From Amphiscolops sp. MND2022 (lineage: Eukaryota), in contig OZ076413.1 of the NCBI GenBank assembly GCA_964187785.1, positions 25,420,001-25,484,000 on the forward strand: a stretch of DNA of 64,000 nucleotides. The letters are read 5' to 3'. Positions 1 to 64,000 of this stretch are shown here, piece after piece. The notes under the pieces are model-generated. The model was given only the letters and a program-made list of their open reading frames with translations, did no database searches and was not told the origin of the DNA. The position numbers were made by a program, and so were the translations under genes. The first letter of the stretch is position 1; each line of letters starts with the position of its first letter.

Positions 1-221
1 AAATAAAAGTATATCATTACTCTGAAATTTATCGGGTTCAATGTTTTCAAATTTCAAGCAAAAAGTGTTAAAGTTCTCAAAAACTTTTCCGTGTTTGTTT
101 CCGTTCCAAAAATGTCGGAGCGCTCTTTTGGCCAGCCACTGGAGTTCTCCTATACTTTATAATGGATGCCATTTGGTGTGTCCAAGCGGGGTCGCTGATT
201 TGTATCTACTATTTGGCTCAC

Positions 222-1878
222 CTGTTGTTCTTTTTTGACGACTGAGACAGCGTGCAAATAGTAGCCATAGGAAGCAAAGGACACCAAGTAACAAGAGCAA
301 TGTGTTAAACAGCCAAAACAATGTGCCCTGTGCATCCTTCCACTCACCCCATTGAGAGTAATTAATTCTGAAAAAATTTACCACTAGAACAATGACGTCA
401 TTCTTGAGGAAACTTGAAACGTTCCGCAACGTTTACAAGCTCATATATGTTTACGAATGTGTGAAAAATCAACAACCATACGTAGCTTGTTATGATAAGA
501 GCTTCAATTAAAATCATTTTTATCATCAGGATTGCTGGATCATTTTTGATTGATCGAAACACGTTGCGCCGAACACTGAAAACGCCAAAAATTGGAAAAC
601 TGAAAGTCATCACAAATATTATAATATTCGGCTGTTACGTTTAAAAAGATCGGAAAAAACTTTTTCAATTCTCGTATATTGTTATCGATGCTTTTTTCCC
701 AAAATTACACATAATTTGCGTCCATTGTACAGCCTTAGGGTCAGGTTTTCAGTACTATAAGACTTCTAGACTTTCGGAAAATCTTTGTTCAACAAGTGAT
801 ACTAAAACCATGTCCGCGGGTACACTTCTGTGCCTTGAGTTTATACAAAAGTTTTAGCGATGATATATTTCGAATGATGTTATCGCTGAAACACAAGTTT
901 TGAAAGATATCCAAGTTATATCTTGCCTAATTTTGCAAATTGTTAGACGCCGGGTAACCGTTGCAATACCTATGAAAAACTTGTTTTGTGATTTTGATTG
1001 ACGATTTCCTCACCTGTAACAACTTTCATTAGTTTTGCATATGTTGTCACAGCAAACAGTTTGGTTCTCTCTGACGTACACCTTGGCATCGGCATATTGT
1101 TCGCAATTGGATGAGTTGGTACAGTTCGGAGTGACATGCTCCATATAGATGCTCATATTCTCCCATTCTTGCGGGTAGTACCTGAATTATAGAACATTTT
1201 GACTGTTTAAAACTATTGGAAAAGAGAGAAGTGATAAAGAGAAAAGTTTGTCGTGAACGCACATAGTGTCCAAAATTTTTCACTGAGCGAAACTTTTGTC
1301 ATACGTAGAATCCTACCTAGCATTTTCCCTGTAACAATCAAGATTTTGGGCAAGAGATTTTTTTTATGAAACTTGACCTAGTTTTATAATTCAATAAAAT
1401 CGAAAGTTGCGAAGTAATAAAATACGAACAAGCATTATTTTTTTAGAGATTTATAAGTAAGAGTCATAACTGTTCTAAATGAACTCCAGCTTGCATTGTT
1501 TTCTGATTTCCTTCCAGTTTTTCCAAAGTTTGGATCCAAGGGCAAATTTTCTTTGAGCCATAGATCTGCCATAGATGAGAACACTCTCAGTACCTAGCGG
1601 GCACCATCTCTTATCAAGGACAGATACGCTACAAGACGTCATAAGTTTTGCGCATGATTTTAAAACTCTGAAGCTAAAATTACTGAACGTTTTGTGTAGT
1701 GACCCACTAACATTTGGCAATGTTCGAATGGGTGACATTCGCCTCCACAGCATCTGTCGAAATCAACTCTTGGAATGCAGGTGTCGTCATTTGTGCAGAA
1801 AGTCCAGTTTCCAGAAGACACAGTTTCCAGCAAAGAGGCCACCAGCAGCAGCCATGAAGCTGAAATATGAGGCATCAT
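222..1878 (-). CDS. Candidate multi-exon host gene (possibly pseudogene): signal peptide, Cys-rich repeats and one transmembrane helix
   Basis: Exon 1878-1712 encodes MMPHISASWLLLVASLLETVSSG (signal-peptide-like) then CTNDDTC...CCGGECHPFEHC. Exon 1181-1014 encodes a similar module (CTNSSNC...CCDNICKTNESC). Exon 367-222 encodes TLFWLFNTLLLLLGVLCFLWLLFA followed by basic RCLSRQKR and a GTGAGC donor. GT-AG introns 1711-1668 and 1013-970 are both 44 nt. Some exon phases do not join cleanly and there is an in-frame TAG in the exon starting at 969. Confidence 0.5.
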
Positions 1879-2508
1879 TCAGGGGACCATGTGTCGTATT
1901 CCTCCCCCCAAGCGGCCACAAGGTACCATTATGTCGACAATGTTTGCGTTGAAATTTTGGTCCAATGAAACAGTTGTAGACATAATCCTATCCATTACAT
2001 TGACTGTCAGTTAAAAGTTGCGTTTAGAAGTGTCAAAACAGAGACAATCCTTTAAGTATGTACATTCATTTAATATGCTCTTATTAGTGAAATATTTCTA
2101 TTCAAGAACAAATTGTACTTTCTTGTTGGGGGGGAGGTATGTTGGCAGAAAAATTTTAGAATGCCGGAATCCTGCAAAAAATGCCAGAAAACAAAACTGG
2201 ACAAAAAAATATAGCTAGGCGTTAGCTGCAAACGAAGTTTTAGACTTGAAGAGCTGTTAAAACGGCTGAAAATTCTAGCTCTCAAGCTGGTGCAAAAATA
2301 TCGTCCTTATTTTCGAAAAAAATAACTAGGCAGTGAAAAGTTACGTAGGTAAAATCAAAAAAGTGCCCGAAAAACAAGCCGAAACGCAAGGATTCGTCCT
2401 TGTCTCCTCATGTCTGGACTACGGCCCTCAGCAGCCAGAGCAACCCAGTTCCAGGACGTGGCCCTGTGACGCTTGCCAGGGACAACAAGCCAGAAGCCCA
2501 GGGAGTGA

Positions 2509-3207
2509 TGTAACGGCAACTTCCGATGTCAAACTTTTCGAAAAAAATTTCGTTCCAATAAGACGTGACAGCTTGAACAAGTTTGAAACAAAGGAAGAAT
2601 AAGTCCCCCAGAATAAGTCCGAAAAGACAAAGCAAGCCTCCCGCGAGAACGAGAGAAACTGAACCAGCAGAAAGAGCAGCTATTCGCGTGTATTTTCACG
2701 GTATTTGGCAATTTCTGAGAAAAGTTCACTACTTTTGTAGTAGAAACCAGTGAATCCGGATGTCTGCCTAAGATCCCTGTTGGTGTCCGGTGGTGCCCTT
2801 TTTCCATGGACAAAATGAACTTGAACTGTGTTATTTTATGTATTTGTTTGCGTAACTTAGACTGAAAGGCTCGAGAAATGTCTGTATAACATTTGTGCTA
2901 CTTTGTTATTGGCGACTGATCAAATTTCCCAGATCTACGGTTTAAATTAAAATTATTCTTTTGGCCCCTTTTTAACAAGCTGAATAGGCAGTGGTCTTTA
3001 GTCCAAGAAAGATACCTGCTATTCTTAGCAGGTAAAGGCCGGGACCAGGCCAGAGAGCATACTATAAGACGGTTCCCCCTCCTTGGGACTGGCATCCACT
3101 GGAGGCAAAATGAGCTAGGGCCATGAAGATCTAAGTCCCGGACCACATTAAGAGTTATGGTTCCTCCTCTTCTAGGTTTCGGTTAAGCACCAGGGCTTGT
3201 CGTTTCA
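2509..3207 (+). repeat. LTR copy 1
   Basis: Starts TGTAACGGCAAC and ends GCTTGTCGTTTCA. Homologous to 15018-15727, 37204-37928 and the reverse complement of 52065-52791. Confidence 0.85.
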
Positions 3208-5739
3208 TTGAAACTCAATCCCACTGAGGGATCGTCTTGGGAAGGTTTCACTAGCGGTTTTTAAAATATCTGGCCCCCTGGTGATCAGCGGCAAGTCCGA
3301 TTCGACTCTGACAATGGAGGAGAGAGCAGAGTTTTACCTACCTTTTTTTAGTCGTATCACGTCCTACCGGAAGTTGAAACGGTCTAGAGCCAGAGATAAC
3401 TGAAAAAATCTCATTTTCAGGTGCAAAAATGGCATTTTTAGAAAAAAAAATCGCCAATTTTGTGTGATATGTTGTGTGCCCATCAGCGGGTACCGTTTTG
3501 CAAGTGTATGTGACCGTAGCGTGTGGCTACGGGTGTTTAACAGGCTTTCTAAACTTTTTTCAGCAATTTTTATGCCATGCAAGTGGGTGACTGGTGGGTG
3601 GTTAGCCATGTTGCAGCCGGACGATTTAAGGGTGAAATCAAGTGTTGCAGACTTTCTACTCCCATGTCTTGTGGAGACGTCCTAAATTTATGGTTTTCGA
3701 TGGAAAGTTTGTGCAAGAATAGACGATGCTAATGGTCTATACTGTGTGTCTCTATCTGGTCTAGATGTGGAGAAAAAGCGCAGCGAAGCTACACCCCCTG
3801 TGACCGAAGGTGTTGCTCCGATGGCTTATGGTTGGCCAAACTATTGAGATTGCACCTTTTTCGACTCGGAATCGTGTGCAGGTCAGAAACGCTTCTTCAC
3901 TATTGTAACGAGGCCCCAGGGAGTGTTTGGTGCGAAAAACATACCACTTGTGAGAAGAAATCCCCATTTTTGGCAATTTTAGGTGTTTTTCTTGGTTTTG
4001 AGCGCTAGTCCTTGACGAAATTGTGAAGAAAATGTTCTTAGAGCAGCTACTAGTCTCGAGAAAGCTAGCACAAGGTGCGGAAAGCGCCAAAGTTGTGTCG
4101 AAAAATGTGGAAGAAACGGAAAAGGGGTCAAATAAAAACGTACCCAAAAAAACAAGAGTACACAAGTGTAAAAGTTTAAAAAGTCGGTGTAAAGCAATTC
4201 TTTCAGCGGAATTAACCCACAGGGCACTAATCGCTTCTTTTGCTTGAAGCTGGTATTTCTGCAAGAAACATGCAGCTTTATTTTTTTTCAGGTATAACTT
4301 AGTGCATTGTCTGAAACCCCAGAGTGCAAAGCTTAGTTGGCGTTTAGGGTCCTTCAAATCCTCATGTTGTGTTTGTTCAGCGAAGACGACGTGTGGTAGT
4401 GAAAACCACATCTGAAAATTCCCTCTACGAAAAGTGGAAAAATGCACTGAATTTGATTGATTTTCCACAAAACCGGACTGTCTCTGAGTTGGGTCAGGTC
4501 ACGTCACTGATTATCGAACCCTGGCCAAAAGTTGAGCGCTTTTTCGTTATCACCACTGAAATAAACACTAAGGCCAAAAACTTGATGGGCGTAACGTTCA
4601 CCTGATCCGAGAAAAGCTCTCTGACGTTTCGAACTTAGAGAAGCGAAGGAGGTCGAAAAAAATCCAAAACTGTAAAACCACTGGTGCCTGATGTTCGTTA
4701 GGTATTGCAAAAAGGAGGCCTATTCCAGTGCTGCAGCTAGTGGAGCAACACGTTTGTCCCATTTCCCCCTCCATATTACCTTTTAAGGCGACCCTCTTAG
4801 CTGATTTGTGAAAAAGTAATCAAAAACAGTGTTTTTTGTGAATAGTCTACATATCGGGTCGAAACATAGAAGAAACCTGGCGCCTCAGTTCGACCATCCC
4901 AGTGGCATTGTGGGGACGTACTGGAATGTAATAGCATGTTTAGGGCCGATCCTTGCAGTACTTGTTTCAAACTTAGTCAAAACAGATTGCACAAAAAGGT
5001 GCGCGAAAGACAGTTTTTCGTGATACCTTCAAGTGAACCCGTCTCCTTAGCCGAAAAATGGGGCTAAAATGGTACCCATCATCGTGAAGTGTACTGGTTA
5101 CTACGTTGTTGCAGAGAATTGGAGATTGATATCTTTTTCTACTTGACCACATTTTTGAACTAGACGTGAAAAACAGCGCACCTCGGTACATAGTGGTGCC
5201 GCCCGACTGTACTCCGTGAAATTGTGTAGAAAAAGTGTAACTCAAATCTGATCTCTTTTCCGTGAAACTTCGTGTACCTATAGTCTGTCGGTCAATTTTG
5301 GGCTAGATACGGCACTTTGGGTGCACACACGAACCAGTTGAGCGTTGACAGGAAGTTTTCGAAAAAAATCAAAATTCTTGAAAAGTGTCCTGTTGGTGCT
5401 TGGAGTTTTAAAAAATCTCAAACCAGGTTGACTTTCAATATCAGTGTGCTTGTCGGAAAGCGCTGTGCAGTACGAACAGCCTACAAGCCCTAAAACGTGT
5501 TTCGAAAAATTTGGGACACCAAAAAGTATCATTTTGTTTGTCCCCACCGACACGAGCAACTCTTTATAGGGCTCTATAGAATTCTTGTGGTGTACTAGAA
5601 TTACTTCACTGCACTCTTCGAGCACGTGTTGAGTAGCCTAGACCCAGACAACGCGCTTATAGCGAAGCCACACGCTTTTGCTTGTCTCTACACTGAGTAG
5701 TGGATTCCTGTGCACCTGAAGTGTGAACCTTTCAGCGGC

Positions 5740-8215
5740 CATGATGTGGCGTCACGGTGCCATACGTCGGTAACGGTCTCTATTTGAGAGGGGCAATGAC
5801 ATCTCAATGCCGCTAATTGAGTTACTCGTCAGTAGCACCGAGCACTTAAATGTGCGGCAGGGGTCCTCGCTCGAATCCTCAGCGAGCAGTTTACGTCTTT
5901 CGGGAGAAATGTCTGATGATATATCTCTTGAGCAACAACGCAAGAAGGATATGGCGTCAATAGCCTCCTTCAGAAGGTTCAGTGGTGTCCGAAGGATCCA
6001 GGCGTACTGAACAATGGATCAACAACATGCGGGGTGGGCGAACACCCTCACCTCGCGAAGAAGGTCGCTGGCCCGATTCAAATATTGCCAATGTGCCGGT
6101 GAATGAGAGTTGCTCTCGCGCAGCCGCCGAAGTCGACAGTCCATAGAGACAAAACACACAGGAACTGTTGCAAGTCCTCAGTTACGTGGGAGGAATGAGT
6201 TTTGCCGGACAACGTGTACAAGACCCTGTGGATATGGAAAGCACAAGAAAGTCAGACCTTCTCTGGTAAATGTACCAAGTGAATTGTGAGCAGGTGACAG
6301 GCCCCGTGCACGGAGCATAGCGAACTCTGTGGCTTCGTCTGTATACAAAGCCGCTGTATTGGAAGCACCTGTGGAGTCACAGCAGTGCAGAAAACACTGC
6401 ATGAAGGGTTGCAAGCTAGTGACCAAATGCGCACGGCTCAGACCATGCAAGCCGTCAGAATGGTAACGATGAGTCATCGTCTGGGCGAAATAAATGGTTT
6501 GTTACTCCAGCGAGAGCTGCGCGCGGAGACTCAGATCTACGATTTAAGCAACCAAATGAACTCGGTGCTCAATGCTATCAAAATGTTGCGTCGCATTAAG
6601 ATGGAGCTGCGTCAGGGGCCTGAGGGTGGAACCAAGACCGTGAAGGCGAGCTCCTCTTCGAGCACATCTGCAGGACTTAACGCATCCAAACCCATTGCTG
6701 AGGAAACCAAGGTCAAGGATCCCATGCTAAGTGTATCTGATGCTGAACGTAAGCCTGCACGAATGCAGTTGAGAGGACCCCATGATTCTAGCTCGACCCT
6801 GTTATCCACAAAGAACACGGCAATGGTTGATACCCGGGACCAAGGGATGGATCACATCACTATCATCCTGGATTCTACCGTTGCCGACCAATCCAGTACC
6901 AAGGCAACTCTGGGATCTCAAATTAATGACGCCATGTTCAAACTAACACAAGCAAACGATGTTCTCTGGACCATGTTCTTTGTATTTGACTGCAGATAAT
7001 GATGTGCCTGCGGGCCTCTCCTGTGCAAGCGGCCGTTGACTTGTCTGTACAGGCCACCAGGGGCAGCGATGACACCACCTGCGATACGGAATCAAAGAAG
7101 GAAGCAGAAATCTCTCCGCCGAGCAATTGATGTTCAGCGCCGCTATTTCGAAGGCTAGGTCTAAAGAACTAGCTCCTCGGCTAGCTGGACGAGTTTGAGC
7201 ACAAGCGAGGCCTCGCGTCTACCGAGGATTTCGCGAAGGCTCTTTTGACGTAAGGATCCTGGTAATGCGAAGATACCGGGAAAGAACACAGTCGAAAATG
7301 TCCTTGGACGATCAAGCTTGTAGGATCATCGGGACCCTCGAGGACGAGGATCGTTACTACGTCATCAACAAAGCCGAGACTGAACGTGATACCCCAGCAA
7401 AAGTGTCTGAGCTTCTGCCCAGTCACTTTGGCACTGCAGGTCGAGCCCAACAAGAGAAGGAGGACGAGATGCAACACTCGGATGCCCTTGACGGTCTCCG
7501 TAGTCAAAGATTTCCTCAAGAATCTATAATCACTAAGCGTTATGAAATCCTGCAGAGCTTCATGCAAGGCGTGCGCGACCCCGCGTTGCGGCGAGAATTT
7601 GCCATCGTGAACGCCTCAGAAACCTTTTTGACGGACCCTTCTACTGTGGAGTCCTTGCACTTCACCACGCGCCAGCTCCAGCGCAACCGCCTTAAGGCAC
7701 CACCACAACCATACGATCCCAGAAAAGCAATGAGGTCTAGACCTCATCCTTTCGTGCCTCTACAACCCAATAAGAAGGCATTAGCGCAGGGTGTAGTACC
7801 ACCCCCTGCACCCCCTTTGAATGCACCGGCTGGTCCTACTGCCACCCCAGCTAGAGCGCCGTTGGGCGCATGCTTCAACTGCGAGCAAAACGGGCACTTT
7901 GCTCGTGAGTGTCCTAATCCAGACAAAATCCGCGAACCTGCAGTAAACCAACCTGACCTGGATGAAGCCTTGATGGCCACTGTGGAAGACTGCTCAGAGT
8001 TCGTAGCCGAAAATGGAGCGCATTTCAGCGTGAATTGTGGTATGATAGATCACGTGGCCTCACAGTGTATGAAAAACCGGTCAGTGACTATTTTGCTTTC
8101 AGTCGGTGGGTCGAAACTGACAACGACGGCATTGCTGATCAAACATTTCCGGTTGAAGATGATCGAGTGCTGTTTCTGCATTCTGGAGAGCTACCCACAA
8201 TGTGTACTCCACTAA
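5740..8215 (+). pseudogene. gag: gag-like polyprotein, frameshifted; helical N-terminal part plus zinc knuckles
   Basis: ORF pieces 5807-6010, 6385-6999 and 7265-8215. CFNCEQNGHFAREC (CX2CX4HX4C) at 7871-7912 and a second degenerate knuckle (NCGMIDHVASQC) near 8030-8070, after a Pro-rich stretch. N-terminal boundary is approximate. Confidence 0.8.
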
Positions 8216-8430
8216 CTGTCACTTGTGGGGAGAAGCGAGTACAGACCTGCTTGAAGCTGACTACATTCGATCCACTACGTCGGACGCTAATATCGCTGCA
8301 TTTGGTATTGGCCTCTGAACGAAAGCAGCGCCCCAACCCGACCTTGCACAAGCAGATTGTAGTGACACGCTCCGACGAGTGCTGTGTTGGAGGAGAGTCT
8401 AAAACATTGTCATCTTAAGCACCCGTCCCG

Positions 8431-8960
8431 ATGAGCGCAACATTAGATGGTGTCGATATGAAGTTCGATGCCTGCGGGGTCATGGACATGTTTCCTCCTG
8501 GAATCTGCCGGGATCGCCAGGAGTTGAGATGCCACAATATCAGTCGACAAGAACCTACCGGAGAAGCCCGCTTTGATGAGGGTGCGTCGCTTGTGGTATC
8601 CTTCGTAGACCCCGAAGCCGCGCCGATACCTTTCAGAGGGGTAAATGACACTGGCTCTGGTGAATATATCTGGACATTCTCAGCTTTCAACAGGAGAGCA
8701 TTGCAGACTGGTGATGTGTTGCGCCCCTACCGTATCGACTTGTACGCCGCCAAAGAATGACCATTAAGACATTCGGTATGATGGAGCGTGTGCGCCTCCA
8801 ACTGGTTGGCTACGAGTTGGAAGCCAACTTTGTGGTCGTGGAATGTGCAATGGGAGCCGAGCTTTCTACTGGGCGGAAACTTCCTCGGATCTATCAAGTT
8901 CCGGTCAACTTGACGGCCATGAGAATTGTAGTGTTAGCGCAAGTTAAGCATATTTGGCAC
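8431..8960 (+). pseudogene. pol: Retropepsin-type aspartic protease (pol N-terminus), frameshifted
   Basis: FRGVNDTGSG with DTG at 8647-8655, followed by RPYRIDLYAA..TIKTFGM..RVRLQL.GYELEANFVVV and an LLG-like motif in a shifted frame. Confidence 0.8.
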
Positions 8961-9443
8961 CACGCCCATACACAGGTTGTTGACTCTAATTCTGCCATTC
9001 CTTTATCTCTAGCGCAGCAGGTTGTATTGCAGCATTTTGAGAGGATGGTAGCTCGAGCTGCCGTAGTAACCAAAACTTTGGAACCACTGATTTTCCAAAC
9101 TTTTGTGCCCAATGCTTTCCTCACCGACGTATCCTTGCACACTGCCATCTTTTTAGAGGATAGCGTGGCCACTATTGGCGAGAGAGACCATCCAGTAGAT
9201 ACAATCCTCCAGAAGTTGTCGTTGCCTTGCGTAGGGGAAGTCCTGTGCCCCAGGTTTAAGGAGTGGTCCAGTGATGGAAATAGCCTGGAATTCATCCTGG
9301 CTACCGTGGTACCCCCTGTGCTGAGCAATAATTCGTTCGGACAATTCAATTTTGAGCGAGAGCCTGTGCAAATTGGTACTAATGTCCGCGTAGTCCTACA
9401 TAACCGCGTGTATGTGTACATACTCAGCGTGGAGGTGGGCTGA
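8757..9443 (+). pseudogene. pol: pol remnant: protease linker fused through two deletions to the extreme pol C-terminus
   Basis: EDSVATIGE (matches right copy ~62720) joins directly to DHPVDTILQKLSLP (right copy ~59550) near 9183. EREPVQ joins to GTNVRVVL (right copy ~58545) near 9372. Confidence 0.8.
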
Positions 9444-9695
9444 AAACATTAAACATTTATTTCTTTGTAAAATCTTCTCCGCGAGAGCCTCAAGCACTCC
9501 TACGTAGTTGAATGCATCTCTGTTAACCTCATATTTTGTTCTTTGTTTGTTTTAGCAAATTTTAGTCAAACTACATGTAGATCGGTCGAGCGCCCTTATG
9601 GAGCTCGTTTTGCTCTATACTGCATATGTTAGTGAGACTTTTGCTCTAACCATCTTAGTATTTTAAGCAATCTGGCGCACACCTTTTTTAGACAT

Positions 9696-12600
9696 ATGAG
9701 CACAGCATGGCATTTTACCCTACGTCCACAGTGCTTTCGTCAAATGCTTAATGGCATCCCAAGGACTCAAGAAGGTGCTCGAGCGCAGTGTGTCAATCAT
9801 GCCCAGTATGTCGAAGAACGCCTAAGAAACGGCATCCCGCCTGTGGAAGTTGCCGGAATAGATGCCGTGCTGGCGCTGGCAGGCATGTCTCTCGCCATAG
9901 TCACCCATGTAGCTGGCTACCGGCGCACTTCCACTTGCCAAAATACCGCATGGGACGGGTACGACTTAACCCGGTAATTTTTTAATGAGCGTTCCACCGC
10001 TGTATATGGACCTATTCAAAGTAATGCTCTCGAGCAAGAGCATCCTTGAGGATGATGCCGCCAATTCTACCACGCCCCAGCAACATCAACCTCTCCAGAT
10101 GGTAAATTATCAACTTCTGGTGTCTCAGGGCTCTTTTGGAGCTATTTAACCGGGGGCCTCTACTGAGTTTAGCAACAAAGACCCTCAGATCAGCAAATAC
10201 CGGTCAAACTACAGAAGTATCACGTCATAGACCCGCCCCATTAATGATATGTGGGGACCAGCGTCAAGCGACTTCAATCTGTAGGCAATTACTCAGAAGC
10301 TTTGAGAAAGCGTACCTTCTAGTACTCATCGAATTAACTTTAGTTACAGAAGCATCGACTTCCTCGCAGCATTGGGCATACCTTGAAAGTGGTAAGTACC
10401 TTTTACCTGTCCGCAAAGCAACAGCACCAACTGACTGAGGAAAATCTGATAGTGAATAGGGTTCATTCAAAGGGTTTCCCTATTCCAGATCAACATAGTC
10501 CCAACGGAATGCATCTCTACGACTGGAGTGCCATTCACTACAAAATTCACAGACGTCAAGAGACAATGATGCGTTCGACAGCGATTGCCACTCCCGAGGG
10601 AGCTGAGATGGGACCATACCCCGATTCTCATAGAAGAACTTTTGTAGGTAGTTTTTGTGTCCCCCTGTTGTCAGGACTGTTGAGGATTTGGTTCCAGGCG
10701 TCGTCTACTGAGCAACCTTGGTTGACACATAACAGTAGCACTCATACTCTGGTGACTGATCTGCCGGGGAGGTGAGCTTTACCTGTCCGAAGATGGAGCT
10801 TCCAGCCACTCGTGAAGGCATCCTTGAACTGATCCACCAACCTCTGGTACCAATACCGACACTAGTTACGTCTTCCTGCGCTGGTTTCCCTGGGACGCCA
10901 CCTTGAGCCCTGCATATGATTTTACAAGCGACGTCTAACGCACCGCAGCCTGCTCTGGGCCCCGTCTTGCACCGTTACCGAACCCGTATCTCGTTTTCCG
11001 GAAACTGGGAGAGCAGGCAGTAATAGTAACGCTGCAAGCCGTAGCTAATTGTCCTGACACTTTATACTTTGTGGAAGCCATTTCACATGTACTACCAGGA
11101 ATGTCTGCATACCTGCAAGCCACGGCGAAGCCTTCGGCTTGCGCACGTCAAGTACCACCAATTGAATCCCTGCCTATGGAAGTACAAGCCACGGAAAACA
11201 CCAGCGAGGCAAAACCGCAACTGGTGGCTGCCACTAGTGACGAAGCAGGACAAAAGAGGTCGCCGCAGGAGGCAACCGCCTCAACCGCAGCAGCCGCAGA
11301 GACGGCCAGACCAAACAGCTGTCCGCCGCCTGGCAAGCAACAGTAATCCGAGCCACCTCAGCCAAACATGTGCAGTGTCGTCATTCCTGTACACCCGACA
11401 GTTGATTAGCGAGGCCCTGTCTTACCACAAATGTGCATGGATGAAGCCAGAGAGACATATGGAACTACGGAAGCCAGCTCTAACGAGAGCTCTGTGCCTT
11501 CGGGCACATCAACGTCTTCAACTGAGCAAGTGGAGACTCCCCCGCGGAACCCATCGAACCCGCTGAAACTCTTCAATAATCCTATCTTCCACCGTGTGAC
11601 GACGTTTCCGGTTCGGTCGTCACCAAACGCATATGGGAGGCCGCCGAGTTCTTTCTTGCCTAGAGGTACATCATAAAGAAACTATGTCCCCCAACGACGA
11701 GGACCAAAAAGCGGTGAACCAATACAACATCGTAGCCAACGTCACCCACGCGCTACGTGCTTATGACGCTGACATGACTGAGCAGGCATGGGAGCAAAGT
11801 GCTCAGGAAAGACTACCACCAACGCCTCACGGTTATTTGACCGCACTGCAGCACAACCTGACGGAGCAATTCCCTTCGAGGTACAGACGGGAAAACATGG
11901 GAGGATAATGCCAGATATGCGAGCACCCGTCATCTCTGAAGCCTCTCCTCAAGAGCGTGCTGCAGCGAGCCCGCTACTGTTTGGTAGTGGACTTCACCTT
12001 CCAAACTGACTTGCCTGTTGACAACCATGATGTCGGATGTAGTGGTGGTGACCATGCCACTTGCCCGCATCCCGAGATGGACGAAATGGCTGTGGCGATA
12101 TTCGCACCTGAGCTTTCGGGCTCTCTAAGAAAGAGCTACCACCACAGCGTGTGATCTTCGCGAACCTTCCAGATCACATGGCTTGGGAAGGATTGCTAGT
12201 GGAGATTAACGCAGCCATCATGATGCAAGATAGCAACCACCCTGAGCGAGCTGGACACCTGGTACAGCTGGTGGCCAAGGCAATGGAGATTGCCATCGAT
12301 ATCCTTCAGGGTCGGTTAGGAGCGTCCGCTCTATTGTGTCGCCGCCCGGCTTGATGTACTTGGGAAGGAATTTCCAAAGATTCATGTACTTGTTGATGGA
12401 AGTCTGCAAGGCCCGCCGCATTAACTTTGCTATCTGTGCGCCGAACTTGCGCGTTGGCGCGGCGACTTTGGGCCAGCAGCTATATTTCATCATGCCTACA
12501 TAGCCGCCATTTCAAGAGTGGTACAGTCCTTTGATTGCTTGGGCCACGCCCAGCTGACGTCAGATGATGCCATTCACTACGACCTTGGAATAACGATGGG

Positions 12601-14294
12601 TCGACTCACCTTTCACCAGCCAGGTAGCCGGAACATGCGAGAGGCTACACTTGCCGAACGAGAGACGGTGCGTCGTCATACCTGGCTTATAAGGAACACC
12701 ACCGAAGTCCACATTCTTTGAGAGCTAACGAAAATGATGAAGCAGATCGGAGATCAGCCAGCAGTACGCTCCGTGCAGCGGACGATTCCGCAAATTTGTT
12801 TCGCTGCTCGAACGGAGCCATTTAAACTCCCAAATGGCTTGAGAAACATCATCCTTTTATACGAAGCTATCAACCTCAAGGTCGACACTGAAGCCCGTGC
12901 CATTACCTATGCGCACTGGTACCAAACCCTATTAGTCGGTCCAACAATGTCGGAAATATCTCGGTATCTATCACTTCCCATTGAAGCCGTTGCCACTAGC
13001 CTTGGCTTAGGCTGGAATCCGGACATCCCCCTGTCTGAGTTTGATCTTACTGACCACCAAGCACTTAAATTGATGGAGACCTTGCCGAAATGACTGTTGA
13101 GGAGTTGTTGTCGCTAGTCTTATCGGTGGGCCCTTCGAAGTCCTCTGGTGTTATTGATTGTCTTGTCTTGTGACCTGATTATGTTCAACACTTATCTGGT
13201 CCTGGCTGAGGGACAACTTTGTAGCCTAATTCGCTGGGGGCACATCCTGTGTAGCCATGACAAGCAGGACTACATTGCGCAGTTCGAGAGGCTGCGTGCC
13301 TATTTGCAGCACTGGCTATACTCATTCCTTATCTATGCGTCAGTTTTTGTCGGAGTCGACCAGGTGCATCCATTGCATGGTCCAGAGTGACAGTTGCCCT
13401 GGAATACTACAGAATTCCTCATGCCGTAGCAGTTCGCTGACCTGACACTTGCCGATATCGATGACCCAATGGTGGTCTTCGCGAGCTAGCACCCGTGTGG
13501 ACCCAACTTACACTTTTAAGCGTATCACCATCCCGAATTGCTATGGGAAAGATCCATTGAGATGGGCGCATGCCCGTTCAGCTATGCGCGCGCCCAATCA
13601 CCTTCAACACCAGTTGCAGCACTTGGATCTAGCTAAGGTTCCAACTTGGATTGAAGGTGGCGCTCAGGTGCGCCAGAGGAATCTGAAGTGGCGTATCATC
13701 CCTACCAAACAGCCCCAGGGCAAGATGAAAATGTCTGTTGATATGTCTCTGCCAATGCAAGATGTCATTAACGCTGTTTTGGGCGCCCAAGCCCCTGCCG
13801 ATTGGGAGGAGCAGTAATTGAAGCTCGAATCTGCCGGGTTCGCTTATTGGAAAAGAGCTTGCGAACTGTGGAGACAACCTGGGTTCTGTACCGAAGTCCA
13901 CTGCCAGAGCCGCTCAGAGACTGAAAGACAGCAGGCGTTGGCGCCTACCAAGGTCATGTCCCTCGACCAACCAAACTCCTTTGCCACGCCATCACTATCT
14001 CAGAAACTGGCTGTCGAGTCAATGCGCCCGCAAGCACCAGTAGTTCCCGAACTTACAAGAGAACATACCGCAGAGTTAACATCCAATGCCGCACTACTGC
14101 AGCCGATTAAAGATTTGGCTCTGACCGAGGAAGTCCCAGACACGGAAACCGTGGTCTCACTCAGTAGAAGAGCCTCTGCCTCCGAGGCAAAAAATCTGCA
14201 AAACAAGGAGAGCTTTGAGGGAAAAGCAGCTAAGGAATATACCAGGCATGGTTCCGTACAAAGAACGGTGTCCTGGAGCGTTCGCGCTCCTTAA
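9696..14294 (+). pseudogene. Large extra ORF2 downstream of pol (env position), unknown function, with SGNH-hydrolase-like domain at ~11960-12560
   Basis: Chain of ORF fragments (9696-9977, 10136-10438, 10383-10775, 11071-11346, 11431-11676, 12151-12354, 12734-13093, 13148-13390, 13449-13817, 13818-14294) whose peptides match in order the minus-strand fragments at 53508-58229. Starts MSTAWHFTL after a ~250-bp spacer behind the pol stop. Confidence 0.75.
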
Positions 14295-15017
14295 GATTGG
14301 AACTGATGTCTCACAAACTCCAGAACTGGTGCCAAACTTTATGCCAATTGCATAGGTGCTAGCAATGCTACCAAAGTGCAACTCTTTGTTAATTCAGTTA
14401 TATACTTTGTTATTTTGTTGTTCCTTTTTTTCTGCAGTGGGTGTACGGCCATTGAGTGCCCCTGCCCCACCTGCTTACATTCAAGAGAGAAAAGAAACCA
14501 AGATACGAAAAAGTACTGATACTTTTGTTCTCCACCGTTCGCGGCGTCTCTGAGTCGCCATAGCTTGAAACACAGCATTAGTTTCAGTTGAGTTCTAGTT
14601 TTCTGTCCTGTTAATTCTATCGACTGTAGTGTTTGTCGCAGAGACCAAGCGCTCCCGGAAAAGTTTTGAAATGCCTCAAACCTGCAAACAATGCTCGAGA
14701 ACAAAACTGGATAAAAAAATTTGCGGGCGTTTGCTGCAAAAGAAGTTTTAGACATGAAGAACTTTTAAAAACGACTTTGAAACTGCTGAAAATCCTAGCT
14801 TTCGAGCTGGTGCTAAAAAATTGACCTTAATTTTGTAAACTAGGCAGTGAAAACGTTACGTAGGTAAAAAAAATTGCCAGAAACAAGCCGAAAGGCAAGG
14901 ATTCGTCCTTGTCTCCTCATGTTTGAACTACGGCTCTCAGCAGACAAAGCAAACTAGTTCCAGGACGAGGCCCTGTGACGCTTACCGGGGACGACGAGCC
15001 AGAAGCCCAGGGAGTGA

Positions 15018-15727
15018 TGTAACTTCCGAAATCACAATTTTCAAAAACAAAATTCGTTTTAATCTGACGTGGCCGCTTGAGCATGTTTGGAGCAAAATAC
15101 CTGCCTGAATCAGTCCCAAACGACAAAGCTAGCCGCCTGCGCGAGAATGCGAGAAACTAAACCAGCAAAAAGAGCAGTTATTTGCGTGTATTTTCAAGGT
15201 AATTGGTAGTTTTTGAGAAGATTTCACTTCTTTTCTAGTAGAAACCTGTAAATCCGAATGTCTGCCTAAAATCCCTGTTGGTGCCCTGTGGAGTTACTAG
15301 CTCGAGCGATGGGTACTCCCTTTAGGTCTTGCCCATTTTCAAAATGGACAAAACGAACTCGAGCTGTGTTATTTCATGTATTTGTTTGCGTAGTTGAGAT
15401 TTCATACGCTCGAGAGCTGTCTTATAACATTTGTGCTTCTTTGTTATTGGCAATTGATCAAATTTCCCAGATCTATGGTTTAAATTCAAATAAATCTTTT
15501 GGCCCCTCTTTAAAAGGATAATTAGCCAGTGGTCTTTGGTACAAGAATTATGCAGGTTATTTTTAGCAGTTAAAGGCCGGGACCAGGCCAGAGAGCATCC
15601 TATAAGACGGTTCCCCCTCCTTGGGACTGGAGGCAAATTGAGCTAGGGATGAAGATCTAAGTCCCGGACCACATTCAGAGTTTGTCCTCTTCCAGGTTTC
15701 CGTTAAGCGCTAGCGCTTGTCGTTACC
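15018..15727 (+). repeat. 3' LTR copy 2
   Basis: TGTAAC start preceded by purine-rich CAGGGAGTGA (PPT-like); ends GCTTGTCGTTACC. Confidence 0.85.
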
Positions 15728-16273
15728 AAGGGTTCAAGCTTTGCATCGAAAATGGAAAATTTCATTTCTAGAGACAACTATGTAGGACTATTCCGTTCTC
15801 TTTTGCTTGAAAAAGTGTAAAATGTTTTATCTGCTGGGCAGAAATGTCCTGAAGTTTGAAATTCTTTCAGAGACTGGCCTGCTAGAGTTGTTTGTATTAC
15901 AAGCAATGATGACCATTTATATTGTTATAAATGATTTTTCAAAATTTAAAAGACTAAAAACGATTGCGAAAACTTGAATTATCACGCAATTGTAAACCAG
16001 TCTCAAAAAGAATGTCGATTCTTGAAGGTATTCATTTGAGGTGGCTTTTTCGGTCGGACGACATGAAAGACGCCTTGGAAAAACTACACTGCGCAGCTGC
16101 TGGTGATGATACAAAACAAAATATTCTTCCTCACACAATTTGCACCAAGTCTGGTGAATTTGAAACTCAAACATTGTTTTGTTAGTGTGCAAACACGCCT
16201 CAAATTTGAATCGAGTATCAATCTTATTGACACTTTATTTGACGCAAAAAATAACGTTGCCGATAATATAAAC

Positions 16274-18183
16274 CAGGGGTGCCTATAATTTATTTGCCCT
16301 CCATTTTTCGAAATTTTTCAGCTGCAATCCATTATTTGGAATAGAAAAGCGGCGGTCTTCCATTTCCCCAATAACGGCTAGTAATGGTAAAATCATTTCC
16401 CGTGTTTTTATGTGTTGACTCCTGATTGGTTAATTCGAAAGGTAACATTACAAATGTTGATCGTAAAATCACAACAACTCAAACTAGGAATTTAAATCGA
16501 ATATTCGAATAAACTAGAGACTGATTGCGAGCGAATACCGCTTTTTCCGCGGTCTGTCCAAACAGGTGACGGGGAATCCCTTTTTGCGAAGATGGGTTGA
16601 TAGAAGTGATGGTGGTAGCAAAAATCATATTAAACTAGCGTATAACTAATGTATGACGAAATTTTCGTTTCTGTCTTAACTTTCGTTCAGCGCCTTCGGA
16701 GTCACCTCTCCGTTCCAAAATGCATTGTTGACTATCGAAAAATATTTATTTTAGATTCATGGGCAGCGGCTTAAGTGTAAGTAAATGTAGCAGAGCTAAA
16801 GAAGCGTTCAACCAGTTTTGACGTCGGTAGCAGGAAGTGTAACGTCTGGTAAACAGATTTAACGACTCTTTAACCGTTCTCCTGCGTTTCAATGGATTTG
16901 TAGCAGAATCGCCGTCTTCTTGAGAATCGTCTATTGTAGTAACTTCAACATTACAATTCTTCTTGAGCATTTCCATAGATTCGCACTCAGACTTCGTAAG
17001 TGTGCTCTCTTCGCTGTTTTGTATTTTAACGATTTCATCTATTTTTTGAGACTGAATGAAAAATGCTGGCGTTTTTGCTGCAGTACGGATCAAACTTTCG
17101 AAACTCACTTATCGCCTAATCGAAGATAAATTGGATATCGGAATGTCGATTATCATTTTTCTGCAAAGATTTTGTTTTGCTGTCCAACTATTGCAGTTCA
17201 TCAAGTAAACTTGTCACTCCGTGCTTTTCGCTAGGTGAGGCAATCAGATCGGCGATCGTTACTTAATCGTAAACTGTAGATGACGCGATGATAGGCTGTA
17301 TTTGAAGAAAACGAGATAACATGGCATTGGTACGAGATCACCTTATACCGTTATTCCGGATAGGGCATCGATCAGTCAATCGTCCCAATTGTCTTGCCAA
17401 CTTGAGTGTTGTGAGTTTTCTCGACAGAGAGTTTGAAACAAAAGCGAAGTTTTCTGCTAACTGTGATACTATGATGTTTTCGGTTTTCTTGGTGACTTTT
17501 TTCATATAACATTTTAGCGTAAAACCTGTGATTGAATCCAATCTGATAAATTCATGGGTAAGGGGCGTTTCTACAATCTTGGATGGTTTCATTCATAAAC
17601 ATCCATTTTAGTCATGAATAGGCTCTTTGCTTTTATTTACTAATGATACAAGGCTGTGATAAATCGTTTTAATTCGAATAGCTAGGGTGTGCTGATGTAA
17701 TGTGATTGAATGAACTTGAGTATCCCTTGCTGGCTTTCTGAACAAGTGCCTTGTTGCATATGCACCTCCACAGATCTTGTTCACCGTTCACGTTTGTGAA
17801 AGAACGACGTCTAACTGCTTTTGGTGTCATGTCAGCCTTGGCGTATTCCATTGAAACATTGTAGTGAAAGAATAGCAACTATAGTGTTTGAGAGGTGTAT
17901 ATAAAAAAAACATGGGACGTGGGTAAAGCGGGAGGCAGATTTTCTCTGATTGGCTGATCATTATTCAAATGCAACGTTCTGTGTGTTACATGTAGAGCAC
18001 AAGTAAAATGCTTATTTGCACAATAAATGCGTTCGTAAACAATTCGTCACAAAAAGTGCCATTGATGCAGTTAATGGCATCCTCTTTCCTCTATTCTTCT
18101 TTTTTCGTAAATGCCTGCAATCCATTAATGGAAAGACAAAATGGTCAAATAATGGTTGGGTGAATTGATTTTAGGCACCCCTG
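16274..18183 (-). mobile_element. Defective hAT DNA transposon, left copy
   Basis: TIRs CAGGGGTGCCTATAAT at 16274 and ATTTTAGGCACCCCTG ending 18183. Flanks ATATAAAC / ATTTAAAC match 7/8 as an 8-bp TSD. Confidence 0.9.
16676..17830 (-). pseudogene. hAT transposase, internally deleted and frameshifted
   Basis: BED-finger-like WRCICNKALVQKASKGYSSSFNHITSAHP, then IVETPLTHEFIRLDSI...SQLAENFAFV (region of the first catalytic Asp, degenerate), FESLI..KIQ and NPLKRRR. The C-terminal dimerisation motif is clearest in the right copy. Confidence 0.8.
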
Positions 18184-18375
18184 ATTTAAACTATTGTAGT
18201 TTGTAGTGTAACGTCATTTTAGCAGCGTCCAAACTAGAGCTGGGATAATGCCTAGGTTGTTTTGACAGGTGACCATGGTCTTACTACAACACCAGACGTC
18301 AGTTTCTGACCGCCTGCCCCTTTGGAGAGATGTATGGAATGAAATGATATCACAGTTGGTAAAATGAACAATCGG

Positions 18376-21300
18376 AGTAGTAAATGTACGTGGCATTATT
18401 TGTGGCGGGGGTTGAGTGATTAACAAACACGGTCATAACCGGGATTCCAAAATGAGGTCATGATTGCGACACGATGACGTAACCGAACGTCAAAAAATCT
18501 GGCTCACGCAGAGCCGACTAGAAACCGAAACAAAATTACACAACCTTGAAAACACGAGCCTGAAAGTTTTTTTGTTGTTATTTAGGGCAATGAAAGGACA
18601 ATTCCTTACCTTTGCATGCTGAAAAGTAATAGGCAAAATGGAAGGAGTAGTTTGTTAATAATGAAAAGGAAATGGGATCAACAAAAAAGTCTTTCACCTA
18701 CCAACGTTGAAATGAATGTGATTCTACTTACTTTCTCTTCATGCTAGTGACCTTTATTGATGCGTGATTTGTATGGATAAAAATTCCCTGAAGTTACCCT
18801 CATATGCGTAATGGATAACAGTCTTTATCGCTCCAACCATCAATCACCAGAAGTATCTCTACCTTTAGATTACGCCATATTTTTACACCGAGTTACATGA
18901 AAATGTGATCTAAAAATTGTGAAAAATGCAAAAAATATGATGAAAAAAGGTGGTGAATTGCTAGAAAAAGATGAATATTTCTCATGTTTATATCACTGAA
19001 AGAGTTTTCACAGTGTTGAGTTCTGAAGTACCCGACTGCTTGAGTTTCATCATCAGAAATTCAGAACTGCTGGGATTCAAGTTTCGGTTAAATAGTGTTG
19101 TACCGTGTAATACTTTGAAAAAAGGAGGAGTTTTTGAAAAAAATTTCGCAAAAAAGTCGCAGAGTGCCAAAAAGAGCAAAATCACATCTTCGCTTGCGTT
19201 AAGTCTTCGCAGACAAAGATTTCCAGCCCCAAGCAGACATCGAACCGACGACTGTTTGCTTGGTAAGTGTGCATGGCTACTGGTTTTCAATCTTGGGGTT
19301 TGAAAACTGTAACAAGACGGGAACGTGTAGAATCGGCGCTAAATCTACAGCTCAAAATTATTGATCATACGCCTCCTCCCTCTCAAACGATCCCAAATTA
19401 CTTCGGCTATAACGTCAAAGACTCGAAAAGTTATTGAAACAAATCTTTGTCGGTACATATCGACAAAACTTAATTTCTGAAGTGAAGAAGTTTTTGAAAC
19501 AGTCTCAAAGTGCCGAAAATGTAAGAATGAAGACACTTTGGGCTTTTTAAACTCCAGTTAGTTGCAAAATATCAAAACAATTCAAAGGGGATCATTAAAG
19601 ACGAACAAAAACTTCGAAAAAAAAGTCGCGCAGTGCCGAAATATTTCAAAGGGGGGACCCTACATTCGCGTCCGGTTTTGTATTTTAAGTTTCTACGTTT
19701 TAAAAAGAAAAAGTGGAAGGGGGGGCTTTGCACTATCTTAGATGCGTTTCCGCTTGCCGGTCCTGTAATTTAGTAGTTCTGTAAAAAATGCGCACTGCTT
19801 ATACAATCTCTGATGAAAAACGAGAAAAAAATTGTTACTGTATTAGTCGTGCTTTTTTCCTCTGGAGGACAATGAGCTGACTAAAACCGGACCATTAGCA
19901 AACTTTCTCTTATCAAGAAAAATTTGGAAAAAAATTATTTTTTCGTAGTTGAGAACGTTTTCTTGTAAAGGCCGAGCAGTTCCGACAGCGTTGACAGCTT
20001 TTTGGAAGAAGTGATATTTGAGGTTTAATTCTGTGGATAACTAACTTTGATACAACGAAGGCAAGCAAGTCCTCTCAGGACAAAGTGAAATTTATCATGA
20101 TTACCATTTGGTCTGAAAAAATGTTCCCGAATGTAAAATTGACATCGAGTGTATCGATACTTTGGAAATCTGTACTTCATCTTCAGTTCATTTTTCGTGA
20201 AAATTTTTGTATGGTGAATTGAATTGGAAGTCGAACCTTACGTTGTTGAGCTATTGACAGATATTAAAGTTCACGATTTTGAATTTTTCATATTCGAGTC
20301 TGTTTCGTTTTATCGTTTTGCACAGGTAATGTTCTCTTTCAAAATCAACGATTGTTACAATTTTTGATTGACCTAATAACCAACCAGATATGATGTGATT
20401 AAGAGAGTTGTAAAAATTGTGTTCTCATTCTTCTTTCAGGTAGTTTGGAAAATCTCCAAAAGACTTCCAAAACGAGTCTAGAACTTCATTTGTTGCTAAA
20501 ACAAAATTAGGAATTGTGGGATTGGTGCTTGCCAGCCATAACAATGATGAGATAATAGTGCTGGACCTCACTGTTGTTGCGATGATGAATCAAATTCGTT
20601 TTGGTTCAAGAAAGTAGTTGATTGAACGAGTTATTATAGATGCATGTTCTTCATTGATTAAAAGACCTCCGAGAATCAGACGGTGAGATGAAGTTGTATG
20701 TGAAACAAGACATTGTTGTAGACAATTCAAAAGAACTGGAATCACAATCAAAGCTTCTTGTAATAAAGTGGAAGCTTTTCAAAAACTTTTAAAAGGTTTT
20801 AACAACAAAGTTGTTCATTAGACGCAACCCCTATTTTCCAAGAAAAATAATTGATTGCAGTAAAAAGCTAAAAAACCTGAAACACAGTACATAAAACCTC
20901 AGAAAACAAGCACCCTGCAAAAACCTTCAACCGATGAACAACGTGGTGAACTTGGAATTACCTGCATTGAAACATGCCTAAATTCTACAATACAAGAGAA
21001 GCTAGATATATTTTTGAATCAAGATAAAGTAGCCAGAAACGATTTTGAGAGATTAGAAAAACTGAGTATTGAAAGTTTATCTTTTGAAATGATTAAGTTT
21101 GGAAACTGTTTTGAATTAAGATCTGAAAGTTTGTGTTATACAAAATTATTCGACGCAGGAGATTATGAAGTTAAATGGTTTGAGTCTTTTGTTTTTAACA
21201 GGATAAAATTATCCAAAGGCAGCATGTTTTTCGTTGTTAAAGCAAGTACTGTATACTCACTGTGCTTCTAACTAAACTTGTTGTTTTGTTTGGTCTTTTC

Positions 21301-22554
21301 AATCGGTTTCAAAACTTCTGTTGCGTACACATCCTGATAAACTAATCTTCCAAATAGAGGAAACATTGTTGAAACATTGATTTTGAAAAGAAATCAAAAG
21401 ACGAAACCTTCACATTTGATACCAACTGTAAGATTCCCAGAGTAAAGTATCAGAGATTAGGAAGTTCAGAATTCTATAATAGATTTTACAAATTCACTAA
21501 AGAGCTAACACCCTGAAATTCGTTCAACCGAACAACAATTTGCTGTTTTTGGACTAAGCCAAAAATACTGTTAAATGCTGCAAACATGTGGAAAACCTAC
21601 GATTTAAAAGCTGAAAAATCCGTGCATATTTTTTTGAAAAGTTTTAGAAACAAAAGTAACAGCAACTTAACTTCAAAGAATAAAACTGTTTTTATTGTTT
21701 TACCTTTTGAACTGAAGCATTTATCGAAGGTGGTGGTTTACAATTGAAATTGATTGTTTTGTAAATATGTTCAATCCAAGTAAATATGAAGGAACTGATT
21801 TGAATTTTTTTTGAATAGCACAACAAAGAACACCGTGTAAAAAACAGCAACCTCTTTCTTTTGCTGTACAAGCAGATACCACATAATTTCGACTACAATT
21901 TACATTTTCTCGAAGTTTTGTAACTTTCCATTAGATTTCAAATATGAAACAAAAATTTTTTTAATAAGTTGACCAACCTTAAGAGAATCCAAGATACAGC
22001 AGGGAAGCTTTAATTATGAAGAATGAGATTTGCAATTTTCAAAATCAACCTATATTGCTTTGTTAGACTTCTAAGTTCAACAACTTCAACTTCATGTTAC
22101 TTTCATAAAAGAAAAAAGGGCAAAGCAAAAAAGATTCCTAGGAACATTTACAAAACATAATATCAAACATTCAAATTTTTGATCAAACAAGTCAAGCAGA
22201 AGAACAGAGTGACATTTTCGGAAGTCTGGTGGAAGCTGTTGAGTTTGCTAGAACGGAATTATCAAGAATCGAGGAGGGATTTAAAAAATCACTTTCATTG
22301 GCAGAGAACGCATTCGAAAATCATAACATAATAGCTGCAATCTCACACGATTCTGGAAAGTTTGATTATAGAAAAGTCATTAGACGGTAAAAAGTCATTG
22401 AAATCTGATTTTGTTGGTTCTCCAAAGTTTATCAATCAACTTTCGTTTATACCACACAACCTGTAGCTGTAATGATGCTGACACTTGAAAAAAACATAAC
22501 GAAGCAACATTGATGGTTAAAAAAGGAACGAACAAAAGAGCTAGGAAGAACTCA
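18376..22554 (+). repeat. Long inverted repeat arm M1 (four copies in the window)
   Basis: Homologous to 25500-29262 (-), 38828-42295 (+) and 45360-49508 (-). Carries a ~500-bp segment (18822-19323) shared only with the 45360-49508 arm. Confidence 0.9.
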
Positions 22555-25499
22555 TATTTGTGATAACATTCTTGTGATAACGTTTTGGAAGAAGGTTATA
22601 CAAACGTTACGTAATAGATTCGACACGAAGATGACAGAATTGAACGGAAAAAACACGCAGCGAGAACCTAGTACAATACAACTCCACCGGCACTAGGCTT
22701 TATTGACTGACAAAAATGCAGCGGTCAAAGTGACAAAGCAGTGACTTTTTTTCAGTGACAAAGTAGCCTATTGCACAAATCCTAATTCATTTGCCTTCTT
22801 TCCTTCTAGTGGGAACTGCTGTTATCCAGGTTTGATCCTCAGCATACCCTAAATCTTTAGTAGCATTTTTGCAAAGACTATTTTTTGCAAAGTGACAAAT
22901 TAACAAGAAAACGCATTTTTTCAACATGTGTGCATTCATTCATGGTCATACGTGAATAATGTTTGCATGATTTCAAAACACAAAAGGAGTTGAAAATGAA
23001 CAATCGAACAACAGTCACGATGATTCAATGGTTCAAGAGTTGTTCAAACGGCTGTTGTCTTGGCTCGACCAAAGTCTACAAATTGACGAAAGTTTACAAG
23101 ATTGAATTGATGATGTATAGTATGACGACAGTGATGACGTAGAATCTGAAAGGAATAATAATTGCAGTATTTCGATGAAACCGTTTGAGTTTGAATAACC
23201 TAACTTCCAATACGCTTTAACTATGTTGCTGGTTTTTGTTCTTTTGCTGGTTTTGCCGTTTCAAGCCGGGGTACTATTCCAAACGGTGGAGCAAGCGTTT
23301 TTACAGTCTCTAAAACTTGCAGGCCATTTTTTTAATGGAAGAAATTTTGATTAAAAAGTGTGGTCGGAGTAGACATGCTACGCTAGTCATGTTGGAGGAG
23401 AGAATATTGCACTGAAGACTGCTGCAATATCGCTGAACAGGGGAGGAGTTGAAGGCATCAACAATCACCGTGATATCTGTTCCATAACCCAAGAACGCGC
23501 AACCGGTTACTCCAACCAGACCTTGAATAAAACATTCGCTGCAGGTTTTCTATTGGAAAGTGACATTGACTACGTCTGCACCAGGGCAAAATATTGAAGT
23601 GAATTCGAAAGGCTTTTGTTTTAACTGAATTCATTTCCAAGGGGCTTTCAATCTGTCAAGAGACTGTTCTGGCTTGCCAATCCCACCATCGTTTGAGCTC
23701 AGAAACAACCCTTGAGAAAATGCAGTACGTTTTCATGAGGACTTGGAAATCGTTTGATGTAAAATTTACATGTTTTTTACTACTGTTTAAAATATCCAGT
23801 TCTCTGGATGAAATTTTGGCTTGGACTGATAGCGGTTGCTGTACGGAAACTACTGTAAAATCATCACCAGCGTCCCAACAAAATTTTACTCCAGTGTGGC
23901 ATTCAGGAAATTCTCCTTAGACGTTCCTTCCTCTCTCCATATGAAAGCTGTGAAAAAATATGAACGAGGTATTTTAGAAAACTCTTTCCTAATATTTTTG
24001 CAGAAAAATATCTATTCGTTTATCATTTCGCTATAACTTTTTTGCTCTTACAAAAACATCAAGAAATAAACGTATCAACACCTTTCCAATAGAAACGTTA
24101 TTTAAAAAGAGAATCTATTTTGAGTATTAGGTTCTTCAGAAATCAATATACCTTTTAGATTATAATTTAGTACTCAACTTTCAATGAAGTACTTACTTTT
24201 TTCAAAAAAAATATCGAATAATTAAATAATTGAACCTTTAGTACTACAAATTTTTCAACTTGGTAGCATCAACTTTCCCTATGAATGATTACCATACCTT
24301 GAATTTTTTGAATAAACATGAATAATGAACCAGTCCGTTATGCAAGTGGAAAATTTTGTGAAAGTTTCTAAATTGGTTTGATTTTAAACCCTTGAAGTTC
24401 ATGTTGAAAGCGAAACTGTCTCTTAATCGGAATTGAAATGTTTAGTGCTTTTAGGATTTTGATGAAGCTCATTTCACAGCTTTTGAAAAGACTTTATGTA
24501 GTAGCAAACTAGATCTCTTGAACAATGTGGAGGCGAGGACCATATTAAAGCGAGGAACACTTTGCGAATCTGATTTTTTTCCATTCCTCGAGCATAATTT
24601 GAGATTTTCAAATTCTGTGTTGTTGTTGTTGATGATATGCTTGACGTTAATCAGAGGTTGACAGATCAGTTTCCTCTACCTGATACCATCCACCCGAACG
24701 AAGAATCAGAAACAACACAAATGCCATTTCTTCCGGGAAACCCTGAAAGACGTTGAAAATAACTTTTGGAATAGAACGGGCTGGAGAAGAACTTATTCAA
24801 GGTAGAATGTTTTGAAAAGATCATCTAGCTGTAAAACCAAAAAACTTTCTCCAAATACTAAACCAATCCAAAATAAATGGGGTATCTTTTTGTTAAACAA
24901 AAAGATTTTTATGTTTTAATAATGAACGCTTCCATTCTTTGAAGTTGTGGAATCTCGCGTTCTCCCTTCATGTTACTCTATAACCGTTTTATACAATTCA
25001 AAATGTTTTAAGAGTCGCAAGGAAAAAATCATGACTTTGAGTTTTGGTCGTTCCTTTAATCGAGTTCTTTCGAATGTTGTACCTTTTTTTCCGTTACGAC
25101 TCTCTAACTTCTGTTTTCCGAGGTTCAATCTCCAATTTTTTGTTTCGTTCTGGAACAAAGTTCCTATTCTTGTCCCTCAAAAAAAAAGAAAGACTGGGTA
25201 TTCAAATCCTTTCGTGTTAGCGGTTTCAAAAGATCATAATCGAAGGTTCTCTGATGGTTTGGGTTGAAATGATATTTATTTTAATTTGTGAAATTTAAGA
25301 TGACTGAGAGTGGCAATCAATACTTGAATATTCAAAAACTATTTTGACAATTGAAGAGTCAACCATATTCAAGCTCGTTGAAAGGTAAAAATTTCCTGAG
25401 ATTTTTTTTTCAATTTCGTCAGTTGATATCTGTGAAGTACTGTGTTACAGTAAAAACAGAATGAATCCTCTGTCGCTTCTCGAGTTAAACGGGAATCAC

Positions 25500-28400
25500 T
25501 ACAACTACAGGTTGTGTGGTATAAGCAAAAGTTCAATGATAATTTTTGGAGAACCAACAAAATCAGATTTCAATGACTTCTACTAGCTAATGGCTCTTTA
25601 TATAATCAAGTTTTCCAGAATCGTGTGCGATTGCAGCTATTATGTTATGTTTTTCGAATGCGTTCTCTGCCTATAAAAGTGAATTTTTTAAGCCCTTCTC
25701 GATTCTTGGTATTTCCGTTCTAACAAATTCAAAAGCTTTTACCAAACTTCAGAAAATGTCGCTTGACTTGTTTGATCAAAAACAATGAGTGTTTGATATA
25801 TTGATTTGTAAAAGTTCCTCTGAAACGTTTTTTTGCTTTGCTATTTTTTTATGAAAGGACCATGAAGTTGAAGTTATTGAAGTTAGAAGTCAAACAAATC
25901 AAAGACGTTTGTTTTGAAAAATACAAAGCTCTTTCATTGTAAATAAAGCTTCCATACTGTTTCTTGGTTTCTGTAAACGTCGATCAACCTAATCAAAAAA
26001 GATTTTGTTTCATATTTGAAATCTAATGGAAAATTACAAAACCTCCAGAAAATTGAACGCTGTAGTCGAAATGCTGTGATATCTGCTTCTTGAGCAAAGG
26101 AAAGAGGTTGCTGCTTCGGAAACGGTGTTCTTTGTTTCGTTATTCAAAAAGTAGTCAAATCAGTTCGTTTTTATTTTATTGGTATGAACATATTTTAAAA
26201 AGAATCAATTTTAATTGGTAAACCACCACCTTCGACTGAATTTATTCAGTTCAAAAGGTAAAACAATAAAAACAGTTTCATTCTTTGAAGTTAAGTTGCT
26301 GTTACTTTTGATTCTAAAACGTTTCAAAAAAAAACATTGCAAAGATTATTCAGATTTTAAATCTAAGGTTTAACACCTGTTTGCAGTATTTAATAGTATG
26401 TTTGGCTTAGTCCAAAAACAACAAAGTGTTGTTCGATTGAACGAGTTTTAGGGTGTTGGCTCTTTAGTGATTCTGTAAAATGTGCTATATACTTCATATT
26501 CTGTGAATTTCATATTCTCTGACCCTTTTCTCTGAGAATCAAATTTGGTATCAAATTTGAAGGATTCATTATTTGATTTTTTTCAAAATAATTGTTTCAA
26601 CACTTTTTCCTCTATCTGGAAGAATAGTTTATCAAGATGTGTACGCAACAGAAGTTTTGAAGTCAATTGAAAAGACCAAACAAACAACAAGTATATTGAG
26701 AAGCACAGTGACTATACCGTACATGTTTTAACAACGAAAAACATGCTGCGTTTGGGATATTTTATCCTGTTATTAAAAAAAGATTCAAACCAGTTAAGGT
26801 CATAAACTCCTGCGTCGAACAATTTTGTAGAAGAGAAACTTTCAGATGTTAATTCAAAACTGTTTACTAACTTAATCATTTCAAAAGATAAACTTTCAAT
26901 ACTCAGTTTTTCTAATGCTTCAAAATCGTTTCTGTTTAATTTATCATGATTCAAAAATATATCTACCTTCTCTTGTGTTGTAGATTTTATGCATGTTTCT
27001 ATGCAAGTAATTCCAAGTTCACCACGTTGTTCATCGGTTGAACATTTTTGCAGGGTGTTTAATTTCTGAGGTTTTGTAAACTGTGTTATCGGTTTAGTAA
27101 GGTTTTACCGCAATCAATTAATTTTCTGCGAAAATAGGGATTGCGTCTAATGAACAACTTTGTTGTTATTTTTTCGAATATTTTTTGAAAATCTTTCACT
27201 TTGTTAGATGAACCGTTGATAGTTTTTCCAGATTTTTTGATTTGTCAGTGGTCTACGTCTTGTTTCACACACAACTTAATCTCACCGTCTGATTCTCGAA
27301 GGTCTTTTATTCAATGAAGATCATGCATCTATAATGACTCCTTCAATCAATAACTTTCTTGAATCATAACGAGTTTGATTCATCATTGCATCAAAAGTGA
27401 GGTCAAGCACTATTACATTAGAGTGCATAGGCAAGCTTAATTTGCTCAAAGCGCAATTTGTGCTTTCAATACCTCGGATTCCACGACCAAACCTTTAACC
27501 GTGGAAAATTGACAAATTACGTCATAAGTCCCGGATTCCACAAACAAGCATTCCACAGACAAGCAGCGGAATTTTCGTGTCGCGGATTCCACGACAACCA
27601 TTAAAATAGCTTGCCTATGCACTGTAATGTATCTCATCACTGTTATGGCTGGCAATCAACAATTCCACCTCTCCTAATTTTGTATCTGCACTAAATGAAG
27701 TTCTAGACTCGTTTTGGAAATCTTTTGAAAATTTTCCAAACTACCTGAAAGGTGGATTAAAACAAAACTTTTACAACTCACTTAATCACATTCTATCTGA
27801 TTGGTTATTAGGTCAATCAAAATTGTAACAATCGTTGATTTCGAAAGAGAACATTACCTGCGCAAAACGTCGAGAACGGAACAGTCTCAAATATGGAAGT
27901 TTCAAAATCATGGACTTTGATACATCTCAATAGCTCAACAACGAAAGGGTCAACTTCCAGTTCAATCCGTCACACAATAATTTTTACGAGTATTGAACCG
28001 GAGATGAAGTAAAGATTTCCAAAGAAATGTTACAGCCGATGTCAATTTTACATTCGGGAACATTTATTTCAGACCAAATGGTAATCATGATAAGTTTCAC
28101 TTTATCCTGAGAGGAGTTGCTTTCTTTTGGTTGTATCCAAGTTAGTTTCACTTATCTATGAATCTCGATAACAGAATTAAACTTCGAATATCACTTCCAA
28201 AAAGTTGTCAACGCTGTCGGAACTGCTCGGACTTCATAGAAAAACGTTATCAGCTACGAAAAAATATTTTTTCGAAATTTTTCTTGAAAAGAGAAAGTTT
28301 GCTAATGTTCCGGTTTTGTCGGCTGATTGTCCTCCAGAGGAGAAAAGCACGACTATAACAGTGACAAATTTTTCTCTTCTTCTGTCAAAGAATGAATGCG

Positions 28401-29262
28401 TAGTGCACACTTTTTATAGAACTACTAAACTACAGGACCGGCAAGCGAAAACGCATCTAAAATAGGGCAAAGGCTCCCCTTTCACTTATTCTTTGTTTAA
28501 ACGTAACAACGTAAAAAACAATCCGGATGAGACTGTAAGGTCCGCTCTTCGAAATTTTTCGGCACTGCGCGACTTTTTTTTAAAGTTTTCTTTCGTCTCC
28601 AATGGTCCCCTTTCATTTTTTTGTTATTTCGCAACAAGCTGTTGTTTAAAAAGCCCAAAGTGTCTTCCTTTTTAAATGTTTCGGCACTTTGAGACTGTTT
28701 CAAAAATTTTTTCATTTCAGCAATTAAGTTTTGTCGATATATACCCACAAATATTTTTCTCGAAACTTTTCAAAACTTTTACGTTTTAGTCGAAGTAATT
28801 TGGGTTTTATTGAGGGGGAAGAGGCGTATGATCAATCTTTTTGAGCTTCAGGATTAGCGCCGATTTTACACGCTGTTATCCATTACGCAAATGAAGGTAA
28901 CTTCAGGGATTTTTTATCCATAGAAATCACGCATCATTAAAGGTCACTAACATGAAGTAGAAGCACATTCTTTTCAACGTTGGTAGATGAAAGCACTTTT
29001 TTTGACCCATTTCCTTTTATCCCGGCCGCAATTTCCAATCCTAACAAACTACTCCTTCTATTTTTCCTATTAGATTCCAGCACGCAAAGGTAAGGAATTT
29101 TCCTTTCATTGCCTGGAATATCAACAAAAAACTTCCAGGCTCGTATTTTCAAGGTTGTGTAATTTTGTTTCGGGTTCTAGTCAGCTCTCTGCGAGTCAGA
29201 ATATTTGACGTTCGGTCTTCGTGTCGCAATCATGACATTTAATGCCACGTACATTTACTACT
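25500..29262 (-). repeat. Long inverted repeat arm M2
   Basis: Reverse complement of M1. Lacks the 500-bp segment, has a ~58-bp deletion after the first 23 terminal bases, and has lost its inner ~80 bp plus adjacent core sequence. Hosts a MITE. Confidence 0.9.
27416..27629. mobile_element. 214-bp MITE with TA TSD (Tc1/mariner-type target)
   Basis: TIRs CATTAGAGTGCATAGGCAAGCT / AGCTTGCCTATGCACTGTAATG with TA on both sides. The empty site CACTATTATCTCATC is present in the paralogous arm at ~47316-47330. Internal GGATTCCAC motifs. Confidence 0.85.
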
Positions 29263-29689
29263 AATCGGTTTTTTCTTGTTTCAAAAATTCAACTAGTGCT
29301 CACGTTCCGCTGCGCCCACCCAAACAGAAACTCCGCCCACCCGTTGGAAAAATCCTACAACCTGGTGCCGCTCCAAGGAAGTTCAAGGAGAATGCCTGCG
29401 GACAAAATCGAAGGCACTAACCAAAAATTCTGGAGTTTCTGGCGGTGGGGCTAAACAGCTTTGTCTTTCAGTATGGGATTGTAGAAATGAAATGTTCATA
29501 ATAAAACAGTGAAATGCGTTGAATAATGCTACCAGCAAAAGTAGGCTTCCCTTACCGCGCATCGTAGAGAGCCTCAGCCGGCTAGTTTATATTACAGTAA
29601 CACCGATTTGAACCGACCGTTTCAGCTAATCAGCTGTAGCCCTGCCATTGACGACATATGCCATGGCCTCTGCTTGACGCAGTTGTGTT

Positions 29690-30125
29690 TTGGTAAACAA
29701 AGAGGTTACCAATTTGTTTTTAGTCGGTGCTTCATGAAGTGAACTTCGACTATTATATTGACTTTTTCAATCTTCACGAACTGACCAAAAAAGTTCTTCA
29801 AAATTCTACAAAAATTTATGGTGTCAAACTGAATCTTTTGGCCTAGGGAACTGAACCAAAAAAGTTTTTGTTTTTTCCACGTAACTTACAATACCGCACG
29901 AGACACCTTTAAATTTTTTGCGGCATTGTGAGACTTTTTTCCGAATTTTTTCACAAAAGGGTCCCCTTCAATTTATTTGATTTTTCGCGACAGAATGGAT
30001 GTTGAAATATCCAAAAGGGCGCTGCCAATTCGATCCAACGTTTCGGTTTGTCGGGTACTGTAAAACAAAATTTGACCTTTTGGAATCCTTTTGCTATTTT
30101 TGAGCGTTCAATATGGCGCCAACCT
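29690..30125 (-). repeat. Dispersed MITE-like repeat family member
   Basis: Shares GGCGCCATA..(A/G)GCTCAAAAA, AAAAAGTC.CA.A.TGCC..AAAA, GGGGACCC and GCCGACTAAAAAC blocks with 35250-35580. Internal blocks also occur inside the long TIR arms (~19615-19680). Confidence 0.5.
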
Positions 30126-30269
30126 TCTGACTTTGAAAATTCTGTAATGGCGCCATAAATTTTGACATTTCAGAATGTGATTCTGACTTTACTTTGTTCT
30201 TCAAAAACACTTTTTAACCTGCTTTCAACTATAAAATATTTCATCTACCCTGGTTGAAAAAATGCATTT

Positions 30270-30450
30270 CTTTCAAGGATCTTGCAAAATTTTCTTGCAA
30301 GGTCTTGCAAGTTAATGCATTTCTCTGCAAGAAATTTGGAAGTATCTTGTAAGGAGAATAGTTTCCTTGCAAGATTATTCAAGAAGAAAAGTTTCCTTGT
30401 AAGGTTCTTTCAAAGACAAAAAGATCATTGTATGATTATTGTAAGGAACA
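30270..30450. repeat. Degenerate CTTGCAAG-core tandem array
   Basis: Repeated CTTGCAAG / CTTGTAAG units at roughly 10-30-bp spacing. Confidence 0.6.
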
Positions 30451-30599
30451 CATTTCAAATTCGACAATTGCATGGCTACTCTACCGAGTGCAGTCTGTGA
30501 AACTTTTTTGCAATCTTAGTGAAACTTTTGCAAAATTGACAACTTGAACATTTGCACAATATTTGCACATCGAAATTGACGACCATTTGCTTTCAGAAG

Positions 30600-31100
30600 A
30601 AACCTCGAGGTCGTTACACTCCTTTAAAAGTTATACGTTCTCACGAGTAAACAATGTCCTTGCATGATTTTGGAAGGACAATATTTCCCTGGATCTTTTG
30701 CCAAAAGTTTTCGTATTTTTGAGAAGGATCTTTCGATTCGTGCATCTGACGCTGGACATTTCTGCAAAAGGGCATATTCTGCTTAGACGACCTGTGCTTA
30801 TTTTTTTTGGAATTCACTTCGACCGATTGACTCAGCGATCCGACATCATTGCTTTTCACTTGGTAAATCCTTCTTAAATACTTGGAATAGTTTCATTTCG
30901 TTAATCTTCCATAGGGGAATATCACACTTGAGACACATTTTCACGATATTCAAATCGAAATCTTGGGTTGGAGTAAAGAAACTTTCAATATTCATATTAG
31001 TTTGAGTATGATTCAAGTGGCTATTGCTTTTGCTTTTTGTAAAGTAAAATGGGCAATTCGAGGATTTTAAAGCATGTCTTTCGAAGCTTGAGTCGAACAA
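30600..31100 (-). pseudogene. Degenerate hAT/CGGBP1-like transposase fragment
   Basis: DFDLNIVKMCLKCDIPLWKIN...DLPSEKQ*CRIAESIG resembles the IPL.K.N...LPS..TLR segment that precedes the first catalytic Asp in this group. Judged by eye only. Confidence 0.35.
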
Positions 31101-32719
31101 GGTAAGTTATAACAGGATAAATTAGTTTCAACCAAGCTTCAGTGACTACGGAAGGACAACAATGCTAGCTTGATTGCGATTTTCGTGAGTTAGCGCGAAA
31201 GTGGCTGGCTGAATAATGCCATTGTGATTTCATGAAAACTGAAATCAGTAGTTGCCATGGCGAGTTGCTTTGAGTTTTTCAGCAAAGTCGGGTCCTAAAT
31301 AACCACGAAATATAATAATATATTTTACTAATTGGGGGGGGTTCGAAGCCCCGATCTCTTAGCCCGAATGAAAACGGGGACTTGTGGTGACTTCTGAACG
31401 CAACAAATGCGGCCTTAGTGCACTGCAGAAAAACACTGATTGACAGGGACTACAAAGCAACCCTGAAAGGAGTATTTTTGGAACTTTTTCCTATTCCCCG
31501 CACAATTCTGGATAATATTGTTTCAATTATTTTGCTGTCAATTGGATTTCCAATGAGACACAGGAAAAGATTTGCTAGAAGAAATAATAAACGATTTAGC
31601 CAAATATGACCCTTTATGTTGATTTTTTTTCTTTGAAAGTGTTGTGAAAACGAAAAAGAGCCAATTTTTTTAATTGAGCCATTTACCATGCGATTGCCGA
31701 AATATATGTAACTTTCAACTGAAGTGAAGCAGGGTAACATGCGTTTGTTGAAACACAGCGAGTGTTGGTTGCACTCATGCACTTGCACACTCGGGCATGA
31801 ATGGTAAAACAATGTAGTGTAAAGAAGAATGAAATTGTCCACCACGCGGGCAAACATGGTGCTCTGGAGCTGGAAATGTATAATTGGGTGAGCCTCATAT
31901 TACGAACTATATTCGATCCGCTATTTTGGGAGGTTTGCGCTGATCTTCTGCTGGATCGTTTCCTTTTCCCGACTTCTTGTGGACATCTTGAAGCAGATAT
32001 ATTTGTTTCGAAAAGTGTATTTCAAATTTAATTTTTGAATTTTGCGCTTTACAAGATATATTGAATTGAAATTGAAAGCAACGGAGGGTCGCAGATTGAA
32101 ACACAAATTGAATGAATAAGTTTACAAGCACAAGCTGAATATATCATCCTAGCATCATCTGTTCATTTCCGCGTACCTTTATTTCAATCAAGATATTAGT
32201 CACTTTCTGTAATTTTGCGGCAAAATTTATTAAGTGTTTCGATCTACGTTAGCATTTCGTCAATTTTTGTGTTATATAGATAGTTAGATTGATATCAGTC
32301 ATCACCCAGTGCCAAATCATTTCATTCCGGCGTCTTTTTATTCCCTCCCAAACAGGAAGTAAATTTTACATCTTGGGAAATGGTGACTAATTATCTTATC
32401 TTGATTTAGGCAATTTGGTGATGCTAATAGAGGGGCCTGGTACTGATTTACATGAGGTTAAACAATCAAACGTGTCAACAACTAACAATTATTTATTTAA
32501 TTAAAACTAAGAGAAACACTTTCGAGCAACATTAAAGGACGACGTGACATCATCAAACAGCATATGAACTTATGAAACATACGTTTGATATCCTGCATAG
32601 ACTTCGCTTTATTAGCACAAATTGTAATAAACTGTGACTCTCCAATGCAATTCGTGTTAAAACACTGTTATTTTAGGTTATTCTGAAAAATGCTGGCCTA
32701 AATACCATATTCCACTAAT

Positions 32720-33300
32720 CTTAGTCGACGCTATACTGACGTAGAATTAGGTTTTTTTTAAATTTCTAATTCATTAGTTGACCTAGCGTTGACATAGATC
32801 CAAAATGTGGCGTAATTACTTACTTTGTGACGTAGTTTTGACGTATATTCAAGTTCAGTCGTAGCTAGCAGTTTCTGCTGACGTTAATTCAAAATCTGGC
32901 CTAGTTAGTTATTTTGCGACGTAGTGTTGACGTTGATTCATATTCTAGCTTCGATTAGTGTTTCCGTAGTAAAATTATGCTTCTTTCAAATTTAATACTG
33001 ACTGAAATGCTCACTCGGATAAGTTTGCGACTTAGTGTTGACCAATACTTTTGAATGAAATCTAGCTAGCTGCCGTAGCTGTGACGTAGTGTTGACACAA
33101 ATATGGAATGAAATCTAGCTAACTGCTTTTGTGGTACCGTGACGTAACGTTACGGCTGCCGAGGCTGCCAAGTTTGTGACGTAGCGTTGATGTAAAATAT
33201 ACTTTTAGCACTGGTTTGATTGGCTGAGGATACGATGACGTAGATTAAAGTCTTTTTGAGTAATTGAGTCACGACGTCTAAAACTATCACGGCTTACTTC
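32720..33300. repeat. Degenerate minisatellite, core GACGTAGTGTTGAC
   Basis: About 10 variants of TGACGTAG(T/C)GTTGAC with associated TCTAGCTAG blocks, at irregular ~45-70-bp spacing. Confidence 0.6.
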
Positions 33301-35249
33301 CAGATATTTAAATTTAGTTTGGTTTCAGTTAAACCCAGTCCGGACTTGGACTGTGACAGGACCACTGTCATGGGACAAAGGTTTCTCGTGGGGTTGATAA
33401 AATATAACAAAGGATTTTGTGTTTTGTATATTACGACTGTTCCTGTACACGAAAATTTTCAGGTTCAGAATTGGAGAATGATTGTTTGTCAGTAGTTGTC
33501 AATACATTTTGTTGCTTTAATTCTAAAATGTTCATCAGCAGCCGGAGTTTCATTCTTTTGCGGCGTCTCTTCCCTATGATATGTTTCTGTTGTATTTCAC
33601 AGGAAAAAGATTAAAACACTACCGTCGTCGCTATGTATGACCGGTTATGTATGTAGTTATTTTGGAATGTTTTAAGTTCTGAAGTCATTCATAATTTAGA
33701 AATTTACCTTTTGATGGTCTCAACTGGTCACATTTTATTTCAGTTTAATAATATAGTCTAACTGTTTTCATATTGCATCCATGACTAAGGTCAAACGGCA
33801 CCTCTTGGCAAACACAATCCAGGGCGGGCGCGGACTGTGACACCTCAGTTACCATATATGGTGCCTTATAATATCTCTATCGAAGTGAGTTTTTTTGCAC
33901 ATGACTAAAAATAGCTTACACTCAGCCATTGTCGTTTTTGATGTGGAAGTTCAGATGATACGCTCCGCAAAAGGGGTTATCTAAGCTCTATGGGGCTGGG
34001 TGCATACATGAGGCAGAAAGTCCACTGCGACCACTCAATACCGCATCACCCAATAGCATCAAATTGTAGCGGTCCTGTCTGAGAAAATTTTATCCTGGCA
34101 ATGAAATCGGTTCTGGAAAAATGGGCGAAAAAAACATGTCTTTCACCTTTCTTTTTCTGTCGGAAGTATCTAGGGAATTTGAATGCGCTTGGCTCCACCA
34201 CGCTTGCCAACGAAACAAGTAATGAGTACTCTTACTGGAACAGGACCTGTGCTAGTCGGTCAGAGAAGGCATTACTACCACAACTGACGACTGGTTAACA
34301 GAATCTTTCAAATTCTGAACCAAGATACACCAACTGTGGGGTCGAATGGTCCTGCAGCACCTATCAAAAACCCAACTTCCACCAATGCATGGGAGGAGAG
34401 AGTGAGAGATCTTGAGATTCCGGTAGTTCTCTCAGCTCACTAAACTGAAATGGGGATCAGTGTATCCCCATAATTCAGCTTCCCGGGTGAGAATGATTTT
34501 GCCCTCTGGGTTGTCAGCTTCGTTGCTGTTTGATTCGGCGTTGGCTAGTTCCACATATTTACCAATTATAGGGATCAAGCTGAAACTGGCATATTAGCTT
34601 GGCCGACGGAGACCGAAGTTGCAGATTTGACTTCCTACCTCCAGCTGCAGCGAAAAGACCACGCTGGCTCGAATGTGAGCTCTATGCGCGACGAAATTCA
34701 TCGAGGTACATCGACCCGAACGGGACAAGCTGAAGTAAATCTAGGGGACAACATAGGGGACGCCCGTCAAGCATTCAATTTCCAGTAACCAAGAACCCTA
34801 GTAATGTAACCTTTTTCCGCGACTACTTAGACGATGGATTTGTTACTAGTAGCAATTACAGATCGGATAGTGCAATGGATGTCGCCTTCGAAAGATCTCC
34901 AAAAGTACATTTTTCGTGCAAAGTGTCATGGGCGTTCAGTGTCCATTACGATACATATGCCGCAAAAGTGGATATTATTATCAAGTGTAAAGTGTTGTTC
35001 CGTAAAACGAGAGCGAACCATATTCTAGTCAATAAGTGCGGTGTGTTCATCGTGCATTTTGATCAGTGTAGTGAGAAATGCTGACTTTGATCATTGAGCA
35101 TAATTAGAGAAACGTTATTAGTCAAGAATGTTCAACTTGAAATTGGTTCAATTTCGTAACAAGTATGAAGCGTAAATTAGTCAACCTTTGACTAATATTA
35201 GGTTTTTGAGTATTTAGAAAATTCATTCAATTAACAAGCCGGGAACGGC

Positions 35250-35580
35250 TCAAGTCGGCGCCATATCTAAGGCTCAAAAAGACTCGGAAACCACTTTTTC
35301 TACAACTGGAGACAACAAAAGCTCTCAAAAAACAAAATTGAGAAAAAAAAATCCGAATTTTTTTTGAAAATTTTTTTTTCGAAGTTTCCGGTAAGTCGCA
35401 TAGTGCCAAAAAATGTAAAAGGGGGGACGCTTTTTATCTCATATTAGACGCTTTGGATGCGTTGAAAATGAAGTACTAAGTACATATGGTAAAAGTTGGT
35501 AAATGTGCATTAATTGCATTAATGCACAAAAAGTGGACGTTACGCTTTGAACTGACGCCGACTAAAAACGGGGAAAGTAG
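35250..35580 (+). repeat. Dispersed MITE-like repeat family member
   Basis: AAGTCGGCGCC at the left end and GACGCCGACT at the right end (imperfect inverted ends). Homologous to the reverse complement of 29690-30125. Confidence 0.5.
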
Positions 35581-37203
35581 TTATTGTTTGACTATTTTAC
35601 ACCAATTGAACAAATATTCCTGTTGCTTTTTAATTCCATGAAATTGCTTTACGTTTAAATGAAGAGTAGTGAACTGTAGAATAGTGAAAAGTGAACTCTT
35701 GTCAAACTATTACCGGGTGGTTGTGGTTTTACACAGTATTTAAATTGAACAAAGTGGAAATTAGCTGAAGTTATCACCGACATAAACACTTTAATTATTT
35801 TTCATTTCGTGAATGAATTCCAGTCAAAAATTGTACTTCCTTTATTTGTAAAAAATCAATTTCCGTCTTGGTGTGCAGAGTGGAACCAAGTCAGAGTGCG
35901 TAACTGCAGAAAGTGTAAAAAAAAAACGATGTACTGCATTCTGATCATTACGCGGAACGCCAAATCGTATAGTGTAACGACCAAAACATGTAACGAGTAT
36001 TTAAAAGAATAACGCCTTCTTATGGACTGGTAATGGAAATAGCTGTTCGTTGCGGCATATGTATCGTAAAACCGCGAGGTCTTGAAATATACTGATTTCA
36101 TCACGTATCCCGTCGTTGTAGCGTCTCCGGAAGGCGTACATTACATCAAAAACAACAAGAAGAATCGTCTGAAGTTGGCGCCCTACCTGAAGGTCACAAA
36201 GTGCGAAGTTTTAAAGAAATGTTTAACTCAAAACTCCCAGATTATTGAAAATGAACCGAGAGGGCAACCTGGGGGCTCGGGAAAGATCACTAAATACTCA
36301 GAATTATGAACTTTGGCCGGGACTGCACTTCATAGCCAATGATACCACAGTTAACAACAAGTTAAAATTAGTAGCAAACTGCCCAGAAGCAATGGTTTTG
36401 TAGCAAACGTTATTTAGTCCTACAGTAATGCTCCTCAAAAATTACTTTTTGTGCATTGGAATTTTTCACAAAATTGCCAAGTGGGCTTGAAAAGTAACAT
36501 TCTCTCAGTTGTGATGAAAATGTCGTTGCTTCGGGAGAAAAATTAAGAGTTGCATTGAAAATCTTTTGTATTTGTGTGTCGATATAATTCAACAGTGAGT
36601 TCAAGGATATGCAGAAGAAATGATGAAAACCTACTCTTTGAAGAAAAAGAAGTCTGAGTGCTGAGGAACTGAAAAGTCATGCTAACTGAAAAAATTCACA
36701 AAAGTATATGTGGGCTTTTCGATACGACCATATGGTTACTCTAGTGTCATCTTTTCACCATAAGCACAAACGCTTCGTTCAAAAACATCCTGTTCATCAC
36801 CCTCAAGTATTATCATACTATGAATAGTCTGGAACCATGCTGTGTTTATCACGTCAAATTATGATCGGCCTGGCCTGCTTTTGTATGGGAAATTGGAGCA
36901 ATTTGGTGCTGAATTTTGAATATTTAGACTACCGAATAGCAGGAATTAGACATAAATACTGGCTAACCATTATGTCGAAGTAAAAAAAGTAATAGTAGAA
37001 CGAAAACGCTGTCTACAAGTAAGGGCAATTTTTCTCGAAATTAGGGAAATCTAGCTCTAAATTCAAAACATCTTACCTATTCAGCGGTTCAGGAAATCTT
37101 GATCTTTAAAGTTGTCTTTAATTTTACCCGGGCCATTAGGGTAATTCTCGGAAACCAATGAATACAGCAAAATAAAAATCAACGAAGGCGTACGAAGAAA
37201 AAA

Positions 37204-37928
37204 TGTAACGGCAACTGATGATGTCAAAATTTTCGGTCAAAAATTCGTTCAAAACTGATGTGTCAGCTCGAGCATGTTTGGAGCAAAGTACCTGCTCAGA
37301 ATCAAAAGACAAAACAAGCCGCCCGCGAAGACCGAACGAGAAAAGACCAGCAAAGAGCAGCTATTCGTGCTCTTTTTCACGGTGTTTCAATGTGTTTTGA
37401 GAGGTTTTCAGTGCTTCCGTAGCAAAAACCCGTGAACCCGGATGTCTGCCTAAAGTCCTTGCGGTGTCCTGTGGAGTTACCAGCTCGATCGCTGGGTATC
37501 CCTTTTTTGGTCTTACCTTTTTCCATGGACGGAACGAACTCAAACTGTTGCATTTAATGTATTTGTTATATAAGTTTAGATTGATATGCTCGAGAGCTGT
37601 CTGAGTAACATCTGTGCTACCTCATTATTGGCGATTTATCAGATTTCCCAGATCTATGGGTCAAATTAAATTCAGTTTTTTGGCCCCTTTTTTATAGGCT
37701 AAATAAGCAGTAAGCAGTGATCTTTAGCCCAAGGAAGATGCCTGTTATTCCTAGCAGTTAAAGACTGGAACCAGGCCAGAGAGCATCTCATTAGACGGTT
37801 CCCCCACCTTGGGACTGGTTCCCTTTGGAGGCAAAATGAGCCAGGACTGTGGAAATATAAGTCCTGGATTATATTCATAGTTCTGGTTCCTCCACTTTCT
37901 CGGTTAAGCGCTAGCGCTTGTCGTTACA
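37204..37928 (+). mobile_element. Solo LTR of the same gypsy family
   Basis: Perfect 7-bp terminal inverted repeat TGTAACG...CGTTACA with no internal sequence on either side. Flanks AAAAA / AAAGA are a possible degenerate TSD. Confidence 0.85.
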
Positions 37929-38627
37929 AAAGATGACAAGCAAAACTAACAAAATCAAGCATGCCCGAAGACGGTTTTGGAAGTTTTCGAAAATCTTTCA
38001 ACAATGTACTAGGGTCGGCCAATTGAGAACGTTTTAAATTGAGAACACCTTCCAGAGGCATCGAGAAAACCTTTTGGAAGCAATAACAGAGTTTTTAAAA
38101 TTTAGTTAATTAGGGCGTGACGTTGAAACTAGCGCGAAGACGGATCGAAAAAAAAAGAACTTACGATTTAAAAAAAACAAAGCGGGAACAAAAAAAGTGC
38201 AAACTCTAACTCTCCAGAGTAGGAAAAAACTCACAGTCCCGATCAGGTTAGACGGCGGGAAATTTTGAGCTATTTTAGTTTACACATGTTCCTGAAGTGT
38301 CAAGACACAGTAGCGCGAAAAAATAAACGTTGACTCTTTGTGTATATAGTTCTAGTTTTTATGCTAGAAAAAACCAATGTTGACATTGCAAAGTTCCAAG
38401 AAATTGACATGGAAAAAATATCAAACACTTTGGGTCTGTTATCTGACAAAAAAACTAGCCACTGTAAAAGGCACACTCTTTTTCGCCAAAACAGCTGACT
38501 GAAAATTAGTATTAGTTACCTGTGAGTTTCTGTCCCCGCATTTCGACGATGGGGATTTGGGAAATTGATTTTCGGGTAGCTCAATTCGTGATTGAAATTT
38601 TATTAAGAAACAAAGGAACGAAGCTTC

Positions 38628-38827
38628 NNNNNNNNNNNNNNNNNNNNNNNNNNNNNNNNNNNNNNNNNNNNNNNNNNNNNNNNNNNNNNNNNNNNNNNNN
38701 NNNNNNNNNNNNNNNNNNNNNNNNNNNNNNNNNNNNNNNNNNNNNNNNNNNNNNNNNNNNNNNNNNNNNNNNNNNNNNNNNNNNNNNNNNNNNNNNNNNN
38801 NNNNNNNNNNNNNNNNNNNNNNNNNNN
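38628..38827. other. Assembly gap (200 N)
   Basis: Run of exactly 200 N, so probably a fixed-size scaffolding spacer. It hides the left terminus of the second Polinton-like copy. Confidence 0.97.
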
Positions 38828-41800
38828 CACAGAGAGTCGACTAGAAACCGAAACAAAATTACACAACCTTGAAAATACGAGCCTTGAAGTTTTTTTTGTT
38901 GTTATTCCAGGCAAGGAAATGAAAATTCCTCACCTTTGCATGCTGGAAAGTAATAGGAAAAATGGAAGGAGTAGTTTGTTAGGAAGGGAAATTGCGGCCG
39001 GGATAAAAGAAAATGGGATCAATAAAAAGTGATTTCATCTACCAACGTTTAATGAATGTGCTTCTATTTACTTTCTCTTCATGCTAATGACGTTTAATGA
39101 TCCGTGATTTCTGTAGCTAAAAGTTCCCTGAAGTAACCTTCATTTGCGTAATGGATAACAGCGTGTAAAATTGGCGCTAAATTTAAAGCTCAAAAAGATT
39201 GATCATACACTTACTCCCCCTCAATAAAACCCAAATTACTTCAGCTATAAAGTCAAAATTTCGAAAAGTATTGAGAAAAATATTTGTGGCTTTATATCGG
39301 CAAATTTCTGAAATGAAAAATTTTTGAAACAGTCTCAAAGTTCCGAAAATTTAAAAAGGAAGACACTTTGGGCTTTTTAAACTCCAGTTTGTTGCAAAAT
39401 GCCATAAAATTGAAAGCGGACCATTGGAGGCGAAAGAAGACTTCGAAAAAAAGTCGCGTAGTGCAGAAAATTTTCAAAGGGCGGACCCTACAGTCTCGTC
39501 CGGTATTGTATTTTACGTTATTACGTTTAAACCAAGAATAGGTGAAAAGGGGAACCTTTGCACTATCTTAGATACGTTTTCGCTTGCCAGTCCTGTAGTT
39601 TAGTAGTTCTGTAAAAAGTGTGCACTACCCGTACATTCTCTAACGAAAAAAGAGGAAAAAAATGTCACTGTATTAGTCGTACTTTTTTCCTCTGGAGGAC
39701 AATGAACCGACTAAAACCGGACCATTAGCAAACTTTCTTTTATCAAGAAAAATTTTGATAAAAATCTTTTCCGTAGTTGAGAACGTTTTCCTATGATTTC
39801 CGAGCAGTTCCGACAGCGTTGACTGCTTTTTGAAAGTGATTTTCGAAGTTTAATTCTGTCGTAAAGATTCATAGACAAGTGAAACTAACTTAGATACAAC
39901 CAAAGCAAGCAAGTCCTCTCTGGACAAAGTGAAACTTATCATGGTTTCCATTTGGTCTGGAAAAAGCGCTTCCCGAATGTAAAATTGACATTGGCTGTAA
40001 CGATCCTTCGGAAAACTGTACTTCATCTTCCATTCAATTTTCGTAAAAATTATTGTGTGGCGGATTGAATTGGAAGTCGCACCTTGCATTGTTGAGCTAT
40101 TGAAATATATCAAAGTCCATGATTTTGAAACTTTCATATTTGAGACTGTTTTGTTTTTAACGTTTTGCGCAGGTAATGTTCTCGTTCAAAATCAACGATT
40201 GTAACATTTTTTGATTGACCTAATAACCAATCAGATATGATGTGATTAAGTGAGTTGTAAAAGTTTTGTTTTAATCCATCTTTCAGGAAGTTTGGAGAAT
40301 CTCCAAAATATTTCCAAAACGAGTCTAGAATTTCATTTGTTGCTGGAACAAAATTAAGAAAGGTGGAATTGTTGCTTGCCAGCCATAACAGTGATGCGAT
40401 AATCGTGCTTGACCTCACTTTTGATGAATCAAAATCGTTATGGTTCAAAAAGTTATTGACTGAACGAGCCATTGTAGATGCATGTTCTTCATTGATACAA
40501 AGAACTTCGAGTATCAGACAGTGAAATGACGTTGTATGTGAAACAATACGTTGTCCACTGACAAATCAAAAAAGCTGGAAAACCAAAAGTAGTATTAAAG
40601 AGTCATCTAATAGAGTCAAAGAAACAAAAAAGATCTTTACAACAAACTTGTACATTAGACGCAACCCCTCTTTTCTCAGAAAATTAAATGATTGCAGAAG
40701 AAACTAAAAAGTCTATAACACAGTATACAAAACCTCAGAAAACAAACACGCTGCAAAAATTATCAACTGATGAAAAACGTGGTGAATTTGGAGTTATCTG
40801 CATTGAAGTTAGTAAACAGTGTTGAAATAACATCTGAAAGTTTGTCTTATCCAAAAGTGTTCGATGCAGGAGTTTATTGAATTTAATTGGTTTGAATGTT
40901 TTATTGATGACGAATAAAATTTTCCAAATGCAGCATATTTTTCGTTGTTAAAGCATGTACGGTATACTCACTGTGCTTCTCACTATAATTGTTGTTTGTT
41001 TGGCCTTTCAATTGATTTCAAAACTTCTGTTGCGTACACATCTTGATAAACTATTCTTCCAGATAGATTCAAAAGTGTTGAAACTATCATTTTAAAAAAA
41101 TCAAAAAACTAATCCATCACATTTGAAACCAACTCTAAGGTTCTCAGAGAAAAAGATCAGAGATTATGAAGTTCAGAAGTCTATAACACAACTTAAAAAA
41201 TCACTAAAGAGCTAACACCCTAAAATTCGTTCAACCGAACTACACTTCGCTGTTTTTGGACTAAGCCAAGAATACTAACTAGTAAATGCTGAAAACATGT
41301 GGAAAACCTGCGGCTTAAAAGCTGAAAAATCCCTGCAATGTTTTTTTTGATAAGTTTCAAAATCAAAAGTAACAGCAACCTAATTTCAAAGAATAAAACT
41401 GTTTTTATCGTTTTACCTTTTGAACTGAAGCATTTAGTCAAATGTCGTGGTTTACCAATTGAAATTGAATTTTTTGAAAATATGTTCAACCCAAGAAAAT
41501 ATAAACGAACTGATTTGAATACTTCTTGAATAACACAACAAAGAACACCGTTTCCAAATCAGCAACCTCTTTCTTTCGATGTGGAAGCAGATACCACAGC
41601 ATTTCAACTACATCGTTCAATTTTCTGGAGGTTTTGTAATTTTCCATCAGATTTCAAATATGAAAAAACAAATACAAATAATTTCAAAAAACAACCTTTT
41701 TTGATTAAGTTGATTAACCTTTACAGAAACCATGAAACAGCATGGAAGCTTCACTTTTAATGGACGAGATTTCCAATTTTCAAAACAAACGTCCATTGAT

Positions 41801-44800
41801 TTGTTTGATTTTTAACTTCAACAACTTCAACTTCATGTTCCTTAGATATATGAAAAAAACTGCAAAGCAAAAAAGTTTCGGGGGAACTTTTACAAAACAT
41901 TATATCAAACATTCATGATTTGATCAAACAAGTCAAGCAAAAGAACAGATTGACATTTTTTGAAGTTTGGTAAAAGCTTTTGATTTTGTTGGAACGGAAT
42001 TACCAAGAATCGAGGAGGGTTTAAAAGTTCACTTTCATTGGCAGAGAACCCATACGAAAATCATAACATGCTGCAATCGCACATGATTTTGAAAAGTTTG
42101 ATTATATAAAGAATCATTAGCCGGTAAAAAGTCATTGAAGTCTATTTTGTTGGTTCTCCAAAGTTTATCAAGGAACTTTTGTTTGTACCAAACAACCTGT
42201 AGTTGTAATGATGCTGACACTTGAAGAAAAACATAAAACGGAACAACATTGTTGTTAAAAAAAAAGAAAGAACAAAATAGCTAGGAAGAACTCACTAGAA
42301 TTTATGAAAAATCAAAAACGCGAACAGGTGGAACTTGTTCAATTGAACAGTTTCCTTTACATTCGGAGCAACCAATACAACTGAGTCAAGTTTAACTCGA
42401 GAAGCGACAGACGATAAATTCAGTTTTTACTGTAACACAGTACTTCACAGATATCAACTGACGAAATTGAAAAAAAAACTCAAAAAAGTGTCACCTTTCA
42501 ACGAGCTTGTTCATACCAATATGGTTGCCGCTACAATTGTCGAAATAGTATTTGAATATCCAAGTATTGATAGCCACTCTCAGTCATCTTAGTTTTCACA
42601 AATTAAAATAACTATCTTTGCAACCCAAGCCATCAGAGAACCTTCGATTATGATCTTCTGAAACTGCTAACACAAAAGGATTTGAATACCCAGACATTTT
42701 ATAGAACAAACACTACTGCATAAAGTTCTAGGGACGAGAATAGGAACTTTGTTTCAGAACGAAACAAAAAATTGGGAGATCGAACTTAGGAAAACAGAAG
42801 TTTGAGAGTCGTAGCGGCAAAATTGCTACAACATTCGAAAGAACTCGATTGAAGAAACGATCAAAACTCAAAGTCATGATTTTTTTCCTTGTGACTATTA
42901 AAACATTTCGGAACATATAAAACGGTTATAGAGTAACATGAAAGGAGAATGCAATATTCCACAATTTCAATGAATGAAAGCGCTCATAGTTAAAACATCG
43001 AAAAAATTTTGTACAACAAAGATATCCCATATATTTTGGTTTGGATTGGTTTAGTATATTGAGAAAATTTTTTGGATTTACATCTAGTCGATCTTCTTTC
43101 CAAAATATTATACCTTGAATATGTTATACTCCAGCCCGTTCTATTCCAAAATTATTTCAACGTCTTTCAGGGTTTCCTGGAAGAAATGGCGTTTGTGTTG
43201 TTTCTGAATGTTCGTTTGGATGGATGGTATCCGGTAAAGGAACCTGATTACCATCATGCATAAAATCATCATCAACAACAAAAAATTTAAATATCTCAAA
43301 TTATGCTCGAGGAATGAAAAAAATCAGTTTCGGAAAGGGTTCCTCGCTTTCATATGGTCCTCGCCTCCACATTGTTCAATAGATCTAGTTTCCTACTACA
43401 TAAAGTTTTTTTAAAAGCTGTGAATTGGGCTTCATCAAAATCCTTAAAACACTAATGATTTTAATTCCGATAAAGAGACAGTTTCACTTTCAACAGAAAC
43501 TTCAATGGTTTATAATCAAAACTTTTAGAATCTTTCACAAAAATTTCCACATGCATAACGGACTGGTTCATTATTCATGATTATTCATAACATTCAAGGT
43601 ATGTTAATCTTTCATAGGGTAAAGTTGATGCTACCAAGTTGAAACAATTGTAGTACATAATGTTAAAATATTTCAATTGTTCGATTTTTTTAAAAAAACA
43701 ATAAGTACTTCATTGAAAGTTGAGTACTAAATCATAATCTAAATGGTATTTTGATTTTTGACAAATCCAATACTCGAAATTTTCATTCGATAAATGTTAT
43801 TACGTTTATTTCTTGATGTTTTTGTAAAGCAAAAAGGTTATAGCGAAATGATAAACGAAAACATATGTTTCTGCAAAATATTACGTGACAGATTTATTTT
43901 ATCACAGTTTCCATATGGAGAGAGGAAGGAACATGTAAGGAGAAGTGTCTGACTGCCACACTGGAATTAAGTTTTGTTGGGACACTGGTGTTGAGTCTAC
44001 AGTAGTGTCCGTACAGCAACCGCTATCAGTCCAAGTCAAAATTTCATCCAGAGAGCTGAATCTTTCAAACAGTAGTAAAAAACATGTAAAGAACATTTTA
44101 CATCAAACGAATTCCAATCCCTTATGAATTCGTTTTGCATTTTCTCAAGGGTAGGTTCTGAGCTCAGACGATGGTGGAATTAGCAAGCCAGAACAGTCTC
44201 TTGACAGCTTGAAAGCCCCTTGGAAAGGAATTCAGTTAAAACAAAAGCCTTTCTAATTCGCTTCAATAATTTTCCCTGTTGCAGACGTAGTCAATGTCAA
44301 TTTTCAATAAAAAGCCTGCAGCGAATGTTTTATTCCAGGTCTGGTTGGAGTAGCCTGTTGATCGAAAGATTGTTTTGGCACGGTTAAAGAGTGGTTTGAA
44401 CCCCGGTGACAGCGTTCACGGGTTATGGAATAGATATCACTGGTTGTTGATGTCTTCAACTCCTCCCCTGTTCAAGGAGATTGCAGCAGTCTTCAGAGAA
44501 ATATTCTCTCCTCCAACATTACTCGCGCAGCATGTCTAGAATGACCAGACTTTCTTCCATCAAAAACGGCCTGCAAGCTTTAGAGACTGTGAAAACGCTT
44601 GCTCCTCCATTTGAAATAGTGCCACGGCTTGAAACGGCAAAACCCGAAAAGGGTTGAAAATAGTTAAAACGTATAGAAAGTTAGTTTATTCAAACTCAAA
44701 CTGTTTCATCGAAATACTGCACTTATTATTCTTTTCAGGTTCTACGTCATCACTGTCGTCATACTATACATCATCAATCCAATCTTGCAAACTTTCGTCA

Positions 44801-47800
44801 ATTTGTAGACTTTGTTCGAGCCAAGACAACAGCCGTATGAGTAACTCTTGAACCATTGAATCATCGTGACTGTCACTCGCAAGAGTTGTTGCTCGATTGT
44901 TCATTTTCAACTTCTTTTGTGTTTTGGAATCAAGCAAACATTATTCACGTATGACCTTCAATAAATGCACACATGATGATAAAATGCGTTTTTCTTGTTG
45001 AATTGTCACTTTGCCCAAATGTTAAAAAGATTTAGGAGATGCTGATGATCAAACAGATGCCTGGATAACAGCAGTTCCCACTAAAATGAAAGAAGGCAAG
45101 TGAATTAGGATTTGTGCTATAGGCTACTTTGTCACTGAAAAAGTGCCTTCTTTTAAACTCCGCTGTTGCTTAGCACAATGGAAGAGACCGCGGCAAATTT
45201 GTCAGTCAGTAAAACCTAGTGCCGGTAGAGTTGTTTTGCACCGGGCTCTCGCTGCGCGTTTTTTTTACCTTCAGATACGTCACCTTCGTGTCGAACCTAT
45301 TACGTATTGTTTGTGATAACATTCTTCCCAAACGTAATTACAAGAATGTTATCAGAAACGTGAGTTCTTCCTAGATTTTGTTTCGTTCCTCTTTTAAATC
45401 AACAATGTTGTTCCGTTAGGTTTTTTTTCAAGTGTCAGCATCATTACAACTACACAACAAAATTAGATTTCAATGACTATTTACCGGCTAAAGATTTTTT
45501 AAATATCAACTTTTTCAGAGTCATGTGCGATTGCAGCTGTTATGTTATGATTTTCGTATGGGTTCTCTGCCAATGAAAGTGATTTTTAAGCCCTCCTCGA
45601 TTCTTGGTAATTCCGTTCCAACAAATTCAACAGCTTTTACCAAACTCCAGAAAATGTCAATCTGTTCTTCTGCTTGACTTGTTTGATCAAAAACATGAAT
45701 GTTTGATATATTGTTTTGTAAAAGTTCCCCGAAACTTTTTTTGCTTGCAGTTTTTTCATTTATGAAAGCAACAAGAAGTTGAAGTTGCTGAAGTTAGAAG
45801 TCCAACAAATCAAATGACGTTGATTTTGAAAATTGCAAAGCTCATTCATTGTGATTGAAGCTTCCATGCTGTAACTTGGTTTCAGTAAAGGTCGATCAAA
45901 TTAACCAAAAAAGGATTTGTTTCATATTTGAAATCCAATAGAAAAATACAAAACCTCCAGAACATTGTACGTTGTGGTCGAAATGCTGTGCTATCTGCTT
46001 CTACCCAAAAAAATAGGTTGCTGTTTTGGAAACGGTGTCCCTTGTTGTATTATTCAAAAAATATTCAAATCAGATCGTCTATTTTTACTTGGATTGAACA
46101 TATTTTCAAAAAAATCAGTTTCAATAGGTAAACCACCACCTTCGACTAAATGCTTCAGTTCAAAAGGTAAAACATTAAAAACAGTTTCAATCTTTGAAAT
46201 AAGTTGCTGTTACTTTTGATTTTAAAACTTTTCAAAGAAAAACATTGCAAGGATTTTTCAGCTTTTGAATCGTAGGTTTTTCACATGTTTTTGGCTTTTA
46301 CTAGTATTCTTGGCTTAATCCAAAAACAGCAAAGTGCTGTCCCGTTGAACCAATTTCAGGGTTAGCACTTCAGTGATTTTGTAAATTGTATTATAGACAT
46401 CTGAACTTCATAATATCTGATCCTTAACTCCGGGAATCTTAGAGTTATTTTCAAACGTGAAGGACACGTTTTTGATTATTTTTTCAAAATAATAGTTTCA
46501 ACTATATTTCCTCGATCTGGAAGAATATTTTATCAAGATGTGTACCCAACAGAAGTTTTGAAATCGACTGAAAACACCAAAAGAAACAACAAGTATAGTG
46601 AGAAGCACAGTGAGTATACTGTACATTCTTTAACAACGAAAAATATGCTGCATTTGGAAATTTTCATCCCGCTAATAACGACAGATTCAAACCAGTTAAT
46701 TTCAAAAACTCCTGCGTCGAACATTTTTGCATGAGATAGAATTTCAGATGTTAATTCAACACAGTTTACTAACTTATTCATTTCTGAAGATAAACTTTCA
46801 ATACTCATTTTTTCAAATCCTTCAAAATCGTTTCTGGTTACTTTATCATGATTTAAAACAATATCTACCGTCTCTTGTATTGTAGATATTATGCATATTT
46901 CTATGCAGGTAATTCCAAGTTCACCACGTTGTTCATCGTTTGAACATTTTTGCAGGGTGTTTGTTTTCTGAGGTTTTGTATACTGTGTCATAGGCTTATT
47001 AAGTTATTAAGTTTTCACTAGAATCATTAAATTTTCTGAGGAAAAGTGGTTGCAACTATTGGACAACTTTGTTGTTAATTTCTTACTATTTTTTTGAAAT
47101 CATTTCACTTTATTAGATAAACCGTTGATAGTATTTCCAGTTTTTTGATTTGTCAGTGGACAACATCTTGTTTTACATACAACGTCATCTCACCATCTGA
47201 TTCTCGAAGGTTTTTTTATCAAGGAAGAACATGCATCTATAATGACTCGTTCAATCAATAAATTTCTTGAACCATACCGAATTTGATTCAACAATGCATC
47301 AAAAGTGAGGTCAAGCACTATTATCTCATCACTGTTATGGCTGGCAAGCAACAATACCACCTCTCCTATTTTTGTTTTAGCAACAAATGAAGTTCTAGAC
47401 TCGTTTTAGAAATCCTTTGAAGATTTTCTAAACTACCTGAAAGATGGATAAGAACACAACTTTTACAACTTTCTTAATCACATCAAATCCGATTGGCTAT
47501 TATGTCAATCAAAAATTGTAACAATTGTTGATTTTGAAAGAGAACATTACTTGCGGAAAACGATAAAAACGAAACAATCTCGAAGATGAAAGTTTCAAAA
47601 TCAAGGACCTCAATATATCTCAATAGCTCAACAACGTAAGGTTCGACTTCCAATTTTATCCGCCACACAATGATTTCTACGAGAATTGAACGGAAGGTGA
47701 AGTACAGATTTCCAAATAATCGTAACAGCCAATGTCAATTTTACATTCGGGAACATTTTTTAAAGACCAAATGGTAATCATGATAATTTTCACTTTGTCC

Positions 47801-49508
47801 TGAGAGAACTTGCTTGCTTGGTTGTATCTAAGTTAGTTTCACTTATCTATGAATCTTGACAACAGAATTGAACTTCGAATATCACTTTCCAAAAGCTGTC
47901 AACGCTGTCGGAACTGCTCGGGATTCACAGTAAAACGTTCTCAACTACGGAAAAGATAGTTCTTTTTTACAAAATTTTTCTCGATAAAAGACAGTTTGCT
48001 AATGGTCCAGTTTAAGTCGGCTCATTGTCCTCCACAGCGAAAAGCACGACTTATACAGTGACATTTTTTTCCTCTTTTTTCGTCAGAGAATGTACGCGTA
48101 GTGCACACTTTTTACAGAACTACTGAACTACAGGACCGGCAAGCGAAAACGCATCTAAGGTAGTGCAAAGGCTCTCCCTTTCACTTATTCTTTGTTTAAA
48201 CGTAATAACGTAAAATACAATACCGGACGAGACTGTAGGCTCCCCCTTTGAATTTTTTCGGCACTGAGCGTCTTTTCCGTCATCCGTCTGTAATAATCAC
48301 CTTTCAATTTTTTTGATATTTTGCAGCAAACTGGAGTTTAAAAAGCCCAAAATATCTTACATTTTCCGGCAATTTGAGACTGTTTCAAATGGTTTTTCAT
48401 TTCAGAAGGTTGGTTTTGTCGATATATACCAACAAATATTTGTTTCAATACTTTTCGGAGCTTTGACGTTATAGCCGAAGTAATACTTTTGAGGGAGAGG
48501 AGGCGTACGAACAATTTTTTCGAGCTGTAGATTTAGCGCCGATTTTACACGTTTCCGTCTTGTTACAGTTTTCAAACCCCAAAGATTGGAAACCAGTAGC
48601 CATGCACGCTTTCCAAGCAAACAATCGTCGGTTCGATGTCTGCTTAGGGCTGGAAATCTTTGTCTGCAAACCCTTAACGTGTGCGAAGACGCCATTTTGC
48701 TCTTTTCGGCACTCTGAGACTTCCTTTCAAAACCTTTTTTTACCAAAACAGCTCCTTGATTCAAAGTATTACACGGTACAACACTATTGAACCAAAACGT
48801 GAATCCCAGCAATTTTGAATTTTTGGCGATGAAACCAAAGCAGTCCGGTACTTCATTAACCAACACTGTGAAAACTCTTTCAGTGATCTATACAAGAGAA
48901 ATAATCTTCTTTTTCTAGCGAATCACCACCTTTTTTCATCAGTTTTTTTGCAATTTTCACATTTTTCAGATCACATTTTCATGTTACTCGGTGTGAAAAT
49001 ATGGCGTAATGTAAAGGTAGAGATACTTCTGGTGATTGATGGTTGGAACGATAAAGACTGTTATCCATTACGCAAACGAAGGTATTTTTGTATCCAAAAA
49101 AATCACGCATCGATGAAGGTCACTAGCATGAAGAGGAAGTAAGTAGAAGCACATTCATTTCAACGTTGATATATGAAAGCACTTTTTATTGATCTCATTT
49201 CCTTTTATCCCAGTTGCAATTTCCATTCTTAACAAACTTCTTCCATTTTCCCTATTACTTTCCTGCATGCAAAGGTAAGGAAGTTCCATTTCATTGCCTG
49301 GAATAACAACAAAAACTTCGAGGCTCGTATTTTTAAGGTTGTGTAATTTTGTTTCGGTTTCTAGTCGGCTCTTTGTGGGTCAGAATTTTTGACGTTCGGT
49401 TACATCATCGTGTCGCAATCATGACGTCGTTTTGGAATCCGCTTTGTGACCATATTTGGTTACTCACTCAACCCCCCGCCACAAATAATGCCACGTACAT
49501 TTACTACT
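38828..49508. mobile_element. Polinton-type long-TIR element, right (inverted) copy
   Basis: Arms 38828-42295 and 45360-49508. The core 42296-45359 is the reverse complement of 22555-25500. The right end ...CATTTACTACT at 49508 is followed by CCGATT (reverse complement of AATCGG). Confidence 0.8.
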
Positions 49509-49693
49509 CCGATTGTTCTTTTTACCGACTGTGATATCAATTCATTCCATATATCTCTCCAAAGGGGTAGGTGGACAGAAACTCATGTCTGGTGTTGAAG
49601 TAAGACCATTGTCACCTGTCAAAACAACCTAGGCATTGTCCCGGCTCTAGTTTGGACGATGCTAAAATGACGTTACACAACAATAGTTTAAAT

Positions 49694-51612
49694 CACGGGT
49701 GCCTAAAGTCAATTAACCCATCCATTATTTGACCATTGTCTTTTCCCATCAGTGAATTGCAGGCATTCACAAAAAAGAAAGAATGGAGGAAAGAGTATGC
49801 CATTATTTGCATCATTGGCACTTTTTGTTTCGAATTGTTTACGAACGCATTTATTGTGCAAATATGCAATTTACTTGTGATCTACTTGTAACACACAGAA
49901 CGTTGAATTTGAATATTGATCAGCCAATCAGAGACAAGCTGCCTTCCGCTTTACTCACCTCCCATGTTTTAGTTCACACACATCTCAAACACTATTAGTT
50001 GTTTGTCTTTCACTACAGTGTTTCAATGGAATAGCCAAGGCTGACATGACACTAAAATCAGTTAGTCTTCGTTCTTTCACAAAATTGGACGGTTAACAAG
50101 ATCTGTGGAGGTGTATATGCAACAAGACGCTTGTTCAGAAAGCCAGCAAGGGATACTCAAACTCATTCAATCACATTAAATCAGCACACCCTAGCTAGTC
50201 TAATGAAAAAGATTTATCACAACATTATTAGTAAAAAATGCAAAACAGCCTATTCATGGCTGAAATGGATGTTTAGGAATGAAACTATCTTAGATTGTAG
50301 AAACTCCCCTTACTCATGAATTTATCAGATTGGATTCAATCAAAGTCTTTACGCTAAAAAATTCTCTGGAGAAATTCATTTAGAAAACCGAAAACATCAT
50401 AATATCAGAGTTAGAAGAATGCTTCGCTTTTGTTTTAGAACTCTCTGTCGGGAAAACTTACAACACTCAAGTTGGCAAGACAATTGGGACGATTGACTGA
50501 TCTACGCCCTATTCAGAGTAACGATACAAGGTGATCTCGTGCCTATGCTATGTTTTCTCGTTTTTTTTTTCAATTACAGCCTATCATCGCGTCATCTACA
50601 GTTTACGATTAAGTAACGACCGGCGATCTGATTCCCTCACCTAGAGAAAAGCACGAAGTGACAAGTTTATTTGATGAACTGCAAAAGTTAGAGAGCAAAA
50701 CAAAAACTTTGCTGCAAAATGATATTCGACTTTCCGATGTTCAATTTTTTTCGTATAGGCGACAAGTGAGTTTCTCCAGTTTGATCAGTACTGCAGCAAA
50801 AACGCCTGCATTTTTCTTTTAGTCTCATAAAAAGATGCCATCGTTGAAATACAAAACGGCGAAGAGAGCACACTTACGAAGTCTGAGAGCAAATCCGTGG
50901 AAATGCTCAAGAAGAATTGTAATGTTGAAGTTACTACAATAGACGGTTCTCCAGAAGAAGGCGATTTCGCTAAAAATCTATTAAAACGCAGAAAAATGGT
51001 TGAAAGAGTCGATAAATATGTTTAACAGACGTTACCCTTTCTGCTGCCGACGTCAAAACTGGTTGAACGCGTCTTTAGCTCAGCTACATTTACTTACACT
51101 TATTTACGCCAGAAGCTGCTGCCCATGTTTCTAGAATTAATACATTTTTGAAAGTCAACAAAGCACTTTGGAACGAAGAAGTGACTACGAAGGCGCTGAA
51201 CGAAAGTTAAATCAAAAACGAATTTTTGGTTATACATTTGTTATACAATAGTATAATATAGTTTTTGCTACCACCATCAATTCTATCAAGCCAAGCCATC
51301 GACGCAAAAAAGGGATTCCCCAGTGACCTGTTTGGACAGACCGCGGAAAAAGGGGTATTCGCTTGCAAGCAGTCTCTAGTTTATTTGAATATTCGATTTA
51401 CCATCCTAGTTTGAGTTGTTATGATCTTACGATCAACATGTTAAGATTCGAATTCACCAATCAAGATTCAACACTTAAAAATACGTAAAATGATTCTTCC
51501 ATTACTAGCCATTATTGGGAAAATGGCAGACCGCCCCCTTTCTATTCGCGTTATTCGATTGCAGCTGAACAATTTGGAAAAATGGAGGGCAATTAAATTA
51601 TAGGCACCCCTG
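49694..51612 (+). mobile_element. Defective hAT transposon, right copy
   Basis: TIRs CACGGGTGCCTAAA / TATAGGCACCCCTG. Perfect 8-bp TSD GTTTAAAT at 49686-49693 and 51613-51620. Confidence 0.9.
50046..51210 (+). pseudogene. hAT transposase pseudogene
   Basis: BED-like WRCICNKTLVQKASKGYSNSFNHIKSAHP. C-terminal FLLPTSKLVERVFSSA...LRQKLLPM...FLKVNKALWNEE matches the hAT dimerisation-domain pattern. Confidence 0.8.
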
Positions 51613-52064
51613 GTTTAAATTATCGGCAACTTCATTTTTCTGCGTCAATTAAAGTGTCAATAAGAATGATAATCGGTTCAAATTTGAGGCGTGTTTGCAC
51701 ACTGACATGACAACGTTTGAGTTACAATTTCCCAGACGTCCGACCGAAAAAGCCGGCTCAAATGAATACTTTGAAGAATCGACATTCCTTTTGAGACTGG
51801 CTAACAATTGCGTGATAATTCAAATTATCGGAATCGTTTGTAGTACTTTACATTTCGAAAAATAATTTATATTAATATAAATGGCCATCACTGCTTGTAA
51901 AACAAACAACTTTAGCAGGCCAGTCTTTTGAAGAATTTCAAATTTTAGGAGTTTTTGTCCGGAAGAACATTTGACACTTTTTGATACAACAGAGAACGCA
52001 ATTATCCTACATAGTTGCCTCTAGACATGAAACTTTCCATTTTGGATGCAAAGCTTGAACAATT

Positions 52065-52791
52065 TGTAACGACAAGCGCTGGTGCTTAACGGAAACCTAA
52101 AAGTGAAGGAACCATAACACTGAATGTGATCCGAGACTTAGATCTTCATGGCCCTAGCTCATTTTGCCTCCAGTGGTTGCCAGTTCCAAGGCGGGGGAAC
52201 TGTCTTATGGTATGCACTCTGGCCTGGTCCCAGCCTTTAACTGCTAAGAATAACAGGCATCTTTCTTGTACTAAAGACCACTGGCTAAGTTGCCTGTTAG
52301 AAAGGGGCCTAAAGATTGATTTGAATTTAAATCAAAGATCTGGGAAAATTAATAAATCGGCAATAAAAAAGTAGCACAAATGTTATACAGACAACTCTCG
52401 AGCGTATCAATCTAAATTACGCAAAAAACATAAAATAACACAGTTCGAGTTCGTTTTGTCCATTGAAAAAGGGCAAGACCTAAAGGAAGTACCCATCACT
52501 CTTGCTGGTAACACCGCAGGACGCCAACAGGGATCTTATGCAGATATCCGGATATACAGGTTTCTACTACAAAAGACGTAAACTTTTCTCAAAAACTGGC
52601 AAATACCGTGAAAATACACGCAAATTGCTGCCCTTTTTGTTGGTTTGGTTTTTTTTCGTTCTCGCGGGCGGCTAGTTTGGTCTTTTGGGACTAATTCTGG
52701 GCAGGTACTTTATTCCAAACACGCTCAAGCTGCCACGTCAGATTTGAACCATTTTTTTTCGAAAATTGTGACATCGAATGTTGCCGTTACA
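52065..52791 (-). repeat. 3' LTR copy 4
   Basis: On the minus strand it reads TGTAACG...CGTTACA and is preceded by CAGGGAGTGA. Its downstream flank (GTTCAAGCTTTGCATC...) is the same as that of LTR 15018-15727. Confidence 0.85.
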
Positions 52792-53507
52792 TCACTCCCT
52801 GGGCTTCTGGCCTGTCGTCCCTGGCAAGTGTCACAGGGCCTCGTTCTGGAACTAGTTTGCTGTGGCTGCTGAGGGCTGTAGTTCAGACAAATCCTTGCCT
52901 TTCGGCTTGTTTTTTGGTATTTTTATTTATTTCACCTAGGTAACTTTTTTACTTCCTAGTTATTTTACAAAAATAAGGACAATCTTCTAGCATCAGCTCA
53001 AAAGCTAGGATTTTCAGCCGTTTAAAAGTTGTTTTTTACAGTTCTTCATGTTTAAAACGTCTTTTGCAGCTAACGCCAGCATTTTGTTTGTCCAACTTTG
53101 TTCTCGTGCATTTTTCTCAGGTGTCAGGCGTTCCAAATTTTTTTCTGGGAGCGCTTGGGCTCTGCTACAAACACAACAGTCGATAGCATTAACAGGACAG
53201 AAAACTAGAACTCAACTGCAACTAAAGCGGTTTTTAAGCTATGGCGACTCAGAGACACCGCGAACGATGGAGAACAAAAGCATCAGTACTGTTTCGTATC
53301 TTGGTTTCTTTTCTATCTTCAATGTAAGCAGGTGGGGCAGGCGCACGCGCTAGCCGTGCACCCACTGCAGGAAAATAAGAATAACAAAATAACAAAGTAA
53401 CTAACTGAATGAACAAACAATTGTACTTTTGTAGCATTGTTAGCACCTATGCTTTTGGCATCAAGTTTGGCACCAGTTCTGGAGTTTGTGAGACATCAGT
53501 TCCAATG

Positions 53508-56500
53508 TCAAGGAGCGCGAACGCTCCAGGATACTGTTCATTGTATGGAACCATGTCTGGTATGTTCCTTAGCTGCTTTTCCCTCATTGCTCTCATCATT
53601 GCTTTACAGATTATTTCCCTCGGAGGCAGAGGCTCTTCTCCTGGGTGAAACCACGGTTTCTGTGTCTGAGACTTCCTCGGTCAGAGTCAAATCTTCAATC
53701 GGCTGCACTAGTGCGGCATTGGGTGTTAACTCTGCGGTATGTTCTCCTGTAAGTTCTTGGATTACTGGTGCTTGTCTGGATAGACTAGACAGCCAGTTTC
53801 TGAGATGGTGCTGGCGGGGCAAAAGAGATTGGTTGATCGAGGCATGGCCTTGGTAGGCGCGAACTCCTGCTGTCTTTCAGTCTCTGAACGGCTCTTTACG
53901 GCTAAGACAATGCGCTTCGACACAGAACCAGGTTGTCTCCACAGCTCGAAAGCTCATTTCCAATAAACGAACCCGGCGGATTCGATCTTCAAACACTGCT
54001 CCTCCCAATCGGCAGGGACTTTGGCACCCAAAACAGTGTTTATGACATATTTCTTTGGTAGAGACATATCACCACACTTTGTTATCTTGCCCTGGGGGTG
54101 CGAAACGGGGTCTTGTTCGGTAGGGGTGATACGGTACTTCAGATTCCTCTGGCGCACCTGAGCGGCACCTTCAATCCAAGTTGGAACCCTAGCTAGATCC
54201 GAATGCTCCAAATGGTGGTGTAGACGATTTGGCGCGCGCTACTTTACGGGCATGCGCCCATCTCAATGGATCCTTCCCATGGCGTTTCGGGATGGATGGT
54301 GATACATTTGAAGGTGTAGTTTGGGTCCACACGGGTGCTACCTCGTAGCTAGACGGGAATATTCTCTGCAACGGTAATATTGAGCCCACGGTAATCCTAA
54401 TCAAAACCTTTCTAAAATCATTGGGATGGATACCACTTCACTGGGCTGTGTTCGCGGAGCAGTGGACTCGCTTTTCGACTACAGGCGCGCAGAACGCCCA
54501 TCAGGTTTTCTTCAAGTTGTCTTTCGTCTTGATTGTTGTGTATGCCTGAGGCATCTCTCTACTTATGACCATCTCCAACATGCGGGGATATGTCAGTGGC
54601 TGTTCTCCTAGAGGTGCAGATGGAGACCGACTGTATGCGTAGAGCCGCGACTTTGTTGGATATCCAGCCACTCCAATTGGGCCAAAGATTGGAGCTAAGA
54701 CAGGCGTCAGTACCACCATTAGGTCATCGACCTCGGCAAGTGTCAGCTCAGCAAACTGCTACAGCATGAGAAATCCTGTAGTTTTCCAGACCAATTGTCA
54801 ATCCGGACCATGCAATGGCTGCACTTGGTCGACTGCGACAAAAATCGACGCATAAATAAGGAATTAGTATAGCCAGTGCTGCAATTAGGCACACAGCCTC
54901 TCGAACTGCGCTGTGTAGTCCTGTTTGCCTTGGACACACAGGATGTGCCCCCAGCGAATTCGGCTACAAAGTTGTCCCTCTGCCAGGACCAGATTAGTGT
55001 TCAACATAATCAGGTCACAAGACAAGACAATCTCTATCAATAAGGCCAGAGGAACGGCCACGAACTTCGTAGGGCTCATCGCTAAGTCTAGAGACAACAC
55101 CTCCTCAACGGTCATTTCGGCGAAGGTCTCCATCAATTTCAGTGCTTGGTGGCCAGTAAGACCGAACCCAGACAGAGTGACGTCCGGGTTTCAGCCTAAG
55201 CCAAAGCTAGTTGAAAGGGCTTCAATGGGAAGCGATAGATCACGAGATATTTCGGACCTTGTTCGACGGACTATTCGGGTTTGGTACCAGTGCGCATAGG
55301 TAATGGCACGCGCTTCAGTCTCGACCTTGAGGTTGATAGCATCGTATGCAATGATAGTTCTCAAGCCAATGGAGATTTTAATTGGCTCCGTTCTAGCTGC
55401 GAAACAAATTTGCGGAATCGTCCGCTGCACGGCACGTACCGCAGGCCAATCTCCTATCTGCTTCATCAATTTTGTTAGCTCTCCACGAATGGGGACTTCG
55501 ATGGTGTTCCTTACATGCCAGTTATGACGACGCATCGCCTCTCGTTCGGCGGGAGTAGCCTCTCACATGATCCGGTGACCTCGCTGATGAAACGTGAGTC
55601 GACCCATCGTCATTCCAAGGTCGTAGTGAATTGCATCTTCTAAAGTTAGGTGAACGTGGTCCAAGCAATCAAAGGACTGTACCACTATTGAAATGGCGGC
55701 TATGTAGGCATGATGAAACAGAGCTGTTGGCACAAAGTCGCCAGCACAAACGCGCAAATTCGGGGTACAGAGAGCAAGTTCAATGCGGCGGGCCTTGCAT
55801 ACTTCCATCAACAAGTACACGAACCTTTGGAAATCCCTTTCCAAGTACATCAAGCCGGGCGGTGACACAATTAGAGCGGAGGCTCCTAACCGACCCTGAA
55901 GGATCTCGATGACAACCTCCATTGCCTTGGCCACCAGTTGTACCAGGTGTCCAGCTCGCTCAGGGTCGTTGCCATCTTGCATGGCTGTGTTCATCTTCAC
56001 TAGCAATCTCTCGCAAGGCATGTGATCTAGAAGATTCGCGAAGATCACGCGCTGTGGTGGTGGCTCTCTCTTAGTGAGCCCGAAAGCTCAGGTGCGAATA
56101 TCGCCACTGCCATTTCTACCATCTCGGGGATGCGGGCCAGTGGCATGGTCACCACCATTACATCCGGCATCAGGTTGTCAACAGACAAGTCAGTTCGGAA
56201 GGTGGAGTCCATAACAAAACAGTAGCGGAATCGCTGCAGCATGCTCTTGGGGAGAGGCTTCAGAGATGACGGGTTGCTGGCATATCTGGCATTATCCTCC
56301 ATGTTTTCCCGTCCTTCAAGGTATACCTCGAAGGAAATTGCTCCGTCAGGTTGTGCTACGAGGTGGCCAAATAATCGTGAGGCGTTCGTGTTAGTCTTTC
56401 CTGAGCACTTTGCTACCATGCCTGCTCAGTCATGTTATCGTCATGGGCACGTAGCGCGCGGGTGAAGTTGGCTACGATGTTGTATTGGTTTACCGCTTTT

Positions 56501-58229
56501 TGGTTCTCGTCGTTAGGGTGAATTAGTTTCTTAGTGACTTACCTCTGGACATTAAAGGACTCGGCGGCCTCCTATATGGGTTTGGAATTCGGGTGACGAC
56601 CGAACCAGAACCGTCCTCAGACGGTGGAAGATAGGCAAGTGGAAGAGTTTCAGCGGGTTCGATGGGTTCCGCGGGCGTCTCCACTTGCGCAGTTGAAGAC
56701 GTCGATGTGCCCGAAGGCACAGAGCTCACGTTAGAGCTGGCTTCTGTAGTTCCATATGTCTCACTGGCTTCATCCATGGAGCTTTGTGGTGGTAAGGCAG
56801 GGCCTCGGTAATCAACTTTCGGGTGTACAGGAATGACGACGCTGCGCATATTTGGCTCTGAGGTGTCTCGGATTGCCATTGCTTGTCAGGCGGCGGACTG
56901 CTGTTTGGGCTGGCCGTCTCTGCGGCTGGTGCGGTTGGGGCGATTGCCTCCTGCGGCGACCTCCTTTGTCCTGCTTCGTCACTAGGGCCAGCCACCAGTT
57001 GCGGTTTTGCCTCTCTGGTGTTATCCGTGGCTTCGGCTTCCATAGGCAGGGACTCAATTGTTGGTACTTGACGTGCGCAAGCCAAGGGCTTCGCCGTGGC
57101 GCGCAGGTATGCGGTCATTCCTGGTAGTGTCTGTTGAATGGCTTGCACAAAATCTGAAGGGTCAGGACAGTTAGCTACGACTTGCAGCTTCACTATTACT
57201 GCCTGCTCTCCCGGATTCCGGAAAGTGAGATCTGGGTTCGGCAGCGGTGCAAGACGGGACCCCGAGGACTCCCGAGCAGACTGTGGTGCGTTAGACGTCG
57301 TGTGTAAAATCATATGCTGGCTCCAAATGCACGGGAACCAGCGCAGGAAGGCGTAACTGGTGCCGGTTTTGGTACCAGAGGTTGGTGGATCTGGTCAAGG
57401 ATGACTTCACGAGTGGGTTAGAAGTTCTACCTTGGGACAGGTAAAGCTCACCTCCCCGGCAGATCCGTCACTAGAGTATGAGTGCTACTGTTAAGTGTCA
57501 ACCAAGGTTGTTCAGTAGACGATGCCTGGAACCAAATCCTTAACAGTACTCACCACGTTCAAGGTATGCCCAATGCTGAGAGGAGGTCGATGCTTTTGTA
57601 ACCAATGTTAATTCGATGGGTACTAGAAGGTACTATTTCTCAAAGCTTCTGAGCAATTGCGCACGGATTGAAGTCGCTTGACGCTGGCCCCCTCATGTCA
57701 TTTATGTTGCGGGTCTATGATGTGATAATATTGTAGTTTGGTCGGTATTTGTTGATCTGAGGGACTTTGTTGCTAAACTCAGTAAAAGCCCATGGCTAAA
57801 TAGCTCCAAAAGATCACTGAGACACCAGAGGTTGGGAGTCACCATCTGGAGAGGTTGATGTTGCTGGGGCGTGGTAGAAATGGCGGCAACAACCTCAAAG
57901 GTGCCTCTTGGTCGAGAGCATTACTTTGAGTAGGTCCATACACCGCGTTGGACTGCTCATCCAGAAATTGATGGATTAAGTCGTACCCGTCCCATGCGTT
58001 GTTTTGGCAAGTAAAAGTGCGCCGGTATGGCGAGAGACATGCCTGGCAGCGCCAACACGGCAGCTATTCCGGCAACTGCCACAGGCGGGATTCCACTTTT
58101 TTAGGCGTTTTTCGACATACTGGGCCTGATTGACCCGCTGCGCTCGAGCAGCTTCCTGAGTCATAGGAGTGCCAGCAGGCACTGACGAAGCCACTGTCAA
58201 ACTAGGGTAAAGTGACATGCTGTGCTCAT
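53508..58229 (-). pseudogene. Extra ORF2, right copy (SGNH-like domain ~55640-56240)
   Basis: ATG at 58229 (MSTACHFTL) and stop at 53508. Peptides match left-copy ORF2. Retains ~350 bp (54370-54720) missing from the left copy and lacks ~280 bp (left 10395-10675). Confidence 0.75.
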
Positions 58230-58481
58230 ATGTCTAAAAAGGTGTGCGTCAGATAGCTTAAAATACAACGATGGTTAGAGTATAAGGCTCACTACCAATT
58301 GCAAGAATAGAACAAAACGAACTCCTTAAGGGCGCAGGACCGATCTTTATGTAGTTAGACTAAAACTAGCTAAAACAAACTAAGTACAAAGTTTGCTGTT
58401 AACAGATATGCATTCAACTACGTAGGAGTGCTTAAGGCTCTCGCGGAAGAGAATTTATAATAAATTAAAGGTTTATTCATT

Positions 58482-60560
58482 TCAGCCCACCTACACGCTG
58501 AGTATGAACACATTATGTAGGTTTTGTAGGACTACGCGGACATTAGTACCCGCGAACAAGTTAAGTCCTTTACTGCGTGATATAAGTGAATGGACTGGTT
58601 GTTCAGAATCTAGAAAAGGTAGGTGGATCCTAGTAGACCCACTCTCAATTAGTCGCTGCACCAACTTCACCATGCAGCGACGATAATCGTCAGCTATCAG
58701 CAGCGCACGCTGACTCGCCCGAATTATCAACAAATGGATAGTCTGAGTCGGATCGTCAGTGATATCATGTGGGATGGTCAGGGATGGTCAACCGCTCACC
58801 TGAGGTTGAAGCAAGAATCCGCGCTCATTCCCACACTCTCGTAAAATGCACGGCAGAAGGACAGAACTAGTTCAAGGTCGGTGGGACGGGCCCACGCAAT
58901 ATCGCCTTCTGCCAGTGGGTAATCAGCCACGTCGTATGAGATGTAATCCACCTAGTAAGGAAGCAGTGCTCCAGGGTACACTATTTCTCTGCCAGGTCTA
59001 TGTCGGACGGAAGGCACACTCGAGGAATGCGCCTTTTACGGCGGTTACGTCTTGACACATCAAGCACGGCAGTTCTCAGTTTTCACTGTTGGCCTTGGCC
59101 CAACCATCCAGTGCGCCTCGGGCAGCCTTCAGTAGAAGTTGATCCTCGAAAGTGTGTGTCCACTCATCCAGCAAACGATTTCGCGGATAGTTGGGAAAAC
59201 AGGTTATATTCAATTCCACCCACCAGGCGAGTTTCATTGTTCCTCGGTACCAATCGATGATGTGGAAGCACACTAAAAACTCCGCAGTAGTAAACCTCCT
59301 CTCCAAACAGTACAACAAGTGCGAAGAATCTACCAAGGCTTCTACACGTGGGACGATGACCATTAGCCACCAAAGCGGGGCTGGGCTGTAGACCCCACCA
59401 GGCTCTACATGTACTCCATACTTGTCACATAACAAATTGGCAGTTATGCAGAGGACTTTTCCATGACTGGACCACTCCTTAAACCTGTGGCACGGGGTTT
59501 TCCCTACCCAAGGCAACGACAACTTCTGGAGGATTGTATCTACTGGATGGTCTCCGGTTCCTTCTACGGAAGAATACGTCTTCTCGGCTCGCACCGTGAG
59601 GTAATAAACCAGGTCTTTGCTCTGCATTTTTTCGGGAGGAACTCCCCGGTCTCCAGTGGGAAACCCCCGGTTCTATCTTACAGCCAGTATGCAGACCCAA
59701 TCGCGCAGTCCACATGTTCCACATTTGTAGCGTGGCTGACATTTGCTGTGCAAATGATATCTGGGAAAATTCTGTGGCAGTTGGAGCCACAGGCTCCGCT
59801 GCTTTCATCGGCATCATTTTCTTCCTCATTTTTGGTTTCGTGGGTGGGACCAGCGGATTTTTCTTCCGCGCTTTGTTGGTGTATACCCCTACCCGTTTTG
59901 AGAGAAGGAGCGGTCCTCACTCCTGAGAGCGTGGCAGTACTGGCAGGGGCTGAAGGTTGCGGGTCATCGCTTTCAGTTTTCTCAGAAAGTTCAGGCACAT
60001 GCGTGGCTGTAGACTAACTAAATCGGGTAGTTGCTGAGGAATTCTGTCAGCGATTGATTAGTCAAAAGGGGCGCCGACGTGGAGGGTTCTTCCTCGGACA
60101 CAGTCAACGGAGGTGATGGAGAGCGCGCAGGCTCGCGGTCAGGGAATAGCTGAGGTAGATAGTTGGTGGGTGATATCGATGTATCGGATGAAAATATGCG
60201 AGCCACAGGCTCCACGTGGTCAGCGTCTGGAGGATTGCGTGGCATGAGAAACACGGTATTGGACATTTCATCATCCGTGCCAGATGTGGAATAATCGAAC
60301 TGCTGATAGTGCATTCGTGAACTTCCTGCAGGGAGTTTCGTTCGGGGTCGAGTAACCATCCAGTGACGTCTGCGCGAAGGCAGACACATTTGATGCCTCT
60401 GAAACTAGTTGTTCGGTCTTATAGGAAGGTTGGGACATGTCGTCGTCGATGACGTCGGCGGAGCGCTCAGGCTCCGGGTCCATCAGCACTACGACGTCAC
60501 AACTATCCACTCTGACGTGGCTTGAGGCGTTCACAGTGAACGTTTTGCCCCGCATCAAGG
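58482..60560 (-). pseudogene. pol: Long post-integrase pol extension: Pro/Ser/acidic linker, possible AT-hook, TARG1/Poa1p-like macrodomain(s)
   Basis: ORF pieces 60018-60389, 59678-59998, 59076-59627 and 58491-58733. The terminal segment QTIHLLIIR...DYRRCMVKL...ESGSTRIHLP...LFAGTNVRVVL has macrodomain-like spacing. Confidence 0.55.
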
Positions 60561-61195
60561 ATGTAGACACGACCTACTTAGAGTACATGAACTGTCTAAT
60601 GAGGACCACGCCAGGCACGCATCAGCTTTTGTGAGCTCTTTTGCGGTACATAACGGCAAATGACCCACACAAGTTCGCCATGCTGATATTCCTGTGCACG
60701 AACGGCATGGTCGTATTTCAATTTTTTGGCGTAACTGGGGTTGGTGCCTGTTGCGCCGCACCAAGTCATGTATCTCCTGTTGGCGAGCCAACACATGATC
60801 CACGTATGCTTCACTTGATTCAAAAAGTTGTGTTGCAAACCCAGGGTACAGGAACGCGAGGGGATGGACTTTTTGACGCCTCACATGAGCATGTATGGCG
60901 AAAAGACAGTGTAATCCCTCGTGACTTCGTCGAGACATTGATCATAGTCGCGATTGCGACGTGAGCAAAGCACACGCAACAGTGCAAAAGCACACGCAAA
61001 GTCAAGAGCGTACAATTTTGTCGCTCGACAAGTCCCTGAGAATGCGGGTGCCCCGCGGTAGAGGTCACCTTGGCTACATGCGATGCTATCAAATACACAT
61101 TTGACACTTCCGCTGTTAAGTTAGGAGCCTTGCGTGTTGATGTGCCATATGAGGTGAACCACTTCTGCAATAACAAAGCTATTGTTTTTTTCTCA
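60560..61195 (-). pseudogene. pol: Integrase (partial) and C-terminal region
   Basis: HPHSQGLVERQNCTLLTL (catalytic Glu helix) at ~61010-61050, and LKYD.AVRA.Y..G.LVWV...KLMRAWRGPH. The N-terminal HHCC finger and first Asp are deleted (junction ~61195). Confidence 0.8.
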
Positions 61196-62250
61196 ATTAA
61201 GTGATAAGCAGCGTACAATTCCAACTTTAGGGCGCCGTATTTTGCTTGCGTGGCAGTCAATCTCTACCGTACACAATGGGGCAAAGGCGGCGCTGCCTCG
61301 GCGGTCCTTGCCACTGATGCAGGATGCTAGAAATGACAACCGCGCTGGCATCAGTATTCATCACATTTCGCCTTCAGAGTCAGGCTGCACTAGCGCAGTC
61401 GCAGAAATCAACGCTTGCTTCATTTCGTTGAAAGCTCTTTGCTGCTGCTCATGACCCCAAGCAAACGTTGCGTTAAGCCCTGTTACCGTATGCAAGAGCG
61501 CGACCAAATTAGCATGCCATGGAAGGAACTGGCGATGGAAATGGGCAAGTTCCAAGAAGCCTTCGATCTCCGTTTTGTTGCGGGGAACCTCCTAATGACA
61601 CAGTTTGGCTACTGCCTTGGGATCAGGCTTTACCCCCTCCAAACACTTGATATCAGACTTCATGAAGTCAAACTAGGCCTCTCGCAATTTGAAGCCAGCT
61701 TCACGGAGGCATTCAAAGACCTCTCGCAAGCAAGCCTTGTGATCCTCCACTGTCTCGGTGGCGTTGACAATATCATCAATATACGATATCAACATGCTTC
61801 CTTCCCGTTTGGCAATGTTTTTGTAGCGCGCGCTTTTGCTCGCTGGAAAGTGGTTGAAGCGTTGCACATGCTCTATTCGAACAAGCCAAATTCACAAGCA
61901 AAGGCAGTCTTGTAGCGGTTGACATTCCTGACCGGAGTTTGGCAAAACGCCCAGACAAAATCAATGCTAGTGTAGATCTTGTCTTTGCCTTGTCTAGCCA
62001 GGCTTTCATCAATGGGCGAGGGTAGGCATCCATCTTTGATGATTACTTCATTCATTGGGCGGAATTCGCAGCAGAAGCGCAGTTCTCCGATTTTCTTTAT
62101 TCATCACGATACCACTCGCCCAAAGGGACAAGGAAGGTTGTATCATCTCCAAGGCCGAGATACTGCGCACTTCCTTATTGGCACGTTCAGCCTTTTAGGA
62201 GACATCTGCCTTGCAGCTTCATGATGCGTTATAGCCCCATACCTCGACCG
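61195..62250 (-). pseudogene. pol: Reverse transcriptase and RNase H (N-terminal part), frameshifted
   Basis: IYTSIDFVWAF.Q.PV...KTAFACEFGLFE, YIDD at 61772-61783, NTDASAVVISSIL, TATQAKYGALKLELYAAYH. Confidence 0.9.
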
Positions 62251-62952
62251 GATGCTTAGCAACTTTGCATCTGCCTATGTCCGTTTTGTGTTTCATCAAC
62301 ATATCATCGACTTCATTGAGTTTCCCAGAGAATCGCAAACACTAGTGCCCACATGTCTTTAACTTCCTGAAGTTGAGAGTCAGGCCCAGGAATCGGAGCT
62401 ATCAACTCCGAATCGCTGCCCTTGCGAATTTTGCGCTCCGACGAGTCCTCCTTACTTGGGTCAGTGGAAGACAAAAACTCAAATTCAGATGAAGACTTTA
62501 ACTCAGATTCAGTTGATAAGTTCATTTCGTCATAAATCTTGTAAACAAGTTTTGCGCGAATTTCCTCAGCTTCAGATTTTTCTGAGGTACTCTCTAGTTT
62601 CTGGGGTACGGCTTCGTAAACCAATGACACTGGGACTACCGTGCCCAACTGTGTGCCACTGCGCACACGCTCTGGGTTACTCGTCAGGTTTGTCAAGCTG
62701 ACGTATAATGTCCCTGTCTCGCCAATAGTGGGCACGCTGTCCTCAAAAAAGATGACATTGTCAAGGATAGGTCTGCAAGGGAGACATTGAGCACAAAATT
62801 TTGGAAAATTGGTCGTTCCAAAGTTTTGATTACTACGGCAGCGCGAGCTACCATCCTCTCAAAAGGCTGCAATACATCCTGCTGCGCTAGAGTTACAGGA
62901 GAGGAAAATGGGACTAACGTGTTGCTCCACTAGCCGCAGCACTGGTAAAGGA

Positions 62953-63789
62953 CATTAGAATGCATATGGAAGCTTAATTTGCTCAAAGCACATTTCTGTC
63001 CTATTAATACCTCGGATTCCAGGACCTTACCTTTAACCGTGGAAAATTGGAAAGTTACGTCATAAGTCACGGATTCCACGGATTTTGTCGTGGATTCCGG
63101 TAACAAATGCTTAGTTGTACGACTGTCGGCATGCCACTTTGTCCACAAAAATGTCCGGATGTCCACTTTGTCCGGATTCCACAAAATGTAAGTTTTGCAA
63201 AACACATCAGTCAGATTGCAGAAATCATAAATTTCCTGGATTCCACGAATTTATGCTTGACGCGATACGCGGCATCTCTTCTTGAACTAATTTCAAGTGG
63301 TGGAAGACTGAACAAACATTTTATTATGAACTACTTTTCGTATAGTAACTCAAAAAAATTCAGAGTAACAAACCAATAATAACACAAATCTTCGTATTTT
63401 GCAGTTTAGTACCAGTTTTGAACAAACGGCCAGATCATCAGCCATTTTTTGATGAGATGCTGCAATTTTGGTACCAGTCATGAGTATCTCTATTCGTACT
63501 TTGGGCTTTTTCGTGTCAATCAAAACAATTTCCTTTATATAAAATTGACTTCCTTCAAGTTGTTCTGTCTTTCCAATAATGATCTCTCAGCGGACCAATC
63601 AGAGAGCAGCAGCAAAAGCTTCATTATAGCAGCAGTATTGGCGTGGAATCCAGGACAAGCACTGTCGTGGAATCCAAGACACACTTAACTTCAAAGGGAA
63701 ATTTTGTCCTGGATTCCACGACTTTTCTCAATTTTCATGTCCCGAATTCCCCAACAAGAAGCAATATAGCTTGCCTATGCTCTCTAATG
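62953..63789. mobile_element. 837-bp TIR element, longer relative of the 27416 MITE, inserted in the retroelement leader
   Basis: TIRs CATTAGAATGCATATGGAAGCT / AGCTTGCCTATGCTCTCTAATG with many GGATTCCAC/GTGGAATCC motifs. It interrupts sequence that is continuous in the left copy (~4710-4730). No clean TSD. Confidence 0.75.
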
Positions 63790-64000
63790 CCCGCTTTTTA
63801 CAATGCCTAACGAATATCAGGCACCAGTGGTCTTACAATTTTGGATTTTTTTGACATTCTTTGCTTCTCTAATGTCGAAACGTCAGAGAGCTTTTCTAGG
63901 ATCTGGTGAACGTTACGCCTATCAATTTTTTGACACTAGTGTTTATACCAGTGGTGATTACGAAAACGCGCTCAATTTTTAGCCAGGGCTTGGTAATCAG

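Follow-up and report, generated by a model that had tools for sequence, protein, structure and literature searches.

Esterase genes in the env position of gypsy-type elements are known already: the Vesta LTR elements of rotifers carry GDSL/SGNH ORF3s behind pol (PMC5408684). SGNH domains that bind have been described, too—the ZfL2-1 esterase is reported to bind liposomes despite active-site mutations (PMC3905857), and the OSK domain of Oskar, likewise of the SGNH type, is reported to bind RNA without being an enzyme (PMC12005264, PMC10792757). Work on the env-bearing and giant gypsy elements gives a precedent for spread by non-Env accessory proteins (PMC6431247; bioRxiv 10.1101/2025.03.14.642691). 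With regard to integration, Troyka elements make 3-bp target duplications, while other LTR retrotransposons are said to make 4–6 bp (PMC12440569).

Here, we analyze a stretch of 64,000 nucleotides from Amphiscolops sp. MND2022 (contig OZ076413.1, positions 25,420,001–25,484,000), called the window throughout, which holds a degenerated copy from a ~19-kb retrotransposon lineage that is still young. The initial annotation had placed at 9696–14294 a Ty3/gypsy element with a ~1,600-aa ORF in the env position. This region is the decayed second gene, ORF2, of a ~19-kb Ty3/gypsy-type LTR retrotransposon. The length was an overestimate, as ORF2 of unbroken relatives has 1,430–1,460 aa (1,430, 1,479, and 1,432 codons from stop to stop), and the frame is broken in both window copies—the longest stop-to-stop frames within 9696–14294 span 173 and 158 aa. 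The homologous start in the left copy is the ATG at 9707, not 9696.

The two window copies (Table 1) stem from a single insertion, whose second copy arose through inverted duplication. They are not independent, because they lie on the arms of this inverted duplication (82–88% identity between left and right arm), have a common flank past the 3' LTR, and bear three LTRs that are equally diverged (85.5–85.8%). Tiled on a relative and with overlapping pieces counted, the left ORF2 falls into 7 pieces with 12 stops and the right one into 12 pieces with 21 stops. The left ORF2 has no equivalent of the relative's aa ~1026–1148, and the extra segment of both copies (left ~10040–10890, right ~57295–57870) is unmatched in 13 loci of relatives. 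In tblastn searches with the relative's gag-pol, the left copy shows gag-protease and no reverse transcriptase (RT), RNase H, or integrase; the right copy shows RT, RNase H, and part of the integrase, all broken, and no gag. The LTR in front of the left copy is the internal LTR of a tandem-type arrangement, because a 3' UTR remnant and a polypurine tract precede it; the primer site behind it is partly deleted. Searches of the window for tRNA genes and Rfam families found none.

Table 1. Features of the retrotransposon copies in the window (left copy on the plus strand, right copy on the minus strand).
Feature	Position	Strand	Remarks
3' UTR remnant ending in polypurine tract	2148..2508	+	matches 14658–15009; purine tract adjoins LTR
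5' LTR, left copy	2509..3207	+	start resembles LTRs of young relatives; 85.6% identity to left 3' LTR
gag-pol match region, left copy	5807..9182	+	tblastn with relative's gag-pol; zf-CCHC E 2.8e-08; 4.6-kb jump versus relatives
Predicted splice-acceptor-like T-run and AG 5' of ORF2 start	9684..9691	+	window sequence; similar site in families A, B, and C
ORF2, left copy, broken	9707..14294	+	stops, frame changes, extra segment ~10040–10890, deletion ~13480
Degenerate SGNH-like domain, left copy (relative's aa ~518–703)	11970..12535	+	alignment to relative; fold predicted on relative
Helical C-terminal core of ORF2, left copy, without fold match	12536..14190	+	truncated at conserved hydrophobic segment
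3' LTR, left copy	15018..15726	+	
Solo LTR, related subfamily	37204..37928	+	3-bp (AAA) duplication at flanks; 79% identity to element's LTRs
3' LTR, right copy	52063..52791	-	
ORF2, right copy, broken	53508..58218	-	acceptor-like AG at 58235–58234
Conserved hydrophobic, proline-containing segment, candidate membrane contact	54666..54722	-	relative's aa 1020–1038
Degenerate SGNH-like domain, right copy	55670..56227	-	block I Asp-Ser inside 56201–56212
RT, RNase H, and partial integrase of right copy, all broken	60941..62765	-	tblastn with relative's gag-pol

The initial annotation had proposed a search for intact copies, and unbroken ORF2s are indeed found in relatives within the same genome. 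Three young relatives—A, B, and C—are ~19-kb Ty3/gypsy-type elements with gag-pol followed by ORF2, an internal part of ~17.5 kb, and LTRs of 715–734 bp with TG...CA ends and 99.3–100% identity within each pair. Their gag-pol is unbroken in A and C (3,193–3,204 aa). The assignment to Ty3/gypsy is supported: Pfam gives the domain order gag-PR-RT-RH-IN on a natural relative, and in PDB its pol matches Ty3 Gag-Pol best (E 2.5e-92), with caulimovirus and retrovirus chains scoring far lower. The knuckle reads CX2CX4HX4C, a G-P-H motif follows the integrase, and a dUTPase was not found in the relative's pol by Pfam. A polypurine tract, a primer site, and TG...CA LTRs are present, as in Ty3/gypsy (Metaviridae), with the primer site, an 18-nt match to the host tRNA-Arg(TCG), displaced by 15 nt from the LTR. 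Target duplications of Ty3/gypsy elements typically measure 4–6 bp, which is not a formal criterion; here, they measure 3 bp at 24 of the 26 insertions with both ends intact, the other two showing 5 bp and none. The lineage comprises at least three young high-copy families; A, B, and C are 29–39% identical to one another. By hand count, about 42 of the 150 own-genome matches that were scored fall inside an open frame of 1,430 codons.

ORF2 occupies the env position and is linked to the same RT/LTR family in all three young families; absence of such linkage had been named beforehand as grounds for refutation. The claim that it is not a classical env stands: A, B, and C bear no signal peptide (N-terminal KD11 −0.31, −0.29, and 0.9) and no internal furin site, the sole RxxR match lying at the extreme C-terminus of A. 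That it has no clear transmembrane anchor needs a caveat: a C-terminal anchor is missing in A, B, and C, and a hydrophobic 19-mer recurs at the same position ~400 aa from the end (KD 2.28, 1.73, and 2.08). An acceptor-like AG lies 9–12 nt 5' of the ORF2 Met in families A, B, and C, and ORF2 is likely made from spliced RNA, as predicted from this sequence context. Long Pro/Ser-rich linkers occur within the protein; a conserved N-terminal block is seen at aa ~18–125. A helical core of ~600 aa is conserved as strongly as the SGNH-like domain (dN/dS 0.04–0.09). For this C-core (model pLDDT 64), Foldseek in PDB and viral models gave no match at E ≤ 0.001, and the wide structure search reached a best Z of 5.8 to generic helical bundles; its fold is therefore left unassigned. 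The dN/dS check suggested in the initial annotation gave 0.045–0.088 for ORF2 in five own-genome pairs, similar to pol (0.039–0.051)—ratios that are rough because dS exceeds 1 in most pairs. ORF2 is thus under purifying selection.

The SGNH-like fold proposed in the initial annotation is borne out by the model of a natural unbroken copy (pLDDT 72.7, core mostly >85), which shows four parallel-type strands alternating with helices and blocks I, II, III, and V in order; the later motif blocks named at that time all align to this relative. Among 48,161 chains, the best match is PAF-AH with Z 8.0 (rmsd 3.8, 172 aligned) and Z 8.4 in a second look; according to the search tool, a Z of ~8 is common when a model has no clear match. 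Within the best 50 of these 48,161 chains, clearly other folds appear at ranks 48 and 50 only. Nine titles among the best 50 name GDSL or SGNH, and the others down to rank 47 we take, by their family names, to be esterase-type or SGNH-like. Foldseek of the N-core against PDB and viral models returned nothing at E ≤ 0.001; Pfam gave no SGNH match for fragments from the window, for relatives, or for more distant homologues; PDB sequence and profile searches gave nothing relevant and no SGNH match; and the ESM Atlas had no usable match for either degenerate domain. Profiles of active and degenerate SGNH domains run in register over 114 columns, though without significance (E 0.12; reversed control 0.74). 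Judging from the model, the degenerate domain very probably has the SGNH fold.

The catalytic residues were counted over 42 natural sequences, with block V placed by position and not by atomic superposition. Block I keeps Ser in 34 of 36 non-gap rows. This agrees with the retained Ser noted earlier for the right window copy (M-D-S-T at 56201–56212, minus strand); the left copy reads V-V-D-F-T at 11984–11998, with Phe replacing Ser. Block II has Pro in 39/42 where Gly is expected. Block III bears no GxND but N-x-x-D-H, its Asp being present and preceded by a hydrophobic residue in 42/42. At the positional equivalent of the block V His, Arg is found in 39/40 non-gap rows. The apparent replacement of the oxyanion Gly/Asn and the catalytic His, as initially claimed, hence holds across the family, and the canonical triad has probably been lost, given the SGNH fold. 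In a sister lineage, a single ORF encodes this degenerate domain preceded by an intact SGNH domain. Its intact domain keeps Ser (65/68), Gly (67/68), Asn (66/68), and His (66/68), and its degenerate domain—which matches the present one at an HH probability of 98.25% (reversed control 0.23%)—still reads G-x-N-D (Gly 65/66, Asn 59/66). This tandem lineage was also sought in genome G000, where the best matches (31–34% identity) are members of another family. In an unrelated gypsy family of the present Amphiscolops genome, a canonical SGNH ORF lies directly behind pol, next to an env-like gene. The earlier view that gypsy elements with an SGNH cargo at the env position were without precedent falls with this family and with rotifer Vesta (PMC5408684). 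The initial annotation had not noted the 3-bp target duplications, the displacement of the primer site, or the sister lineage with its active and degenerate SGNH domains.

The best joint explanation, to which we assign a probability of roughly 40%, is as follows: ORF2 encodes a ~1,430-residue protein, likely translated from spliced RNA and without a signal peptide; its predicted SGNH domain has likely lost hydrolase function and would, together with the conserved hydrophobic segment, tether the particles of the element by binding lipids or membranes. By analogy with ZfL2-1, we infer membrane tethering for particle assembly or transport. Two points speak against a tether: the net charge of the domain is 0 to +1, unlike the basic surface of ZfL2-1, and the hydrophobic segment reaches a KD of just 1.41 in the sister-lineage protein and falls into a low-confidence part of the model. 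A further-reaching scenario is improbable as a whole: an undescribed ~19-kb Ty3/gypsy lineage with a 3-bp/TG...CA integration geometry and a displaced primer site, in which an active-plus-dead SGNH tandem shrank to a pseudo-esterase of 1,430 aa that takes the place of Env in moving particles across membranes or into the germline.

The domain could instead bind RNA like Oskar OSK, so that the protein would scaffold element RNA in granules or steer it to germ plasm. With Z 6.3 (rmsd 5.6, 158 aligned), OSK takes rank nine of the wide fold search; it is itself reported to be non-enzymatic (PMC12005264, PMC10792757), and the Pro/Ser-rich linkers and the missing signal peptide would suit such a role. 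However, OSK is tied with many enzymes and lies below PAF-AH, Pfam gives no OSK match, the ORF2 domain is not basic, and the Ser kept in the ORF2 family is lost in OSK (PMC10792757), which leaves RNA binding a doubtful option. That kept Ser could also signal a surviving enzyme whose base has moved, perhaps to the almost invariant His that follows the block III Asp: over 19 non-redundant rows, those of the sister lineage among them, Ser525 is found in 13/14, Asp584 in 19/19, His585 in 18/19, and Arg682 in 16/17, and circularly permuted and chimeric triads are reported for the SGNH superfamily (PMC10792757). Yet both oxyanion positions are apparently changed, the conservation of the block III Asp can be ascribed to its structural importance in SGNH proteins (same paper), and the separate intact SGNH within the ORF of the sister lineage fits a division of labour; we regard a retained activity as unlikely.

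A purely structural SGNH domain within a protein-binding accessory factor—a Gag scaffold, for example, or an antagonist of host silencing—would accommodate the helical core of ~600 aa, conserved like the SGNH domain and lacking a fold match, as well as the existence of three or more young, high-copy families. A binding partner is not indicated by any positive evidence, however, and the kept pocket Ser is left unexplained, so that this role, too, appears improbable. Least probable is another three-layer alpha/beta fold with an SGNH likeness by convergence. The lack of significant Foldseek, Pfam, and profile matches, the Z of just 8, and some formyltetrahydrofolate ligases at Z 5.3 in the second look would allow for it, but all of the top 47 rows in the unbiased search over 48,161 chains are of esterase type or known to be SGNH-like, and the homologue from the sister lineage shows G-x-N-D at block III and registers with blocks I–III of active enzymes.

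In the literature searched, no description was found of the large pseudo-esterase form, of the active-plus-dead SGNH tandem, or of the 3-base insertion footprint, in which 3-bp target duplications combine with TG...CA ends; an earlier description of the lineage may exist in Repbase or in subscription journals. The footprint contradicts the statement of Troyka as the sole 3-bp LTR group, and annotation tools demanding 4–6 bp would overlook these abundant elements. The lineage also bears on why retroelements repeatedly capture SGNH domains. It offers a natural contrast between families with the degenerate domain only, the sister lineage with active and degenerate domains, and the unrelated family of the same genome with a canonical SGNH, whereby strong selection on a seemingly non-catalytic domain would show binding, and not hydrolysis, as the kept property.

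Compared with the known systems, Vesta is similar in being a gypsy-type LTR element whose SGNH ORF follows pol, occupies the env position, and lacks env features. However, the GDSL ORF3s of rotifers were obtained as cloned 1.3-kb fragments in which the four catalytic residues are all retained (PMC5408684), whereas ORF2 here spans 4.3 kb, is multi-domain, and has its catalytic residues apparently replaced; the ~19-kb size and the 3-bp target duplications also set this element apart from Vesta by description. The ORF1p of ZfL2-1, CR1, and RTEX shares the retroelement-borne SGNH domain and provides a model of catalysis-independent membrane binding, but belongs to non-LTR elements and is an active enzyme in a gag-like position with a basic membrane face (PMC3905857); the ZfL2-1 structure 4c1b is not among the best 50 rows of either structural list. 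OSK resembles the ORF2 domain as a non-catalytic SGNH fold turned to binding, yet is part of a host gene and has reportedly lost the nucleophile Ser that the ORF2 domain keeps (PMC10792757). With the env-bearing and giant gypsy elements—errantiviruses, Burro (PMC6431247), and sORF2 elements (bioRxiv 10.1101/2025.03.14.642691)—the lineage shares a large size and an extra, likely spliced gene behind pol; ORF2 differs in that it lacks a signal peptide, a furin site, and a C-terminal anchor and is not a short fusogen, and the element is smaller than Burro and carries another cargo. Finally, membership in Troyka was considered for the 3-bp duplications common to both. Troyka elements have CG...CG ends, LTRs of 100–400 bp, an internal part <7.7 kb, a CX2CX8-10HX4C knuckle, and no GPF/Y motif (PMC12440569), in contrast to the TG...CA ends, 715–734-bp LTRs, ~17.5-kb internal part, CX2CX4HX4C knuckle, and G-P-H motif found here. 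The lineage is not Troyka because of its TG...CA ends, and knuckle and size rule out membership as well.

The two ORF2 copies of the window, each lying in the env position, sit inside the arms of a large inverted duplication, have the flank beyond the 3′ LTR in common and bear equally diverged LTRs (85.5–85.8% identity). Hence, they are a single old insertion that was copied once. Neither ORF2 is open, with longest frames of 173 and 158 aa within 9696-14294. The left copy retains gag and protease—lost at ~9184 are RT, RNase H as well as integrase—and carries Phe in place of the block I Ser. The right copy has lost gag, but retains a broken RT to integrase and an Asp-Ser. The SGNH-like motifs reported in the initial annotation are present. 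Some LTRs come directly after a polypurine tract or run into leader sequence, which suggests that old copies as well as young ones include tandem arrays of the type LTR-internal-LTR-internal-LTR. The leader between LTR and gag is unusually long for a non-coding one, and its sequence is 70–76% conserved between the window copy and family A.

Coordinates of features in the window (plain numbers) and elsewhere (L, loci; G000, genome holding the window)
Feature	Coordinates (strand)	Remark
Large inverted duplication	~2148-25498; 42382-64000 (reversed)	79-88% identity; match extends past right end of window
ORF2, left copy	9707-14294 (+)	
ORF2, right copy	53508-58218 (-)	
Asp-Ser, right copy	56201-56212	
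Nested inverted and direct duplications	18457-29236; 38828-49425	~3-kb AT-rich unit, 77-87% identity; inside large duplication
LTRs with polypurine tract or leader	2148-2508; L140; L144	
Leader, LTR to gag	3208-5800; L031:520-3056	~2.5 kb
Pol C-terminal domain	~9184-9440; ~58300-59670 (-); L032:2068-2634 (+)	
Internal tandem duplication	L041:1380-5330	~2 kb of gag, single copy
tRNA-Arg(TCG) tandem array	G000:C9:57537788-57575206 and beyond (L151-L155)	spacing ~174 bp
Distant gypsy family	L156-L165, e.g. L165:134-1114 (+), L158:2195-4297 (-)	

Queried with 174 aa taken from the right copy, the same genome gave 2,635 candidates; of the 150 scored, ~42 (counted by hand) lie in a 1,430-codon frame at 52–53% identity to the query. 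They constitute family A, whose elements measure 18.9 kb and have 715-bp LTRs (99.7–99.9% identical) and a single 3,193-codon gag-pol, followed ~290 bp further by ORF2. Pfam finds PNMA-like gag, CCHC and protease, followed by RT, RNase H as well as integrase, i.e., the gypsy order, and the best PDB match of pol is Ty3. Families B (ORF2 of 1,456 aa, 35–38% identical to A) and C (1,432 codons, 29–30% over the core) share this layout. Hence, ORF2 is linked to this RT/LTR lineage elsewhere in the genome, as the initial annotation had asked. The protein is ~1,430 aa long instead of the ~1,600 aa first proposed, the larger window span reflecting an extra segment without counterpart in 13 loci of relatives. 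In a quick RT tree, A, B and C group with support 100 and join a sister lineage and P0259 at support 98. The pol C-terminal domain, without match in Pfam or PDB, is possibly a degenerate macrodomain, judging by weak similarity (10.7 and 4.7 bits) to two related pols, P0286 and P0288, over their Macro-domain region.

Target duplications are of 3 bp in 9/10 family A insertions whose two ends were located (of 13 examined), 11/11 in family B, 4/5 in family C with clean ends (8 examined; one of 5 bp) and in the window solo LTR. Over 18 nt, the primer site is exactly complementary to host tRNA-Arg(TCG), yet families A, B and C all have it displaced from the LTR by 15–16 nt. The pattern of this tRNA, which matches the family A primer site, has 270 forward matches genome-wide.

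All folding was done on the natural frame of family A, whose numbering is used here. The model of the N-core (aa 395–800, 58 alignment rows) reached pLDDT 72.7 and has an alpha/beta core predicted with confidence. For the SGNH fold of the initial annotation, Foldseek gave no match at E ≤ 0.001 in PDB and viral models. When 48,161 chains were compared without bias, PAF-acetylhydrolase came out on top (Z 8.0, rmsd 3.8, 172 aligned); next come GDSL lipases, carbohydrate esterases, Oskar OSK (Z 6.3) and phage tail esterases. Among the best 50 rows, clearly other folds appear only at ranks 48 and 50. Nine titles name GDSL/SGNH; the families of the other chains are our assignment. A second structure comparison gave Z 8.4. 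As Z of 7–8 is common by the tool's own warning, it is the uniformity of the list, not the top score, that supports the predicted SGNH fold. The C-core (aa 771–1310) is helical in the model and found no match in structure searches.

Independent support is given by the sister lineage. P0270, a relative from the RT search with a 53% identical pol, bears a Lipase_GDSL_2 domain behind integrase, and ORFs of its family reach 2,400–2,850 aa, with an intact SGNH (Ser in 65, Gly in 67, Asn in 66 and His in 66 of 68) and then a second domain. With a single query, that domain plus the helical stretch behind it aligned to aa ~571–1028 of ORF2 at 49 bits; sequences run in reverse did not match the profiles. 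Profile comparison of the second domain with the ORF2 domain gave a probability of 98.25% (reversed control 0.23%). Block III of the second domain keeps G-x-N-D (Gly 65/66, Asn 59/66), a bridge to the canonical motif. SGNH blocks are repeated in some proteins (P0304, P0306, P0359) as internal tandem duplications. The lineage was not found in the window's genome.

Pairwise dN/dS among own-genome pairs is 0.045–0.088 for the SGNH domain, 0.041–0.092 for the helical core, 0.15–0.23 for the linker and 0.039–0.051 for pol; SGNH values against family B (0.24) and the right window fragment (0.14) carry saturated dS. A predicted acceptor-like pyrimidine run with AG precedes the ORF2 Met by 12, 10 and 9 nt in A, B and C, and a similar site lies 15 nt upstream in both window copies. 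As stated initially, the protein has no signal peptide and no internal furin site. A Pro-containing hydrophobic 19-mer recurs near aa 1020–1065.

That the domain is not SGNH, for which the Foldseek result speaks, is very improbable in view of the uniform list and the G-x-N-D of the homologous sister domain. Across the natural ORF2 sequences (n=42), Ser persists at block I in 34/36 non-gap rows. Block II has Pro (39/42), N-x-x-D-H stands in block III, and Arg (39/40; Arg682) occupies the site of the block V His. By the definitions in PMC10792757, in which the block III Asp is structural, oxyanion hole and catalytic base appear to be missing. The proposed replacement of catalytic residues appears to hold at these blocks; the near-invariant His585 (18/19) might form a relocated dyad. 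A rewired enzyme built on it is doubtful, given those missing elements.

The likeliest scheme (probability roughly 0.4), drawn by analogy, is that full-length RNA would yield Gag-Pol, and spliced RNA an ORF2 protein residing in the cytoplasm. Through its pseudo-esterase pocket together with the hydrophobic segment, this protein might tether particles or RNPs to membranes while they assemble or are transported. What counts against membrane attachment is that the domain is not basic. Oskar-like RNA binding, to which OSK in the fold list would point, is unlikely, if ahead of the rewired enzyme; a protein scaffold or silencing antagonist ranks behind both.

For membrane binding without catalysis, ZfL2-1 offers an analogy, its liposome binding persisting after active-site mutation (PMC3905857). 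Cell-to-cell spread can occur in LTR elements via non-Env accessory proteins (bioRxiv 10.1101/2025.03.14.642691), a precedent only for what ORF2 might do. Troyka elements share the 3-bp duplication, PMC12440569 stating 4–6 bp for other LTR retrotransposons; the families described here do not fit Troyka in termini, knuckle and size. The literature searched (Repbase not covered) held no large pseudo-SGNH ORF, no active-plus-dead SGNH tandem and no TG...CA gypsy elements with 3-bp duplications. An env-position SGNH in a gypsy element, of which the initial annotation knew no example, also occurs in a distant gypsy family of this genome (RT-RNase H 35–39% identical to family A), with the order gag, pol, canonical SGNH ORF of 320–340 codons (Pfam GDSL_2 E 4.9e-14; OSK E 2e-09) and a ~700-aa ORF. 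By eye, the latter bears a signal peptide, an R-x-x-R site and a C-terminal TM segment, putting an esterase beside an env-like gene. The ORF2 feature is real, and the env-position SGNH itself is already published: rotifer Vesta elements (PMC5408684; mentioned again in PMC6431247) resemble the ORF2 elements in this respect.

What the first reader, a model, noticed from the sequence alone, without database searches (positions are those of the whole stretch)
18376..29262. 10.9-kb element with Polinton/Maverick-type ends but ~4-kb inverted repeats and no Polinton genes
Seen: AGTAGT...ACTACT termini (23 identical terminal bases), a perfect 6-bp TSD AATCGG, inverted arms of ~4.2 and ~3.8 kb making up about three quarters of the element, and a ~3-kb core. 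The second copy (38828-49508) has the same plan. Established: Polintons have AG/AGT-repeat termini, 6-bp TSDs made by a retroviral-type integrase, and TIRs usually of hundreds of bp, and they encode pPolB, integrase, ATPase and capsid. I find none of these motifs here. Inference: a non-autonomous panhandle/foldback family mobilised in trans by a Polinton, with ORFs duplicated inside its TIRs as in linear plasmids or viral ITRs. It may be undescribed, and it is a potential source of long hairpin dsRNA.
Basis: partly seen in the sequence, partly recalled or inferred. Interest (0 to 1): 0.85.

Follow-up and report, generated by a model that had tools for sequence, protein, structure and literature searches.

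The report
Gene-less foldback transposon with Maverick-type ends
This is an old, decayed copy of a low-copy, non-coding mobile element built as a long inverted repeat; its end sequences and 6-base insertion scars match Maverick/Polinton virus-like transposons, so it was most likely moved by one of them, although none of their genes are present.

Summary
At 18376-29262 lies a 10,887-bp element with AGTAGT...ACTACT ends and a perfect 6-bp duplication (AATCGG). Its inverted arms are 4.10 and 3.77 kb (86% identical) around a 3.0-kb core. No Pfam domain was found.

Two corrections:
- The "second copy" (38828-49508) is not an independent insertion. It lies inside a roughly 20-kb inverted duplicate of the whole neighbourhood and shares the same flank and hexamer. 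It is joined to copy 1 only across a 200-N run.
- The ORFs in the arms are not genes. dN/dS is 0.9-1.6, and substitutions between family members show no codon periodicity.

The family is nevertheless real. The same assembly (ENA ERZ25074608) holds relatives on four other contigs. One is a complete 8.8-kb copy with about 3-kb inverted arms, homologous ends and a different 6-bp duplication (CCAGTC).

The (AGT)2//(ACT)2 ends with 6-bp duplications are the published signature of vertebrate Mavericks. IS3EU/GingerRoot, the other 6-bp superfamily, ends in TA..TA.

Best reading: a non-coding foldback element integrated in trans by a Maverick/Polinton-type integrase, now inactive. No autonomous partner was found, so mobilisation in trans remains an inference.

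The parts
18370..18375 (.). Left copy of the 6-bp target-site duplication AATCGG
   Evidence: identical to 29263-29268
18376..29262 (+). Element copy 1, 10,887 bp, AGTAGT...ACTACT ends
18376..22476 (+). Left arm L1 (4,101 bp). It carries two stretches absent from the right arm: 18399-18456 and 18822-19323.
22477..25494 (.). Core, 3,018 bp, with no inverted partner in this copy. In relatives, its part next to the right arm follows an arm in inverted orientation (L005, L008, L009).
25495..29262 (-). Right arm R1 (3,768 bp), 85.8% identical to L1
27416..27629 (.). Nested 214-bp MITE found only in R1. It has 22-nt inverted ends with one mismatch and a TA duplication (27414-15 and 27630-31). L1 shows the unoccupied site.
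   Evidence: a 93% identical copy lies at L004 5376-5589
29263..29268 (.). Right copy of the 6-bp target-site duplication AATCGG
20864..21268 (+). Longest ORF of the arm (135 codons stop to stop), mirrored at 26715-27104(-) and 46533-46991(-). Not under selection.
38828..49508 (-). Element copy 2, a paralogue of copy 1 in inverted orientation. R2 is 38828-42295, the core 42296-45359, L2 45360-49508. The outer end of R2 is lost in the N run.
49509..49514 (.). CCGATT, the reverse complement of AATCGG: the same target hexamer, copied together with the flank
9375..29191 (.). Left half of the large inverted duplication; its partner is 38830-58550
   Evidence: flanks 87.5% identical
38628..38827 (.). 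200-N run. Copies 1 and 2 lie on different contigs of the ENA assembly on either side of it. Not filled.

Best explanation
The window holds one ancient insertion of a non-coding, foldback-shaped DNA transposon. The family is low-copy in an unidentified eukaryote. Its members are 9-11 kb long and consist of two 3-4-kb inverted arms around a variable centre. They end in (AGT)2...(ACT)2 and are flanked by 6-bp target-site duplications.

Shown:
- the anatomy of the element;
- two independent 6-bp duplications;
- the shared foldback plan in independent copies;
- the absence of any coding signal;
- that copy 2 in the window is a duplicate of the whole locus.

Inferred:
- Integration was carried out by a retroviral-type integrase of a Maverick/Polinton acting in trans on the matching ends.
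- The two arms were near-identical when each copy inserted. The active lineage therefore kept them homogeneous, as expected if one arm is copied from the other during replication.
- All sampled copies are now inactive. Their arms have diverged 13-22%.
For: Ends and insertion scars:
- Copy 1 has exact 23-nt inverted termini and the AATCGG duplication.
- The independent complete copy L008 4284-13113 reads CCAGTC|AGTAGT... at the left and ...ACT|CCAGTC at the right, at positions homologous to the window's termini. Its arms are about 3 kb and 82-89% identical.
- L005 has a homologous left end, GTGTGT|AGTAGTAG..., and long inverted arms at 74% identity.
- PMC8097293 reports (AGT)2//(ACT)2 end motifs together with perfect 6-bp duplications as the signature of vertebrate Mavericks.
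- PMC10045372 gives 6 bp as the characteristic duplication length for Polinton. It gives TA..TA ends for IS3EU/GingerRoot, the other 6-bp group.

Non-coding nature:
- Pfam scans were negative for 74 element ORFs and 113 ORFs of related loci.
- dN/dS of the arm ORF is 0.9-1.6.
- None of 189 windows shows codon periodicity of substitutions; the smallest p is 0.04.

Arm homogeneity at insertion:
- Within-copy arm distances are 0.13 (window) and 0.15 (L008). Distances between copies are 0.19-0.25.
- L1-R1 identity (0.856) equals L1-L2 identity (0.855), so there has been no conversion between arms since the locus was duplicated.
Against: - No element with these ends that encodes pPolB, integrase or capsid was found. 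The host assembly could be reached only through called ORFs, about 190 kb in all.
- The arms are three to ten times longer than reported Maverick inverted repeats: 46-1,447 bp in PMC8097293, about 2 kb in bioRxiv 10.1101/2025.02.07.637071.
- Only two complete copies give a duplication test.
- The terminal 250 bp are no better conserved between copies than the rest of the arms, so there is no visible footprint of a binding site.
- The (AGT)2 motif is documented for vertebrates, but this genome shows no CpG depletion (o/e 0.83-0.93) and is probably not a vertebrate.
- Arm similarity within a copy could also come from gene conversion after insertion.
Confidence: 0.62

Rival explanations
1. It is a foldback non-autonomous element of another DDE superfamily that also makes 6-bp duplications (IS3EU/GingerRoot), or it was moved by an LTR-retrotransposon integrase. 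Ty3/Gypsy elements are abundant around it.
For: 6-bp duplications are usual for IS3EU/GingerRoot and fall within the 3-6-bp range of LTR elements. Ty3/Gypsy copies with an rve integrase are common in this genome.
Against: IS3EU/GingerRoot ends are TA..TA or TG..CA, and LTR and Ginger ends are TG..CA or TGT. The element ends here are AGTAGT...ACTACT in the window (both ends), at the L008 left end and at the L005 left end.
Confidence: 0.1
2. It is a decayed autonomous Maverick/Polinton whose genes have eroded beyond recognition.
For: The ends and duplication are of Maverick type. The vast majority of vertebrate Mavericks are reported as mutationally degraded (PMC8097293).
Against: - The copies differ by only 13-25%, a level at which Pfam still detects polymerase, integrase and protease fragments, yet none appears.
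- Substitutions between copies show no codon periodicity, so the sequence was already non-coding while the family diversified.
- About 72% of the element is an inverted duplication.
Confidence: 0.06
3. It is a local inverted duplication with a chance direct repeat, not a mobile element.
For: The two copies in the window share one flank. The locus also sits in a larger inverted duplication.
Against: Related sequences lie on four other contigs. One is complete, with homologous ends and a different perfect 6-bp duplication. The chance of a 6-bp match at fixed positions is 1 in 4,096 per copy.
Confidence: 0.02

Closest known systems
Maverick/Polinton elements of vertebrates (PMC8097293)
   Same: 5'-(AGT)2//(ACT)2-3' end motif, perfect 6-bp target-site duplication, terminal inverted repeats.
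   Different: Those elements are 12.7-24.6 kb with eight core genes and inverted repeats of 46-1,447 bp. This element is 8.8-10.9 kb, has no genes and has arms of 3-4 kb. The host shows no vertebrate-type CpG depletion.
Butterfly polintons with about 2-kb terminal inverted repeats (bioRxiv 10.1101/2025.02.07.637071)
   Same: Unusually long inverted repeats at the ends of a Polinton-type insertion.
   Different: Those repeats carry hexon and adenain genes, and the elements are coding. The arms here are twice as long and non-coding.
Drosophila Foldback and Galileo elements (PMC3573991; duplication lengths from my own knowledge)
   Same: Most of the element consists of long inverted arms. Members are structurally variable, and the family is associated with rearrangements.
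   Different: Their arms are built of internal tandem repeats, whereas these arms contain none. Their duplications are 9 bp (FB) or 7 bp (Galileo), and their ends differ.
Snap-back or hairpin defective genomes of protein-primed replicons (adenovirus defective genomes, hairpin derivatives of yeast linear plasmids; recalled from memory, not tested)
   Same: A palindromic molecule made of one end of the replicon duplicated in inverted orientation, with both arms identical at birth.
   Different: Those are extrachromosomal and derive from coding DNA. Here the copies are integrated and non-coding, and the parent is unknown.
IS3EU/GingerRoot (PMC10045372)
   Same: 6-bp target-site duplications.
   Different: Ends are TA..TA (occasionally TG..CA), not AGT...ACT.

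Membership tests
Polinton/Maverick (autonomous) | [quoted passage not shown] | tested here: not met
   No Pfam hit in 74 element ORFs of at least 50 aa or in ORFs of the related loci.
Polinton/Maverick (autonomous) | Retroviral-type (rve) integrase gene | tested here: not met
   The only rve hits in the fetched loci belong to Ty3/Gypsy pol genes.
Polinton/Maverick (autonomous) | Capsid, packaging ATPase and protease genes | tested here: not met
   No Pfam family. Substitutions between copies show no codon periodicity in any of 189 windows. Capsid proteins may be poorly covered by Pfam, so the periodicity test is the stronger evidence.
Polinton/Maverick (ends) | 6-bp target-site duplication | tested here: met
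   AATCGG in the window; CCAGTC at L008 4278-4283 and 13114-13119.
Polinton/Maverick (ends) | (AGT)2//(ACT)2 or (AG)3//(CT)3 end motif (PMC8097293) | tested here: met
   AGTAGT...ACTACT in the window. AGTAGT at the L008 left end and the L005 left end. The L008 right end differs by one base in the hexamer. The L009 end lacks one AGT.
Polinton/Maverick (ends) | Terminal inverted repeats of tens to about 1,500 bp | tested here: not met
   Arms are 3.8-4.1 kb in the window and about 3 kb in L008.
Non-autonomous derivative of a Polinton/Maverick | An autonomous element in the same genome shares the terminal sequence | not testable with these tools
   The host assembly (ENA ERZ25074608) can be reached only through exact protein look-ups. 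Scans of the JGI metagenome and viral collections found nothing related.
Non-autonomous derivative of a Polinton/Maverick | Several copies at unrelated loci with different duplications | tested here: met
   Window, L005, L006, L008 and L009 lie on five contigs. Two complete copies have different duplications.
Drosophila-type Foldback / Galileo | Arms made of internal tandem repeats; 9-bp or 7-bp duplications | tested here: not met
   Tandem Repeats Finder reports only two arrays of about two copies each in the element. The duplication is 6 bp.
IS3EU/GingerRoot | TA..TA (or TG..CA) ends with 6-bp duplications | tested here: not met
   The duplication length fits but the ends do not.

The most novel reading that the evidence does not exclude
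The family may be the integrated fossil record of snap-back (palindromic) defective genomes of a Maverick/polintovirus. In this reading, one end of the replicon was copied back on itself during protein-primed replication. That would give two identical multi-kb arms in each new molecule, with the ends still fit for integration.

This would explain why arms cluster by copy rather than by side. It would also explain why different copies differ mainly at the centre of the palindrome: the centre of L005 is itself palindromic, and the core of L008 is inverted relative to the window's.
Probability: 0.2. Interest if true: 0.7.

Novelty: new variant of a known kind. Interest (0 to 1): 0.45.

Why it matters
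Gene-less elements that use Maverick/Polinton ends are barely documented. A phrase search of about 8.4 million papers found "non-autonomous Polinton" in one paper only, and there it referred to Tlr1.

A family that is almost entirely a multi-kb inverted repeat, yet shows the integrase scar of a virus-like element, bears on three questions:
- how little sequence such integrases need in cis;
- whether the arms are homogenised during replication;
- how long palindromes survive in a genome.

Here the family is linked to centre rearrangements, tandem duplication and the birth of a 608-bp satellite. The practical weight is limited, because the copies are old, few and inactive, and the host is unidentified.

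Tried and rejected
- Repeat-induced point mutation as the cause of the AT-richness: rejected, because transitions about equal transversions.
- Alternative genetic codes hiding long ORFs: rejected, because no reassignment gives a convincing ORF.
- Structured RNAs or tRNAs in the window: none found.
- The arm ORF as a gene:
  - a word-index search found only the window's own copy;
  - a full HMMER search of 1.84 billion representatives found five short ORFs, all from the same assembly;
  - a profile repeat added only one more, from L005's own contig;
  - dN/dS is about 1.
- The exact terminus in JGI metagenome and viral contigs: no hit. A degenerate pattern gave one 22-nt chance match with no further similarity.
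- A third duplication test at L005: its right arm is truncated and the missing end is not on the contig.
- An empty site for the window's insertion: none in the DNA at hand.
- Special conservation of the termini: not seen.
- The 236-252-aa ORFs in L008: they lie in a repeat tract whose self-matches recur at 3-nt offsets, and they have no Pfam family.
- Tandem Repeats Finder misses the 608-bp array because its period limit is 500. The repeat finder shows the array.
- Host identity: not resolved.
Full report
**1. What is in the sequence**

None is expected by chance. Copy 1 is bounded by AATCGG on both sides. The hexamers are direct repeats, not inverted ones, so the element boundary is unambiguous and the duplication is exactly 6 bp.

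Self-comparison gives a left arm at 18376-22476 and a right arm at 25495-29262. They are 85.8% identical over 3,490 aligned positions. Between them lies a 3,018-bp core.

Three length differences separate the arms:
- 58 bp just inside the left terminus (18399-18456);
- 502 bp at 18822-19323, also only in the left arm;
- a 214-bp insertion in the right arm only (27416-27629).

The last is a nested MITE. It has 22-nt inverted ends and a TA duplication. The left arm preserves the unoccupied site, and a 93% identical copy lies on another contig.

The 23 invariant terminal bases are not remarkable in themselves. Six invariant runs of that length or longer occur in the three-way arm alignment.

**2. 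The second copy is not a second insertion**

Window 9375-29191 is an inverted duplicate of 58550-38830 at 83-87% identity. The flank next to copy 2 is the reverse complement of the flank next to copy 1, hexamer included.

Shared length differences group the four arms as (L1, L2) and (R1, R2). All six pairwise identities nevertheless lie between 0.853 and 0.870. The insertion came first, and the whole locus was duplicated soon afterwards. No conversion between arms has occurred since.

Differences are half transitions and half transversions, so this is ordinary neutral decay and not repeat-induced point mutation.

The outer end of copy 2 is lost in the 200-N run. The two copies lie on different contigs of the public assembly, ctg183721 and ctg184053 of ENA ERZ25074608. 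The latter starts at window 38975. Their adjacency and orientation therefore rest on that join.

**3. Coding capacity**

The longest stop-to-stop ORF in the element is 135 codons. No alternative code lengthens the ORFs convincingly. None of the 74 ORFs of at least 50 aa matches a Pfam family at a meaningful level.

The one ORF mirrored in the arms (20864-21268, 26715-27104, 46533-46991) has protein identities of 68-73% against about 87% DNA identity. Its dN/dS values are 0.86-1.61.

Between the window's element and its relatives, mismatches show no three-base periodicity in any of 189 windows of 300 nt. The smallest p is 0.04, against a corrected threshold of 0.0003. The family evolved as non-coding DNA.

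**4. The family**

A profile of the arm ORF, run against 1.84 billion representative proteins, returned five short ORFs. All are from the same assembly. Three of them led to new contigs; a fourth locus (L007) turned out to be the window's own copy 2.

- **L008 4284-13113** is a complete 8,830-bp member. Its left end reads CCAGTC|AGTAGTAAAAGTAC.... Its right end is homologous, differs by one base in the terminal hexamer, and is followed by CCAGTC. Its arms run about 3 kb inward at 82-89% identity. Its core lies in the opposite orientation to the window's core relative to the arms. Upstream, about 1.86 kb comprising the flank and the first 1.4 kb of the element is tandemly duplicated.
- **L005** has a homologous left end after GTGTGT, inverted arms at 74% identity, a centre that is itself palindromic, and a truncated right arm.
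- **L009** has two left arms in tandem, 3% apart.
- **L006** has a partial arm followed by 13 units of a 608-bp tandem repeat built from two arm segments.

Identity to the window's element is 66-82% and is even along the arms.

**5. Arms cluster by copy**

In a 650-bp block present in eight arms, the distances are as follows:

| Comparison | Distance |
|---|---|
| Arms within the window locus | 0.12-0.13 |
| Arms within L008 | 0.15 |
| Arms within L005 | 0.22 |
| Arms of different copies | 0.19-0.25 |

Left arms of different copies are no closer to each other than to right arms. The arms of each copy were therefore near-identical when it inserted. The active lineage kept them alike. This could happen through a replication mode in which one arm templates the other, or through conversion.

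The window argues against continuing conversion after insertion, because L1-R1 identity equals L1-L2 identity.

**6. Which machinery**

PMC8097293 reports that vertebrate Mavericks end in 5'-(AGT)2//(ACT)2-3' or (AG)3//(CT)3 and carry perfect 6-bp duplications. It gives inverted repeats of 46-1,447 bp and element sizes of 12.7-24.6 kb.

PMC10045372 lists 6 bp as characteristic of Polinton, 4-5 bp for Ginger and 3-6 bp for LTR elements. It gives 6 bp with TA..TA ends for IS3EU/GingerRoot. Ginger and LTR ends are TG/TGT.

The ends and scars seen here in two independent copies therefore point to a Maverick/Polinton-type integrase. Long inverted repeats have a precedent of about 2 kb in butterfly polintons, but those carry genes.

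No polymerase, integrase, protease, ATPase or capsid family was found in the element, in its relatives or in their flanks. The only hits are retrotransposon gag and pol. Mobilisation in trans is thus an inference from the ends alone.

**7. Host**

The gag-like ORF at 7265-8215 has more than 100 relatives, all from the same assembly, on contigs of up to 1.1 Mb at 84-125x coverage. They belong to a Ty3/Gypsy family with intact members.

A borderline BEL/Pao-type gag domain (DUF1759) hints at an animal; that link is from my own knowledge and was not tested here. CpG is not depleted, with o/e of 0.83-0.93, which argues against a vertebrate. The species was not identified.

**8. Verdict**

The family is real. 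The Maverick-type signature is supported by literature and by a second, independent duplication.

All sampled copies are old and decayed.

I rate this a new variant of a known kind, of moderate interest.

Noticed in passing
window 9375-29191 and 38830-58550: A roughly 20-kb inverted duplication at 83-87% identity, with about 9.6 kb between the halves. It contains the element and part of a GC-rich retroelement. The halves lie on different contigs of the ENA assembly and meet only through the 200-N run.
   Followed up: partly
window 27416-27629; L004 5376-5589: A 214-bp MITE with 22-nt inverted ends and a TA duplication (Tc1/mariner-like), inserted in one arm only. The other arms show the empty site. 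A 93% identical copy lies on another contig.
   Followed up: yes
window 6000-14300 and 54000-62000: GC-rich stretches (about 51% against 38%). One carries a gag-like ORF with a zinc knuckle (7265-8215) that belongs to a Ty3/Gypsy family of more than 100 members. Intact relatives carry a 1,400-aa pol (L003 13923-18125). In the window, no pol domain reached Pfam significance.
   Followed up: partly
window 2148-3207, 14658-15729, 37203-37930, 52063-53143: Another dispersed repeat of about 1.1 kb, 72-79% identical between copies. Not classified.
   Followed up: no
L006 11558-19383: Thirteen tandem units of 608 bp built from two arm segments of the family (window 21394-21899 and 19259-19326). Some units about 3.04 kb (five units) apart are identical over 300 nt. 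This looks like a satellite born from the element.
   Followed up: partly
L008 3054-3571, 4775-4927, 12128-12718: A repeat tract inside the arms of the L008 copy, with self-matches at 3-nt offsets (apparently a trinucleotide repeat). It creates spurious ORFs of 236-252 aa and sits where the window's left-arm-only 502-bp segment lies.
   Followed up: partly
L008 1977-4555; L009 7606-16065: Local tandem duplications involving one end of the element. In L008 the flank and the first 1.4 kb are repeated at 99% identity. In L009 two whole left arms lie about 4.36 kb apart and differ by 3%.
   Followed up: partly
window 18822-19323 and 48552-49057: A 502-bp segment present in the left arms only (L1, L2), and also in the left arms of L005 and L009. 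It has no obvious inverted ends or duplication. The L008 right arm lacks a larger stretch with different bounds. It is unclear whether this asymmetry is ancestral or reflects repeated deletion.
   Followed up: partly
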